Notes: a model not told the origin generated them from the letters alone. DNA of 55,139 nucleotides from Candidatus Sericytochromatia bacterium (GCA_036676985.1 JAKFBU010000051.1:1-55139); one strand, 5' to 3'. Shown: positions 1 through 55,139, numbered from the stretch's first letter. Numbers and translations: made by a program.

Positions 1-735
1 CTCTCCTTCCAGGCCGCTCTGAACGAGAAGCTCCTGCACCTATCGGCCGTCTTCGCCGTGCTCATGATGGTGCTCTCGATCGCCCTGAGCGAGCTGGGGC
101 CGCGGGCCAACGCCAAGATCATCGCCGACTTCGGCCTGGGGACCATCCAGATCGTCGCCATCTTGATCGGCATCGTGCTCGCCTCCAACGACATGCCTCG
201 CGAGATCGAGCGCCGGACCCTCTACGTGGTCCTCAGCAAGCCGGTGGGCCGCTCGTCCATCATCGTCGGCAAGACCCTGGGCTGGTTCGCCGCCCTGGGC
301 CTGCTGATGCTGCTCATGGGCCTCGTCTTCTACGGCATGCTCGTCTTCGTGCGGCTGCCCTTGACGCCCTGGTTCGCCGTCGCGATCCTCGCCATGGCGG
401 TCGAAACCTTCCTCATCGTCGCCGTCGCCCTGCTGTTCTCGCTGCTGACCTCGCCGACCCTGGCCTCGATCTACGCCCTGGTCGTCTTCTTCATTGGCCA
501 CCAGACGGGCGTCATCCGCGCCTTCGGTGAGCGGGCCGGCGGCGCCTCGCACATGCTCACCGAGTTCATCTATCGCTTCATTCCGAATCTCGAAGCCCTC
601 AACCTCAAAAACGACGCCGTCTATGGCATGATCCCGCCGACTCATCAGCTGCTGGCGTCCTTCGGGTACGGGATCGCGTGGATCGTGGCGCTCATCGGCT
701 TCTCGGTCCTGGTTTTCCGCCTCAAGGAGCTCTGA
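1..735 (+). CDS. ABC-2 type transporter permease, PilI-like (5' truncated by window edge)
   Basis: Frame is open from base 1 (LSFQAALNEKLLHLSAVF...). Several TM helices and the motif EIERRTLYVVLSKPVGRSSIIVGK, typical of ABC-2 permeases. Lies directly upstream of a TPR gene and a pilin. Confidence 0.8.
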   Translation, partial: LSFQAALNEKLLHLSAVFAVLMMVLSIALSELGPRANAKIIADFGLGTIQIVAILIGIVLASNDMPREIERRTLYVVLSKPVGRSSIIVGKTLGWFAALGLLMLLMGLVFYGMLVFVRLPLTPWFAVAILAMAVETFLIVAVALLFSLLTSPTLASIYALVVFFIGHQTGVIRAFGERAGGASHMLTEFIYRFIPNLEALNLKNDAVYGMIPPTHQLLASFGYGIAWIVALIGFSVLVFRLKEL

Positions 736-1382
736 TGAGGGCGATCGCGTGGGGAGTCACCTTGGGCGCGATCGTCGCCGTCAACGTCCTGCTGGGCAGC
801 GTGCGCGACTCGGCTGATCCGATCCGGCAAGGGTATATGAGCGTTCCGCCCAAGCCCCTGGGGACCATGGTCGCGGGCTTCGACAATCTGGCCGCGGACC
901 TCTGGTACATGCGTTTTGCCAGCTACTGGGGATACCAGCTGGTACATGGTCGGCACTTTCAGAACCTCTATCCCCTCCTGGACCTGATCACGGATCTCGA
1001 CCCGCGCTTCATCCAGGCCTACGACTTCGGGTCGCTGGCTCTCGGCGACAGCGAGCAGGTGGACGAGGCGGTGAAGTTGCTCGACAAGGGGGCCGCGCAC
1101 GACCCCGAGAACCACTATTTTCCGTACAAGGCGGGCCTGACGCTGTTCTTCTTCAGCGAGGACTACCTGCGGGCGGCCAGCTATTTCGAGCGGGCTGCCG
1201 GGCTGCCGGGCGCGCCTCCGGAGGCGCGCTACTTCGCCGCCCAGATGTACGAGCGCGGAACGCGCAAGGACCTAGCGATCGCCTCGTGGCGACACACTTA
1301 CGACACGGCTGCCGATCAAAGCGTGAAACAGGTGGCTAAAAATGCGCTCAAGCGCCTGGGCGTCACCGAAAAAAGTCCGTGA
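735..1382 (+). CDS. TPR-like membrane-anchored protein, PilG/XapA-like pilin accessory
   Basis: ATG at 735 overlaps the upstream TGA; RBS AAGGAG at 724-729. N-terminal hydrophobic helix, then ADLWYMR...LDLITDLDPRF..AY and TPR-like helices (AVKLLDKGAAHDP, AASYFERAA). Confidence 0.7.
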   Translation: MRAIAWGVTLGAIVAVNVLLGSVRDSADPIRQGYMSVPPKPLGTMVAGFDNLAADLWYMRFASYWGYQLVHGRHFQNLYPLLDLITDLDPRFIQAYDFGSLALGDSEQVDEAVKLLDKGAAHDPENHYFPYKAGLTLFFFSEDYLRAASYFERAAGLPGAPPEARYFAAQMYERGTRKDLAIASWRHTYDTAADQSVKQVAKNALKRLGVTEKSP

Positions 1383-1398
1383 AGATTGGCTCACAGCA

Positions 1399-1423
1399 GT
1401 TATAAGTAAATAAGCAAGGGTAT
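1399..1423 (+). promoter_or_regulatory. SigB/SigF-type promoter of the pilin gene (GTTA-N15-GGGTAT)
   Basis: GTTA at 1399-1402 and GGGTAT at 1418-1423, 36 nt before the pilin start. Matches the GTTT-N14-17-GGGTAT class of alternative sigma promoters. Confidence 0.55.
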
Positions 1424-1459
1424 ACGGTTGATGGCTTTCTCAGAAAGGGAGGATCGTCT

Positions 1460-2014
1460 GTGAAAAAGGGGAGCAACGCTCAAAAGGGCTTCACGCTGAT
1501 CGAGGTCTCGCTGGCCATCGTCATCGGCGTCATCGTGCTGGCGGGTGCCATCACGCTCTACAATCAGTCGAAGGTCAGCGCCGGAAACTCGAAGGCACAG
1601 GAGAAATCCTTGGCCCTGGCGGCGGTCGTCGAGGAACTTGCGGCAGCCAACAACATGGCGTATCCTTCGGTGGGTAACGTCAATACTGCATGGCGTACGC
1701 GCCGCGAGGACGCGGATATGAACCCATGGGGCGGTACGCTGGCGGTGGGCGCAGCGCCTAACCAGAAGGCTGTGAAGAATGCCGGAGATGCCACTAATGC
1801 TGGCCCCTACTCCTGGCCTACATCGACGATGAACGCCTGGAGCAGTACGGCGGCTAATGTTGCCAGCGCGGGCTTTGCCGTCTACGCAACGGGCACTGGG
1901 ACTTCTTCGGTTTATGATGCTGGCGTCGTGGCGACCAAGACCTATGCCAACTACTTCGTCGGAATCGTAAATCCGGCTGGCGAAGGAGCTGCCTTCACGG
2001 CGGGCGGCAAGTAA
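1460..2014 (+). CDS. pilA: Type IV pilin (probable major pilin)
   Basis: Class III signal peptide MKKGSNAQKG^FTLIEVSLAIVIGVIVLAG with Glu at +5. Strong RBS GGGAGG, own promoter and own terminator. Confidence 0.9.
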   Translation: MKKGSNAQKGFTLIEVSLAIVIGVIVLAGAITLYNQSKVSAGNSKAQEKSLALAAVVEELAAANNMAYPSVGNVNTAWRTRREDADMNPWGGTLAVGAAPNQKAVKNAGDATNAGPYSWPTSTMNAWSSTAANVASAGFAVYATGTGTSSVYDAGVVATKTYANYFVGIVNPAGEGAAFTAGGK

Positions 2015-2038
2015 GCCTCACAAACTTCCTTTAGACAG

Positions 2039-2077
2039 GAATCAGGGTGGTCGATCGACCGCCCTGATTCTTTTCTT
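2039..2077 (+). terminator. Rho-independent terminator after pilin
   Basis: Palindrome GAATCAGGGTGGTCGA/TCGACCGCCCTGATTC followed by TTTTCTT. Confidence 0.85.
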
Positions 2078-2245
2078 GTGGCCATTTCCGAGGGTTTTAC
2101 GGAACGTCATGAGCAGGTGTTAAATGTGACGAATAGCGGTCACGTGAGGTCTAACGGTTAGCCACGATGCTCTAACAGAAGAGCGGGTAGCCAACAGACC
2201 AACCGCTTTCTTTCCAACCGGCAATGGGCATCGAAGCCCGCCGAC

Positions 2246-5200
2246 TTACTTAGAGATCTTGCTGAGGACCTGCACGACCATGTGCATGCGGTTCGACAGG
2301 GCCTCGTTGTTCTCGCGAAGGCCGTCCAGGGCCTCACGCAAGGCGGCGTTCTCCCGGGTGAGTGCCGAGACCGCCTCGGCCTGCTCGCTGCGAATCTGGC
2401 CCAGCTGCTCGCCGAGCATGCCCTCCGAGCGCGAGGCGGCGACCGTGCTCGCCTCGAGAGCCTGGGCCAGGAGCTGGCTCTGCTCGGCCAGTTGCTGGAC
2501 GAACCGGGTCAGCTCCTCCACCTGGCTCTGGAGAGCCGTATCGGCAGACTTGGCCTCGAAGGCCTGCTGCAACGAGGTGATCTGCTGCACGGCGGCGTTG
2601 AGAGCCTCCTGTTGGCGCGCGTGCGCCAGGGACATGCCCTCGAGGCGCCCCTTGAGGCCGGCGAATTCGGTTGCGACGCCCTTGAGCTCGCCCTGCGTCC
2701 GCGCTTGCTCCGAGACCTTGCCTGTCAGGTCGGTCAGCGTCGCGTCGATCGCCTTGCCATGGTCCTCCAGCTTCTCGGTCCGCCGGTCGAGCGTCTCGAA
2801 TCGGCGATCCAGCGCCTCATGGCGCCCTTGCAGCTCCGAGATGTTGCCCTGGGTATCGGCCACCCGGTTATCCACCCGCTGGCTCAGCGAGCCGATGTCG
2901 CTTCGGGTCTCCTCGAGGGCTTCGGACACCCGCTCGATTTCGTCACCCAGCCCGAAGAGGCGCTCGTTGGCCTCCTCCAGGGCGTCGGCCTGCTCCAGGA
3001 CCCGGGCGTTGGCCGCTTCCACGCGCTCATCGATCGAACGGCGGGCGATGTCGAGGTCCGCGAAGCGCTCGTCCATCCGCTTGCCCAGGTCGAGCAGGCG
3101 CCCTTCCAGGGCCGAGAGGCCTTCGAAACGCTCGGCATGGGCGTCGAGCCGATAGGAGATCTGTTCGACCGCGCCGGAGAGATCCCGCAGGGCCTCGAGC
3201 TCCTGCCGCAGGGGCGGTAGCGCCTCCTGCACGAGCGCCTGCAGCTCCGTGAGGCGCCCGTCGGTGCCCTGGTGCTGGTCGCCGACGCGCGATTCGAGGG
3301 CCTCGAGCGAGGTCCCGAGCTGCCGGGTGCGGTCGGCGATCGCCGCCATCTCCGCTCCGAGCTCCGTCTGGGCCTCGGCCACCACGCGCTGCAACTTGGT
3401 GGCCTGGTCAGCGAGCTCGGCAGCGAGCGCCTGACGGGCCTCCGCCAGTTCGCCGACCAGCTGGTCGTTGCGCTCTGCCTGGGCCGTGAGGGCCGTCTGC
3501 CACTGGCTGCGCGAATCCGCTTCCCGGGCGTCGAGCTCGGAGAGCAAGGTGCGCGCGGCCTGCAGGACGCCGTCCAGGCGCGTGAACTCTTCGTTCATGA
3601 GGGTGCCGAGCGCATCGAGGTCCGACTTGAGGGAGTCGGCCCCCGACGCCAGCTCGCCCTTGAGGCCGCTCAGGTCCGCGGCGTAGTCGTTCTTGAGCCC
3701 CTCCAGCCCCGAGCGGAGCTCGGAGCGAATCTCTGCGTCGCCCGCGGCGAGGTCGGCCTTCAGGCCCTCGACGCCGGTCGCCAGTTCGCCCTTCAAGCCT
3801 GCGACGTCTGACGAGAGTCGTTCGCCGAGCAGCTCGCGCGCCTTGGTTTCGGCGTCGAGGGCGGCCTGCAGGGCCGATTGAGCGTCGGAGAGATCCTTGG
3901 CGAGTTGCGCGTCCTGGCCGCTGCGGACCGTGTTTTCGCTCTCGAGCCCCGTGGCGAGGTCGCCGAGGCCCTTGGCCAGTCGCTTGCCCTGTTCCTCGCG
4001 GGCTTCCTGCTCCGCGGTGAGGGCATGGCGCAGATCGGCCAGCTGGTCCTCGACCGTGTGCCGGAACTCCGCTTGCACTTCCTGCTGGTCGGCGAGGCCG
4101 CCGCGCGCCTCGTCGATGCGCGCCAAGAGCGACGCCTGCACGTCGCTCCATGCGGAGCGGGCGTCTTCGAGCCGCTGCTCGGCCAGGTTCACGATCGACC
4201 CCAGCTCGGAGATGCTCGTGGTGGTCGACTCCTGGACCCGGCGCACTTCGTCGCGGACCCAGGTGCGCTGGCCGGAGAGCCGCTCTTCGGTGTGGCTCCA
4301 GACCTCGCGCAGGTTGCGGATCTGCTCGGTGCGCAGGAAGTCGACGTCGCCCGCGATGGCGGCCGGCAGCTTGCTGGGCACCTCGGCCGCGAAGGTGGCG
4401 AGGCTGGTCTCGCTCGAGGCGGGCAGGGACTCGCCGAGGGGCATGCGGCGGTCGAAGCGATCGCGCAGCGGTGCCGTCACCGTCTTGAAGGCGTTCTCGC
4501 CGAAGGCGATGGGACCGTCCTCGAGGCCCGGCCAGCGCTGCTTCCAGCCGACGATCGCAAGTCCGAAGAGCAGGGCCGCACCCGCCAGCGGGTAGAGGAG
4601 GATGCCCTTGGGGAGGCCCGGGGCCTGCAGGGGGCCGCTGGCGACCATGGTGGGCCCCGCGAGCGTTCCGGGATCGAGGCTCAGGAGCGGGTTGGTGTGC
4701 CCGATGGGATGGCGCACGACCACGGCCCACCCGGTGGACGGCACGCGCGCCACCGAGAACATGGCATCCGAGGTCGCAAGGAACCCTTCGCCCAGCTGGA
4801 GCAGCTGCTGGCACCAGTCGCGGTCCTCGCCGCTGGGCGCGACCTCACCTTCGAGGGGCTTTCCGCTGGCATCCAGCAGGTAGCGTCGGACGCCGTTGGG
4901 ACGGGGGAGGGCGTTCAGGCCCTGGGAGAAGTAGTGAAAAGGCACGCGCGAGGCGAGCACCTGGCCCGTGCGGCTCGGGACGGCGATGAGCACGGACTTG
5001 AGGGGGCTTCGCTCGGCGATCCACACGCCCTGCTTCTGGATGGCGGTGACGTCCTCGGGACTGAGGTAGCGCTCGCCGGGGGGCTGGACGCTGAAGTCCG
5101 ATCCCTTGCCGGGGGTGGCCGTGAAGAGGGCGACGGGCCACTGGCTCGAGGCCGCGTTGAGGCCGATGCGCTCGCGCTCGAAGACCGTGAGGTCGGCGTC

Positions 5201-5425
5201 GGCGATGGTCTGTAGCAAGGAGGAGCTGCGCCGCAGGGCCTCGTCGATGCGGTTGGCGATCGCCTGGGCTTCCTGCTGGACGGCCCGGTCGGGCTGGCGG
5301 GCCGCGCCGTAGTCGTTGCGGGCCATCATGGCGCCGGTCTGGGCCTCGGAGGGGATCACCAGCGCGATCGTCCCGGCGAGCGCGATCCCCAAGAGTCCCA
5401 ATCCCCACCAGCGTCGGTTCTGCAC
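2246..5425 (-). CDS. Membrane protein: TM, periplasmic Cache-like region, TM, then a ~700 aa cytoplasmic coiled coil
   Basis: GTG start with GGAGG RBS. Hydrophobic segments near aa 7-25 and aa 275-293. RRYLLDASGK and ARVPSTGWAVVVRHP resemble a Cache domain. The remainder is heptad-rich (A/E/L/R). Confidence 0.75.
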   Translation of the reverse strand: MQNRRWWGLGLLGIALAGTIALVIPSEAQTGAMMARNDYGAARQPDRAVQQEAQAIANRIDEALRRSSSLLQTIADADLTVFERERIGLNAASSQWPVALFTATPGKGSDFSVQPPGERYLSPEDVTAIQKQGVWIAERSPLKSVLIAVPSRTGQVLASRVPFHYFSQGLNALPRPNGVRRYLLDASGKPLEGEVAPSGEDRDWCQQLLQLGEGFLATSDAMFSVARVPSTGWAVVVRHPIGHTNPLLSLDPGTLAGPTMVASGPLQAPGLPKGILLYPLAGAALLFGLAIVGWKQRWPGLEDGPIAFGENAFKTVTAPLRDRFDRRMPLGESLPASSETSLATFAAEVPSKLPAAIAGDVDFLRTEQIRNLREVWSHTEERLSGQRTWVRDEVRRVQESTTTSISELGSIVNLAEQRLEDARSAWSDVQASLLARIDEARGGLADQQEVQAEFRHTVEDQLADLRHALTAEQEAREEQGKRLAKGLGDLATGLESENTVRSGQDAQLAKDLSDAQSALQAALDAETKARELLGERLSSDVAGLKGELATGVEGLKADLAAGDAEIRSELRSGLEGLKNDYAADLSGLKGELASGADSLKSDLDALGTLMNEEFTRLDGVLQAARTLLSELDAREADSRSQWQTALTAQAERNDQLVGELAEARQALAAELADQATKLQRVVAEAQTELGAEMAAIADRTRQLGTSLEALESRVGDQHQGTDGRLTELQALVQEALPPLRQELEALRDLSGAVEQISYRLDAHAERFEGLSALEGRLLDLGKRMDERFADLDIARRSIDERVEAANARVLEQADALEEANERLFGLGDEIERVSEALEETRSDIGSLSQRVDNRVADTQGNISELQGRHEALDRRFETLDRRTEKLEDHGKAIDATLTDLTGKVSEQARTQGELKGVATEFAGLKGRLEGMSLAHARQQEALNAAVQQITSLQQAFEAKSADTALQSQVEELTRFVQQLAEQSQLLAQALEASTVAASRSEGMLGEQLGQIRSEQAEAVSALTRENAALREALDGLRENNEALSNRMHMVVQVLSKISK

Positions 5426-5719
5426 GAGCGCCCCTCCGTTCTGTCTCCTGAGAGCTTCCTGCGACCATTATCCTCATCGGTTGCCAGGAAGTCTGAGACG
5501 TCGGTCACGCGTTATGTTCCTTACCCGACGTTCAACCGAACTTCATCCACCGATTGCCCGCTGAAACTTTTACGCAAAATAGTGGCAAGACTGCAGAAGA
5601 TTTCACGAACTCCTGGGTACGTGGCCATTAGGACCCCTGTTTGGCTCTTCGTTTTATTGTCCGGTCGCGCTGGTAACTTCCTGATTGGCTGAAGCGTCCG
5701 TGACAACTGGAGTGTAGCG

Positions 5720-8440
5720 ATGAAGGCAGTGACGCCTTTCATGGCCATCGTCGCCGCGGCCCTCATGGGGTTGAGCGGCTGCTTTTGGGCTCCGAACACT
5801 CCCTCCACGACGGGAACCCCCGGGCTCGGCACGGCACAGGTGCAGGCCAACCAGCCGGAAGGGGCCCTGCCGCTGCAAGGGGTCGTCGATTTCGGCACGC
5901 GCGGGATCCAGGCCGGCATCGGAGAAGTGGCCAACGGCGCGACCGTCTCCTTGATCGAGGTCTCCACCGGCAACACGATCGCCACGACCCTGACCTCCCC
6001 CACGGGCGTCTTCAGCTTCACCTTCGGCCGCTTCCGCCCCGCCAACGACACGCCCTATTACCTGGAAGCCGTCAAGGGCCTCTACGCGAACAACCCGAGC
6101 TACGATGCCGTGCGCCTGCGGACCATCCTCAGCTACAACAGCGGCTGGCGCTCCATCACCTCGGCGCAAACCAACGGGCTGGTGGCCATCTCGGCGGAGA
6201 CGACGGCGATCTGCGTCATCGCCGCCTACCGGCCGACCCAGGTCACAGCCCTGAGCCTGATCGGCACCGTGACGCCGGGCGTTCCCGACAACAGCCTCAA
6301 CCCGCCGACCGGCAGCACCTTCGTGCCGGGGACCACCAACATCACGAACGCGGACTTCCACACCGTCGCGGACCTGGTCAACCAGGCCATGACCCAGGAC
6401 ACCGACCCCTTCTTCCGCGTCCGCTACAACCCCGCCTTCAACCTCTACTCGCTCTCGAGCGAGGTCATCACGGGCGGCGGCTCGGGCGGGTCGGGAGGGT
6501 CCGGCGGCTCGGGCTCCGGCGGCTCCGGCTGGGGCGGCCCCAACTTCCCGCAGATCCAGGGCCTGAGCACCTACGTGGGCGGCCCCGGCACGACGCTGAC
6601 GGTCTACGGCATCAACTTCGGCCCGAACGTCGCCGACAACTCGGCGGACCTGGACGGCATGGCGGCCACGGTGACGGAGGCCTCGCCCACCCGTTTGACG
6701 ATCACCCTGCCCGCAGGGGCCACCTCGGGTCTCTTGACGGTCACCACCGCCCTCGGTACCAGCAACGGCCTCATCTTCACCATCTTCGAGCCCATCGTCG
6801 GCACCCACGAGCCGGTGCGCGCGCCGACCCTGACGAGCGTGAGCCCGGTCGCCGCCATGCCGGGCGCCACCGTCTCCATCGACGGCGCGTGGTTCGATCC
6901 CTCGGCGGGCGCCAACTGGGTCGTGATGAACGGGCGCATGGCCTCGGCCTCGACGGCCACCAACGCGCGCCTGACCTTCCGGATCCCGGCCGACTGGACC
7001 AGCGGCAACTTCCAGGTCATCCGCGGCGGCTCGCCGAGCAATGCCCTCTACCTGGCCATCGGCGCCCCGGTGGTGGTGGGGTCGGATCTCCCGTCGGTCG
7101 TGCCCGGGGGCACGGTCCGCCTGCGCGGGCTCAACTTCGTGCCGACCCCCTCGGGCAATACCGTCAACTTCGTGGGGGGCCCGGGCATCGTCACGGCGGC
7201 CTCGGGCGACGAGCTCACGGTCATCGTTCCGGGCAACGCCCAGCCGGGGCCGGTGACGGTCCAGACGGCGGCCGGCATCAGCGCCAACTTCGCCCTGGGC
7301 ATCCTGTCCGGGACCGCGGGTCAGCTGCAGCTCCAGAATCCCCCGACCGTAACGGCCATGAGCCCGAACCGCGGGCCGGTGGGCCTGGGGGTGAGCCTGA
7401 CGGGGACCGGCTTCAGCTCATGGCTGCCCGGCAACGTCGTGCGGTTCAACGGCGTGATGGCCACGGTCCTGTCGGCCGCGACGGACAGCCTGTCGGTGGT
7501 GGTCCCCTCCGGGGCGACCACGGGCCCCGTGACGGTGCATACCGCCTCGGGCAAGGCCACGGCCGGCACCTTCACCGTCTACGGACCGGACGTCTCCTCG
7601 ACGACCGTGTCGGGCTTGCCGTTCTTGGACTCCGTCTCCCCGGCCATCGCCATCGTCGGCGAGACGGTCACGCTCGCGGGCTCCAACTTCGACCCGATCG
7701 TCGGCAACAACGTGGTGAGCTTCAACGGCACGAACGCCACGCCCGTGGACGGGACGTCGGTGATGCTGCGCGTGCTCGTCCCGGTCGGGGCCACGAGCGG
7801 CAACCTGACGGTCACGCACTCCGGCGGGACGAGCACGGCGCAGACGTTCCACGTGATCCCGGCCAACAGCGGCCAGCTGACGCTGACCAACCCCCCGACC
7901 GTCACGACCGTCACGCCGGTCAACGCGCGGGTGGGGGCGACCGTCACCATCACGGGGCTCAACTTCTGGGACAACCTCTCGGCCAACGCCGTGCACTTCA
8001 ACGGCGTGAGCGCGACCATCACGGCGGCCTCGTCGACGAGCCTGACCTGCACGGTACCCGCGGGCGCGACCACCGGACTGCTGCGCGTCTCGTCGCCGAC
8101 CGGTCGGACCTTCTGGGCCACCTTCACCGTGGACCCGGAGCCACCCGGCGCGATCGTCCTGCCCGGGGCCCCGACGATCTCGGTCCTGGGGCCCAACGCG
8201 GCTCCGCGGGGCGCCACCCTCACCATCTCGGGGAGCAACTTCCATCCCCAGGCCGATCAGAACGCGGTTTCTTTCAACGGCACGGCCGCCACCCCGACGG
8301 CCGGAGACACGGGGACGCTGACGGTGACGGTGCCTGCGGGCGCCACATCGGGCAACGTCACCGTCACGACCTCGGCCGGCACGAGCAACACGCTGCCGTT
8401 TACCGTCATTTCCAACGTAGGAGGCACCTTTAACCCGTAG
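5720..8440 (+). CDS. Lipoprotein A: conserved N-domain, Gly/Ser linker, 7 IPT/TIG domains, C-terminal tail SNVGGTFNP
   Basis: Lipobox LSGC. Seven ~80 aa units of the form P-x-I...G..V.I.G.NF...N.V.FNG....V...S...L...VP.GA.SG.V.V.T. Confidence 0.88.
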   Translation: MKAVTPFMAIVAAALMGLSGCFWAPNTPSTTGTPGLGTAQVQANQPEGALPLQGVVDFGTRGIQAGIGEVANGATVSLIEVSTGNTIATTLTSPTGVFSFTFGRFRPANDTPYYLEAVKGLYANNPSYDAVRLRTILSYNSGWRSITSAQTNGLVAISAETTAICVIAAYRPTQVTALSLIGTVTPGVPDNSLNPPTGSTFVPGTTNITNADFHTVADLVNQAMTQDTDPFFRVRYNPAFNLYSLSSEVITGGGSGGSGGSGGSGSGGSGWGGPNFPQIQGLSTYVGGPGTTLTVYGINFGPNVADNSADLDGMAATVTEASPTRLTITLPAGATSGLLTVTTALGTSNGLIFTIFEPIVGTHEPVRAPTLTSVSPVAAMPGATVSIDGAWFDPSAGANWVVMNGRMASASTATNARLTFRIPADWTSGNFQVIRGGSPSNALYLAIGAPVVVGSDLPSVVPGGTVRLRGLNFVPTPSGNTVNFVGGPGIVTAASGDELTVIVPGNAQPGPVTVQTAAGISANFALGILSGTAGQLQLQNPPTVTAMSPNRGPVGLGVSLTGTGFSSWLPGNVVRFNGVMATVLSAATDSLSVVVPSGATTGPVTVHTASGKATAGTFTVYGPDVSSTTVSGLPFLDSVSPAIAIVGETVTLAGSNFDPIVGNNVVSFNGTNATPVDGTSVMLRVLVPVGATSGNLTVTHSGGTSTAQTFHVIPANSGQLTLTNPPTVTTVTPVNARVGATVTITGLNFWDNLSANAVHFNGVSATITAASSTSLTCTVPAGATTGLLRVSSPTGRTFWATFTVDPEPPGAIVLPGAPTISVLGPNAAPRGATLTISGSNFHPQADQNAVSFNGTAATPTAGDTGTLTVTVPAGATSGNVTVTTSAGTSNTLPFTVISNVGGTFNP
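6473..6538 (+). repeat. Gly/Ser low-complexity linker (GGS)n inside lipoprotein A
   Basis: Encodes GGGSGGSGGSGGSGSGGSGWGG with mixed synonymous codons. Confidence 0.85.
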
Positions 8441-8465
8441 CGGTGAGAGGTAGGAGGACACGAAC

Positions 8466-9911
8466 ATGCCGAAACACTCTTGGTTGATATTGGCGCTGCT
8501 GGTCGCCCTGGTGGGCTGCCAGACGGCCGCTCCTCCCTCGATCCGATCGGGAGACGCCACTCCCGCGCAGGGTCAGGCCGTGTCGTCGGTGCCGCCCCTG
8601 TCGGGCGTGCTCCAGCCGCCCGACCGCTCGACCCAGGCCTTGCCGAGCGACGTCATCAACGCGGCGACCGTCACGCTGATCGACCCCTCGTCGAACGTGG
8701 CCGTGACGACGGCCATGACCAACGCCACTGGTAACTTCACCCTCCAGTTCTCGGGCGGCTTCACGGCGTCTTTGGGCAGCATCTACGTCCTCGAGGCCTT
8801 CAAGGGCCTGGCGAACAACTCGCCCGGCTACTACGCGCCGCGCTTCCGCACCATCGTGCAGCTGGGCGCCGGGGGCTGGACCTCCATCACGGGCAGCACC
8901 ATCTACATCAACGCGCTGACCACGGCGATCGCCATCACGGACGCCTTCGACGGCACCATGACCGCCGGCAACACCATCGAGAAGGTCACGCCGCCCGCCA
9001 CGCTGCTCAGCAACGCCTTCCAGGCGGTGGGCACCGGCCACCCCGACTCCGAGGTCTACCAGCTCTCGAGTGACATCAGCAACTACCTGACCAACAACAT
9101 CGACCCGGTGCTGAGCGTGTCGTCGATCGCTCCCACCATCACCTCCTTCTCGCCCACCTCGGGCGGTGCGGGCACGGTGGTCACGGTCTACGGCACGGGC
9201 TTCAACGCTTCGCCCGGCAGCACGACCGTCACCTTCAACGGCGTGGCCGCCAACGTCATCTACGTGGCGCCGCGCCTCGACACGCCGGGCCAGAGCCGGC
9301 TCGCGGTCGTGGCCCCCGGGGCCTTCACCACCGGCAAGATCCGGGTCTCGACGCCCATCGGCACCGTGCTGAGCGTCGCGGACTTCACGACCAACGTCCC
9401 GACCATCTCGAGCCTGAGCGTGGCGACGGGCTCGGTCGGCACCACCGTCACCCTCACGGGCACCAACTTCGACCTCAACGCCAGCAACGACATCGTGCGC
9501 TTCAACGGGGTGCTCGCCCCGGTCACCGCGGCCTCGGCCACCAGCCTGACAGTGGCGGTGCCCGCGGGGGCGACCACGGGCAACGTGGTGGTCACCACCA
9601 ACGCCGGCGCCAGCAACGGCCTCGCCTTTGCGGTCTATCCCAACATCGTCTCGATGAACCGCACCTCGGGACCCATCGGCGGCACGGTCGTCCTGACGGG
9701 CACCAACTTCGACGGAGTGGTCATGGCCAACAACCTGGTCCGCTTCAACGGCATCCTGGCCACCGTGACGGCGGCCACGTCCACCTCCATCACCTGCTCG
9801 GTGCCCGCCGGAGCGGCCACCGGCCCTGTGACCGTCACCATCGGCGGCAACACCAGCACCGCTATCACCTTCTACGTCGTGCCGACCCTGGGCGGCACCG
9901 GCACGCTGTAA
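8466..9911 (+). CDS. Lipoprotein B: conserved N-domain, 3 IPT/TIG domains, tail PTLGGTGTL
   Basis: RBS AGGAGG, lipobox LVGC. N-domain motifs ATVTLID, LEAFKGL, RFRT, GWTSIT. Three IPT repeats. Confidence 0.88.
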   Translation: MPKHSWLILALLVALVGCQTAAPPSIRSGDATPAQGQAVSSVPPLSGVLQPPDRSTQALPSDVINAATVTLIDPSSNVAVTTAMTNATGNFTLQFSGGFTASLGSIYVLEAFKGLANNSPGYYAPRFRTIVQLGAGGWTSITGSTIYINALTTAIAITDAFDGTMTAGNTIEKVTPPATLLSNAFQAVGTGHPDSEVYQLSSDISNYLTNNIDPVLSVSSIAPTITSFSPTSGGAGTVVTVYGTGFNASPGSTTVTFNGVAANVIYVAPRLDTPGQSRLAVVAPGAFTTGKIRVSTPIGTVLSVADFTTNVPTISSLSVATGSVGTTVTLTGTNFDLNASNDIVRFNGVLAPVTAASATSLTVAVPAGATTGNVVVTTNAGASNGLAFAVYPNIVSMNRTSGPIGGTVVLTGTNFDGVVMANNLVRFNGILATVTAATSTSITCSVPAGAATGPVTVTIGGNTSTAITFYVVPTLGGTGTL

Positions 9912-9922
9912 GCGAGGTTCCA

Positions 9923-12817
9923 ATGAAGAGTCAGAGTTTCAAGACATCCGTGGCACTGGCCCTGGTCGGGGTCCTGGCCGGCTGCGTGCCGAGCCTGTGG
10001 TCGAAGCCGACAGGCGGAGACCAGCTTCCGACCCTCAGCCGCCAGGGCGGCGTGCAGGTCACCCAGGACGGCGACACCACCACCCTCCAGCGTCTGGACA
10101 CCATCCTGGTGGGACAGGTCTCGCTCGGAGACGGCGATCGCCAGGTCCAGGCCTCGTTGGGGGACGTGGTCAACAACGCGTCCGTCGCCCTGATCGATCC
10201 GGCCTCCAACGTCACGGTCGCCACCTCGGTCACCGACGGCTCGGGCAACTTCTCGATCCCGTTGCCCACCAGCTGGAACCCCGCCCAGGGCAGCAACTTC
10301 GTGCTCGAGGCCTTCAAGGGCCTCGGCAGCAACGCGGCCGGTCAGAACGTGGTCCGGCTGCGGACCATGGTCCAGAAGCTCGCGGGCCAGGGTAACTTCA
10401 CGAGCATCACGGGCACGGACTCCATCGGCGTCAACCCGATGACGACGGCCGTCTACCTCAAGTCGCTCGCGGGCTTCGGCACCGTGCCCATCGCCAACAC
10501 CTTCTATGGCGACAACAAGGGCACGGTCAACAACCTGGGCAACCTGCGCCAGGCCAACCAGTTCACCACCTGGAGCGTCACCGACGCCCAGCTGACCAAC
10601 CTGCGCACCCTCATCACCGACACGGTGACGGGCAACTACGACCCGGTGGCCGCCGCCAACTCGGCGTTGCAGCCGGTGGTCGACAACTTCAGCACCTACA
10701 CGGCTCCGGTGGGCTCGCTGGTGTCGATCAACGGCTCGGGCTTCAACCCGGTCCCGTCGGGCAACACCGTGACCTTCAACCCGGGCGTGACGGCGTCCAT
10801 CCTCTACGGCAGCAAGAGCCAGCTGGTCGTGGCGGTGCCCGCCGGGGCCACCTCTGGCAACGTGACGGTCCAGACCTCGACGGGCACGAGCGCGCCCACC
10901 AACTTCACGGTCTCGGCACCGGTCGGCAGCGCCACGGGCGCTCCGGTCGTCGCCAACATCGACAACGCCACGCCCGCTCCGGGCAACACGCTCCAGATCG
11001 GCGGCGTGAACTTCGTCAACGGCGTCAACACCGTCACCTTCTCGGCCGGTGGCGGCACAACGGTCAACGGCAGCGGCACCTACGTCAACGCCAACCAGCT
11101 CACGGTGACGGTGCCGGCCTCGGCCAAGAGCGGTCCGCTCACGGTCACCAACTCCAACGGCACCAGCAACGGCTACTGGGTCGAGATCATCCACGGCTCG
11201 GGCACGCTGGTCGAGACCTTCGCGGACAGCAGCCGCAACGACACCACGGCCACCAACCTCGGCCAGTGGGTGGGCGGCATCTCCCCGGTCGGCGCCGGCA
11301 CCACGCTCGGATCGACCATCGCGGACTTCGACGCCATGACGGGCGTCAACGTCCAGCGGGTCTACGACAACGGCAACCCGAACTATCCGGCTTCGGTCCA
11401 GCTCGCCATCACCGAAACCTATCCGCACACCAACGGTCAGGTCTTGCCGACGGACCTTTACCAGACCGTCTCCACGGGCTACCTGGTCGCGACCAACGGT
11501 CGCCAGATCTACTTCGGCAACACCACGCCCACCATGATGCTCATGTCGACGGGCTTCGACGGCATGTCGTTCGGCTTCCGCAATCCGGCGCCCACCATCA
11601 CGGGGTTCGGGGCGACCGCCAACTACAAGATGGTGGGCTTGGTCGGAGCGAACAACTACTTCTACCTGGACGAGACCACTCCCTCGTTCTTCGGCCTCAG
11701 CTACCAGAACCTCTCGAATCCCTTCGCCCCCACGGGCGGTTCCACGGCCTTCTACGCCCAGGACGGCACGAGCGCGCTTGGTCTGTACAAGAACGCGTCG
11801 GCCACCAACGGCTCCAAGATCGGGTCGGACGGTACCTACATCTACGTCCTGTCCGGTCAGGGCTACGTCGCGGGCGTACCGACCTACACCCAGGCCTGGA
11901 ACCTCTACAAGTTCCGGCCGGACTCCTACCTCAACCCGACCAAGCTCATCCTGGCAGAGCCGCCCTTCCAGAACATCACGCTGCCGGGCACCAACTACGT
12001 CAATACGCAGTACACGGGCCTCATGGTCGATCGCCGGGCCTTCTACCTGTCGGGCTACGCCTCGGGCGGCAGCGTCGACTCGATGACGCCCTACTCGCTG
12101 CGGACCGGCGCCAGCAAGAACCTGACGGTGCGCTTCCGCAACGGGGACGGCAACTACGCGAACGTCACCTGGGACCCCTTGAACGACGTCTACTACGCGG
12201 TGAACCACAGCAACACCAACTGGTACCGCAACTACATCGCCTCCAAGGCCTACGAGACGACGGGCACGATCACCACCGGCGTCCAGACGCTGCCGGCGGG
12301 TCAGGCCTGGTCGCAGGTGGGCATGGTGGTGGACTCGCTGCCGGCAGGCGCCAACGTCACCTTCGACGTGCTCGACGCGGCGGGCACCCCGCTGGGCGCC
12401 TACCGCAACCTGACGCCGGGGGCGAGCCTCCGGAACCTGGCCACCACCAACATCCGGATCCGGGTCAATCTGTCGGGCAACGGGTCGGTGACCCCGGTGG
12501 TCCGGGCCATCAACCTCCTGACCATCCCGACCAGTCCCATCGCCCGTTCGACGGCCATCCAGATCCCGGGGGCCGATGCGAACGACCGGATCATCATCGA
12601 CTCGGTGCAGTACACCCACACGCTGAACGGCGGCACCATCACCTACCAGTACGCCGACAGCGCGGACAACACGGCCTATTCGTCGTTCCAGAACAGCTTC
12701 ACGTCGGTCAGCCGTCGCTACCTCAAGTGGCAGGTCGTGCCGACGGTGGCGACCGCGACCGAGTCCGCAATGGTTCCGCCGATCGTCCGGCGGGTCCAGA
12801 TCAACTACCACTACTAA
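9923..12817 (+). CDS. Lipoprotein C: conserved N-domain, 2 IPT/TIG domains, large beta-rich (propeller/jelly-roll-like) putative adhesin region
   Basis: Lipobox LAGC, N-domain motifs, two IPT units, Tyr/Thr/Asn-rich C-terminal half ending RRVQINYHY. Confidence 0.85.
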   Translation: MKSQSFKTSVALALVGVLAGCVPSLWSKPTGGDQLPTLSRQGGVQVTQDGDTTTLQRLDTILVGQVSLGDGDRQVQASLGDVVNNASVALIDPASNVTVATSVTDGSGNFSIPLPTSWNPAQGSNFVLEAFKGLGSNAAGQNVVRLRTMVQKLAGQGNFTSITGTDSIGVNPMTTAVYLKSLAGFGTVPIANTFYGDNKGTVNNLGNLRQANQFTTWSVTDAQLTNLRTLITDTVTGNYDPVAAANSALQPVVDNFSTYTAPVGSLVSINGSGFNPVPSGNTVTFNPGVTASILYGSKSQLVVAVPAGATSGNVTVQTSTGTSAPTNFTVSAPVGSATGAPVVANIDNATPAPGNTLQIGGVNFVNGVNTVTFSAGGGTTVNGSGTYVNANQLTVTVPASAKSGPLTVTNSNGTSNGYWVEIIHGSGTLVETFADSSRNDTTATNLGQWVGGISPVGAGTTLGSTIADFDAMTGVNVQRVYDNGNPNYPASVQLAITETYPHTNGQVLPTDLYQTVSTGYLVATNGRQIYFGNTTPTMMLMSTGFDGMSFGFRNPAPTITGFGATANYKMVGLVGANNYFYLDETTPSFFGLSYQNLSNPFAPTGGSTAFYAQDGTSALGLYKNASATNGSKIGSDGTYIYVLSGQGYVAGVPTYTQAWNLYKFRPDSYLNPTKLILAEPPFQNITLPGTNYVNTQYTGLMVDRRAFYLSGYASGGSVDSMTPYSLRTGASKNLTVRFRNGDGNYANVTWDPLNDVYYAVNHSNTNWYRNYIASKAYETTGTITTGVQTLPAGQAWSQVGMVVDSLPAGANVTFDVLDAAGTPLGAYRNLTPGASLRNLATTNIRIRVNLSGNGSVTPVVRAINLLTIPTSPIARSTAIQIPGADANDRIIIDSVQYTHTLNGGTITYQYADSADNTAYSSFQNSFTSVSRRYLKWQVVPTVATATESAMVPPIVRRVQINYHY

Positions 12818-12830
12818 GGGGGTGGACACC

Positions 12831-15656
12831 ATGTGGAAACAGCGCATCTTGACAGTCATGGTGGCCCTCGCCGCCATCACGGCCGGCTGTAAGCCGCCGG
12901 CCGCCCTGGCCCCCCTCGGCGGCACCCAGCCCGACGCCGAGCCGACGAGCGTCGGCGCCACCCGGCAGACGCTCGGCGATCCGCGCGTCCTTTCGGGGGT
13001 GATCGCGTTCCCCGGCGAGCGCCAGACCCAGGCGACCGCCGCCGACGTGGTGAACGCCGCGACGCTGCAGCTCATCGATCCGACCACCAACATGACGGTG
13101 ATCGGCGGGGTGATGAGCAACGGCGGGAGCGGCACCCAGACCTTCTCGCTGGCCATCCCCCTCACCTTCCAACCCTCGACCGGACAGGTGTTCATGCTCG
13201 AGGCCATCAAGGGCCTGAACAACACCCGTCCGGGCAACGAGGCGGTCCGCCTGCGCACGTTCGTCCAGTGGACCGCCGGCGGCTGGACCAGCACCACGGG
13301 CAGCTCGACCATCGCCATCACGGCGATGACGACCGCCGTGTCGCTCATCAGCAGCATCGATCCTGGTAACGTCCCGCCGGCCCAGACCATCGGAGACGTG
13401 ACCTACAACCTCGGCACCAGCACCTTCACCGGCTCGCTGCCGGGACACACGGGCGCCGAGGTCACCAACCTCACGCGCTCGGTCAATGACTACATCGCCG
13501 GCAACGTGGACCCGGTCGCCAACACCAGCCGTCTGACCCCTCAGGTCACGGGCCTGTCGGTGGCGCGCGGGGCCGTGGGCGACGTGGTCGCCGTCTACGG
13601 CGACGGCTTCAGCCCCATCACCGGGGCCGCGACCGTCAGCTTCAACGGCGCCAACGTCGGGACCTACGTGGTCCGGAGCCGAACGGCCATGTACGTGGTC
13701 GTCCCGACCGGCGCCACCACGGGCAACGTCACGGTGACGACCCTGGGCGGCACCAGCAACGGCCTCCCCTTCACGGTCTCGACCCCCGGCGCCACCACCA
13801 TCAGCCCCGTGGTCACGGGCCTGAGTCGGACGGTCGTGCGCCGCGGAGATACGCTCACGCTGACGGGCTACAACTTCGACGGCAACTACAGCCTCAACAC
13901 CGTCACGCTGAACGGCAGCATCGATCTGCCGGTAATCAACGGGTCGCCATCCTTCCTGACGGTCACCATCCCGAACAACGCCGTGAGCGGCGCCATCCGG
14001 GTCACCAACGTCAATGGCCCGAGCGGCGCCTGGTACCTGGGGGTCCTCACCTCGACCACCCAATCGATCGTCGAGGAGTTTACCAACGCGGCGACCAAGG
14101 ATACGGCCATCACCACGCTCGACTGGTCCACGACCGGCACGCTGGGATACCCGGCGCTCGTCGATTGGAAGCAGCAGGGGGCGGACTTCTCGGCCGTCAC
14201 CACGGCCGGCGCCACGATGGACACCTTCGTGAACACCTGGCCCAAGGGAGGCGGCGTCGGCATCCGGCGGTCGGTCGCCAACACGAGCTTCATCCAGACG
14301 GGTGATACCTATCCCTACGGTTTGCCGACGAATGGCGGCGGCATGGCCACCAACGGCGACATCCTGGTCGGCATCGAATCCAACGTGCTATACGCCACCA
14401 AGATCAAGAATCTCCGCGACATCAGCAACGAGTGGACCACCCAGACTCTCGGCTATCCCTTCGCCAACGTCAGTAACAGCGCCTACCTCGGGATGGCGGG
14501 GCTGCAGGGCAGCGACGTCTTCTACTACGTCAACGGCTACGGCCAGGCGTCGATCAACAGCCTGAAGCGATTCCGGATCAACGACTACGGCGTCGCCCGC
14601 ATGGCGGACATCACGTTGCCCATCACGATCAACCGGTACTCGACCTACAGCTACGGCTTCCGGATCGGATCGGACGGGACCTACATCCTCATCTGGGCGG
14701 GCCAGGGGACCGGCTACTCGACCTCGAGCAGCTACTTCTATCGCTTCGCGATGAACGGCGACACGGCGACGCTGATCGAGGCGCGACCCGTGAGCCCCTC
14801 GTACTGGCCGCAGGATACCAGCACCTACCACTACCTCTCGGGCGACGACATGCACTACCACATGACGGGCTTCGACGGGACGTATCCGCGGACTCAGATG
14901 TTGAACCTGACCGGCAGCGTCTACACGACCGGGTTCAACCTGCCCTTCCGCGGCAGCAGCTTCTACTACTACAACTACCTGGTCTACGACGCGAAGAACG
15001 ACTGCTACTGGGCCACCAACCCGAGCCAAGTCGGCAGCTACGTGATGCGCCTGGTGCGCACAGGGGCCTACGCAACGACCCAGGGCATCAACTCGGTCAC
15101 CTCGCCGGCCATCGCCCTTCCTGCGGGACAGGTCTGGGATCAGCTGGCGGTCACGGGCGAGGAGGCGCCGCAAACGGCCATCAAGTTCGAGGTCCTGAAC
15201 GGCACGACCAACGCCGTGCTGTACACGTCGCCGGACATGCCGTCGGGCACGATCAACCAGACGCTGAACGTGCGCTCGGCGCTCGCAGGCTACACCGGGT
15301 CCGTCAAGCTGCGCGCCTGGCTGGATACGACCACCGCGAACAACACCCCGTACCTGACCAGCTGGCGGATCACCTCGGCCTGGGGTAGCCAGCCCCTGGC
15401 CCAGTCCAACGCCTACGACACCCGGGTCACCTCGGGCGCGGTCAACTACCAGTCGTTCACCGTTGATCAGCCGGCTGGTGCTCCCGCCATCACGGTCATG
15501 TTCTCGGACAGCCCGGACGGCAACACCTGGAGCGCCTGGACGCCCAACCTCACGTCGCTGAGCAAGCGCTACGTGCGGTGGCAGATCACTCCGTCGGTCG
15601 CCAGCGCTTATAGTGGGCAATTGGCGGAACGGTTACAGATCGACTACCAGTACTAA
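12831..15656 (+). CDS. Lipoprotein D: paralog of C (N-domain, 2 IPT/TIG domains, beta-rich putative adhesin region)
   Basis: ATG at 12831 preferred over GTG 12822 on RBS spacing. Lipobox TAGC. Shares IGSDGTYI, LPAGQ.W, DS.D, and S.RY..WQ with C. Ends ERLQIDYQY. Confidence 0.85.
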   Translation: MWKQRILTVMVALAAITAGCKPPAALAPLGGTQPDAEPTSVGATRQTLGDPRVLSGVIAFPGERQTQATAADVVNAATLQLIDPTTNMTVIGGVMSNGGSGTQTFSLAIPLTFQPSTGQVFMLEAIKGLNNTRPGNEAVRLRTFVQWTAGGWTSTTGSSTIAITAMTTAVSLISSIDPGNVPPAQTIGDVTYNLGTSTFTGSLPGHTGAEVTNLTRSVNDYIAGNVDPVANTSRLTPQVTGLSVARGAVGDVVAVYGDGFSPITGAATVSFNGANVGTYVVRSRTAMYVVVPTGATTGNVTVTTLGGTSNGLPFTVSTPGATTISPVVTGLSRTVVRRGDTLTLTGYNFDGNYSLNTVTLNGSIDLPVINGSPSFLTVTIPNNAVSGAIRVTNVNGPSGAWYLGVLTSTTQSIVEEFTNAATKDTAITTLDWSTTGTLGYPALVDWKQQGADFSAVTTAGATMDTFVNTWPKGGGVGIRRSVANTSFIQTGDTYPYGLPTNGGGMATNGDILVGIESNVLYATKIKNLRDISNEWTTQTLGYPFANVSNSAYLGMAGLQGSDVFYYVNGYGQASINSLKRFRINDYGVARMADITLPITINRYSTYSYGFRIGSDGTYILIWAGQGTGYSTSSSYFYRFAMNGDTATLIEARPVSPSYWPQDTSTYHYLSGDDMHYHMTGFDGTYPRTQMLNLTGSVYTTGFNLPFRGSSFYYYNYLVYDAKNDCYWATNPSQVGSYVMRLVRTGAYATTQGINSVTSPAIALPAGQVWDQLAVTGEEAPQTAIKFEVLNGTTNAVLYTSPDMPSGTINQTLNVRSALAGYTGSVKLRAWLDTTTANNTPYLTSWRITSAWGSQPLAQSNAYDTRVTSGAVNYQSFTVDQPAGAPAITVMFSDSPDGNTWSAWTPNLTSLSKRYVRWQITPSVASAYSGQLAERLQIDYQY

Positions 15657-15660
15657 AGGC

Positions 15661-15702
15661 CAGGAAGGGCGGGGCTGGGGCAACCCGGTCCCGCCCTTCT
15701 TG
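15661..15702 (+). terminator. Intra-operon GC-rich hairpin with GCAA tetraloop (partial terminator or mRNA stabiliser)
   Basis: CAGGAAGGGCGGGGCTGGG-GCAA-CCCGGTCCCGCCCTTCTTG between genes D and E; weak U-tract. Confidence 0.65.
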
Positions 15703-15713
15703 CGGGTGATCCC

Positions 15714-16325
15714 ATGCGTATCGTTCTCATCGGACTCTTGCTATTGACCGTCGGCTGCACGCCGACCAGCGGACCTGCCGTGACGGGTCCGGACGGCGCC
15801 GTTCTGCCCCAGGGCGAGCCCAAGGTCACCCACCTGGACCGTTCGGCCTTCCGGCCGGGCGAGAAGGTGACGCTCTTCGGACAAGGCTTCGACCCGACGC
15901 CGGCCAATAACCGGGTCGAGTTCGTGGGCGCCGAGGCCGTGCCCTCTCTTTCCAACCAGCAGAGCATGCTGGTCACGGTGCCCATGGAGGCGCGTTCGGG
16001 AGCACTGCGCGTGCTCGTCCGAGGGCTGAGCATCGGCCTCCTGTCCTACGAGGTGGATCCCCCCGAGATCGCCACCATCAGCCATGCGGCGACCTCTGCC
16101 GGCAACCAGTTGACCCTCCGGGGCCGCCACTTCGCGCCGGTGCTGAACGAGAACCGCATCTCGTTCAACGGCACGGAGGTGCTGCCCCTGGCGGGAGGCA
16201 ACGGGGTGCTCCTGGTCCCCGTCCAGGGGACCAGCGGCCCCCTGACCGTCCGCACCGGTGCGGGGACGAGCGCCCCGATCGAGTTCGTCGTGATCCCCCA
16301 GCTGGGGGGCAACTTCAATCCCTAA
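15714..16325 (+). CDS. Lipoprotein E: 2 IPT/TIG domains and tail PQLGGNFNP, no N-domain
   Basis: Lipobox TVGC. IPT units begin right after a short linker. Confidence 0.85.
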   Translation: MRIVLIGLLLLTVGCTPTSGPAVTGPDGAVLPQGEPKVTHLDRSAFRPGEKVTLFGQGFDPTPANNRVEFVGAEAVPSLSNQQSMLVTVPMEARSGALRVLVRGLSIGLLSYEVDPPEIATISHAATSAGNQLTLRGRHFAPVLNENRISFNGTEVLPLAGGNGVLLVPVQGTSGPLTVRTGAGTSAPIEFVVIPQLGGNFNP

Positions 16326-16344
16326 CCCTGCGAAAGGAGCAGTC

Positions 16345-17505
16345 ATGGCTTGGCGTCAGCGGTATCGCGCGAGTTTGGTCCTCAGTCTCTTTGCGCTGAG
16401 CTTGCTCGGCTGCGCGGGGGAAGAAGATGGCCTTGGCATCGTGGGCAAGCCCAAGGCCTCGACGGCACCGGCCAATGGGTCGGTGACGGGCGGTGATCCG
16501 AACAACGGCCAGAATACCGGGGCCTCGCCAACCCCGTCTCCGTCGCCCTCGCCAAAGGGCCCGGTCCTGCCCGCGGGCTTCGAGGTCAACTCGGACTTCA
16601 GCACCGGCTCGGTGCCCATCGTCCGGCCCCAGGCCATCGGGATCAGTGTGACGGGGGACGTCTGGGTGGCCTCGGCCCCCATGGACAGCCGTGACCTCAA
16701 CAAGCCCTACCTGATGACGGTGATGAACGGCTTCGGGAACGTCAAGGCGACGGCCTCTCTCGCCATCCTGCCCAAGGCGATCGCCTTCTACAAGCCGACG
16801 GGCGCTTCGGCCCTGACCTTCTTCACGGAAGGTCGGAACCTCGTCACCATGGACGCGAGCCTCAGCGTCGTCGCCGAGGTCGAGTACAACACGGGCAGCC
16901 CGAGCACGCTCTCCTCCGCCCTGAGCGTCACCTATCCCGGGCGGCCAGGTCTCGTCAAGGCGATCGCCACTCCCAATCAGGTGACGATCTATCCGATGGA
17001 CTACCCCGCTTCCGGAACGCCGGACGAGCGGGACTTCCCCGGTAGCGTGGCGGCCCTGGCGTGCGGCTATTACGGCAATACTTGGGCGGCCGGGTCCCAG
17101 AAGCTCGTCAAGCTGCCCCCGACCGCCGGCGGCACGCCCATCGAGACCTCGGTGACGGATCTCGGCACCCTGAAGAGCGTGGCCGTGCATTCCAACGAGG
17201 ACGTGTGGGTGCTCGGCACCGAAAAGCTCGCCCTCTACGGCACCGACGGCGTCCGGAAGGCCGGCCCCTTCAACTACGGGGGCGATCAGGTCCTCTTGAG
17301 GACCGGCAACAAGCCCGTGGTCGTGAACTACGAGACGGGCACGATCACCCGCCTGAACACGGACGGCACCCCCGACACGACGGGCCAGACGGGGATGTCC
17401 GCGGTGACGCTGCCGGGCGGCTTGAACGGCGCGGCGCTGGATACCAACGGCAACCTCTGGGTGTCCAGCAAGACCCAGGACTACGTCGCGAAAACGCGCT
17501 TCTAG
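16345..17505 (+). CDS. Lipoprotein F with beta-propeller (NHL/Vgb-like) domain
   Basis: RBS AAAGGAG, lipobox LLGC, Pro/Ser linker. Blade motifs GISVTGDVWVA, AVHSNEDVWVL, ALDTNGNLWVS. Confidence 0.8.
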   Translation: MAWRQRYRASLVLSLFALSLLGCAGEEDGLGIVGKPKASTAPANGSVTGGDPNNGQNTGASPTPSPSPSPKGPVLPAGFEVNSDFSTGSVPIVRPQAIGISVTGDVWVASAPMDSRDLNKPYLMTVMNGFGNVKATASLAILPKAIAFYKPTGASALTFFTEGRNLVTMDASLSVVAEVEYNTGSPSTLSSALSVTYPGRPGLVKAIATPNQVTIYPMDYPASGTPDERDFPGSVAALACGYYGNTWAAGSQKLVKLPPTAGGTPIETSVTDLGTLKSVAVHSNEDVWVLGTEKLALYGTDGVRKAGPFNYGGDQVLLRTGNKPVVVNYETGTITRLNTDGTPDTTGQTGMSAVTLPGGLNGAALDTNGNLWVSSKTQDYVAKTRF

Positions 17506-17512
17506 TCCAGAC

Positions 17513-17547
17513 GCGAACGGCCCCCGGCACTGCCGGGGGCCGTTCGC
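17513..17547. terminator. Perfect 17-bp inverted repeat between convergent genes (bidirectional terminator)
   Basis: GCGAACGGCCCCCGGCA-C-TGCCGGGGGCCGTTCGC. Confidence 0.8.
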
Positions 17548-18797
17548 TAGCTGGGGTCGATGGCGCTGACGGACGGGCGGCTCGCCTTGGTCAGGAGCTG
17601 CACGATGGTTCCCACGCGCGTGCTCAGGACCGCCAGATCGTCCTTGAGCGCCAAGAGGTGGCGCTCGTGCTCGAGGTTCTCGTTGCGCTGCAGCCCGAGG
17701 GCCTTGGCCACCTTGGCCTCGAACTCCTTGAAGTGGGCCTGGGTCTGCGCGAGGCTGCTGTGCCAGGCCGAGGTCGAGCTCTGGAGCTGGTCGAGCAGCG
17801 CCTCGAATTGCTCGCGCATGGCCCCTGCCATCTGCTCTTCGGCCTGGATGGAGCCGGCTTGGACCGACTCGAGCGCCTGGGCGAGCATGGCCCCCTGGGC
17901 CGCCAGCTGGCTCACGAGCTGGTTCAGGGTCTCCCGCTCGCGCTCGCCCTGCTCGCGCAGCGTGCGCAGGGCCACGTCCAGGGCATGCGTCGCCTCCGCC
18001 TGGCTGGCCAGTCGCGCCGAGAGGGCCGTGTCGAGCGATTGAAGGCGAGCGGCCTCCTCGCCCTGACGCCGGGCGAGCTCCTGGACGCGAGCGGCCTCCT
18101 CGTCCATGCGAGCGCCGATCGTCTTCTCGAGCCCCTCGTGGCGGCTCGCGAGCGTCGCGCGCTCGTCGTCCAGCTGCTCGCGCATGGCGGCAAGCTGCTC
18201 GCGCGAGGTGGCGTCCAGCTCGTCGCGGCGCTCCTGGTAGGTCGCGATCGCGTCCTTCAGCTCGATGATGCCGTCCGCGTGCCCCTCGGCGGCTTCCAGG
18301 GCCTCGGCGAGCCCCTCGGTGAGCTGGTCCCGGGCTTCCGAGAGGCCTTCGGTCAGAACCTCGTACTGCTTGGAGAGCGTCCGATCGAACTCGGCGAGCG
18401 TCTTCTCGAAGACGCCGACGCGGTCGGCGATGTCGTCGAATACCTCGTCCGTGGTCTGACTCAGGCCCTTGAGCTCGGCCTTGAGGTCGCCCAGGGCGTC
18501 CACTTGTCGATCTTGACCCTGCTCCAGACGATCGAGGCGGTCGGAGAGGGTCTGGAGCCGGGCCGTGAGGTCCCGGACGTCGCCTTGGAGCTGTTCCTCG
18601 ATCTCGATGGCGATGGTTTCCAGCTCGTCCTGGCGGACCTGCATGGCGTTCTGGCGCTCCAGGAGGTGCTCGATCTCGGCCGACTGCGCCTCCATGGCGC
18701 GGCGCCATTCGAGCCGCTCCTGCTTCTGCTCGAACGCCAAGTTGCTAAGGTCGGAGCTGAGCCGCTCCATGGCCCTGGCGAAGTCTTCTGGATCCAT
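17547..18797 (-). CDS. Soluble all-coiled-coil protein (~416 aa)
   Basis: Start taken at MDPEDF (18797). Continuous heptad A/E/L/Q/R pattern with no signal peptide or TM segment. Confidence 0.75.
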   Translation of the reverse strand: MDPEDFARAMERLSSDLSNLAFEQKQERLEWRRAMEAQSAEIEHLLERQNAMQVRQDELETIAIEIEEQLQGDVRDLTARLQTLSDRLDRLEQGQDRQVDALGDLKAELKGLSQTTDEVFDDIADRVGVFEKTLAEFDRTLSKQYEVLTEGLSEARDQLTEGLAEALEAAEGHADGIIELKDAIATYQERRDELDATSREQLAAMREQLDDERATLASRHEGLEKTIGARMDEEAARVQELARRQGEEAARLQSLDTALSARLASQAEATHALDVALRTLREQGERERETLNQLVSQLAAQGAMLAQALESVQAGSIQAEEQMAGAMREQFEALLDQLQSSTSAWHSSLAQTQAHFKEFEAKVAKALGLQRNENLEHERHLLALKDDLAVLSTRVGTIVQLLTKASRPSVSAIDPS

Positions 18798-18948
18798 CCT
18801 GGCGTCACCCCGGTCTACCCGCACGCGCCGAAACGCCGGCTTCTTGCCATGTACCCGACGGCCCGCTTTCTCTATTGACTGGAAATGAACGATCCTCGGC
18901 CGGCCCTATGCGTGAGGCCCAACATCGGGGATACTTATAGGAAATCGG

Positions 18949-21279
18949 TTGCTCTCTTCCTCGTTTCTCGATTGGATTGCGCAGGTGCCCCAACGTTACG
19001 ATCCCGCCGAAGCTGACGCAGCGCTCCGCCGCTACCCGCTCCGTGTCCTCAGGCGCCTGTGGCTCTTGGTCAAGCTCGTCCTGTTCTTCTTCGTGGCCGA
19101 GTGGTGGAGCCGCCGCGGCTTCCTCTCGCAGGATCCCGGGGCCGTCGCCGCCCGCGAGAAGCGGGCTGCTCTCCGCTTCCGCAACGCCGTCATCGAGCTG
19201 GGGCCGACCTTCATCAAGATCGGCCAGATGCTCGCGACCCGTCCCGACATCCTGCCCCTGAGCTACACCCACGAGCTCGCCTCGCTCCAGGATCGGGTAC
19301 CGCCCTTCGACTCCGGCCGGGCCATGGCCATCATTCGCCAGGAGCTCGGCCAGGACGTGACCTCCGTCTTCGCCGAGTTCGACGTGCGCCCGCTCTCGGC
19401 GGCCTCCATCGGCCAGGTCCACCTGGCGCGCCTCGTCTCGGGCGAGCAGGTGATCGTGAAGGTCCAGCGCCCCAACCTGCCGGAGGTCATCGCCCTGGAC
19501 CTCGCCATCATGCGGCGGTTGGCCGCCTGGGCCATGGGCCGGGACCTCGCGCGCTACGGCGTGCCCGTCGCCAAGGACATGCCCTACGTCGCCATCGTCG
19601 ATCGGCTCGCCGAGAGCCTCTACGAGCAGATCGACTTCGTGCGCGAGGCCGAGAACATCGAGACCTTCCGGCGCAACTTCCGCGATTTCCCCGGCGTCAG
19701 CGCGCCCAAGCCCTACTGGGACTACACGACCACGCGGGTCTTGACCGAGGAGTTCATCGAAGGCTTCAAGTTCGACGACTACGCGGGGATCCAGGCGGCG
19801 GGGCTGGACTACGTGGCGATCGCCAACCTCGGGGTGCGCGCCTTCATCAAGCAGGTCCTGGAGGACGGCTTCTTTCACGCCGACACCCACCCGGGCAACG
19901 TGCTCATCCGCCCCAACGGCGAGGTCGTCTACATCGATTTCGGGATGGTCGACACCATCCCCGCGGACTTGCAACAGATCCTGGTGGACCTCTTCATCCA
20001 CCTGGTCCACCTCAACTTCGACGCCTTCATCTCCGACCTCATCCGGCTCGACTTCCTTCCCGAGCAGGTGGATCGCAGCCGGGTGATCCCGATCGTCGAG
20101 GACATCTACACCACGCAGATGGGCCTGACGGGCCGCACCTACAGCACCCGCGAGATCATCGACCGGGTCAGCCAGGTCATGTACGACTATCCCTTCTACC
20201 TCCCCGAGCGCTTCGCCTTCCTCATGCGCTCGGTGGCGAGCATGGAAGGGACCGTGCTCGCGCACGTCCCCGACTACAAGTTCCTCAACGTGGGCCTGCC
20301 GTTCGCGGGCAAGCTGATGCTCAACCCCGAGCAGCGGGTGATCCGGGAAAAGCTCGTCACGGAGCTGATGGCCGGTGGGGAGCTCCAGATGGAGCGTCTC
20401 CTGGAACTCTTCGACTACGCCTCGCGCGAGCCCACCTTCCGCGTCGGCGAGCTGGCCCATGGGGGGCTCGCGTACCTGTTCTCGGAGGAGGGCCGGCGCT
20501 TCCGCAACGCCCTCACCACGAGCGTGCTCGTCCCCGAGATGCTCGCGCTCGACGGCACGCTGGACCGCATCTTCGGCCGCATCCTGGCGGACCCGAGCCT
20601 GGATCCCTTCGACGTCCTGCATGCCCTGGCCTCGTTCCTGCAGACGCCGGAGGGCCTCGAGTGGCTGGAGCTCGCCCTGCCGCGCCTGCGCCACCTCACG
20701 CCCTCGAGCTTCCTGGGGGCCCACCTGCCGGCCGTGGTCGAGCGGGTCACGACGGGACACTCGGTCGATGCCGTCCTCAGCGAGCTGCTGCCGGTCGTCA
20801 AGAATATGCTCTCGGACCGGGCCCTGAGCCTGCAGCCGCTCATCGACTGGCTGACCGCCTGGATCGCCGACCCCTTGGGGCGTGAGCTGATGCTGGGCTG
20901 GGCGGACCTGATCGAGGGGATTGGTCCGCGCCGGCGCAACGACATGTTGTACCTGGCCCTCATGGTCCTGGAGCATCCGGAGCTGGACCTGGCGCCGTTC
21001 ATCGCCGAAGTCGCCGAGTTCATGACGATGCCCGAGGCCGAACCCTTCCGGTCGGTGGCCATCCGCTCGTTCGAGGCGGGCGAGGTGGATCAGGCCCTCG
21101 TCCAGCTCCTGCAACGGGCCCTCTTCGACCGGGCCCTGCGCTCGGAAATGGCCGGCGTCCTCTGGCCGGCCCTGCGCTTTTTGGGCTCGCCCGAGGCGGG
21201 CGACACGCGCATGCGCCTCCTGGAAGCGACCTGGAAGCGCCTCACGACCTTACCCTTCACCCTCAGGAGATTCGAATGA
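18949..21279 (+). CDS. ABC1/UbiB/AarF-family atypical kinase with long helical C-terminal extension
   Basis: LGPTFIKIGQ (KxGQ), AASIGQVH, VIVKVQRP, FFHADTHPGN, IDFGM. Exact start uncertain. Confidence 0.9.
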   Translation: MLSSSFLDWIAQVPQRYDPAEADAALRRYPLRVLRRLWLLVKLVLFFFVAEWWSRRGFLSQDPGAVAAREKRAALRFRNAVIELGPTFIKIGQMLATRPDILPLSYTHELASLQDRVPPFDSGRAMAIIRQELGQDVTSVFAEFDVRPLSAASIGQVHLARLVSGEQVIVKVQRPNLPEVIALDLAIMRRLAAWAMGRDLARYGVPVAKDMPYVAIVDRLAESLYEQIDFVREAENIETFRRNFRDFPGVSAPKPYWDYTTTRVLTEEFIEGFKFDDYAGIQAAGLDYVAIANLGVRAFIKQVLEDGFFHADTHPGNVLIRPNGEVVYIDFGMVDTIPADLQQILVDLFIHLVHLNFDAFISDLIRLDFLPEQVDRSRVIPIVEDIYTTQMGLTGRTYSTREIIDRVSQVMYDYPFYLPERFAFLMRSVASMEGTVLAHVPDYKFLNVGLPFAGKLMLNPEQRVIREKLVTELMAGGELQMERLLELFDYASREPTFRVGELAHGGLAYLFSEEGRRFRNALTTSVLVPEMLALDGTLDRIFGRILADPSLDPFDVLHALASFLQTPEGLEWLELALPRLRHLTPSSFLGAHLPAVVERVTTGHSVDAVLSELLPVVKNMLSDRALSLQPLIDWLTAWIADPLGRELMLGWADLIEGIGPRRRNDMLYLALMVLEHPELDLAPFIAEVAEFMTMPEAEPFRSVAIRSFEAGEVDQALVQLLQRALFDRALRSEMAGVLWPALRFLGSPEAGDTRMRLLEATWKRLTTLPFTLRRFE

Positions 21280-21581
21280 CCCAGTCCTTGACCCTCGACG
21301 TGACCCAGCTGCGGCTATTGACCGACTGCTACCTGGCGAGTCAGCCGGGCAGCGAAGACGAGATCGGGGTGCTCCCGCCGGTCATCAAGGGGCTGCTCGA
21401 TCAGGCCCAGGATCAGATCGGCGCTGTGGAGTTCGCCCTGACGCTGGCCCCCCGGGAGGCCACGGAGCTCCGCGAGGCCTTGACGGTGCAGCTCGAGGAG
21501 GCCGCCGAGTCGGGCGACATCTTCGCGCTGGGCGAGCTGCAGGGCATCATCACCCAGCTCGAGCGAATCGAGCAGGCCTGA
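21276..21581 (+). CDS. Hypothetical acidic protein, translationally coupled to the ABC1 kinase
   Basis: ATGA overlap, AGGAG RBS, typical codon usage. Confidence 0.7.
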   Translation: MTQSLTLDVTQLRLLTDCYLASQPGSEDEIGVLPPVIKGLLDQAQDQIGAVEFALTLAPREATELREALTVQLEEAAESGDIFALGELQGIITQLERIEQA

Positions 21582-21652
21582 GCGGGTATAAGAGCAACGA
21601 CCGCGCGATCGCGGGCTGCCGGGGAGGACGCTCCCCCTAGAAATGGACCGCC

Positions 21653-21964
21653 ATGCCTGAAGTGAAGTTCACCATCGGCGAGGAGACCCAGACCTTCGAC
21701 ATTGCCGCCGGGGCGAACCTCCTGGGAGGGGCCCTGGAGGCGGGCGTGCCCATCGAGTACGTCTGCAAGTCGGGTCGCTGCTGCACGTGCAAGATCAAGG
21801 TGCTTGCGGGCGACCGCAACCTGAGCGCGCCGACGCCCAACGAGTCGTTCCGACTGGGGCGCGACAAGCTGAAGCGGAACTGGCGGCTAGCCTGTCAGGT
21901 CCAGGTGAACGGCCCGATCGAGGTGATGCACAACCTCTTCCTCCGAGCGGAGAGCCAGCCATAG
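21653..21964 (+). CDS. 2Fe-2S ferredoxin
   Basis: CKSGRCCTC (C-x4-C-x2-C) plus RLACQ. Confidence 0.9.
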   Translation: MPEVKFTIGEETQTFDIAAGANLLGGALEAGVPIEYVCKSGRCCTCKIKVLAGDRNLSAPTPNESFRLGRDKLKRNWRLACQVQVNGPIEVMHNLFLRAESQP

Positions 21965-21967
21965 CAC

Positions 21968-21995
21968 AAGCCCCCTGCGCCATTGCAGGGGGCTT
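21968..21995 (+). terminator. Hairpin after the ferredoxin gene
   Basis: AAGCCCCCTGC-N6-GCAGGGGGCTT. Confidence 0.7.
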
Positions 21996-22151
21996 CGGCG
22001 TATAACGCTGCGTACCGGCCCAAGCCTCGCCCTTGAAGCCGTGAATGAGCCGGTCGTACGTTGTAAAGAGCATAGCGAAGTCGAGAAAGTTTGTAAAGCT
22101 TTATGACGCTTTTTTCGGTCGTTCGGTTTTCGTGCGGCCATCCAGGTATCG

Positions 22152-22157
22152 TATAAT
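22152..22157 (+). promoter_or_regulatory. Sigma70-type -10 box (TATAAT) for the XRE gene
   Basis: Perfect TATAAT 45 nt upstream of the ATG in an AT-richer intergenic region. Confidence 0.55.
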
Positions 22158-22202
22158 AGAGGAACAGAGGCGCCGAGGACGATTGGGAAGGGAGACGGGG
22201 CG

Positions 22203-22610
22203 ATGGATCTGGCCAATCCTCTTGGTGAGTACTTACGCAGCCTGCGTCAGTCCCGCAGCATGACGGCTCAGGACATCGCACAGCGCTGTCAGTTGCCCGT
22301 GTCGGTCATCCTGGACCTGGAGCACGGTGATAAGCCGGACGACGACATCCTGCACACCCTGTCGCAGGGTCTGGGCATCCCGCTGGTGGATCTGCATCGG
22401 ATCGCGCAGGGGGAGCCGCTGCCGTTGCCCGAGGTAGCGCCCGTGCTGCCGACCCTGGAGCCGGTAGAGGACCTGGACGACGAGAACCGGCCGATGACCA
22501 TCCTGGAGGCCATCCGCGGGCTATCTCCGGCGCAGATCGAGAAGGTCATGGATTACGTGCAGCTGTTGAAGCTGGCGGAGCGGGGGCGGCGGCGGTCGAC
22601 GCTGCCTTAA
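22203..22610 (+). CDS. XRE-family helix-turn-helix transcriptional regulator
   Basis: LGEYLRSLRQSRSMTAQDIAQRCQLPVSVILDLEHG fits the HTH_XRE pattern. Confidence 0.8.
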   Translation: MDLANPLGEYLRSLRQSRSMTAQDIAQRCQLPVSVILDLEHGDKPDDDILHTLSQGLGIPLVDLHRIAQGEPLPLPEVAPVLPTLEPVEDLDDENRPMTILEAIRGLSPAQIEKVMDYVQLLKLAERGRRRSTLP

Positions 22611-22626
22611 GTGGCTACTCGAGCTA

Positions 22627-22660
22627 CCCCCCCACCCCCCCTGCTAGGGGGGGCTTTTTT
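22627..22660 (+). terminator. C7-A-C7-TGCTA-G7 hairpin with T-tract (REP-like repeat acting as terminator)
   Basis: CCCCCCCT-GCT-AGGGGGGG followed by CTTTTTT. Confidence 0.7.
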
Positions 22661-22664
22661 GTGC

Positions 22665-22697
22665 GGTGGCGGCCCAAGCTTCGCTTGGGCCGCCACC
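22665..22697. terminator. Perfect 15-bp inverted repeat between the convergent XRE and aminotransferase genes
   Basis: GGTGGCGGCCCAAGC-TTC-GCTTGGGCCGCCACC; read on the minus strand it lacks a U-tract. Confidence 0.6.
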
Positions 22698-22743
22698 TTG
22701 GAATGGGGTTTCGGTGTGGGTAGGGTCGCCAGGTGCGGCCCCC

Positions 22744-23889
22744 CTAGCAGGAGGGGGGGTGGAGCAGGAACCCCTTCAGGCGAGCAATCCCCTCGCGCAG
22801 TACTACTTCCGGCGTGATCCACGACAGCCGCACCCAGCCCTCGGCGCACTCGCCGAAGGCCCGGCCCGGCGTCACCACGACGTTCGCCTGGTCCAGGATC
22901 GCGTAGGCCGATTGGATGGAATCCTCCGCCCACGGCTCCGGCAAGCGTATGAAGCAGTAGAAGGCCCCTTCCGGTGCCGCGAACTCGAGCCCCGAACGGG
23001 ATAACTCGGCGACGAGGACCGAGCGCATGGCTGCGTACCAGGGCCGATGCTCGCCGAGCCGCTCCGGGTTTCGGAAGATGTTCAGGGCCACCTGCTGGGA
23101 GTACGAGCTCGCCGCCGTCGTGACGAACTGGTGGACCTTTACCAGCGCGCCCATGACCGCACTTGGGGCGATGACCCAGCCCAGTCGCAGCCCCGTGAGC
23201 GCGTTGCTCTTGGAGAGGCTGTTCGCGACCACCACGTGCGGATAGTACTCGGCGATGGTGGCCGGCGGCTCCGGGGTGTAGTAGAGCTCCCGGTAGACCT
23301 CGTCCGACAGGACCCAGATGGGCTCGCCGGGAAGCTCCTGGAGCCCGCGCGCGAGGGCTTCGAGCTCGTGGCGCGGCCACACCCGTCCGGTGGGGTTGCT
23401 GGGGGTGCTGAGCACGATCATGCGCGTGCGCGGCCCGATGGCCGCGAGGACCGGAGCGGCCGCGGGGGCGAAGCCCGTGGCCCCGTCCAGGCCCACCGAC
23501 CGGTGGGCGATGCCTTCCATCTGACAGAGCTTCGGGTAGAGCGGATAGCTCGGCTCGACCACGAGGACCTCGTCTTGCGCCGGATCCAGTAGGGCCTTGA
23601 TGGCCAGGTACAGGGCCTCCTGCGAGCCGTTGGTCACGCAGACGTTCGCGGCCGCGTCCAGGCCGGGGTAGGCATAGTGACGGGCGATCGCCTCGCGCAG
23701 CTCCATGAACCCCGGGTTGGGCGAGTAGGGACACCCCTTCTCGTGGACCCAGCGGATGGCCTCGTCGAAGGGGGCCATGCTCGGCCGCAGAGTGGGCTCG
23801 CCGAGGCCGAAGTCCAGGGAGTCGGGGCGCTTGCGGGAGTTCAGCTCGCGGATGAGGGAGGGCGGGATGTCGGCCAGGATGGGGTTCAC
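22744..23889 (-). CDS. PLP-dependent class I/II aminotransferase, probably N-succinyl-diaminopimelate aminotransferase (DapC role)
   Basis: GTG start overlaps the dapE stop. Motifs GLGEP, PSNPTG, SDEVY and SLSKSNALTGLRLG. The DapC role is inferred from operon context only. Confidence 0.85.
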   Translation of the reverse strand: MNPILADIPPSLIRELNSRKRPDSLDFGLGEPTLRPSMAPFDEAIRWVHEKGCPYSPNPGFMELREAIARHYAYPGLDAAANVCVTNGSQEALYLAIKALLDPAQDEVLVVEPSYPLYPKLCQMEGIAHRSVGLDGATGFAPAAAPVLAAIGPRTRMIVLSTPSNPTGRVWPRHELEALARGLQELPGEPIWVLSDEVYRELYYTPEPPATIAEYYPHVVVANSLSKSNALTGLRLGWVIAPSAVMGALVKVHQFVTTAASSYSQQVALNIFRNPERLGEHRPWYAAMRSVLVAELSRSGLEFAAPEGAFYCFIRLPEPWAEDSIQSAYAILDQANVVVTPGRAFGECAEGWVRLSWITPEVVLREGIARLKGFLLHPPSC

Positions 23890-24938
23890 GCGAGGAGCTC
23901 CCAGAAAGCCCGGAAGCTCTCTTCCAGGTAGGCGACGGGCACGGACTCGTTGGCCTGATGGGCCTGGGCCGTCTCGCCGGGCCCGAAGTTCACGGCCTCG
24001 ATGCCGCGCGAAGTCAGAAGCGCCACGTCCGTCCATGCCTGCTTGGCCTCGACTTCGAGCTTCAAGCGATCGCTCCAAGCCTTGAGGAGGGGGTGATCGA
24101 GGCAGACCTTGCCCGAGGGGGCCACGTCGACGATCCGCACGTCAGCCTCGCCGCCGACGAGATCCGTGAGCTCCTGGACGGCCGTCTCGCTCGGCTTGCC
24201 GGGGGCGAAGCGGTAGTTGACGTTGAGGGTGAAGGCATCCGGGATGACGTTGCGGCTGTTCTGAGTGGAGGCCATGGTGGCGTTCATGACCTCGTAGAAC
24301 GTGAGGTCGCCATAGCGGACCTCGCGCCGGCCGAAGGCCTTGAGGCGCTCCAGGTAGCTCGTGGCCTTATAGATGGCGTTGTCGCCCTGCCATGGGCGAG
24401 CGCTGTGGGCGCGCTGGCCGTGGAAGGTGACCTCCGCGTGCAGGCCGCCGACGCAGCCCGCCTGGAGCCGGTTGTCGGTGGGCTCGAGGCAGAAGGCCAG
24501 GTCGATGGGCGGGACGGCCCCCGAGTCGAGCAGGGCGGGCAGCGTGGCCGTGGAGGTCGGGCCCTCTTCCATGTCGTAGAAGACGGCGACGAGGTTGGCG
24601 CGGGTGAGCTCCGCGTGGCGCTCGAGCAGCTTGAGCATGACGGCGAGGCCGCCCTTCATGTCGCTCGCGCCGCAGCCGTAGACGCGATCGCGGTCCAGCC
24701 GCAGGGGCTGGTCGCTCGCGGGCTTGACCGTGTCCGAGTGGCCGAAGAGCGCGATGGTGGGACGGCCGGGCTGGGCGGGGGCGACAGCCACCACGGAGTT
24801 GCCGACCCGTCGCACGCCTTGGCTGCCCAGGATCTGGGAGACGGCGCCTTCGAGGTAGTTGGCGATCGCCGTCTCGTCTCCGGTGACGCTCGGGATGCGG
24901 CAGAGCTGCAGCGTGAGCTCGGCGAGGGAGAGGGACAT
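23886..24938 (-). CDS. dapE: Succinyl-diaminopimelate desuccinylase (M20 family)
   Basis: Start MSLSLAEL at 24938. Motifs GHSDTV, GCGASDMKGG, MEEG, LEPT, AHSARPW, AWTDVA, AHQANE. Follows dapD. Confidence 0.88.
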   Translation of the reverse strand: MSLSLAELTLQLCRIPSVTGDETAIANYLEGAVSQILGSQGVRRVGNSVVAVAPAQPGRPTIALFGHSDTVKPASDQPLRLDRDRVYGCGASDMKGGLAVMLKLLERHAELTRANLVAVFYDMEEGPTSTATLPALLDSGAVPPIDLAFCLEPTDNRLQAGCVGGLHAEVTFHGQRAHSARPWQGDNAIYKATSYLERLKAFGRREVRYGDLTFYEVMNATMASTQNSRNVIPDAFTLNVNYRFAPGKPSETAVQELTDLVGGEADVRIVDVAPSGKVCLDHPLLKAWSDRLKLEVEAKQAWTDVALLTSRGIEAVNFGPGETAQAHQANESVPVAYLEESFRAFWELLA

Positions 24939-24940
24939 GG

Positions 24941-25762
<822 letters not shown>

Positions 25763-25798
25763 GGGTGGCAGGTCCTCGAAAAAGTGGTCAACCGGGCC

Positions 25799-25804
25799 AT
25801 TATA
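25799..25804 (-). promoter_or_regulatory. Sigma70-type -10 box (TATAAT) for dapD
   Basis: Minus strand reads TTGCGC-TATAAT, 36 nt upstream of the ATG. Confidence 0.6.
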
Positions 25805-25812
25805 GCGCAAGA

Positions 25813-25848
25813 TCCAGTAGGACAGGCGCGGAGGCCTGTCCTACTGGA
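25813..25848 (-). terminator. Perfect 15-bp inverted repeat after pilT
   Basis: TCCAGTAGGACAGGC-N6-GCCTGTCCTACTGGA. Confidence 0.75.
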
Positions 25849-25855
25849 ACCGAGG

Positions 25856-26983
25856 CTAGCCGATGCGCTCCTTGAGGGCGCGGGCCGAGTTGCGGGCCAG
25901 GAGGATGAGATCCTGCTTGTTTTCCGAGTAGCTGAGCGCCGTCGGGTAGTCGATGATGCCGTTGTCCAGGTGGTGCATCAGGGACTGGTTGGCGCTCATC
26001 ATGCCGTCGAAGGAGCCGTTGGCGATGATGTCGTAGAGTTGGTCGATGTGGTTCTTGATGATGGCGTCGCGCACGGTGGCCGTCGCGACCATCAGGTCGA
26101 TGGAGGCCACGCGGCCCGGGCCGTCGGCGCGGGGCAAGAGCCGCTGGGAGATGCAGCCCTTGAGCACGTTGCCGAGCTGCACGCGGATCTGCTCCTGCTC
26201 GTGCGGCGCGAAGGCGTTGATGACGCGGTTGATGGTCTGGACCGCGTCGTTGGTGTGCAGGGTCGAGAAGACCAGGTGCCCTGTCTCCGCGGCCTTGAGC
26301 GCCAGCTCGATGGTCTCGCGATCGCGCATCTCGCCGATCAGGATGACGTTCGGGGCCTGGCGCAGGGCGGCCTTCATGGCGTTGGCGAAGGAGTCCGTGT
26401 CGTCGCCGACCTCGCGCTGGGTGATGAGACAGCGCTTGTGCGGGTGGATGACCTCGATGGGGTCCTCGATGGTGACGATGTGCCCGCTCGCGTTGCTGTT
26501 GATGTAGTCGATGATGGCCGCGAGCGTGGTCGTCTTGCCAGAGCCCGTGGGACCGGTCACGAGGATGAGGCCCTGGCGCTCGAGAGCCATCTTCTTGATG
26601 ACCGTGGGCAGGCCCAGCTCCTCCATGGACTTGATCTGAAGCGGGATGATGCGGATGACCGAGCCGACGGTCTTCTGGTTCCGGTACACGTTGATGCGGA
26701 AGCGTGCCACGCCCTCGATGGTGATGGCCGTGTCGAGCTCCTTGGTGGCTATGAACTTGTGGACCTGCTCCGGCGGCAGGCCCCCGAGCAGGATCTGCTC
26801 GACCTGCTGGGCGTTGAGGACCGGGGCGTCCTGCATGGCTTGGAGCTTGCCGCTCAGGGTCATCATGGGCGGCAGGTTGGCCTTGAGGTGGACGTCGGTG
26901 GCCCCGGCCTCGAAGGCGCGCTTGAGGACCGCGACGAGCACGGCGGAGGGCTGGACCTGGGCGGGGATGCTGGCGGTGGCCAT
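25856..26983 (-). CDS. pilT: Type IV pilus retraction ATPase, PilT/PilU family
   Basis: Walker A GPTGSGKTT, Asp box TIEDPIE, Walker B LRQAPNVILIGEMRD, His box GHLVFSTLHT. Confidence 0.9.
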   Translation of the reverse strand: MATASIPAQVQPSAVLVAVLKRAFEAGATDVHLKANLPPMMTLSGKLQAMQDAPVLNAQQVEQILLGGLPPEQVHKFIATKELDTAITIEGVARFRINVYRNQKTVGSVIRIIPLQIKSMEELGLPTVIKKMALERQGLILVTGPTGSGKTTTLAAIIDYINSNASGHIVTIEDPIEVIHPHKRCLITQREVGDDTDSFANAMKAALRQAPNVILIGEMRDRETIELALKAAETGHLVFSTLHTNDAVQTINRVINAFAPHEQEQIRVQLGNVLKGCISQRLLPRADGPGRVASIDLMVATATVRDAIIKNHIDQLYDIIANGSFDGMMSANQSLMHHLDNGIIDYPTALSYSENKQDLILLARNSARALKERIG

Positions 26984-26993
26984 GGGCTTCCTC

Positions 26994-27506
26994 TCAGCGG
27001 GCGACGAGCTTCGCGCCCTGGAAGGCGCCGGGGTTCTGGGAATAGGCGGTGCACTCGGCGACGACGTCGGCGGGCAGGTCGGCGCCTGCGAGCACGCGCA
27101 GGAGGGCGGGCAGGTCCAGGTGAATCTCGCGATCGCCCACGTAGATGTCGCTCAGATTGACGATGGGCTCGTCCAGGCTCGAGGTGGCGTGGTCGATGAA
27201 GGCGTGCAGTAGACCGCTATGGAAGATGCCTCGGCGGCCGGTGGCCGGATTCGAGAGCTCCCAGTAGGCACCGCGGGCCTCGAAGGCGCACTGCGGGCAG
27301 GTGAAGGTCTCGCTGGGCAGGTTTTCGACGCGATAGAGGCCCTTGGCCTCCTTGAGGGCGCCCACCACCTGCTTGTTGATTTCCGTCAGGTGGTCCCGCA
27401 GCTCTTCGGGGTTGTTCCCCCCGAGGGGGTTCATCTTGAAGGCCGCTTCGCTCAGGGCCGAGAGGATGGGCACCGAGCCGAGGAAGCGGCGGGTTGCTTC
27501 GAACAT
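26994..27506 (-). CDS. Hypothetical protein with CxxC motif, upstream of pilT
   Basis: ATG 27506 with GGAG RBS (GTG 27530 is an alternative). Contains CPQC and H-x3-H-x4-H. 10-nt gap to pilT. Confidence 0.7.
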   Translation of the reverse strand: MFEATRRFLGSVPILSALSEAAFKMNPLGGNNPEELRDHLTEINKQVVGALKEAKGLYRVENLPSETFTCPQCAFEARGAYWELSNPATGRRGIFHSGLLHAFIDHATSSLDEPIVNLSDIYVGDREIHLDLPALLRVLAGADLPADVVAECTAYSQNPGAFQGAKLVAR

Positions 27507-27580
27507 GGCAGGCTGTTTCTCCGTTTCCACCCCATGTATGCCCGGTAGTGGCGGGTTTGCAACCGGGAGAAAAAGGAGGA

Positions 27581-27612
27581 CCCCCCCTGGCCCCCCCTCA
27601 AGAGGGGGGGAA
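27581..27612. repeat. C7-TGG-C7-TCAAGA-G7 REP-like element
   Basis: Same architecture as the element at 22627-22653; lies just 3' of the Omp85-like gene. Confidence 0.65.
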
Positions 27613-27652
27613 GGGCTGGGTGGGAAGGGGTTGAGCTGGGTGGCTTCGATTC

Positions 27653-30600
27653 TTAGAACGTGGTGCCGAAGCCCATGATGACCTGGGTGCCCGGAATGCC
27701 GGTGCCGCCAGGGGTCTCCGCCGGCGTTAGCAGGCCCTGCTCGACACCCAGGCGCAGCTCCGTCCGCAGGTAGCGGAACAGGTTGATCTGGGCGCGGGCC
27801 TCGGCCGAGACGCCCGCCAGGGTGTTGTTCGCCTGGAACGGCTTCACCGTCGAGAAGGGCGAGTCCCAGACGTTGCCGACATCGGCCCCGACCACCCCGT
27901 ACACGCGATCCACGTACAGGGGCAGGGTCCAGAGGCCCTTGCCGATCTCGAACAGCGGGAACCGGTACTCGGAGCTGAGCACTGCCAGCTTGTTGCCGAT
28001 GCCCGCCACGCCGTAGCCCTTGAACGCGAGCCGCGACTCCGTGAAGGAGGTGGCGGCCGTCAGGTCGATCTGGCTCAGGAAGTGGCGCGAGTCGTTGCCG
28101 CCTACCACGAAGTGGCCGCCGTTCTTGCTCCAGTTCAGTCCCGTCGCGCCGCGGAGCGCCAGCACGTGCTGCGAGGCCCAGGGCATGGGGATGTACTGGC
28201 GGTAATCCGCCCAGACGCGGTCGAAGTTGCCGTTGCCGCCGAGCATCGGCGAGGACTTCTCGTAGCCGATCGAGGCCAATGAGCCCTCGGGGCTGATGCC
28301 GTACGACCTCCGGAAGCTGTTGGCCCGCTGGTAGACCGCGTAGACGCTGTTGGTCTGTCCTTCGTCGGTGGCGAGCTCAAAGGAGGGGAACTTCACCGGC
28401 TTGCCCGTCGCCGGGTCGGTCGGCAAGTCGACCTTCTGCGACAGATCGAGCGTGCTCAGGGCGTAGTTCTGCGCATGCAGGGCCTTGAAGCCGACCTGGT
28501 AGCTGTCGCCGTTCACCCACTCGGCACCCAAGAGAGGCAGCGGAATGCCCGGGAAGCGGGCCGACACCTCGACCGACTGCTGGTCCTGCCACATGAGGCC
28601 CAGGGTCGATTGGCCGGTGCTGAGGGGAATGGGGTAGAAGTTGGTGGCCGGCGTCCGGAAGTACTGGGCCGTGAGGCTCGGCATCCACTGGTCGTTCTGG
28701 TAGTAGAGGCCGTAGATGGGCCGCTGCGAAAAGACTCCCATGCCGCCGATGGCGTAATACGTGTGCTGGCGCAGGATGTCCTGGCCGTAGGCCGACATGC
28801 CGAGCAGCATGCCCGACTCGTCCTGGGCGATCAGGGGCGAGTAGGTGTTCGGGATCATGCTGGGCCAGGGGCTGTAAGGCCGCGGTGCCGCCGACAGGGC
28901 GAAATCCATCTCCACCGGCGTCGCCTCGACGGCCTGGCGCGGCACGAACTCGCCCTTGAAGTTGCTCGAGTAGGCCTCACCCATCCCGACCGGCTTGAAC
29001 GTCGCCGGCTCGAAGGGCATGGAGTGCAGATCATAGCCCTTGCTCGTGTAGTTCAAGAAGGCGATCCGCTTGCCGTCCGGCGAGACGCGCGCATCGAAGG
29101 CGCCTCCCAGGACGTTGGTGAGGCGATAGAGCTTGCGATCGCTCAGGCGCAGCGCATAGAGGTTGAAGACCCCGCTGCGGTCCGAGGTGAAGGTCACGTA
29201 CTTGCCGTCCGGCGTGTAGGCCGGGTAGAAGTCGAGGGCATCCCCCGTCGTCAGCGGCTCGATCTTGCCCGTGGCGGGGTCGACCGTGACCAGGTTGTAG
29301 CGGCCCTTGCTCCAGCGCGAGACGACGAAGCGCTTGCCGTCCGGCGCCCAGGAGGGGTTGGCCCAGGTCTCCTCCAGAGTCGGCTCGGTGAGGCGCTTGA
29401 GCACCTTGCCCTCGGCATCCAGGAGCAGCAGGTGGTTGCTGCCCTTGGCGGTCGCGATGGCGACCAGCGACTGCCCGTCCGGCGAGAGCGCGGGCTCGAC
29501 GGCGCGCAGGCCATCGGTGAGCTGCTTGACTTCGCGGGTCTGAGAGTCGAAGCGGAAGAGGTCCGAATAGCTCTTGAAGCGGTTCTCGTCCTCACCCTCG
29601 GTCGAGTAGTAGAAGTAACGGCCATCGGCGCTTACCGAGTAGTCGCTCAGCGAATCCTTGCCGAAGAGGCGGGTGATCCCGTTCGGGGCGACCTTCACGA
29701 CGCCGGCCGACTTGCCCTTGTACGACTCGGTGACGCTGATGCCGCCGTCCGGCAGCCACCGCGGGTGGTGGTGGTGGCGCCCGGTCGTGGTCAGGGCGGT
29801 CGAGGACGTCAGGGGCTCCTTCTGGATCACGGCGGCCTGCTTCGCGTAGCGGACGTGGATCCAGCCCATCATCTCGTCCCAGAGGGAGTTACAGGTCTTG
29901 CCGGGCAGGACCTGAGAGACGGCGAAGTCGATGCCGAGCCAGGGCGTCTTGCCCAGCACGTTCAGGATCTTGGAGGGCTTGTCCTCGCCGTAGGTGTTGA
30001 TCAGGTAGTCGAAGAAGGCCGTGCCGTAGTCGTACTCGTTGCCGCCCGACGGCCAGTCGAGCAGGTAGGAGCCGTTGACCTGGTCGATGCTGAGCAGGCG
30101 CTTCTCGAGGGCCGCCATGCGCAGCTTCATGTCCAGGTCGCCTTCCTTGGCGCGACCGCCCGGCGTGAACTTGGACTCGGTGGTGACGGCCCAGCCCTCG
30201 GTGACGAAGCGCGGGCTATCGGAGAGCAGGTTGGGGATGTACTCCGTGACGTAGCTCGGCACGCCGGGGATGGCGAAGCGGCTGAAGAAGACCTTGCCCA
30301 GGATCGAGTTGAGCTCGTAGATGGCCCAGGGCGTCTCGTTCTGGTGCAGGATGTGGGTGTACTCGTGCAGGATGACGTACCGGATCCAGTCGTCGTAGCG
30401 CCCGATGGCGAAGCCCGAGTCGGGGCTGGGCGGGTGCAGGTTGAGCATGATCCGGTTGTGGGGGTAGTTGCTCGCGTTGGCGTTGGTGTCGTCGTACGTG
30501 TCGAAGCAGATGATCTCGGTCTTCTCGTAGGGCTTGACGCCCATGAACGGCGCGACCTTCTTGTGGGCGTCCTCGGCGTAGGCGAGTACCCGGCGACCCA

Positions 30601-30754
30601 GCTCCTCGAGCCCGTCGGGGTAGTTGACCCGGAAGTTCTCGCTCTCGATGGTCTGCCACTTGATGCCCGGTTCGAAGCTCGTGGCGGCCATGGCCGGAGC
30701 GCTCAGGGACAGCAGGCATGCAAGGGCGGCGACGCTTAAGAGCTTCTTCTTCAT
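27653..30754 (-). CDS. Outer-membrane protein: gluzincin-type metallopeptidase, PD40/TolB-like propeller and Omp85 (BamA-like) barrel
   Basis: Signal peptide MKKKLL...APAMA. HEYTH plus VTEGWA. Repeats PALSPDG, PSWAPDG, PAYTPDG, VSPDGK. ADYRQY, SEYRFPL and a C-terminal Phe. Confidence 0.85.
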   Translation of the reverse strand: MKKKLLSVAALACLLSLSAPAMAATSFEPGIKWQTIESENFRVNYPDGLEELGRRVLAYAEDAHKKVAPFMGVKPYEKTEIICFDTYDDTNANASNYPHNRIMLNLHPPSPDSGFAIGRYDDWIRYVILHEYTHILHQNETPWAIYELNSILGKVFFSRFAIPGVPSYVTEYIPNLLSDSPRFVTEGWAVTTESKFTPGGRAKEGDLDMKLRMAALEKRLLSIDQVNGSYLLDWPSGGNEYDYGTAFFDYLINTYGEDKPSKILNVLGKTPWLGIDFAVSQVLPGKTCNSLWDEMMGWIHVRYAKQAAVIQKEPLTSSTALTTTGRHHHHPRWLPDGGISVTESYKGKSAGVVKVAPNGITRLFGKDSLSDYSVSADGRYFYYSTEGEDENRFKSYSDLFRFDSQTREVKQLTDGLRAVEPALSPDGQSLVAIATAKGSNHLLLLDAEGKVLKRLTEPTLEETWANPSWAPDGKRFVVSRWSKGRYNLVTVDPATGKIEPLTTGDALDFYPAYTPDGKYVTFTSDRSGVFNLYALRLSDRKLYRLTNVLGGAFDARVSPDGKRIAFLNYTSKGYDLHSMPFEPATFKPVGMGEAYSSNFKGEFVPRQAVEATPVEMDFALSAAPRPYSPWPSMIPNTYSPLIAQDESGMLLGMSAYGQDILRQHTYYAIGGMGVFSQRPIYGLYYQNDQWMPSLTAQYFRTPATNFYPIPLSTGQSTLGLMWQDQQSVEVSARFPGIPLPLLGAEWVNGDSYQVGFKALHAQNYALSTLDLSQKVDLPTDPATGKPVKFPSFELATDEGQTNSVYAVYQRANSFRRSYGISPEGSLASIGYEKSSPMLGGNGNFDRVWADYRQYIPMPWASQHVLALRGATGLNWSKNGGHFVVGGNDSRHFLSQIDLTAATSFTESRLAFKGYGVAGIGNKLAVLSSEYRFPLFEIGKGLWTLPLYVDRVYGVVGADVGNVWDSPFSTVKPFQANNTLAGVSAEARAQINLFRYLRTELRLGVEQGLLTPAETPGGTGIPGTQVIMGFGTTF

Positions 30755-30776
30755 CGACTTCTCCACAGAACGCAAA

Positions 30777-30805
30777 TCCGGCCCCCGCCGGGGACGGGGG
30801 CCGGA
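30777..30805 (-). terminator. Hairpin between hemJ and the Omp85-like gene
   Basis: TCCGGCCCCCG-N7-CGGGGGCCGGA, followed by TTT on the minus strand. Confidence 0.6.
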
Positions 30806-30811
30806 ACCAAT

Positions 30812-30836
30812 ATGCCCGGATGGGGACGAAACAAAC
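30812..30836 (-). promoter_or_regulatory. SigB/SigF-type promoter (GTTT-N15-GGGCAT) for the Omp85-like gene
   Basis: Minus strand GTTT at 30836-30833 and GGGCAT at 30817-30812. Confidence 0.45.
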
Positions 30837-30858
30837 GTTTTCGAGCCGTCCCACCAAC

Positions 30859-31281
30859 TCAAAAGGGCCTGACGATGACCATGATGACGATGCCGATCAT
30901 CAGCAGGGTCGGGATCTCGTTCATGACCCGGAAGAATTTGTCGGTCTTGAAGCGCGGGTTGTCGATCAGCTTCTTGCGCCAGCTGGAGGCCATCCCGTGC
31001 ATGGCGAGCATGCCCACCACCAGCGTCAGCTTCACGTGCATCCAGGGCATCTTCAGGAGGACCGGGTTCATGGCGAGCATGGCGATGCCCGTGAGGAGCG
31101 AGACGACCATGGCGGGCGTGGTGATGGCCCGCAGAAGCCGTCGCTCCATGCCCTGGAGGCGCTCCATGACGACCGGCTCGGTCTCCATGGCGTGGTTGAC
31201 GTAGAGGCGAACGAGGTAGAGCATCCCCGCCATCCAGGAAATGATGGCGAGCACGTGCAGGGCTTTGATCCAGAGGTACAT
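30859..31281 (-). CDS. hemJ: Protoporphyrinogen IX oxidase HemJ
   Basis: WIKALHVLAIISWMAGMLYLVRLYVNH, MERRL, WMHVKL, FRVMNEIPT, VIVRPF. Confidence 0.93.
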   Translation of the reverse strand: MYLWIKALHVLAIISWMAGMLYLVRLYVNHAMETEPVVMERLQGMERRLLRAITTPAMVVSLLTGIAMLAMNPVLLKMPWMHVKLTLVVGMLAMHGMASSWRKKLIDNPRFKTDKFFRVMNEIPTLLMIGIVIMVIVRPF

Positions 31282-31305
31282 GGGGCGTTGATTCCTATGA
31301 AATGA

Positions 31306-31329
31306 GGCTCCTCCCTACCGGGAGGAGCC
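31306..31329 (-). terminator. Hairpin between hemN and hemJ
   Basis: GGCTCCTCCC-TACC-GGGAGGAGCC. Confidence 0.55.
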
Positions 31330-31334
31330 GCGGG

Positions 31335-32732
31335 CTAGACCGTCTTCGAGAAGCGGCGCTCGCCGGGGGCGGACTTGGCGAGGTAGGCGTCGAAGACCAT
31401 GCAGATGTTGCGCAAGAGGAGCTGACCGCGCGGCGTCACGACCAGGTGATCCGGATGGATCTCCAGGAGGCCGTCCTGTGCGAGCGGCTCGAGCTTGGGC
31501 AGCTCGGCGGCGAAGTAGGCGTCGAAGTCGATGCCGTGCAGGCGCTCGATCTCGGCCTTGTCCAGGTGCAGGTGGCAGATGATCCGGTTGATGACGTCCC
31601 GGCGCAGCCGGTCGTCGGCCGTGAGCACCATGCCGCGCGTCACGGGCAGGCCTTCCTGCTCCATGGCCGCCAGGTAGTCGGGCAGCTTGCGGGGGTTGGC
31701 GAGGTACGCCGAGTCCAGGTCGCCGATGCTCGACATCCCGAAGGCGTAGAGGTCGCTGTCCGCGCAGGTCGTGTAGCCCATGAAGTTGCGGCGCAGCGTG
31801 CGATCGGCCTGGGCGATCGAGAGCTCGTTGTCCGGCAGGGCGAAGTGGTCCATGCCGATGTAGTGATAGCCCTGCTGGATCATGCGATCGATGGCCAGCT
31901 CGAAGAGGGCGATCTTCTCGTCGGGTGTCGGGAGCGTCTCCTCCTTGATGAGGTTCTGGTGCGGCTTGAGCCAAGGCACGTGCGCGTAGTTGAAGAGCGC
32001 GATGCGATCGGGGCGCAGCGCCTGGATCTGGTCGAGGGTCTTGGAGAAGCGCTCGACGGTCTGGAACGGCAGGCCGTACATCAGGTCCGTGTTGACGCTG
32101 ATGAAGCCGAGCTCGCGCGCCTTGTCGATGATGCCCTTGGTCTGCTCGAAGGGCTGGATGCGGTTGACGGCCTTCTGGACCTCCTCGTCGAAGTCCTGCA
32201 CGCCCATGCTGACCCGGTTGAAGCCGAGCTTCGCGAGCGTCTCGAGCTGCTCGAAGGTGGTGACGGGCGGATGGATCTCGATGGAGACCTCCGCCTCGGG
32301 CGCCAGCGTGAAGCGGTCGGTGATGGCCGTGTAGAGGCGCGTGATCTGCTCGGAACTCAGGTAGGTCGGCGTGCCGCCTCCCCAGTGGATCTGGACCACC
32401 GGGCGGCGGGTGTCGATGACCTTTGAGTAGCGGTCGATCTCGGTGATGACGGCGTCCAGGTACCGCTCGACCAGGTCCTGCTGCTTGGTGACGAGCATAT
32501 TGCAGCCGCAGTACCAGCAGAGCTTGTGGCAGAACGGGACGTGCACGTAAAGCGACAGGCCCATGTCCGCGCGCGCGGCCTGGTTCTCCTGGATGACGAC
32601 GAGGGCTTCGGCTTGCGTGAAGTCCTCCCGGAACTCGGGAGCCGTCGGATAGCTCGTGTAGCGCGGGCCCGACGTGTTGTACTTGTCGAGGATCTCGCGC
32701 GGCAGGGTGTAGGGGTTAGACGAGTGCGCCAT
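31335..32732 (-). CDS. hemN: Oxygen-independent coproporphyrinogen III oxidase (radical SAM)
   Basis: GPRYTSYPTA, LYVHVPFCHKLCWYCGC, HWGGGTP, IGMDHFA, RNFMGY. Confidence 0.95.
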   Translation of the reverse strand: MAHSSNPYTLPREILDKYNTSGPRYTSYPTAPEFREDFTQAEALVVIQENQAARADMGLSLYVHVPFCHKLCWYCGCNMLVTKQQDLVERYLDAVITEIDRYSKVIDTRRPVVQIHWGGGTPTYLSSEQITRLYTAITDRFTLAPEAEVSIEIHPPVTTFEQLETLAKLGFNRVSMGVQDFDEEVQKAVNRIQPFEQTKGIIDKARELGFISVNTDLMYGLPFQTVERFSKTLDQIQALRPDRIALFNYAHVPWLKPHQNLIKEETLPTPDEKIALFELAIDRMIQQGYHYIGMDHFALPDNELSIAQADRTLRRNFMGYTTCADSDLYAFGMSSIGDLDSAYLANPRKLPDYLAAMEQEGLPVTRGMVLTADDRLRRDVINRIICHLHLDKAEIERLHGIDFDAYFAAELPKLEPLAQDGLLEIHPDHLVVTPRGQLLLRNICMVFDAYLAKSAPGERRFSKTV

Positions 32733-33759
32733 ACTTCAGTTCCTGTACCGCCTGGACGAAGGCCCGGGCATGATCGACCGGCACGTCCGGCAGGATGCCG
32801 TGGCCGAGGTTGAAGATGTGCGGCCGGTTGCCGACCTGCTTGAAGAGCCGCTGGACCTCGGCCCGGATGCTCTCGGGGCTACCGTAGAGGCGGGTGGGAT
32901 CCATGTTGCCCTGCAGCGTGACCTGGTCGCCGACCCGGGCGATCGCCTTGTCCAGGTCGATGCGCCAGTCGATGCCGACCACGTCCGCGCCGGAGCCCGC
33001 GAGCTCCTCGAGGACGCCGCCCGCGCCGTTCATGTAGAGGATGACGGGCTTGCCCATGTCCTTGACGCCCGCGATGATCTTCTTGGTGGCGGGCAGGGCG
33101 AAGGTGCGGTAGTCCTCGGGGGCGAGGTAGCCGCCCCACGACTCGAAGATCTGGACGATGTCCGCGCCCGAGTCCATCTGGTAGCGCAGGTAGTCGATGA
33201 GCACGTCCGCGAGCTTGTCCATGAGCTTGAGGAAGGCCGCGGGCTCCGTGTACATCATCCGCTTGATGTGGGTGTAGTTCTTGCTGCCGCCGCCCTCGAT
33301 CATGTAGGCCGCGAGCGTCCACGGGGCGCCGCAGAAGCCGATGAGCGGCTTGGCGGGATCCAGCTCCCGGCGGACCAGGCTGAGCGCCTCACCCAGGTAG
33401 GGGACGGTCTCGGCGGCCTTGATGGTCACGAGGCGATCGATGTCCGCGAGGGTGCGCACGGGGTTTTCCAGGTGGGGACCCTTGTCGTCGAAGACGACCT
33501 TCATGCCCATGGGCTCGAGCGGGATGAGGATGTCCGAGAAGATGATGGCCGCGTCCACGCCGATGCCGTGGATGGGCTGCATGGTGACCTCGGCGGCCAG
33601 GTCCGGCGTCTTGCAGAGCGACATGAAGTCGATCTTGGCGCGAATGGCGCGGAACTCGGGCATATAGCGGCCCGCCTGGCGCATGATCCAGACGGGAGGG
33701 CGATCGTTCGGCAGCTTGCGGGCAGCCCGGATCAGGCGGGAATCGGCGGCGTTGGTCAT
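32716..33759 (-). CDS. hemE: Uroporphyrinogen decarboxylase
   Basis: PVWIMRQAGRYMPE, DAAIIFSDIL, GFCGAPWTL, HIFNLGHGI. Confidence 0.96.
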   Translation of the reverse strand: MTNAADSRLIRAARKLPNDRPPVWIMRQAGRYMPEFRAIRAKIDFMSLCKTPDLAAEVTMQPIHGIGVDAAIIFSDILIPLEPMGMKVVFDDKGPHLENPVRTLADIDRLVTIKAAETVPYLGEALSLVRRELDPAKPLIGFCGAPWTLAAYMIEGGGSKNYTHIKRMMYTEPAAFLKLMDKLADVLIDYLRYQMDSGADIVQIFESWGGYLAPEDYRTFALPATKKIIAGVKDMGKPVILYMNGAGGVLEELAGSGADVVGIDWRIDLDKAIARVGDQVTLQGNMDPTRLYGSPESIRAEVQRLFKQVGNRPHIFNLGHGILPDVPVDHARAFVQAVQELKYGALV

Positions 33760-33910
33760 GGCTGGGTACGGTCCTCATCACGGAGTGCGCGTCGGAGCTC
33801 CGATGCGCGCAAAAAGGCGACTTTGAGCCAGTCTACCATGGCTCAAAGTCGCCGCCTACCGTAATGAATCCGTAACGCTCTGGGCTTCGTAGCAACTCCT
33901 GAGGCAGACC

Positions 33911-36079
33911 TTAACGCGGCTTCGCTACCTTCTTCCCCTTCGCCTTGGGCACGGTCATGGCGACGACCGCCTGCGGGTCGCCCACCGTCAGGAGTTTGGT
34001 AATGCGCGGCTGGGCCAGGTGCAGGAAGATGTTCTGCGAGTCCACGATCGCGCGCCCCTCGTCGGGCGTGCGGCGCACGTACGACCCGTCCGGCTGCATC
34101 ACGCGGGCCTGCGTGTTGTCGTGCAGGACCGTGTCGAGGATCTCGCGCTCGATGCGCTCCTTCAAGTACGGGTGCTCGATGGGGAACAGCACCTCCACCC
34201 GCCGATCCAGGTTGCGCGGGCGCCAGTCGGCGCTGCTCAGGTACATCTTCGACTCGCCGCCGTTGCCGAACAGGAAGATCCGGCTGTGCTCCAGGAAGCG
34301 CCCGACTACCGAGATCACGCGGATGTTGTCGCTGATCCCCGGCAGGCCCGGGCGCAGGCAGCACATGCCCCGGATGATGAGGTCGATCTGCACGCCCTGG
34401 CGGCTCGCGGCGTACAGCTCCTGGATGATGGCCGGATCCGTGAGCGCGTTCATCTTCGCGACGATGCGCCCGGGACTGCCCGGCTTGGTGAGCATGGCCT
34501 CGCGCCGGATCATCGAGACGACGGCCTCGCGCATCTCCGCCGGCGCCACGATGAGCTTGGAGTAGTCCTTGGGGTTCGAGTAGCCCGTCAGGTGGTTGAA
34601 GAGCTCCGAGGCGTCCTCGACGAGCTCCGGGTCGCAGCTGAAGTAGCCGAGGTCCGTGTACAGCTTGGCGGTGTTGGCGTTGTAGTTTCCGGTGCCCAGG
34701 TGGACGTACCGCCTCAGGCCGTCCGGCTCGCGCCGCACCACCATGGCGATCTTGGCATGGGTCTTGAGGCCCAAGAGGCCGTAACTGACGTGCACGCCCA
34801 CGCTCTCCAGCTTGCGCGCCCAGTAGATGTTCAGCTCCTCGTCGAAGCGCGCCTTGAGCTCGATGAGCACCGCGACCTGCTTGCCCTTCTCGGCCGCCCG
34901 GATGAGCGCGTCGACGATGGGGCTGTCGCCGCTGGTGCGATACAGCGTCATCTTGATGGCCAGGACGTTCGGGTCGTCGGCCGCCGTTGAGATGAAATGG
35001 TTGACCGGATCGAAGGACTCGAAAGGGTGATGCAGGAGCACGTCGCCCTGTCGGATGGCCGCGAAGACGTCCGCGGTGGGCGCGAGCTGCGGAGGCACCG
35101 AGGGGCTGAAGACGGGGTGCTTCAGTTCGGGCAGGTCCAGCTTCACGAGCGCCATGAGGTCCTTGGCCGCGAGCGGCCCGTCGACCTCGTACAGGTCGTC
35201 GGGGCCGGCCTCCAGCTCCTCGAGCAGGCGCTCGCGCAGCTCGGCGGGCATGGACCGCTGGACCTCCACGCGGGTGGTGTCGGCGAATCGCCGCTCACGC
35301 AGGCTCTGCTCGATGGAGAGCAAGAGGTCCTCGGCGTCCTCCTCCTCGATGTCGATGCCCGCGTCCAGGGTGACCCGGAAGGGATAGCACCCGAGCACGG
35401 CCACGCCCTTGAAGAGCTCGCCGATGTTGGCGGCGATGAGGTCCTCGAGCAGGACGTAGTGGTGCCCCCGGCCCACCTGGACCAGGCGGGGCAAGGAGGG
35501 CGGGATCTTCACGACCGCCCAGTTCTCCTCGTTGTCCGCCGTCAGCACCCGCACCGCCAAGTTGACGCTCAGGTTCGCGATGTACGGGAACGGGTGGCTG
35601 GGGTCGATGGCCAGCGGCGTGAGGACGGGGAACACGTCCTTGCGGAAGTAGGCGTCGAGCCGGTTGGCCTGGGTCGTGGTCAGCTCGTCGTAACCGAGCA
35701 CGGTCACGCCATGCTCGCGCAAGGCGGGCAGCACGTCCCGGGTCAGGCCGGTCGAGAAGCGGCCGAGGGTCGGCAGGAGCGCCTCGCGGATGGCCGCCAG
35801 CTGTTCGCCCGGCGTGCGGCCGTCGGGTGAGCGGGGCGGCAGGTCGGAGAGGATCTGGTCCTTGAGGATGGCCACACGGACCATGAAGAACTCGTCCAGG
35901 TTGGAGGCGAAGATGGCGAGGAACTTGAGGCGCTCCAGGAGGGGGTGGCGCTGATCCAGGGCCTCTTCGAGGACGCGCTGGTTGAACGCGAGCCAGCTCA
36001 GCTCTTTGTTGATGTAGAGGTCTCGCAGGCGCAGCACGGGGCGGGTCTTGCTGGTGCCTTTCGACTTGCGGGCGATCAT
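33911..36079 (-). CDS. ppk1: Polyphosphate kinase 1
   Basis: ELSWLAFNQRVL, SNLDEFFMVRVA, LLHHPFESF, KMTLYRT, ELKARFDE, LKTHAK, GRFLEHSR. Confidence 0.96.
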   Translation of the reverse strand: MIARKSKGTSKTRPVLRLRDLYINKELSWLAFNQRVLEEALDQRHPLLERLKFLAIFASNLDEFFMVRVAILKDQILSDLPPRSPDGRTPGEQLAAIREALLPTLGRFSTGLTRDVLPALREHGVTVLGYDELTTTQANRLDAYFRKDVFPVLTPLAIDPSHPFPYIANLSVNLAVRVLTADNEENWAVVKIPPSLPRLVQVGRGHHYVLLEDLIAANIGELFKGVAVLGCYPFRVTLDAGIDIEEEDAEDLLLSIEQSLRERRFADTTRVEVQRSMPAELRERLLEELEAGPDDLYEVDGPLAAKDLMALVKLDLPELKHPVFSPSVPPQLAPTADVFAAIRQGDVLLHHPFESFDPVNHFISTAADDPNVLAIKMTLYRTSGDSPIVDALIRAAEKGKQVAVLIELKARFDEELNIYWARKLESVGVHVSYGLLGLKTHAKIAMVVRREPDGLRRYVHLGTGNYNANTAKLYTDLGYFSCDPELVEDASELFNHLTGYSNPKDYSKLIVAPAEMREAVVSMIRREAMLTKPGSPGRIVAKMNALTDPAIIQELYAASRQGVQIDLIIRGMCCLRPGLPGISDNIRVISVVGRFLEHSRIFLFGNGGESKMYLSSADWRPRNLDRRVEVLFPIEHPYLKERIEREILDTVLHDNTQARVMQPDGSYVRRTPDEGRAIVDSQNIFLHLAQPRITKLLTVGDPQAVVAMTVPKAKGKKVAKPR

Positions 36080-36217
36080 CGGGGCCTCCTGTCCATGTTG
36101 GATCCTTCATACCCGCGAGTCCCGGCCCTCATAGCGTTCGGATCCCGAGGGACGGCTGGGACGGAGGGAGAGGCGGCGGGTATAAGGAGGCACGATCACC
36201 GTCGAAAGCGAGGAGCC

Positions 36218-36610
36218 ATGAACCAGTTTCCGCCCAACAGCATCGAGCAGGCCCAGGCCCTCTTCGGCGCGTTGACCAACGAGCCCACCCACCTGACCGA
36301 CTCGGCCGACGAGGTGCTCATGGCCCTCAATGGCGGCGCCAAGGACGTCCTGGTCGAGGTGCCGTGGGGTGAGGAGCGAGCCGGCGAGCTTCATGAGCGC
36401 CACCAGATCATCTTGACCCGCGCGGCCGCCGGCCGGGTCTTTTTCATCAATGCCTTGAAGTCCGGCCAGGCGCCCGGAACGTTGATCCAGGGCACAGGCA
36501 AAGGGCCCGAGCGTCGGCTCGAGCCCACTGGTGAGGAAAGCATGGAGCTGGAGCGCTTCGTCACGCTCTTCAAGAGCGGTGGAAAGGCGATGCTCCAGGA
36601 CAGGGCCTAG
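36218..36610 (+). CDS. Hypothetical protein (130 aa)
   Basis: ATG with GAGGAG RBS, GGGTAT element 34 nt upstream, typical codon usage; divergent from ppk1. Confidence 0.7.
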   Translation: MNQFPPNSIEQAQALFGALTNEPTHLTDSADEVLMALNGGAKDVLVEVPWGEERAGELHERHQIILTRAAAGRVFFINALKSGQAPGTLIQGTGKGPERRLEPTGEESMELERFVTLFKSGGKAMLQDRA

Positions 36611-36629
36611 GCTCTCGAAGCCGACCTCG

Positions 36630-36989
36630 TTACTGCTTGCCCTGGTCCTCCGTGCCGATCTCGTCCAGGTGATCCGAGATGACCTTCACGACCTCGACGG
36701 GGCTGTCGAAGCGCTCGGGCATCCGGTCGAAGATGACGCGCAGGTTGACGCTGCGTTCCTTGGACCACTGCACGTCCTCGTTCCCGATGTGATCGACCAC
36801 GTCCGCCTTGCTCGCAGGGAAGTCCAGCCCCTTTAGCCGCTCGGTCACGGCCGCCACCCCATAGGCCCCGTGCGTGCCCTTGTGAGCGCCCACGTACCCG
36901 CCGGTCTCATGGAGCGTCACCGTTCTTTCTTCAGGAGTCCCCTTGCGGAAGGTGACCTCTTTTTCCTGTCCCTTCTCACGTCCTGGCAT
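36630..36989 (-). CDS. DUF2795-like small protein
   Basis: LKGLDFPASKADVV...MPERFDSPVEV; GAGGAGG RBS. Confidence 0.7.
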   Translation of the reverse strand: MPGREKGQEKEVTFRKGTPEERTVTLHETGGYVGAHKGTHGAYGVAAVTERLKGLDFPASKADVVDHIGNEDVQWSKERSVNLRVIFDRMPERFDSPVEVVKVISDHLDEIGTEDQGKQ

Positions 36990-37089
36990 GTGAGCCTCCT
37001 CTCTGATGCGGTCCCCGGCCCATGTTAGCGGCGTGGTCCCCGCAACTCCTAGTGACGAGAAGGCCTTGCGGCGATCTTTGCGCCGGAGA

Positions 37090-38343
37090 TCATTCCGGCA
37101 GGGCCCGTCCCCGGGTCTCGGTGCCGATCACCGCTGCCGCGAAGGCCACCAGGTAGGCCGCAGAGAAGGCGAGGGCGGCCTGCGCGTAGCCCCCGAGCCA
37201 CACCACCAGGGAACCGACGAAGAAGACGGCGATCGCCGTGGCGAGGCGTCCCACGTTCAGGCAGAAGCCCGTGCCCGTTGCCCGCACGCGGGTCGGGAAG
37301 AGCTCGGGCAGGTAGATGTACATGGCTGCCTGCGCCAGCCCTATGAAGAAGCCCAGGAGCGCGTTCTCCCAGTAGATGGCTTGGGAGAAGCCCGCGTTGG
37401 TCAGGAACAGCAGCGCCGAGGCCCCGAACGACCCGAGGAAGGCCGTCGACAGGGTGGCGCGGCGACCCAGGGCATCGCACATGAAGCCCGCGGCGACGCA
37501 GCCCAGGATGGCCCCGGATCCCTGGAACATGGTGGCGATGCTCCGCTCGTTGCCGCCCGGCGTCGCAAGCAGGCTCTGGATCCAGGTCGGGATCCAAGCT
37601 AGGGAGGCCCAGTAGCCGATGAGCAGGCCCCCGAAGGCCAGGCTTCCAACGAGGAGGTTGCGCCGGTGCTCTCGTCCGAGCAACATGCCGGCTTGCGGCG
37701 CATGGGCACGCCGGGCCCTGTCCTCTTGCCACCGATCGGACTCCTTGAGGGCCAGCCGCAGGAAGATGACGAGCAGGGCCGGCAGGGCCCCGACGAAGAA
37801 GACCGAGCGCCAGTCATGGAAGAAGAAGTTGATGGAGCCCGCGAGGAACACCCCCGCCTGGTAAGACGTGATGAGGACGCCGACCGCCACGGCCCGAGAG
37901 CGCTCGGGCCAGACCTCGGAGAGGAAGGTCGAGATGCTGACGAGCTCGCCCCCAATGCCTAGGCCCGTCAGGAAGCGGCAGAGAGCCAGCACCTCCCAGC
38001 TCTGGGCGAAGCCTGAAAGGCCCGTGAAGCTGGCATAGAGCAGGATCGAGACGATCATCGAGCGAACCCTGCCGAGCCGGTCGCCGACTAGGCCGAAGAG
38101 CACCCCGCCGACCATCCAGCCGAGCAGGAAGACACCGCTGATGATAGAGCCGATCTGGCCGATGACGACCTTGGACGTGCTGCCCGCGAGCTCTCCGACA
38201 GCGCTCGGCAGCACCACCGACATGAGCGTGGAGTCCATCCCGTCGAAGATGCCGCCCAGCCAGCACCCGAGGAAGACCAGGAGGTGATAGGGCGTGATGC
38301 CGGATGACCAGCGAGGCCGAAGCTCGCGCTGCACGGTCGCCAC
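37090..38343 (-). CDS. MFS transporter
   Basis: About 12 TM segments; GLVGDRLGRVR, RFLTGLGIGGE, CDALGRR, PELFPTRVRATG. Confidence 0.92.
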   Translation of the reverse strand: MATVQRELRPRWSSGITPYHLLVFLGCWLGGIFDGMDSTLMSVVLPSAVGELAGSTSKVVIGQIGSIISGVFLLGWMVGGVLFGLVGDRLGRVRSMIVSILLYASFTGLSGFAQSWEVLALCRFLTGLGIGGELVSISTFLSEVWPERSRAVAVGVLITSYQAGVFLAGSINFFFHDWRSVFFVGALPALLVIFLRLALKESDRWQEDRARRAHAPQAGMLLGREHRRNLLVGSLAFGGLLIGYWASLAWIPTWIQSLLATPGGNERSIATMFQGSGAILGCVAAGFMCDALGRRATLSTAFLGSFGASALLFLTNAGFSQAIYWENALLGFFIGLAQAAMYIYLPELFPTRVRATGTGFCLNVGRLATAIAVFFVGSLVVWLGGYAQAALAFSAAYLVAFAAAVIGTETRGRALPE

Positions 38344-38346
38344 GAC

Positions 38347-39963
38347 CTACAGCCCGATGGCGGCCAGGAAGGACATGGCCGCCAAGGCGATCAACCCCGG
38401 CAACAGCGCCCACAGGAAGGTGTAGCTCTTGATGCGATCGCCCGACGCCGTCGTCATCTCCCGCAGGTCGAACTGGGGCATCATGCCGCGGCGGAACCAG
38501 CCCACCGCCTCGACCTCCTGGCCGATGAGCTCCTTGCCCTTCCGGGCGCCGAAGAATAGGTTGCCGAGCGGCCCCCAGAGGGACTCGTAGTTGACGTAGA
38601 CCACCCCCGTCCGATCTTGCAGCATGAAGTCCTCGCTGAAGGTGCTGCCGGCGGTGGCCTTTCCGATTAGCACGCCCTTGAGGCGGACGGGCCGACCCTT
38701 CATGGGGCTCGCGTAGGGATCGGCCATGAGGTCCAGGAAGTCGCGCGGCATGGCCTTGGACGTGCTCGCGAAGCTGTAGTAGCCCTTCACGAGAAGGCCG
38801 ATGCCGAGCCCCAGGGCCGCCATGGCCAGGTGGTAGTCCCGCAGGAGGAGGCCGAGCCCGAGGCCGAACACGATGCCGAGCCACGGCGCCACGAACAGCA
38901 TCAGCTCCCGGGCGAACTGGCCGTACATGCGGCCCATGTTGAGCTTCTGGCTCGCCGCCGAGATCTTGGCGAAGTCGAAGGGCGGCACCTGCCCGAACAT
39001 GCGTGCCATGTTGGCGAGCGCCCGGATGCGCTTGCCCGTCAGCGGGTGGGTCGACTGGAACTCCGAGAGGGCCGCCCACGGGTTGAAGAGGTCGAAGAGG
39101 AACACCTTGCCGACCTTCGGGAGATCGAGCGCCTGCTCGGTGGCGATGCCCACGTTGCGGGCCGACTTGGGGTCGAAGATGCCCAGGGCGCGCGTGCTTT
39201 CGAGCAGGCGCTTGGAGGTGCCTTCCTGATCGGCCTGCAGAATGCCGAAGGCGATCTTGGTGAGGGCCGTGGCGAGCGCATTGGGGTTTCGCGTGTGCTC
39301 GGCCGCGAACTGGTCGGCCATGTATTCCCGGGTCCGGGACAGGTAGAGCAGCAGGTAGGTCCCGATCAGGTAGCACACGTAGGCCGCCAGGCCGATGTGC
39401 GCGAGTTTGCTCTTCTGGTCGCCGCCACCCTTGGACTTGGTGAAGATCACGTAGATCTGGTACAGGAGCTGCACCAGGGTGGCGCCCAGGGACATGACGA
39501 TGAAGTCCCGGTGCACGATGTGCCCGAGCTCGTGGGCAAAGACCGCCGTGGCCTCCTCCTCGTCGAGGTAGTGGAAGAGCCCCGTGCTCACCACCAGGCG
39601 CGCATTGCCGGCGGTCGAGCCGTAGGTGAAGGCGGTGGGCGTCTGGTCGTGGATGAGGCCCAGCCGCGGGACCGGGATGCCGTGCTTGGCCGTGACCTGA
39701 CGGACGAACTCCGCCACCGCGGGGTGCTCCCGGGCAATGTCCCCGAGCCGGACGTCCTCGTAGTCGTACGCCCAGCGCAGCGTCCAGTCCATGATGACCG
39801 GCGAGAGGAGCCACCAGACGACGCTGAAGACGAGCGTCAGGCCCAGCATCAGCGGCGCCGAGATCATGTGCGTCGTGTACAGGGCGGCGCCCACCAGGGA
39901 CACGACGAAGCCGCCCAGGAGGGCGAGCGTCACAGTGGAACTGAAGATGAGCGATGCTTTCAT
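38347..39963 (-). CDS. htpX: HtpX-like M48 membrane zinc metalloprotease with C-terminal extension
   Basis: PTAFTYG, HELGH, SRTREYMAD, STHP. Confidence 0.88.
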   Translation of the reverse strand: MKASLIFSSTVTLALLGGFVVSLVGAALYTTHMISAPLMLGLTLVFSVVWWLLSPVIMDWTLRWAYDYEDVRLGDIAREHPAVAEFVRQVTAKHGIPVPRLGLIHDQTPTAFTYGSTAGNARLVVSTGLFHYLDEEEATAVFAHELGHIVHRDFIVMSLGATLVQLLYQIYVIFTKSKGGGDQKSKLAHIGLAAYVCYLIGTYLLLYLSRTREYMADQFAAEHTRNPNALATALTKIAFGILQADQEGTSKRLLESTRALGIFDPKSARNVGIATEQALDLPKVGKVFLFDLFNPWAALSEFQSTHPLTGKRIRALANMARMFGQVPPFDFAKISAASQKLNMGRMYGQFARELMLFVAPWLGIVFGLGLGLLLRDYHLAMAALGLGIGLLVKGYYSFASTSKAMPRDFLDLMADPYASPMKGRPVRLKGVLIGKATAGSTFSEDFMLQDRTGVVYVNYESLWGPLGNLFFGARKGKELIGQEVEAVGWFRRGMMPQFDLREMTTASGDRIKSYTFLWALLPGLIALAAMSFLAAIGL

Positions 39964-40174
39964 GCGGACCTCGATTCTGACGGGGCGTCCGCCAAGCTTA
40001 TACCCAGCGACCGCCTCTTCGTCAGAGGGACAACCGGGCGCCCGTAGCAGGCGGGAACAGGTTAGTCGAAGCTTTGACGGCTCTTAAACTGGGGATCAGA
40101 AAGCCGCCGTCCGATCGTCCGATAATCACCGTGGAAAAAGGGGAATAAGGAACCTACGGTTGGAGGAGAGTACG

Positions 40175-41260
40175 ATGGACAAGGTGACGAGCAATCAGGG
40201 TCGTCTGGGCAGCATCAACTGGTCGCTGTTCCAGGGCGGGACCACCAAACCCGCGGAGACCGAGCCCACCGCGTCCAAGGCTCCTGCGCGCAAGGACGTC
40301 ATCGATCTGAACATCCCCAAGAAGGGTGCCTCCGGATCGGCCGTCAAGGAGCAGGTCCTGCGCATCGACGGCGAGCTCACCACTCTCAACCGGGCCCTGA
40401 CCCGCAACCACATGAATTTGACCGAGGCGCAGTGGGAGCGCGCGGCGCTCAAGGATGCGCTCGCCCAGAAGCTTGCCCGCGCCGAGGAGCTCGGCTCGGA
40501 GATCGGCGGGGCCAAGCACGAGAAGGCCCAGATCGCCGACGAGATCAGCCAGATTTGCGACCAGATCGCGACCGTCGACCAGAAGATCCAGGGCCTCCAG
40601 GGTGAGCAGGCGGCTCTTCTGGAGCGCGAGGCCCAGCTCGCCCAGCAGCATCGCAAGCAGTACGACGAGGCCAACGGCGCCAAGAACTACTCGGAGTACC
40701 TCAAGACCCTTCCCGAGACCTCCCGTGCGGACGACGCCCTGGGCAACGCCCGAGAGGAGGCCGCGTCCAAGGTCGCCAAGCGTGCCGAGGAGCAGCTCAA
40801 GAAGACCGAGGGCCGCCTGACCGACACCAACACGCAGCAGGCCATCAACGATATCGAGGGCCACTTCCTCACCTTCCGCCGCCTGCGCCTCGAGGCCAAG
40901 GGCGAAGCCAAGATCGGCGAGCTGGACCTCACCCAGCAGAAGATCGACTTCCTCGAAGCGGAGCAGAAGGACCTCAAGGGTCAGATCAAGGGCGATCGCT
41001 CGAAGATCGCCGAGACGGATGCCAAGATCGACCGCTCGGAGAAGAACATCGCGACCCTCGAGCGCAAGATCGCCGACCTCGAGCTCTTGCGCGACCAGAT
41101 CCTCACCTCGGCCATCGGCGCCCACGAGGCCGACGCCAAGGCCATCCTCGGCAAGATCGACGAGCTCGAGTCCGCCATCCAGAAGCTCAAGGGCGACCTG
41201 GAAGGTACCAAGAAGAGTCTCCAGGATCTCAAGGACCTCCGCTCGTCCTACGACCAGTAG
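40175..41260 (+). CDS. Hypothetical coiled-coil protein
   Basis: ATG after GGAGGAG. Disordered N-terminus, then K/E/I/L heptads; strongly biased codon usage. Confidence 0.75.
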   Translation: MDKVTSNQGRLGSINWSLFQGGTTKPAETEPTASKAPARKDVIDLNIPKKGASGSAVKEQVLRIDGELTTLNRALTRNHMNLTEAQWERAALKDALAQKLARAEELGSEIGGAKHEKAQIADEISQICDQIATVDQKIQGLQGEQAALLEREAQLAQQHRKQYDEANGAKNYSEYLKTLPETSRADDALGNAREEAASKVAKRAEEQLKKTEGRLTDTNTQQAINDIEGHFLTFRRLRLEAKGEAKIGELDLTQQKIDFLEAEQKDLKGQIKGDRSKIAETDAKIDRSEKNIATLERKIADLELLRDQILTSAIGAHEADAKAILGKIDELESAIQKLKGDLEGTKKSLQDLKDLRSSYDQ

Positions 41261-41265
41261 GCCGG

Positions 41266-42048
41266 ATGCCGATCGAAAACCTCAACTACCGGGAGCGCGG
41301 GGGTGGAACCACCCTCGCGCTCCTGCATGCGTTTCCGCTCTCCAGCGAGATGTGGGAGCCCCAGCTCGCAGGCCTCGCGGACGTTTGCCGCATGGTGGCC
41401 GTGGACATGCGGGGCTTCGGCCGGACGCCGCTCGGCGGCGAGGCCTACTCCCTCGATGATCTCGCGGGCGACCTCGTCGACCTGATGGATCGCCTGGGCG
41501 TCGAGCGCTTCGTGCTCGGCGGTCTCTCCATGGGCGGCTACGTGGCCCTCGCCTGCCAGCGCCGCTTCGACGATCGCCTCCAGGGACTCCTGCTCGCCGA
41601 CACACGCGCGGGGGTCGATGCTCCCGCCGCGCGCGAGCGGCGGTACCAGACGATCGCCCAGGTCGAAGCCCATGGCACCGGCGAGCTGAGCCGCACCATG
41701 CCAGGCTCGCTCCTCGGCAAGACCACCCAGGCCCAGCAGCCGGAGCTCGTCGCCCGGGTCAGCGCATGGATCGAGCGGACGGATCCCGCCGCCGTGATCG
41801 CCGCCCAGCGGGCCATGGCCGAGCGACCGGACGCCACCGCGCAACTGGCGACCATCCAGGTGCCGACGCTGGTGATCGTGGGCGAAGAGGACGCGCTCTC
41901 CCCGCCCGCAGAAGCCGCGGCCATGGTCCGGGACCTGCCGAACGCCCAGCTGGCACTGATTCCCCGCGCGGGGCACTTGTCGAACCTCGAGTACCCCGAG
42001 GGCTTCAATCGTGCCGTTCGCGACTTCATGAGCCGTTTCCCCGCCTAG
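41266..42048 (+). CDS. Alpha/beta fold hydrolase
   Basis: LLHAFP, DMRGFG, nucleophile elbow GLSMGG, GEED, AGHLSNLE. Confidence 0.92.
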   Translation: MPIENLNYRERGGGTTLALLHAFPLSSEMWEPQLAGLADVCRMVAVDMRGFGRTPLGGEAYSLDDLAGDLVDLMDRLGVERFVLGGLSMGGYVALACQRRFDDRLQGLLLADTRAGVDAPAARERRYQTIAQVEAHGTGELSRTMPGSLLGKTTQAQQPELVARVSAWIERTDPAAVIAAQRAMAERPDATAQLATIQVPTLVIVGEEDALSPPAEAAAMVRDLPNAQLALIPRAGHLSNLEYPEGFNRAVRDFMSRFPA

Positions 42049-42312
42049 GGGGCGATCGGGCTGCAGGCCCTTGCATGGCTAGCTTGCATCTGTTATTGAG
42101 GATTTGTGAAGATTTCTTCACGTGGGGTATGAAGGGACTATGAAGTCCCACCTCATGGGGCTTTGGTCAAGTCTCCCGCGTTGGTCCCCCAGCGGGCCAT
42201 GGTGTACCTCGCCTTCACCCCTACCGGAGTAGGGTAGGACTGGCGGCTGCGTGGGCAGACGAGACCGGCAGCGTGGCCGGACGACGATCAGGGCGATGGA
42301 GGACAATCAACG

Positions 42313-42657
42313 ATGCAGCTTGTGGTTCAATCTTGCGCCGACGGCAGCACCCTCTCCCTGTCGGGCGACCTCGACACCGAAGGCGCCGAGCAGCTCGAGC
42401 AGTGCTTTGAGGAGCTGGTCGCCGAGGTCCAGGGGTCCCTCGTCATCGATGTGACGCACGTGGGCTTCCTCAACAGCAAGGGGATTCGGTCGTTCCTCAG
42501 GCTCGATAAGCTGCTCAAGGCCAAGGGCGCCTCCATCGTCTTCAAGGGCGCGTCTCTGGGGCTCTTCCGCAACTTCCGCTATTGCGGGCTCGACTCGTAC
42601 TTCACGTTCGCGGATCCGGACCTGGTGAGCCTCCGGAGGCTCCATCCCGTCCCGTAG
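42313..42657 (+). CDS. STAS-domain anti-sigma-factor antagonist
   Basis: LSGDLD...IDVTHVGFLNSKGI, a variant of the DSSG phosphoserine motif. Confidence 0.82.
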   Translation: MQLVVQSCADGSTLSLSGDLDTEGAEQLEQCFEELVAEVQGSLVIDVTHVGFLNSKGIRSFLRLDKLLKAKGASIVFKGASLGLFRNFRYCGLDSYFTFADPDLVSLRRLHPVP

Positions 42658-42706
42658 GATCGCCCCGCGTTGACCTCCGAACGGCTAAGACGTACGCATG
42701 GTGGAT

Positions 42707-42731
42707 GTTTGCCCACGCCGCGGGCGGGTAA
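42707..42731 (+). promoter_or_regulatory. SigB/SigF-type promoter (GTTT-N15-GGGTAA) for the glycoside hydrolase gene
   Basis: GTTT at 42707-42710 and GGGTAA at 42726-42731. Confidence 0.55.
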
Positions 42732-42776
42732 AGTCGCTTCAACCGCCGACGTCGACCATGCCCTCGGGGAGTCCCC

Positions 42777-43898
42777 ATGCACCGCCGCCGTTCCAAGCGC
42801 TGGCTCTTCAGCAGCCTCGGGGTCCTGCCCCTGGGCTTCATGATCCTGGCGTATCATCCCTTCTGGCCGCAGGGCGGCCGGCAGGTTCCCCCTGACATGC
42901 CCCGCACGTTCACGTGGGGCATCGCCTGGCATCCGGTCGAGTCCCAGCCGGAGCGCTTGCCGCGCGCGGCCCAGCTCGAGGCCGCCCGGGAGCTCGGTAT
43001 GGGGCTCATGCGCTTCGATGCGCGCTGGGCCGATCTGCAAAAAGCGCCCGGCGAGCTCGATAAGAGCGCCCTGCGCTACCACCAGGACCTCTTGCGCGAG
43101 TGTCTCGACCGGGGCTTCCAGGTCAAGGTGAACCTCGGGTCCTACCCGGCTTGGGCCATCGACCTCCTGAAGAAGGACCCCGAGGCCTTCTACGTCCAGT
43201 ACCGCCGCTACGTCGATGCGGTCCTCACGGCCCTCGGCCCCAAGGTGGACTACTACCAGCTGGGCAACGAGTTCAACACCATCCTCGACCCCATCCCGGC
43301 CGAGCACGACGCGCGCGTGTTCCGGGAGGCCCACGCCGTGCTGGAGCGTCACCGGGCGGCGCACCCGGAGTGGAAGGTCAAGACCGTCATCAATGTGTGC
43401 GACACCTTCTATCTCCCCTGGAAGGGGACGCTCGAGGGTGTCCTGGAGGAGGCGTCGGCGGCCATCGACGTGATCGGCTACGACTTCTACCCGGGCAACT
43501 ACTCGCACCTGCATGACTGGGGCGCCTGGCCCCAGATCGGCTATCTCTCGGACCTGATGCTGCGCTACGACAAGGACGGGGCCATCTGCGAGACGGGTTG
43601 CCTCGCGTTCTTCGGCGAGGGGCGGCAGGCGCGCTGGATCCAGGAGTCGACGCGGGCCATGCTGGGGGCGATCGCCCGATCTCCGGCCAAGGACCGTTTC
43701 CGGTTCGCGGCCTACTACGAGCTGGTGGACGCGGACAAGCTGCCCGCCTGGTGGCTGCCCCACACCGAGGCCACTTTCGGCCTCCTGACCACCACCGGGC
43801 GCCGCAAGCCGGGCTTCGAGGCCCTGCGCGAGGTCATCTCCGAGACTCGCTCGGTGCAGGGCCTGCCCGACCAGGTGAGTCCTAAAATAACTCCTTGA
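42777..43898 (+). CDS. Membrane-anchored clan GH-A glycoside hydrolase
   Basis: N-terminal TM; RFDARW, acid/base LGNE, GYDFYP, nucleophile ICETG, FGLL. Confidence 0.78.
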   Translation: MHRRRSKRWLFSSLGVLPLGFMILAYHPFWPQGGRQVPPDMPRTFTWGIAWHPVESQPERLPRAAQLEAARELGMGLMRFDARWADLQKAPGELDKSALRYHQDLLRECLDRGFQVKVNLGSYPAWAIDLLKKDPEAFYVQYRRYVDAVLTALGPKVDYYQLGNEFNTILDPIPAEHDARVFREAHAVLERHRAAHPEWKVKTVINVCDTFYLPWKGTLEGVLEEASAAIDVIGYDFYPGNYSHLHDWGAWPQIGYLSDLMLRYDKDGAICETGCLAFFGEGRQARWIQESTRAMLGAIARSPAKDRFRFAAYYELVDADKLPAWWLPHTEATFGLLTTTGRRKPGFEALREVISETRSVQGLPDQVSPKITP

Positions 43899-44232
43899 TC
43901 CGCTCGGGCGGGCGGCCGATGACGGCCTTGCCGCCCCGGACCACGATGGGACGCTCGATCAGGATCGGGTTCTCGACCATCACGCGGATGGCCTCCTCGC
44001 GCGAGAGCGTCTTGTCCGCGAGGCCCAGCTCCTCGTAGCGGTCCTCCTTGGTGCGCATGAGCTCCTGGGGCTCCATGCCGAGCTGCTTCAGGAGTTGATC
44101 GAGCTCTTCGGCGGTCGGAGGCGTCTCCAGGTAGCGGACGACGGTGGGCTCGATGCCCTGGCCCTCCAGGAGGGACAGGGTCTCGCGGCTCTTGCTGCAG
44201 CGCGGGTTGTGAAACATCACGGTATCGGACAT
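43882..44232 (-). CDS. arsC: Arsenate reductase (glutaredoxin type, ArsC family)
   Basis: HNPRCSKSR, LIERPIV, IGRPPE. Confidence 0.9.
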   Translation of the reverse strand: MSDTVMFHNPRCSKSRETLSLLEGQGIEPTVVRYLETPPTAEELDQLLKQLGMEPQELMRTKEDRYEELGLADKTLSREEAIRVMVENPILIERPIVVRGGKAVIGRPPERIKELF

Positions 44233-44364
44233 GGGTAATCTCCTCGGCAGGGGGGTGGCGGGCGCTTGCCCGGTCGTTCATTCTAGCGTCCCGTCTCGGG
44301 CCTGTGTAGGGCCTGCCGGGCAAGGGTATGCTGCCTCTGGATCGGCTTGACGGGAGAGGCGAAG

Positions 44365-45798
44365 ATGAGCAGCAACCTGGTCGCACGGATCGAGGCCCTG
44401 GGGCGCACGACCCCGTTCACGCCCGAGGAGCTCTCCGCCCTCAGGGACTTCGTCGAGACCTCTCCCGACGAGGCCCTGTTCCGGGTGAATCCGCTCACCT
44501 ACGCCGCGGAGCGTGCCATGCCCAACCATCGGGCCATCGACCTCTTCGTGCATGCGAGCCGCGCGGGCATCTTCGACCTGGCCTGGAACGTCCTCTGCTA
44601 CGGCTGCGGCGGCTACCTGCAGTCCGGAAACTCGCTGGGCGAGCTGTCGGCCCAGACGCACTGCGCCGTCTGCGACCTGGCCATCGAGGCCACCCTCGAC
44701 GACACGGTCGAGGTCTCGTTCACCGTGGCGCCTGCCATCCGCTCGATCCGCTACCACCGCCCCGATGACCTGGAGCCGGGCCTGGAGCTGTTGCGCTACA
44801 TCTTCTCGGGCAACCGCCTGCGAACACCCGAGTTCGATTCCGCGCTCTCTGCGGCCCGTTTGATCCTGGACTTCCTGCCGCCGATGGGCGCCAAGGTCCT
44901 GGAGCTGGAGCTTTCTCCGGGGCGTTACCGCCTGGTGACGGCCTCGCACCATGCCATGCTCTACCTCGAGGTCTCGGAGGGGGCGAGCGAGGCCACCGTG
45001 GACTTGCACGATCAGGCGTTGCTCGCGACGACTCGGGAGCTTGCGGCCGGGCAGGTCGCGCTGCGGATCGCCAACGCCACCGAGCGACCGGCGACGGTCG
45101 CCCTGGTGCGCCTCGACGCCATGCCCGAGATGCCCGCGGCCTGCGATGCCTACAAGGGCTTTCGTCCCTTCCTCACGGGCAAGCGAATCCTCACGTCGCA
45201 GGCCTTCCGGGACCTGTATCGCAACCATGCGATGGCGCCGGGCTCGAGCTTCGCCCTGCGTTCCCTGACCTTCCTCTTCACGGACCTCAAGGATTCGACC
45301 CAGCTCTACGATCGGATCGGCGATCTCAGCGCCTACGAACTAGTCCAGGAGCACTTCAAGATCCTCTCGGAGACGGTGGCGCGCCATGAGGGGGCCATCG
45401 TCAAGACGATCGGCGACGCCATCATGGCCACCTTCCCGCGCCCCGAGTCGGCGGTGCAGGCCGCCGCCGAGATGAATCGCAAGCTCACCGAGTGGAACCG
45501 GACGCGGCCCGAGGCGGACCTGTACCTCAAGATCGGCATCCACGAGGGCGCATGCATCGCCGTCAGCTCGAACGATCGCATCGACTACTTCGGCACGACG
45601 GTGAACCAGGCGGCCCGCATCCAGGGGCTCGCCGGAGCGGGCGAGATCTTCCTCTCGGAGGCGGTCTATTCGGCCCAGGGCGTCGCGCAGCTGGGCCATG
45701 TCTCCTTCCTGGAGCCCCAGGTCGTCCAGCTCAAGGGCATCAGCGAAAAGGTGACGGTGTACCCCGCCGTGGTGCCAGCAGGGGCGCTGGCGGGCTAG
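44365..45798 (+). CDS. Class III adenylate cyclase with N-terminal DUF5939-like Cys-containing domain
   Basis: CYGC and CAVC pairs; FLFTDLKDST, VKTIGDAIMA, LKIGIH, RIDYFGTTVNQAAR. The K/D pair predicts ATP specificity. Confidence 0.88.
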   Translation: MSSNLVARIEALGRTTPFTPEELSALRDFVETSPDEALFRVNPLTYAAERAMPNHRAIDLFVHASRAGIFDLAWNVLCYGCGGYLQSGNSLGELSAQTHCAVCDLAIEATLDDTVEVSFTVAPAIRSIRYHRPDDLEPGLELLRYIFSGNRLRTPEFDSALSAARLILDFLPPMGAKVLELELSPGRYRLVTASHHAMLYLEVSEGASEATVDLHDQALLATTRELAAGQVALRIANATERPATVALVRLDAMPEMPAACDAYKGFRPFLTGKRILTSQAFRDLYRNHAMAPGSSFALRSLTFLFTDLKDSTQLYDRIGDLSAYELVQEHFKILSETVARHEGAIVKTIGDAIMATFPRPESAVQAAAEMNRKLTEWNRTRPEADLYLKIGIHEGACIAVSSNDRIDYFGTTVNQAARIQGLAGAGEIFLSEAVYSAQGVAQLGHVSFLEPQVVQLKGISEKVTVYPAVVPAGALAG

Positions 45799-47504
45799 GT
45801 CGAACTGAGCACCCGCTCGCCGATCCCCTCGAGCAACCGGTGGTGCACCTGGGGTGCCCGCCGCTCCAGCGCGCCCTCGCCCGCGAGCGCGATGCGCAGC
45901 AGGAGGTCCTCTTGCCATGCGCGGCCGATGACCTGCAGACCGATGGGCATCCCGTGGGGATCGTAGCCCGCCGGGAAGCTGATGGCCGGCAGCCCCGTGA
46001 AGTTCGCCACGCGCACGAAGCGCATGATTCGATCCAACAGCTCGAGGTTCGACTCGCCTTCCGCGAGCGCGTCCGCGGGCAGGACGTGGGCCGGGCAGCC
46101 CGTCGTCGGCGTGACGATGGCGTCCACCTGGCCGAGCACCCGCTCGAAGTGCCCACAGAGGCGGACCCGGTGGCGCTGGGCCAGCAGGTAGTCCGTGGCC
46201 TGCAGGTGACGGGCCAGGATCAGGTTGAGGCGGGTGTCGAGCCCGTAGGCCTCGGGGTGCGCCCGGAAGTAGGGCGCATGGGCCGCGAGCATCTCGGAGA
46301 CGATGGTGACCGTGTGGGCGATGTTCAGGAGCCCCAGCTCCGGGATCTCGATCGCCACGATCTCGGCCCCGGCGGCCTCGAGCGCCTCCAGCATGGTCCG
46401 GCAGGCCGCGACCACCGCGGGCTCCGCGTCCTCGAACCACGGCTGGTAGACCCCGAGCCGGATGCCCCGGAGATCCGCGCGCTCGAGCTCCTGTAGGCTG
46501 GGCGCCGGCTGGTAGAGGGAATTCGGATCCTTGGCATCGGGACCCGCCATGAGCGCGTACGCAAGCGCCACGTCGTGGACCGTGGCCCCGATGGGACCCA
46601 CGTGCGCGACGCTCCAGCAGAGCGGGGCCGCTCCGTGTTCGCTCAGGCGCCCGTAGGTCGCCTTCAGGCCCACGACCCCGCAGTGGGCCGCGGGGATGCG
46701 GATCGAGCCGCCTCCGTCCGCCCCGATGGCGATGGGGCCGTAGCCCGCGGCCACCGCGGCTGCCGAGCCGCTCGAGGACCCGCCCGTGGCCCGGGCCGGG
46801 TCATAGGGGTTGCGCACGGCGCCGTGGTGCGGGTTGAGGCCCGTCACGCCGAGGCCGATCTCGTGCATGTTGACCTTGCCGACCAAGAGCGCGCCCGCCG
46901 CCCGCAGGCGCGCGACCACCTCCGCGTCCGCGCTCGCCGCCTGCTTTCCGAGGAAGCTCGTGCCCACCGTCGTCCGGTAGCCTGCCATGTCCAGCTCGTC
47001 CTTGACGGACACGGGCACGCCATCCAGGGGCCCCAGGGGCCGGCCCGATCGGTATCGCTCGGCGGAGGCCGCCGCCTGGGCCATCAGGTCCGCGGCATGC
47101 TGCTCCACCACGATCCGCATGGCGGGCGATCGCTCCGCATCGACCCGCACCCGCGCGACGAGGCGCTCCGCCACTTCGACGGGCGACAATCCGCCGGTTC
47201 GGTAGGCCGCCGTGAAGTCGCGGCTCGTCTCGAAGGCGAAGCCGGGACGCGGCGCCTCGGGCCAAGCGAGATGCCCCGGATCGAGCGCCGGCAGGGACGC
47301 GTCGGGGGTGCGCCCCAGGAACAGGGGATGCACGGCGGGCAGGGGATCGGCGGTCGGCGTCTGCCGGAGGCGATCGATGCCCACGTCCCGCATGAGCTTG
47401 GGCACGAGGAGGGGGGCGATCGCAGGCTGCTCGAGCAGGCCCACCAGGGTGCGCAGCAGGAGTCCCGCAGCCCTGGGAGCCTTCATGGGCGTGACGTCGT
47501 ACAT
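45795..47504 (-). CDS. Amidase-signature enzyme (fatty acid amide hydrolase-like)
   Basis: GVPVSVKD, GGSSSGS, ADGGGSIRIPA. Confidence 0.92.
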   Translation of the reverse strand: MYDVTPMKAPRAAGLLLRTLVGLLEQPAIAPLLVPKLMRDVGIDRLRQTPTADPLPAVHPLFLGRTPDASLPALDPGHLAWPEAPRPGFAFETSRDFTAAYRTGGLSPVEVAERLVARVRVDAERSPAMRIVVEQHAADLMAQAAASAERYRSGRPLGPLDGVPVSVKDELDMAGYRTTVGTSFLGKQAASADAEVVARLRAAGALLVGKVNMHEIGLGVTGLNPHHGAVRNPYDPARATGGSSSGSAAAVAAGYGPIAIGADGGGSIRIPAAHCGVVGLKATYGRLSEHGAAPLCWSVAHVGPIGATVHDVALAYALMAGPDAKDPNSLYQPAPSLQELERADLRGIRLGVYQPWFEDAEPAVVAACRTMLEALEAAGAEIVAIEIPELGLLNIAHTVTIVSEMLAAHAPYFRAHPEAYGLDTRLNLILARHLQATDYLLAQRHRVRLCGHFERVLGQVDAIVTPTTGCPAHVLPADALAEGESNLELLDRIMRFVRVANFTGLPAISFPAGYDPHGMPIGLQVIGRAWQEDLLLRIALAGEGALERRAPQVHHRLLEGIGERVLSST

Positions 47505-47600
47505 CGGATCTCCTCGCCGTCGGGTCGACTCGTTGGCATGAAAAGGGGCCTTCGGCAGTATAGGCTACCGAGGCCCGCAAGCCAAGCTGACGATGAGGAG

Positions 47601-49208
47601 CTAGGCGCCCGGAGTCCTCAGCGGCACTGAGAACCAGAACACGCTGCCCTTGCCGACCTCGCTCTCGACGCCGATGGATCCGCCGTGGGCCTGCACGAGG
47701 CCCTTGGCGATCGCAAGCCCCAGCCCCGCCCCGCCGGCGCGCCGCGTGGTGCTCATGTCGAGCTGGAAGAAGTGCTCGAAGAGGCGCGGCCGGTCGGCCT
47801 CGGCGATGCCGCAGCCGGTGTCCGAGACCTCGGTGACGAGCTCGCCGTCGCGGACGAAGGCCTTGATGCCGATCTGCCCGCCGCGGGCGGTGAACTTCAC
47901 GGCGTTGCTCAGGAGGCTCGTGAGCACCTTGACCATGCGCATGCTGTCCATCCAGACGGGTGCGTCGGCCGCGAGGTCGACCGTGATCTCGAGCTGCTTC
48001 TCGTTGGCCAGGGGGTGGATGATGCCAATCGCCTGGTCCACCAGGGCCGGGTAGATCACCGTGGTCGGGCTGAGCTGCAGCTTGCCCGCCGCGAGCTGGC
48101 TCATGTCGAGCAGGTCGTTGATGAGCGCGAGCATCTGCTTGCCGCCCTTCATCATCCGCTCCATGCAGTCGCGCTGCTGGGGCGTCAGCGGGCCCTGGAG
48201 CTCGGCCTGCAGCATGCCCCCGAAGCCGAGGATGAGGTTCAGCGGGGTGCGCAGCTCGTGGCTGATGACCGCGAGGAACTGGTCCTTGTAGCGATCGTTC
48301 TCCCGCAGCTGGGTGTTGGCCGACTGGAGCTCCTGGATGGAGCGCTCGACCTGGTCGGCCATCTGGTTGAAGGCGGTGGCGACGGTGTCGAACTCGACGT
48401 TCTTGAGGCTCGGCACCCGGGCACCGAGGCGGCCCTTGCCCACGGCCAAGGAGGCCTCTTCCAGGGCGCGCAGGGGGAACATGACGCGCCAGATGACGAG
48501 CACGGCCAGCACCAGGGTCATGAGCACCGCCACCGAGTAGAGGATCGCAAGCTTTTGCTCGATGCCCCGCTCCTGGGCGGCCATCTGGTGACCTGCCTCG
48601 ACGAGGGCGCGGTCCTGCTGGGCGATGAGGGCATCGAGCCGCGCGTCGAGGACGAGCTTGAACTGGTTGCCCTCCTGGATGAGCTGCGTGAGGGATTCCG
48701 GCTTGGCACCGGCGCGGCGCACTTCGATCATGCGCGCGCCGAAGCTCGAGAACGCGAGGTGGCGTCGTTCGAGATCCGCCAGGACCATCCGGGTGGCCGG
48801 ATCCGTGTCGAGCTCCCGCAGGGCCTGCAGGGAGTGGTGGAAGACCTGCTGACCGTCGTACCAGGGCTTGAGCAGCGTTTCGTCACCCGTGATGACGAAG
48901 CCCCGGAGTCCCACGAAAGTGCGCTCGTTGGCGATCTTGAGGTGGTAGGCCTCCTGGAGCACCGGGACGCGAATCCCCCCCACCTGCGCCTCGTGGGCGC
49001 GGATTTCGACGAGGCCCCGCTGCGCGACCAGGGTCATGCCCGTGATCAGGAGCAGGCTGATCCCCACGAGCATCAGCACCCAGAAGCGCGTGCTGCGCGG
49101 CCACAGCGAGACGTGCGGAGGGATAAGGGAGGTGAAAGCCAGCTGCCAACCGCCCTCGCGCGGCGCGCGGGGCAGGGGGGTCGATTCGACTGGCGCCGCG
49201 TGTGCCAT
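47601..49208 (-). CDS. Sensor histidine kinase (TM, 4-helix/CHASE3-like sensor, TM, HAMP, HisKA, HATPase)
   Basis: SHELRTPL, LLSNAVKF, DTGCGI, GAGLGL. Start uncertain (49208 or 49274). Confidence 0.9.
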   Translation of the reverse strand: MAHAAPVESTPLPRAPREGGWQLAFTSLIPPHVSLWPRSTRFWVLMLVGISLLLITGMTLVAQRGLVEIRAHEAQVGGIRVPVLQEAYHLKIANERTFVGLRGFVITGDETLLKPWYDGQQVFHHSLQALRELDTDPATRMVLADLERRHLAFSSFGARMIEVRRAGAKPESLTQLIQEGNQFKLVLDARLDALIAQQDRALVEAGHQMAAQERGIEQKLAILYSVAVLMTLVLAVLVIWRVMFPLRALEEASLAVGKGRLGARVPSLKNVEFDTVATAFNQMADQVERSIQELQSANTQLRENDRYKDQFLAVISHELRTPLNLILGFGGMLQAELQGPLTPQQRDCMERMMKGGKQMLALINDLLDMSQLAAGKLQLSPTTVIYPALVDQAIGIIHPLANEKQLEITVDLAADAPVWMDSMRMVKVLTSLLSNAVKFTARGGQIGIKAFVRDGELVTEVSDTGCGIAEADRPRLFEHFFQLDMSTTRRAGGAGLGLAIAKGLVQAHGGSIGVESEVGKGSVFWFSVPLRTPGA

Positions 49209-49314
49209 CCCGGAAGGTCCTCGCTCGGTCGATTCCGCGGTCAAAAAGCCGCAGATCGAGTACACCAGCTTCATAGCGCCTGCGAATCGGAAATTACTAC
49301 GGATCCTCTCTAGA

Positions 49315-49366
49315 TTTGAATCGGTCTTAAACCTTCCTTAATTCAAGCTTAGGTCAGCGATAAGAA
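49315..49366. promoter_or_regulatory. 11-bp-periodic YTTAA-like direct repeats (OmpR/PhoB-type box)
   Basis: TTTGAATC 49315, CTTAAACC 49326, CTTAATTC 49337, CTTAGGTC 49348, GATAAGAA 49359. Confidence 0.5.
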
Positions 49367-49434
49367 GGTTAATCAATTCTCACCCAAATAACTCCCCACA
49401 TAGTCCCCAACGTCGTAAGGAGTTTCCGCCCCCC

Positions 49435-50100
49435 ATGCGTTCGATAAGTCTCGTCCTGATCGCCGCCCTCTTGATGACCAGCCTCGCGGGCTGCGGCCGT
49501 CCCCCTGTCGCGGTATCCACGGCCGTCGCCACCGACCGCCTGCAGGCGGAGGGCGAGCGGGCCGACAAGCTCGCCCGCGCGTTCTCCGTCAAGGTCCGTG
49601 AGCGGTTCGAAGGAAACGTCGGCATCACGGGCTCGGTGGTGACGCTGCACTACCAGTTGATGGCGCCTACCGTCTACGACTTCGCCAAGACCCCGCGCAC
49701 GGGGCTGGTGCGGGTCAGCTCCAAGGATTTCGAGCTGGATCTGCCGCTCGAGAAGGTCATGCAGAGCGCCGAGATCGACGCCCTGCCGGCCCTGGTCATC
49801 CCCATCGCCATCGAGGTGGCCATCGGGGCCGCCAAGGGCCTCTCCATCTACTGGCTGACCCATCGCGGCGAGCAGTTCAACAAGCAGGAGGCTCTCAAGG
49901 CCACGGCCGTCGGCATGCTCTCGGCCCTGATTCCCTTCGTGGGGCAGGTGGCCATCCTCAACCAGCTGTTCCCGCTGGCCGTGAACATCCTCGCCGCGTC
50001 CAAGACCCTGCACTACAAGGACATCGCCGCGGCCGCCCTCAACATGGTCGACGAGATCGTGCTGGTGCTCACGCAGATCCGCTGGCACCGCGAGAAGTAG
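49435..50100 (+). CDS. Hypothetical lipoprotein with hydrophobic C-terminal half
   Basis: Lipobox LAGC; AAGGAG RBS. Confidence 0.78.
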   Translation: MRSISLVLIAALLMTSLAGCGRPPVAVSTAVATDRLQAEGERADKLARAFSVKVRERFEGNVGITGSVVTLHYQLMAPTVYDFAKTPRTGLVRVSSKDFELDLPLEKVMQSAEIDALPALVIPIAIEVAIGAAKGLSIYWLTHRGEQFNKQEALKATAVGMLSALIPFVGQVAILNQLFPLAVNILAASKTLHYKDIAAAALNMVDEIVLVLTQIRWHREK

Positions 50101-50317
50101 GCGAGAGGTCGAGGACGTTGTCCCTCCACGAAGGCCGATCGTACGAGACGAGCAGCAGGGTACCCGGGGACAGCGCCAGGGTGCTCATGCCGGATCCGTT
50201 GGAGCCCACCAGGCCGACGCGGTCGCCGGGATGGACGTGGCACGTCAGGTCGGAAAAAAGGGCATCAGGCTGGGAGGAGTGGCGAAAGGCCACCCGGGAG
50301 GCTTGCAGCAAACTCAT
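50069..50317 (-). pseudogene. Internally deleted ABC-F ATPase remnant
   Basis: LFSDL..HVHPGDRVGLVGSNGSGMSTL (Walker A with K>M) joined directly to PGTLLLVSYDR (the VSHDR H-loop with H>Y). Confidence 0.72.
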
Positions 50318-50331
50318 TCGCAGTCCCTTCG

Positions 50332-50400
50332 CAGCGGAGCATGGCTCCGCTGGGCAATCCGTCGAATGGTTTACTGACTCATGGGTGCTGGGCCTCCTCT
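50332..50400 (-). promoter_or_regulatory. Leader of the ABC-F remnant: strong SD, uORF Met-Ser-Gln-stop (50382-50371) and hairpin
   Basis: Minus strand AGAGGAGG-N10-ATG AGT CAG TAA. A 9-bp stem CAGCGGAGC/GCTCCGCTG (50332-50352) abuts the RBS of the remnant. Confidence 0.55.
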
Positions 50401-50415
50401 GGTCACGAGGCGCCC

Positions 50416-51996
50416 TTACACCCGACGCTCGGCTCCCGTGTCAAGCCCCATGCGGGTCGGGGCGTCCAGCGGCAGCCGGAACCAGAAGACGCTGCCCTCG
50501 CCCGGCACGCTGCGCAGCCCGATGGATCCGTGGTGGGCCTCGACGAGCGCCTTGCTGATGGCGAGACCGAGTCCGGTCCCGCCCCGCTGGGAGCCCGCCG
50601 ACAGCTGCGAGAAGCGCCGGAAGAGCTTGGCCTGATCGGCCGGATCGATGCCGGGTCCGGAGTCCTGGACCTCGACCCCGAGCTCCGCGGGCTCGCGGAA
50701 GAGCCGCACCTCTACCCGGCCGCCCCGCGGCGTGAACTTGAGGGCATTGCCGATCAGGTTGAGGAGCACCTGCTCGATCCGGTGCCCGTCCATCATGAGC
50801 AGGGCGGGAGCCGGCGGACGCCGCCAGGAGAGCGCGACGCCGCTGTCCTGGGCCTGGGGCCGCAAGCTCCGGATCACCTCGTCGACCTTGGCCCCGAGAT
50901 CCTCCTCCTGGTAGACCAGCCGGAAGGTGTTGGCGTCCAAGCGGGCGAAGTCGAGGAGGTCGTCCAGGAGGTGCTCGAGGCGTCTCGAGCCCCGCTGGAT
51001 CTGCGCCACGAACTCTCGCTGGGTCTCGGACAGGGCTCCGCCGAGCTCGTCCTCCAGAAACTCGGCGTAGCCCATCATGGAGGTGAGCGGCGTGCGCAGC
51101 TCGTGGGAGACGGCGTTGACGAACTGGCTCTTGAGCCGATCGAGCTCCCGGTAGGCCTCGAGCTCCGCCTTGGCCGCCTGCTCCCGGGCGCGCAGCTCGA
51201 CCTGGGCCTCCTCGGCACGCTTGCGCTCCGTCTGGTCCTCCATGGCGCCGATCATGCGCGTGACATGGCCCGCCGCGTCGCGCAGGAAGTAGCCGCGATC
51301 GCGGACGTCGGCGTAGCTGCCGTCCTGGCGCAAGAAGGGGTACTCCTCGGTCCAGTAGTCGTCCCCCGAGGCCATGGCGTCTTCCAGGCTCCGCACGACC
51401 CGGGAACGGTGGGCGGGGTGGATCTGTTCCGTCCACCAGGCGATGTCCAGCCGACCGTTCTCCGGGCGACCCGTCAGGCTGTGGACGCCCATGTTCCAGC
51501 TGATGGACCCTGCCTGGACGTCCCACTCGTAGAGGGCGTCGCTGGTGGCGTACGCCGCCCACTTGAAGCGCTCTTCGCTCTGTCTGAGGGCCTCTTCCAT
51601 GCGCCGGCGCTCCGTCAGGTCCGACACCATGGCCGTCGCCCCGATGAAGCGCCCGTCTTCGGCGAACACGGGGTTGGTGGAGACCTGGGCCCACAGCGCC
51701 GAGCCGTCGCGGGTGCGAAAGCGGAAGTCGAACTGCTCGGAGACCCCGTGGCGCCGCCGCTCCACCAGACAGGCGAGGCTGTCCTGGTCGTCCGGGAACA
51801 CCAGGTCGAAGAGGGTCAGGCCGACGAGCTCCGAGGCGCGCCAGCGGAGCAGATGGGCCATGTGCGCGTTGACGTAGTCAATCCGCATGGCGTAATCGAC
51901 GCTCAGCACGCCGATTACGGCCTGCTCGAGCATCTGGCGGAAGCGTGCGTCCGACACCGGGGGTCGAACCGGGGAGTCATCGGGATTAGTGGCCAT
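50416..51996 (-). CDS. Cytoplasmic PAS-PAS histidine kinase
   Basis: Two PAS/PAC units; SHELRTPL, LIGNALKF, DSGPGI, GTGLGL. Confidence 0.92.
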   Translation of the reverse strand: MATNPDDSPVRPPVSDARFRQMLEQAVIGVLSVDYAMRIDYVNAHMAHLLRWRASELVGLTLFDLVFPDDQDSLACLVERRRHGVSEQFDFRFRTRDGSALWAQVSTNPVFAEDGRFIGATAMVSDLTERRRMEEALRQSEERFKWAAYATSDALYEWDVQAGSISWNMGVHSLTGRPENGRLDIAWWTEQIHPAHRSRVVRSLEDAMASGDDYWTEEYPFLRQDGSYADVRDRGYFLRDAAGHVTRMIGAMEDQTERKRAEEAQVELRAREQAAKAELEAYRELDRLKSQFVNAVSHELRTPLTSMMGYAEFLEDELGGALSETQREFVAQIQRGSRRLEHLLDDLLDFARLDANTFRLVYQEEDLGAKVDEVIRSLRPQAQDSGVALSWRRPPAPALLMMDGHRIEQVLLNLIGNALKFTPRGGRVEVRLFREPAELGVEVQDSGPGIDPADQAKLFRRFSQLSAGSQRGGTGLGLAISKALVEAHHGSIGLRSVPGEGSVFWFRLPLDAPTRMGLDTGAERRV

Positions 51997-52047
51997 GGAT
52001 CCTTCTGGTAGGACGGTGCGGTGGGTGACCCGACAGGGCCCTCGACT

Positions 52048-52260
52048 TCAGTGGGGCGGGGCGTCTTCCGGCGCCTCGCGCTCGACCTGGCCGCGGGCGG
52101 CGCGCTCGCCGAACTCGCCTTCGAAGTCTCCCCGTGCCGCTTCGCGCTCGCCGAACTCGCCCTCGAAGTCCTCGTGCGCCGTCCGGCGCTCCGCGAGGTC
52201 CTCGTCGGACCCGACCCGCTCGACGCCGTGGGGCTCCGGGGGGATCCAGTCTCGTTCCAT
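52048..52260 (-). CDS. Small acidic hydrophilic protein (70 aa) with an internal 14-aa repeat
   Basis: GGGAGG RBS and ATG at 52260; DFEGEFGER occurs twice. Confidence 0.55.
   Translation of the reverse strand: MERDWIPPEPHGVERVGSDEDLAERRTAHEDFEGEFGEREAARGDFEGEFGERAARGQVEREAPEDAPPH
52101..52170. repeat. Direct repeat, 28-bp core with 42-bp period
   Basis: CGCGCTCGCCGAACTCGCC(T/C)TCGAAGTC at 52101 and 52143. Confidence 0.85.
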
Positions 52261-52332
52261 GCCGTCCACCTCCCTCGACCGGGGTACCTGTGTCCACAGC
52301 ATACCTCCAGCCGGGGTCGGATCAAGCGTCGC

Positions 52333-53778
52333 TCAGACGCCCGGAGCGGGCAGGGTGAACCAGAACGTGCTGCCCTTGCCCTCCTGGCTGACGACACCGA
52401 TCCGGCCGCCGTGGGCCTCGACCAGACCGCGGCTGATGGCGAGCCCAAGCCCGGCTCCGCCCTTGTCCCGGGAGTCCGCGCTCTTCACCTGGTGGAAGCG
52501 CTCGAAGATCCACCCGTGCATGGCGGCGGGGATGCCGCGCCCCTCGTCCTCCACGGTGAAGCGGGCGAAGTCGCCCTCGGCCCATGCCCGCACCCGGACC
52601 GGGCCTCCGGGAGGCGAGAACTTGATGGCGTTGCCCACCAGGTTGAGCAGCACCTGGATCACCCGATCGGGATCGGCACGCAAGGGGAGCGAGGTCAGGG
52701 CGACGTCCAGCGTCACGCCCGCCTTCTCCGCGATGGGGGCCATGGTGTCTTCGACCTGCAAGAGGAGGTTCTCCGCGTTGCAGGCCTCCAGGTCCATCAC
52801 CGCACGGCCGCTCTTGAGGCGTTCGAACTCGAGCAGGTCGTCGATGAGCCGGGCGAGGCGATCGGTGTTGGTGACGGCGATGTCGAGGATGCGCCGGCTC
52901 GCCTGGGGATCCTCGGCGAGCCTGTCGCTCGCCAAGAGCCGCAGGGAGGCGTAGACGGCGCTGAGCGGCGTGCGCAGCTCGTGGGCCACCGTCGAGACGA
53001 ACTGCTCGCGCAGGCGTTCGTGCTCGACCCGCTCGCTGATGTCGCGGGAGACGGCCTGGACGGCGAGCGGCGCGCCCGAAGCCGGATCGCGAATGGCCTG
53101 CTTGACGACCTCGAGCCAGAGCTCGCGGCCGTCCTTGGTCACGACCCGGTAGGTGGCCTTCGCCGTCTCACCCGATAGGGCCGCCAGGTGGGCCTGGCTC
53201 GCCACCGCCAGGTCCGCCGTCGGGATGAGCGCATGGCTGAAGCGACCGATCAGCTCCTCGGCGGTATAGCCCAGGAGGTGTTGGCAGGCCGGAGACGCGT
53301 ACTGGACCTCTCCGCTGGGCGACGTCAGGAGGATGACGTCGCTCGAGTTCTCGGCGAGCAGGCGGTAGCGCTGCTCGCTCTCCTTGAGGGCTTCGGCCAC
53401 GCGGCGCTGCTCGGTGACGTCCCGGGCGACGGCATAGACGTGACCCTCGGCGGACACCAGAGAGGCGTTCCACTCGAGCCAGCGATAGCTCCCGTCCTTG
53501 TGGCGATAGCGGTTCTGGAACGAGGGGGTGACGTTGCCGAGCGCGATCCGCTCGAACTCCTCGGCCGTCCGCGCCACGTCGTCCGGATGCACGAGGTCCC
53601 GGAAGGGACGCGCCATGAGCTCGGCCGCGCTGAAGCCCAGACCGCGCTCGAAGGCTGGATTGACGCGCCGGAAGTAGCCGTCCAGGCCTGCCAGGCAGCA
53701 CATATCGAAGGCGAGCATGAAGAACCGATCAGGCTCGTCCTGGGGGTGGGCTGGCAGCTGCGAATCCGTCGGGTCCAT
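52333..53778 (-). CDS. Cytoplasmic PAS-PAS histidine kinase
   Basis: Start MDPTDS with CGGAGG RBS. PAS motifs VHPDD and RHKDGSYRWL; AHELRTPL, LVGNAIKF, GAGLGL. Confidence 0.92.
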   Translation of the reverse strand: MDPTDSQLPAHPQDEPDRFFMLAFDMCCLAGLDGYFRRVNPAFERGLGFSAAELMARPFRDLVHPDDVARTAEEFERIALGNVTPSFQNRYRHKDGSYRWLEWNASLVSAEGHVYAVARDVTEQRRVAEALKESEQRYRLLAENSSDVILLTSPSGEVQYASPACQHLLGYTAEELIGRFSHALIPTADLAVASQAHLAALSGETAKATYRVVTKDGRELWLEVVKQAIRDPASGAPLAVQAVSRDISERVEHERLREQFVSTVAHELRTPLSAVYASLRLLASDRLAEDPQASRRILDIAVTNTDRLARLIDDLLEFERLKSGRAVMDLEACNAENLLLQVEDTMAPIAEKAGVTLDVALTSLPLRADPDRVIQVLLNLVGNAIKFSPPGGPVRVRAWAEGDFARFTVEDEGRGIPAAMHGWIFERFHQVKSADSRDKGGAGLGLAISRGLVEAHGGRIGVVSQEGKGSTFWFTLPAPGV

Positions 53779-53939
53779 GCGCCTCCGCTGCGAAGGGGGT
53801 CGGAGGATGCATACCCCAAACGGTGCGATGGTAAGACGATCGAGCGTGAAGAAGTTTGGAGGGATCTGTCGCCACTCGATGGCAATGCGACAACGTGGTG
53901 ACGTGACAACCATTCCATGGCGGCACCGTGCCAAAAGCT

Positions 53940-53972
53940 AGCGGCCATCCAGGTAATACCTGGATGGCCGCT
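53940..53972 (-). terminator. Perfect 16-bp inverted repeat downstream of the subtilase gene
   Basis: AGCGGCCATCCAGGTA-A-TACCTGGATGGCCGCT; minus strand continues AGCTTTT. Confidence 0.65.
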
Positions 53973-54015
53973 GCGATGGGTCCGTCGTGGGGCGTTGTTG
54001 TCGAGTGCGTAGTGT

Positions 54016-55139
54016 TTACCGGATCGGGTAGGGCCGGGGCATGCCACCGGGGTACGGCATCGGCTTGCCGGGCATGGGCTGCATGCCGGGACCCGGGTAG
54101 GCCGGCCGGCCGGGCATGGGCCGCATGCCGGGGGCCGGGAAGGGCGGACGAATGGGCCTGGGCCGCATGCCGGGAGCAGGCTGCGTCGGCGCCGGAGCCG
54201 GCGTGACGACCGGGGCCGGGGTCGGCTCGACCGCAGGAGGCTCGGTCGGCGCGGGGGCCGTACCGCCCGCGACGGACTCGAGGGCCTTGGCGACGTTGAT
54301 GCGCTTGACGGTGGCACCCGAGAAGCCGCTGGTGGGCTCGGCAGTGTTCTGCAGCGCCTCGCGGAGCTGCTGCACCGTCAGGTTGGGGTTCTTGGCGAGC
54401 ATCAGGGCCGCGGCACCCGCGACGTGGGGGCTGGCCATGCTCGTGCCCGAGTGCTCCTTGTAGCTCTTCTCGGTGGTCGAGAGGATGTTGAGGCCGGGGG
54501 CGGCGATGTCGAGGGTGCTGCCGTACTGCGAGAAGCTCGTGCGCTTGTCGCTCTGGTCCGTGGCGCCGACCGAGAAGGCGTTGGGGTAGGCCGCCGGGTA
54601 GTTGGCCGTCGAGTTGCCGTCGTTGCCGGCCGCGACCACGCAGAGCACGCCCTTGGCCGTGACCTGGTCGACGGCGTCCTGAAGGGCCTGCGACTTCTGG
54701 GGACCGCCCAGGGACAGGTTGATGACCTTGGCGCCCATCTCGGCGGCCTTGAGGATGCCCTTGGCGATGGCCGAGGTATCGCCCGAGCCGTCCGAGCCGA
54801 GCACCTTGATGGCGAGGATCTTGGTCTTGTAGGCCATGCCGACCACACCCGCGCCGTTGTTGCCGAGGGCGGCGATGGTGCCCGCCACGTGGCTACCGTG
54901 GCCCTGGTCGTCCATGGGATCGTTGTCGTTGTTGCCGAAGTCGTAGCCCTTGATCACCTGGCCCTGCAGGTCGGGGTGGTTGTAGTCCACGCCCGTGTCC
55001 ACGACCGCCACGACGATGTTCGGGTCACCGGCCGTGACGTCCCAGGCCGCGGGCATGTTGATCTTGGTGAAGCCCCACAGCTTCGAGAGCATCGGGTCGT
55101 TCACGGTCGCCTTCGCGTTCACCTCGAGGGCGCGGTAGA
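54016..55139 (-). CDS. S8 subtilisin/thermitase-like serine protease with Pro-rich tail (5' truncated by window edge)
   Basis: Catalytic triad VVDTG, HGSHVAG, GTSMASPHVAG; oxyanion motif AAGN. Frame is open to the window end. Confidence 0.93.
   Translation of the reverse strand, partial: YRALEVNAKATVNDPMLSKLWGFTKINMPAAWDVTAGDPNIVVAVVDTGVDYNHPDLQGQVIKGYDFGNNDNDPMDDQGHGSHVAGTIAALGNNGAGVVGMAYKTKILAIKVLGSDGSGDTSAIAKGILKAAEMGAKVINLSLGGPQKSQALQDAVDQVTAKGVLCVVAAGNDGNSTANYPAAYPNAFSVGATDQSDKRTSFSQYGSTLDIAAPGLNILSTTEKSYKEHSGTSMASPHVAGAAALMLAKNPNLTVQQLREALQNTAEPTSGFSGATVKRINVAKALESVAGGTAPAPTEPPAVEPTPAPVVTPAPAPTQPAPGMRPRPIRPPFPAPGMRPMPGRPAYPGPGMQPMPGKPMPYPGGMPRPYPIR

Follow-up and report, generated by a model that had tools for sequence, protein, structure and literature searches.

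Pili of the chaperone-usher type carry an N-terminal donor strand and require a periplasmic chaperone together with an usher. In the CnaB-type fold the first strand is placed between the fourth and the last strands, and a strand that has been split off can rejoin in trans, as in the SpyTag/SpyCatcher pair. In the parts of the type V pilus paper considered here, the components comprise the stalk pilins FimA/Mfa1, the anchors FimB/Mfa2 and tip pilins, and these pili are described as unique to Bacteroidia (PMC13655056).

In the current analysis a six-gene lipoprotein operon has been studied at 5720-17505 in DNA of Candidatus Sericytochromatia bacterium (GCA_036676985.1 JAKFBU010000051.1:1-55139), the whole stretch of 55,139 nucleotides being referred to as the window. 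On the evidence of sequence and structural models the six lipoproteins look built for head-to-tail joining into a surface fibre, and a type V-like assembly through strand complementation is a plausible reading that we rate a little short of even. If true, the building principle of type V pili, until now described from Bacteroidia alone, would also be at work in a relative of cyanobacteria.

Organisation of the operon

The six co-oriented lipobox genes of the original prediction correspond to six ORFs, A to F (Table 1), with intergenic gaps of 25, 11, 4, 57 and 19 nt from A to F (range 4-57 nt) and lipoboxes LSGC, LVGC, LAGC, TAGC, TVGC and LLGC respectively. Across the family that shares the N-terminal domain (N-domain) of A-D, the strict lipobox pattern is present upstream of the first strand in 130 of 151 representatives, the remainder being mostly truncated or near-matches. 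The host is a non-photosynthetic relative of cyanobacteria.

It was also correctly predicted that C and D have the N-domain without a C-terminal tail and E a tail without the N-domain; C and D both end in Y-x-Y. The gene order A-B-C-D-E-F recurs in G046, a genome from a different genus, where the tails are kept and protein identities are 48-70%. A second operon copy of G046 is devoid of E, and F comes after E or D in both copies. E-like proteins are rare and form 6 clusters, namely that of the window and 5 clusters of orthologs.

Table 1. Positions of the genes, domains and motifs of the operon in the window
Feature	Coordinates	Strand	Description
Gene A	5720..8440	+	906 aa lipoprotein: N-domain, Gly/Ser linker, 7 IPT domains, tail
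Gene B	8466..9911	+	481 aa lipoprotein: N-domain, 3 IPT domains, tail
Gene C	9923..12817	+	964 aa lipoprotein: N-domain, 2 IPT domains, beta-rich C-terminal region of ~540 aa; without tail
Gene D	12822..15656	+	944 aa lipoprotein: N-domain, 2 IPT domains; paralog of C; without tail
Gene E	15714..16325	+	203 aa small lipoprotein: 2 IPT domains, tail; without N-domain
Gene F	16345..17505	+	386 aa lipoprotein, probable NHL/SBBP-type beta-propeller; without N-domain or tail
N-domain of A, aa 49-240	5864..6439	+	From alignment
N-domain of B, aa 42-222	8589..9131	+	AF2: transthyretin-like sandwich with helical subdomain
N-domain of C, aa 59-250	10097..10672	+	From alignment
N-domain of D, aa 53-240	12978..13541	+	From alignment
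First strand of B N-domain, L45-S-G47-V-L49	8598..8612	+	Candidate anchor strand; strand in both AF2 models
R54-S-T-Q-A58 loop after B first strand	8625..8639	+	Candidate processing site; low pLDDT
Tail of A, aa 899-906, NVGGTFNP	8414..8437	+	Past last IPT envelope (end at aa 898)
Tail of B, aa 474-481, TLGGTGTL	9885..9908	+	Coil after last IPT strand
Tail of E, aa 196-203, QLGGNFNP	16299..16322	+	Past last IPT envelope

The IPT/TIG domain (PF01833; Pfam gathering cut-off 20.9 bits) scores 140.3 bits in A (E-value 2e-41 in the Pfam scan), 98.4 in B, 34.1 in C, 22.4 in D and 34.3 in E, and the iterated search gives 7, 3, 2, 2 and 2 copies respectively. The NCBIfam model CoaZ_rpt_PGGG (NF058597; cut-off 30 bits) is passed by A (115.8 bits) and B (56.7 bits), and its best stretch in A ends at residue 896, ahead of the tail. 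None of the six proteins reaches the cut-off of the LIC10067_lipo model; A comes closest, with 165 bits against 200.

The C-terminal region of C, for which 2 orthologs are available, gives weak propeller-like leads only, all below 0.9, and shares 26% identity with that of D over 415 residues (E 6e-19). F is probably an NHL/SBBP-type beta-propeller, with atlas feature matches of 0.92 to NHL/SBBP clusters serving as a lead only.

The N-domain family

The N-domain common to A-D, which had been put at about 170 residues, is about 185-190 residues long, with 36-44% identity to that of B. The motifs L-x-G, R-x-x-Q-A, LEAxKGL and RxRT are invariant in A-D as proposed, but the invariance of the Arg does not extend to the family, where the loop has R in 72%, Q in 84% and A in 91% of members; R or K occurs at Q-3 or Q-2 in 185 of 243 aligned sequences. 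G47 of the first strand is shared by all 49 aligned sequences.

In the AF2 model of B residues 19-228 (pLDDT 89.5, pTM 0.85) the L-x-G strand, residues 45-49, lies within the sheet of the N-domain as anticipated, the 10-residue block having a pLDDT of 94. Residues 55-57 of the loop that comes after it are below 50 in the full-length model.

The N-domain scores below cut-off for every family of Pfam and NCBIfam. CarboxypepD_reg (PF13620) was considered and rejected, with 15.9-21.5 bits in three of the four N-domains and no match in D versus a gathering score of 32.3; the resemblance to it is in fold alone (Foldseek). Foldseek matches of the B N-domain are weak throughout and include EMC7, transthyretin and CnaB-type pilus-adhesin domains. 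The sequence search of PDB gives Mfa3 as sole match, which at E 2.5 is not significant, and no relative with a solved structure.

The family comprises 627 representative clusters, found in records titled Sericytochromatia, Tanganyikabacteria or Cyanobacteria. In a phylum sample of 301 genomes the N-domain is confined to the window's class: of the 46 further genomes of this class 27 have it, and of the remaining 254 in the sample none does. The host genome itself has 45 ORFs with the domain, grouped in 19 clusters; in Bacteroidia, too, a genome carries many paralogous type V pilus loci.

Conservation of the C-terminal tails

A, B and E end in free tails as proposed, each of 8 residues past the last IPT envelope and not of 9. 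In the AF2 monomer of B a strand at 467-471 gives way to coil at 472-481, and the tail accordingly does not form the final strand of the IPT domain before it. The proposed mimicry of the first strand (N-strand) by the tails holds for the core, with hydrophobic residues at -2 and +2 of a central glycine, and fails for the rest. Against a PSSM built from 232 N-strands, whose median score is 15.3, the tails of A (-9.8) and E (-7.1) score as background and that of B reaches 3.8. Covariation was not detected either, since a tail resembles its own N-strand no more than those of others (permutation p 0.64).

The motif is found in the last 12 residues of 56 of 96 short family members versus 8 of 110 IPT proteins without the N-domain; among shuffled tails it turns up in 229 of 1920, and among the genome's remaining ORFs in 258 of 5986. 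The motif is family-specific and occurs far above chance. The tails of A and E are of one type, GG-[TSN]-F-x-P, and that of B of another, G-[TN]-G-T-L, and at +3 the residue may be N, D, S, K, R or Q.

The tails are conserved as expected, both in the A, B and E orthologs and among short family members. Proteins P0123-P0125, which are A-like, keep the A tail, as do the two operon copies of G046. Orthologs of B are full-length at 62-89% identity (P0002-P0007), with P0008 at 59% over 94% of the query, and show the pattern L-[GST]-G-[TN]-G-T-L, exactly L-x-G-x-G-T-L in 6 of 8 orthologs among the matches listed; the exceptions are P0007, altered and longer after the second G, and P0008, which has unrelated sequence instead. 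In E, 5 of the 8 tail positions are invariant versus 52 of 195 elsewhere (7 sequences, 47-70% identity), and the share of invariant residues peaks in the tail block.

Predicted complex of the tail with an opened N-domain

A complex was modelled from B residues 55-228, the N-domain cut after R54 with the first strand deleted, and B residues 393-481, the last IPT domain with the tail. This prediction, which had been put forward as a check, passed for the one pair B/B with an ipSAE of 0.64 versus 0.01 for the best of three controls; the mark used is reached by 58 of 80 solved complexes and by 2 of 110 mismatched pairs, counts that apply here only approximately, our own alignments having been used. 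Between runs at least 94% of contacts are shared, the partner has a pLDDT of at least 85 and the expected error of the tail is low.

The interface with the truncated N-domain is formed by residues 472-481, and the tail is placed between beta4 and beta8. L475-G479 runs antiparallel to G89-L93 of beta4 and contacts I146-I148 of beta8, and L475 also contacts L71, V131 and W138. As nothing but the first strand was deleted, the tail site should be that of the first strand. It matches the description in the sections of the type V paper considered here, where the anchor strand beta1 packs with beta4 and beta7 (PMC13655056). With no solved structure for any relative of the N-domain, the model is unlikely to owe its pass to a similar complex already learned; the acceptor was opened artificially, and whatever strand-like peptide is closest may merely have been used to complete the fold. 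The prediction supports binding of the B tail to the opened N-domain.

Proposed assembly

The six genes would give a set of lipoproteins joined head-to-tail through strand complementation. The first strand of each sandwich (P-P-L-x-G-x-V-x-F), connected with the lipidated Cys through some 24 spacer residues, would be released, most likely through a cut in the flexible R-x-x-Q-A loop after it, and the 8-residue tail (hyd-x-G-x-hyd) of a second subunit would then replace it between beta4 and beta8. A and B, having both N-domain and tail, would serve as acceptor and donor. C and D, with N-domain and large beta-rich cargo and without tail, could accept only and would be distal; E, with lipid, two IPT domains and tail and without N-domain, could donate only and would form the membrane base. 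As A and E share one tail type and B has another, the order would be C/D <- B <- A(n) <- E; the tail types would make A the stalk, in place of the scaffold earlier seen in it, B an adaptor and E the anchor or terminator. The analysis shows the genes, domains and motifs, how these are conserved, and the fit in the prediction; we infer cleavage, polymerisation and surface exposure, and in the same way the order of assembly and the length of the polymer.

The candidate cleavage region consists of an integrated strand and then a loop of low confidence, whose Arg is not universal. The six-gene unit contains no protease or assembly gene, and none recurs next to the 19 N-domain clusters of the genome. 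C11 peptidases are encoded in 44 of the 46 class genomes and do not follow the distribution of the N-domain there: each of the 19 genomes that lack it encodes them, and 2 genomes with it do not. A search for Peptidase_C25, the Arg-gingipain family, gave 0 matches, with a control that also had no match anywhere.

Alternative explanations

The proteins may also be independent monomeric envelope lipoproteins whose N-domain is a stable module that never opens and belongs to a large paralog family, which we consider rather unlikely. The N-domain would tether or present IPT stalks and propeller cargo, and its invariant charges E110, K113, R126, R128 and D213 may serve to bind a component of the envelope; these charges suggest a binding or salt-bridge site, are left unaccounted for by a role as acceptor and to that extent count against strand complementation. 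Most N-domain loci of the genome are without motif-positive tails (present in only 5 of the 19 clusters) and without an E-like anchor, and the majority of the 45 ORFs are without such a tail, so the N-domain must also serve a role independent of it. The low PSSM scores, the missing covariation and the want of a protease or assembly gene point the same way. The tails would be a conserved end or a linker remnant of an IPT subfamily, as MAFFT places those of short members on the inter-IPT linker of B; the linkers of A are loosely tail-like, so that its tail could be such a remnant, and the complex model would be an artefact of strand deletion. However, B and E have no tail-like linkers between their own IPT domains, the motif comes after a Pro-rich spacer instead of an IPT domain in some members, and its frequency in short family members is 8 times that in other IPT proteins. 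The tail is a coil outside the IPT fold and in E has the top share of invariant positions, which is unexpected for a functionless remnant, and the complex model is specific with respect to its three controls.

It appears improbable that some partner other than the N-domain recognises the tail as a short linear motif. The candidates would be the propeller lipoprotein F, a machine for surface export or sorting of lipoproteins, or a C-terminal processing protease. The spacing to the C-terminus is nearly fixed, 4-5 residues following the motif G in 49 of 64 tails, but the final residues are not conserved, unlike most C-terminal sorting or PDZ signals. F resembles a peptide-binding propeller fold (a lead only) and is kept at the end of both G046 operon copies even where E is missing; against this, F-like genes do not recur beside the genome's other N-domain clusters, tail-bearing ones included. 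The tail of E, a protein without any N-domain, agrees with a separate reader, and the low expected error of the tail in the opened N-domain argues against one. Assembly by one of the known pilus pathways is close to refuted, even with an operon logic like that of fim/mfa and weak Foldseek matches (E 0.016 or worse) to CnaB-type domains of RrgA and SpaC. Membership of the FimA/Mfa superfamily was rejected, as no FimA/Mfa Pfam family is found in A-F at E <= 0.01 and P_gingi_FimA has no match in the genome (control positive in B. thetaiotaomicron); the two-sandwich pilin fold (NTD and CTD) was also rejected, the model having one sandwich and a helical subdomain and then IPT domains. Chaperone-usher pili were set aside with 0 matches to the usher PF00577 in the genome G000 (completeness 100%; control positive in E. 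coli), and sortase-dependent pili with C-termini of A-F that are short polar tails or beta strands without LPXTG or a hydrophobic segment.

Comparison with known systems

The strand-complementation reading shares with chaperone-usher pili an incomplete Ig-like sandwich filled by a strand of the next subunit, and differs in that the subunits are lipoproteins and no usher was found in the genome. CnaB or prealbumin-like pilin domains of Gram-positive bacteria are alike in sandwich fold class (weak Foldseek matches to RrgA, SpaC and UafA), whereas the present proteins have neither a sortase signal nor, as the +3 tail residue varies, a conserved Lys/Asn pair. Archaeal cannulae, haloarchaeal tafi and archaeal threads likewise self-assemble by donor strands from beta-sandwich subunits, free of chaperone and usher; in the parts of their descriptions considered here the subunits are not lipoproteins and IPT shafts are not reported, and the taxa are unrelated. 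The IPT/TIG-repeat lipoproteins (PF01833, CoaZ_rpt_PGGG and the Leptospira LIC10067 family) share the IPT domains of A-E and cover the shaft only, the N-domain and the tail being outside them.

Type V pili, as described in the portions of PMC13655056 considered here, have two transthyretin-like domains and a self-complementing double strand in hosts of the class Bacteroidia, in contrast to one such domain with a helical subdomain and IPT domains, and a free 8-residue coil tail, in a cyanobacterial relative. A relation in sequence or profile is absent, the anchor-like E is without any pilin domain, and no gingipain-type protease has been identified. In the same portions (PMC13655056) the likenesses include lipoprotein precursors, with a lipobox here in 6 of the 6 proteins, and a first strand embedded, together with beta4 and one late strand, in a transthyretin-like sheet. 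In both a loop with an Arg comes directly after this strand (Cys20/Arg49 in Mfa1 and Cys19/Arg46 in FimA; Cys18/R54 in B and Cys21/R61 in A), and the C-terminal donor strand that replaces the anchor strand there has a predicted counterpart here. An operon with acceptor-only parts, parts that are acceptor and donor, and a lipid-anchored donor (PMC13655056) would be a further likeness, with the roles of A-E as proposed above from their architecture.

Organisation of the operon

Six ORFs coding for lipoproteins (A to F) are separated by intergenic gaps of 25, 11, 4, 57 and 19 nt, and the genes on either side of them lie on the opposite strand, so that A-F form one isolated co-directional unit. 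The original prediction had described a six-gene operon with lipoboxes in every product, an N-terminal domain common to A-D (N-domain) and C-terminal tails in A, B and E, and this description has been found to be correct in its features and their positions. IPT/TIG domains are the only Pfam domains assigned to A-E by a Pfam scan. A common start region of about 185-190 residues, with 36-44% identity to that of B, is found in A-D and is absent from E and F; its first strand (L-x-G, the candidate anchor strand), the R-x-x-Q-A loop directly following it and the LEAxKGL and RxRT motifs are unchanged across the four proteins. F is probably a propeller lipoprotein of the NHL/SBBP type, an assignment offered as a lead only. 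The Gly/Ser linker of A is found in none of B, C and D. An atlas search with the C-terminal region of C returned every match below 0.9, and a word-based search returned two orthologs only. A promoter and terminator scan, which is uninformative for this phylum, gave no promoter-like site and three terminator-like sites where 5.9 would be expected.

A genome belonging to another genus (G046) carries two tandem copies of the operon, A-B-C-D-E-F followed by A-B-C-D-F, the second copy being without E. The encoded proteins share 30-70% identity with those of the window (56, 70, 64, 59, 48 and 37% for A to F in the first copy) and have retained the tails.

The operon is flanked by two long coiled-coil proteins, both with weak sub-threshold matches to DUF1664 and the longer one also with a sub-threshold match to apolipoprotein. 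About 10 kb from the operon is an ORF that combines PD40 (TolB-like) β-propeller repeats with a barrel of the Omp85 superfamily, which is an unusual pairing. Half or more of the words sampled from a segment of the operon occur in four soil and groundwater metagenome runs from two studies (one of them possibly the source of the window), and a third of them in one further study; no RNA run is present among the listed sequencing runs sharing these words.

Coordinates of the operon, its surroundings and other features considered (window positions unless a contig is named; IPT domains counted by iterated search; the C-termini of A, B and E are the eight residues beyond the last IPT envelope)
Feature	Location	Strand	Length (aa)	Description
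Operon A-F	5720-17505	+		Six ORFs
A		+	906	Signal peptide ending in lipobox; 7 IPT; C-terminus NVGGTFNP
B		+	481	Signal peptide ending in lipobox; 3 IPT; C-terminus TLGGTGTL
C		+	964	Signal peptide ending in lipobox; 2 IPT; C-terminus ...INYHY
D		+	944	Signal peptide ending in lipobox; 2 IPT; C-terminus ...IDYQY
E		+	203	Signal peptide ending in lipobox; 2 IPT; C-terminus QLGGNFNP
F		+	386	Signal peptide ending in lipobox
Linker of A	6458-6517 (aa 247-266)		~20	Gly/Ser (GGGSGGSGG...), joins N-domain to first IPT
Segment sampled in metagenomes	8466-16325
Coiled-coil protein	2246-5425	-	1059	Flanks operon
Coiled-coil protein	17547-18824	-	425	Flanks operon
Propeller-barrel ORF	27653-30862	-	1069	PD40 and Omp85 superfamily
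Tandem operons (L026/L027)	G046:C32:187000-216000			Other genus
Small lipoprotein	C1_144849-145805			No N-domain; window's genome
Small lipoprotein	C74_7475-8665			No N-domain; window's genome
Small lipoprotein	C23_54928-55719			No N-domain; window's genome
Small lipoprotein	C55_21946-22713			No N-domain; window's genome
Small lipoprotein	C74_8494-9300			No N-domain; window's genome
Small lipoprotein	C1_148564-149187			No N-domain; window's genome
Small lipoprotein	C56_72097-72630			No N-domain; window's genome
Peptidase_C11	C23:210491-211603			Window's genome
Peptidase_C11	C27:264925-265977			Window's genome
Peptidase_C11	C26:276809-277606			Window's genome
Peptidase_C11	C73:156023-156874			Window's genome

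Distribution of the N-domain family

Sericytochromatia are non-photosynthetic sisters of the cyanobacteria and are known mostly from metagenomes. The N-domain has no match above cut-off among the Pfam and NCBIfam models; CarboxypepD_reg reaches 15.9-21.5 bits in three of the four N-domains, the cut-off being 32.3. At E <= 1e-3 a profile of the four copies identified 627 representative clusters among 1.84 billion representatives; at E <= 1e-10 the number is 544. The domain is situated near the N-terminus in all of the 150 representatives listed. Their lengths are bimodal, 49 of the 150 examined having 300-350 residues (N-domain, one IPT and tail) and most others 600-1300. A strict lipobox precedes the first strand in 130 of 151 members, with a median spacer of 24 residues.

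Scanning species-representative genomes gave 55 N-domain ORFs in 25 loci, whose records are titled Candidatus Sericytochromatia (9), Candidatus Tanganyikabacteria (1), Cyanobacteria bacterium (3), 'bacterium' (7) and Stenomitos sp. (5, from a single MAG). Among 301 genomes sampled from the phylum the N-domain is encoded in 28, every one of the window's own class; it was found in 27 of the 46 other genomes of the class and in none of the 254 outside it. The N-domain, matched by no Pfam or NCBIfam model above cut-off, is an undescribed, class-restricted family.

The window's own genome (4.68 Mb) encodes 45 N-domain ORFs in 19 clusters, on contigs C1, C17, C23, C30, C41, C42, C50, C53, C55, C56, C63, C74, C75 and others. 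Further conserved C-terminal classes are found in these clusters, namely NHL- or Kelch-like strands, G-L-x-x-P-x-[FL], ...E-V-L-P and G-P-W...T-V-T. They include paired proteins of about 1100 residues ending in G-L-x-x-P-x-[FL], proteins of 620-850 residues ending in [RK]-L-x-x-h-x-h-E-h-h-P, and short proteins ending in G-P-W...T-V-T that adjoin long ones with NHL ends. The only genes to recur next to the 19 clusters code for more small lipoproteins, and no recurrent protease, usher or secretin is found there; the small lipoproteins lacking the N-domain, encoded in or beside other clusters, could be further components of the system.

Structural models of the N-domain

The AF2 model of residues 19-228 of B (105 aligned sequences; pLDDT 89.5, pTM 0.85) consists of eight strands followed by three helices. 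A Foldseek search of the PDB gave nothing at E <= 0.001, the best match being at 1.4e-3. The highest-ranking matches are EMC7, transthyretins and CnaB-type pilus-adhesin domains, from which the N-domain is taken to be a transthyretin-like sandwich. The L-x-G segment (residues 45-49 of B) is a strand in both this model and that of full-length B (pLDDT 87.4), and its ten-residue block has a pLDDT of 94. The only stretch below 50 in full-length B is residues 55-57, directly after R54, yet Q57 (Q in 84%) and A58 (A in 91%) of this loop rank with the most conserved positions in the family. The final IPT strand of B spans 467-471 and is followed by coil (472-481). Mutual information with APC on 221 non-redundant N-domains was directed at the neighbours of the first strand, whose columns are too conserved to inform.

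The C-terminal tail

The tail motif [LIVMFA]-[GSTDNAP]-G-x-[FLVIMYG], sought in the final 12 residues, occurs in 56 of 96 non-redundant short members of the family and in 8 of 137 long ones. Among the controls the counts are 8 of 110 for IPT proteins lacking the N-domain, 229 of 1920 for shuffled tails, 215 of 2330 for internal 12-mers and 258 of 5986 for the remaining ORFs of the genome. Both the tail motif and the N-domain family stand clearly above chance. The glycine lies four or five residues before the C-terminus in 49 of 64 cases, and some of the short members have a Pro-rich spacer in place of an IPT ahead of the motif.

L-x-G-x-G is kept in the B orthologs P0002-P0007 (62-89% identity) and the final T-L in all of them except P0007; the C-terminus of P0008 (59% identity over 94% of the query) is unrelated to the tail of B. 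[VI]-[GS]-G-[ST]-F-x-P is kept in A-like proteins. Among seven E orthologs (47-70% identity) five of the eight positions in the tail do not vary, compared with 52 of 195 in the rest of the protein. The linkers between IPT domains of A (SGQLTL, AGQLQL, PGAIVL) are loosely tail-like, yet have no hydrophobic residue at -2. The 'PGGG' in an NCBIfam name was considered as a pointer to the tail and ruled out, since the model match in A stops at residue 896, ahead of it.

The proposal that the tails mimic the first strand holds in part. Both are flanked by proline and have only the core hyd(-2)-x-G(0)-x-hyd(+2) in common, and the scores against a PSSM of 232 N-strands are weak (A -9.8, B 3.8, E -7.1, against a median of 15.3 for the N-strands themselves). 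The medians are -2.9 for the C-termini of short members and -6.1 for shuffled tails. Tails are no more similar to the N-strand of their own protein than to those of others (means -2.69 and -2.52, p 0.64), which gives no signal of covariation.

Predicted complementation of the opened N-domain by the tail

The original prediction had proposed that a tail would fill the groove of a truncated N-domain, and the B-B pair agrees with it. The complex of B 55-228, the N-domain opened by hand by cutting after R54, with B 393-481 (last IPT and tail) was predicted with an ipSAE of 0.64 (runs 0.60, 0.65 and 0.64), the best of three controls reaching 0.01; the result pertains to this one pair with an engineered acceptor. 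Of the solved complexes 58 of 80 attain this mark, and of the mismatched pairs 2 of 110; these counts are only rough because our own alignments were supplied. Contact agreement between runs is at least 94% and the partner pLDDT at least 85. In the contacts of lowest error L475-G479 run antiparallel to G89-L93 (β4) and are set against I146-I148 (β8); L475 also contacts L71, V131 and W138. The prediction tool grades the model as supporting, short of proving, the binding of the B tail to the opened B N-domain. As only the first strand was deleted and the tail is placed between two strands of one sheet, the site occupied should be that of the first strand, which in prealbumin-like folds takes this same place.

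A covalent CnaB-like isopeptide between the tail and the invariant K113/E110 was also considered and dropped, since the candidate N/D position of the tail varies and neither K113 nor E110 appears in the list of contacts.

Cleavage and candidate proteases

An R or K at three or two residues before the conserved Q is found in 185 of 243 family members, a proportion counted against the idea of cleavage in this loop. No protease is encoded in the A-F unit or recurs beside the 19 clusters of the window's genome, the other genes of the window having been covered in part. A Peptidase_C25 search gave no matches and its control search was equally silent. The window's genome encodes four Peptidase_C11 (clostripain-family) genes. 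C11 was rejected as a specific partner, as it is encoded in 44 of the 46 class genomes regardless of the N-domain and is missing from two N-domain-positive genomes. In another genome (G043), contig C64 has a C11 gene at a distance of some 4 kb from an N-domain cluster.

Proposed assembly and alternative explanations

We consider it a serious possibility, though short of an even chance, that the A-F lipoproteins assemble by strand complementation of the type V kind. This reading came through all the in-silico tests able to contradict it here, and its base is the one prediction with an engineered acceptor. C and D would only accept a strand, A and B would both accept and donate, and the lipid-bearing E would only donate. 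Such roles, together with the tail types (alike in A and E, different in B), would give the order C/D <- B <- A(n) <- E, in which E may act as base or terminator by analogy with Mfa2 and FimB of type V pili.

Several observations are counted against strand complementation, besides the acceptor opened by hand and the points on cleavage and proteases given above: tails and the N-strands of their own proteins do not covary, the inter-IPT linkers of A loosely resemble tails, the invariant residues E110, K113, R126, R128 and D213 find no explanation in an acceptor role, E-like proteins are rare (six clusters, the window's own included), and a motif-positive tail is present in only 5 of the 19 clusters of the window's genome, so that the N-domain must also work without such tails. 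It is less likely, though a fair possibility, that A-F are independent lipoproteins with a non-assembling N-domain, a reading to be set against the predicted B-B complex and the association of the tail motif with the family. That the conserved tail is instead recognised by some other partner appears improbable; the predicted fit of the B tail in the opened B N-domain is counted against it.

Returning to strand complementation, its fullest form is put forward with considerable doubt: a hitherto unrecognised class of surface fibres in Sericytochromatia, built by protease-triggered strand exchange between lipoproteins and convergent with type V pili, in which eight-residue donor tails would be combined with IPT shafts and an acceptor domain not described before, and dozens of paralogous loci per genome would show different β-propeller tips. 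If true, a second, unrelated lipoprotein system with the same assembly logic would exist in another phylum and protease-triggered strand exchange would have evolved more than once. It would also offer a first way to approach the cell surface of Sericytochromatia, the window's genome having 45 ORFs of the family, and the 627 representative clusters would make up a new domain family. A short tail completing a small sandwich could find use as a tag pair for protein ligation. If the assembly idea is wrong, what stands is a large lipoprotein family restricted to the class, whose C-terminal motif is conserved.

Comparison with known systems

No usher is encoded in the window's genome and A-F have no LPXTG, and the system is thus neither of the chaperone-usher nor of the sortase-dependent type. 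[quoted passage not shown] In the literature searched, no such system was found described in Sericytochromatia, nor were type V-like pili outside Bacteroidia. The system is not a member of the type V (FimA/Mfa) family: there is no FimA/Mfa family match, the only PDB sequence matched by the N-domain profile being Mfa3 (5nf4) at the chance level of E 2.5, the domain make-up is different and the host lies outside Bacteroidia. If the proposed explanation is right, both systems would have subunits made as lipoproteins, an Arg loop that follows an anchor strand and is spaced similarly from the Cys, a donor strand at the C-terminus, and a single operon for the tip, stalk and anchor genes. The novelty would then be the logic of type V pili realised from unrelated parts in another phylum.
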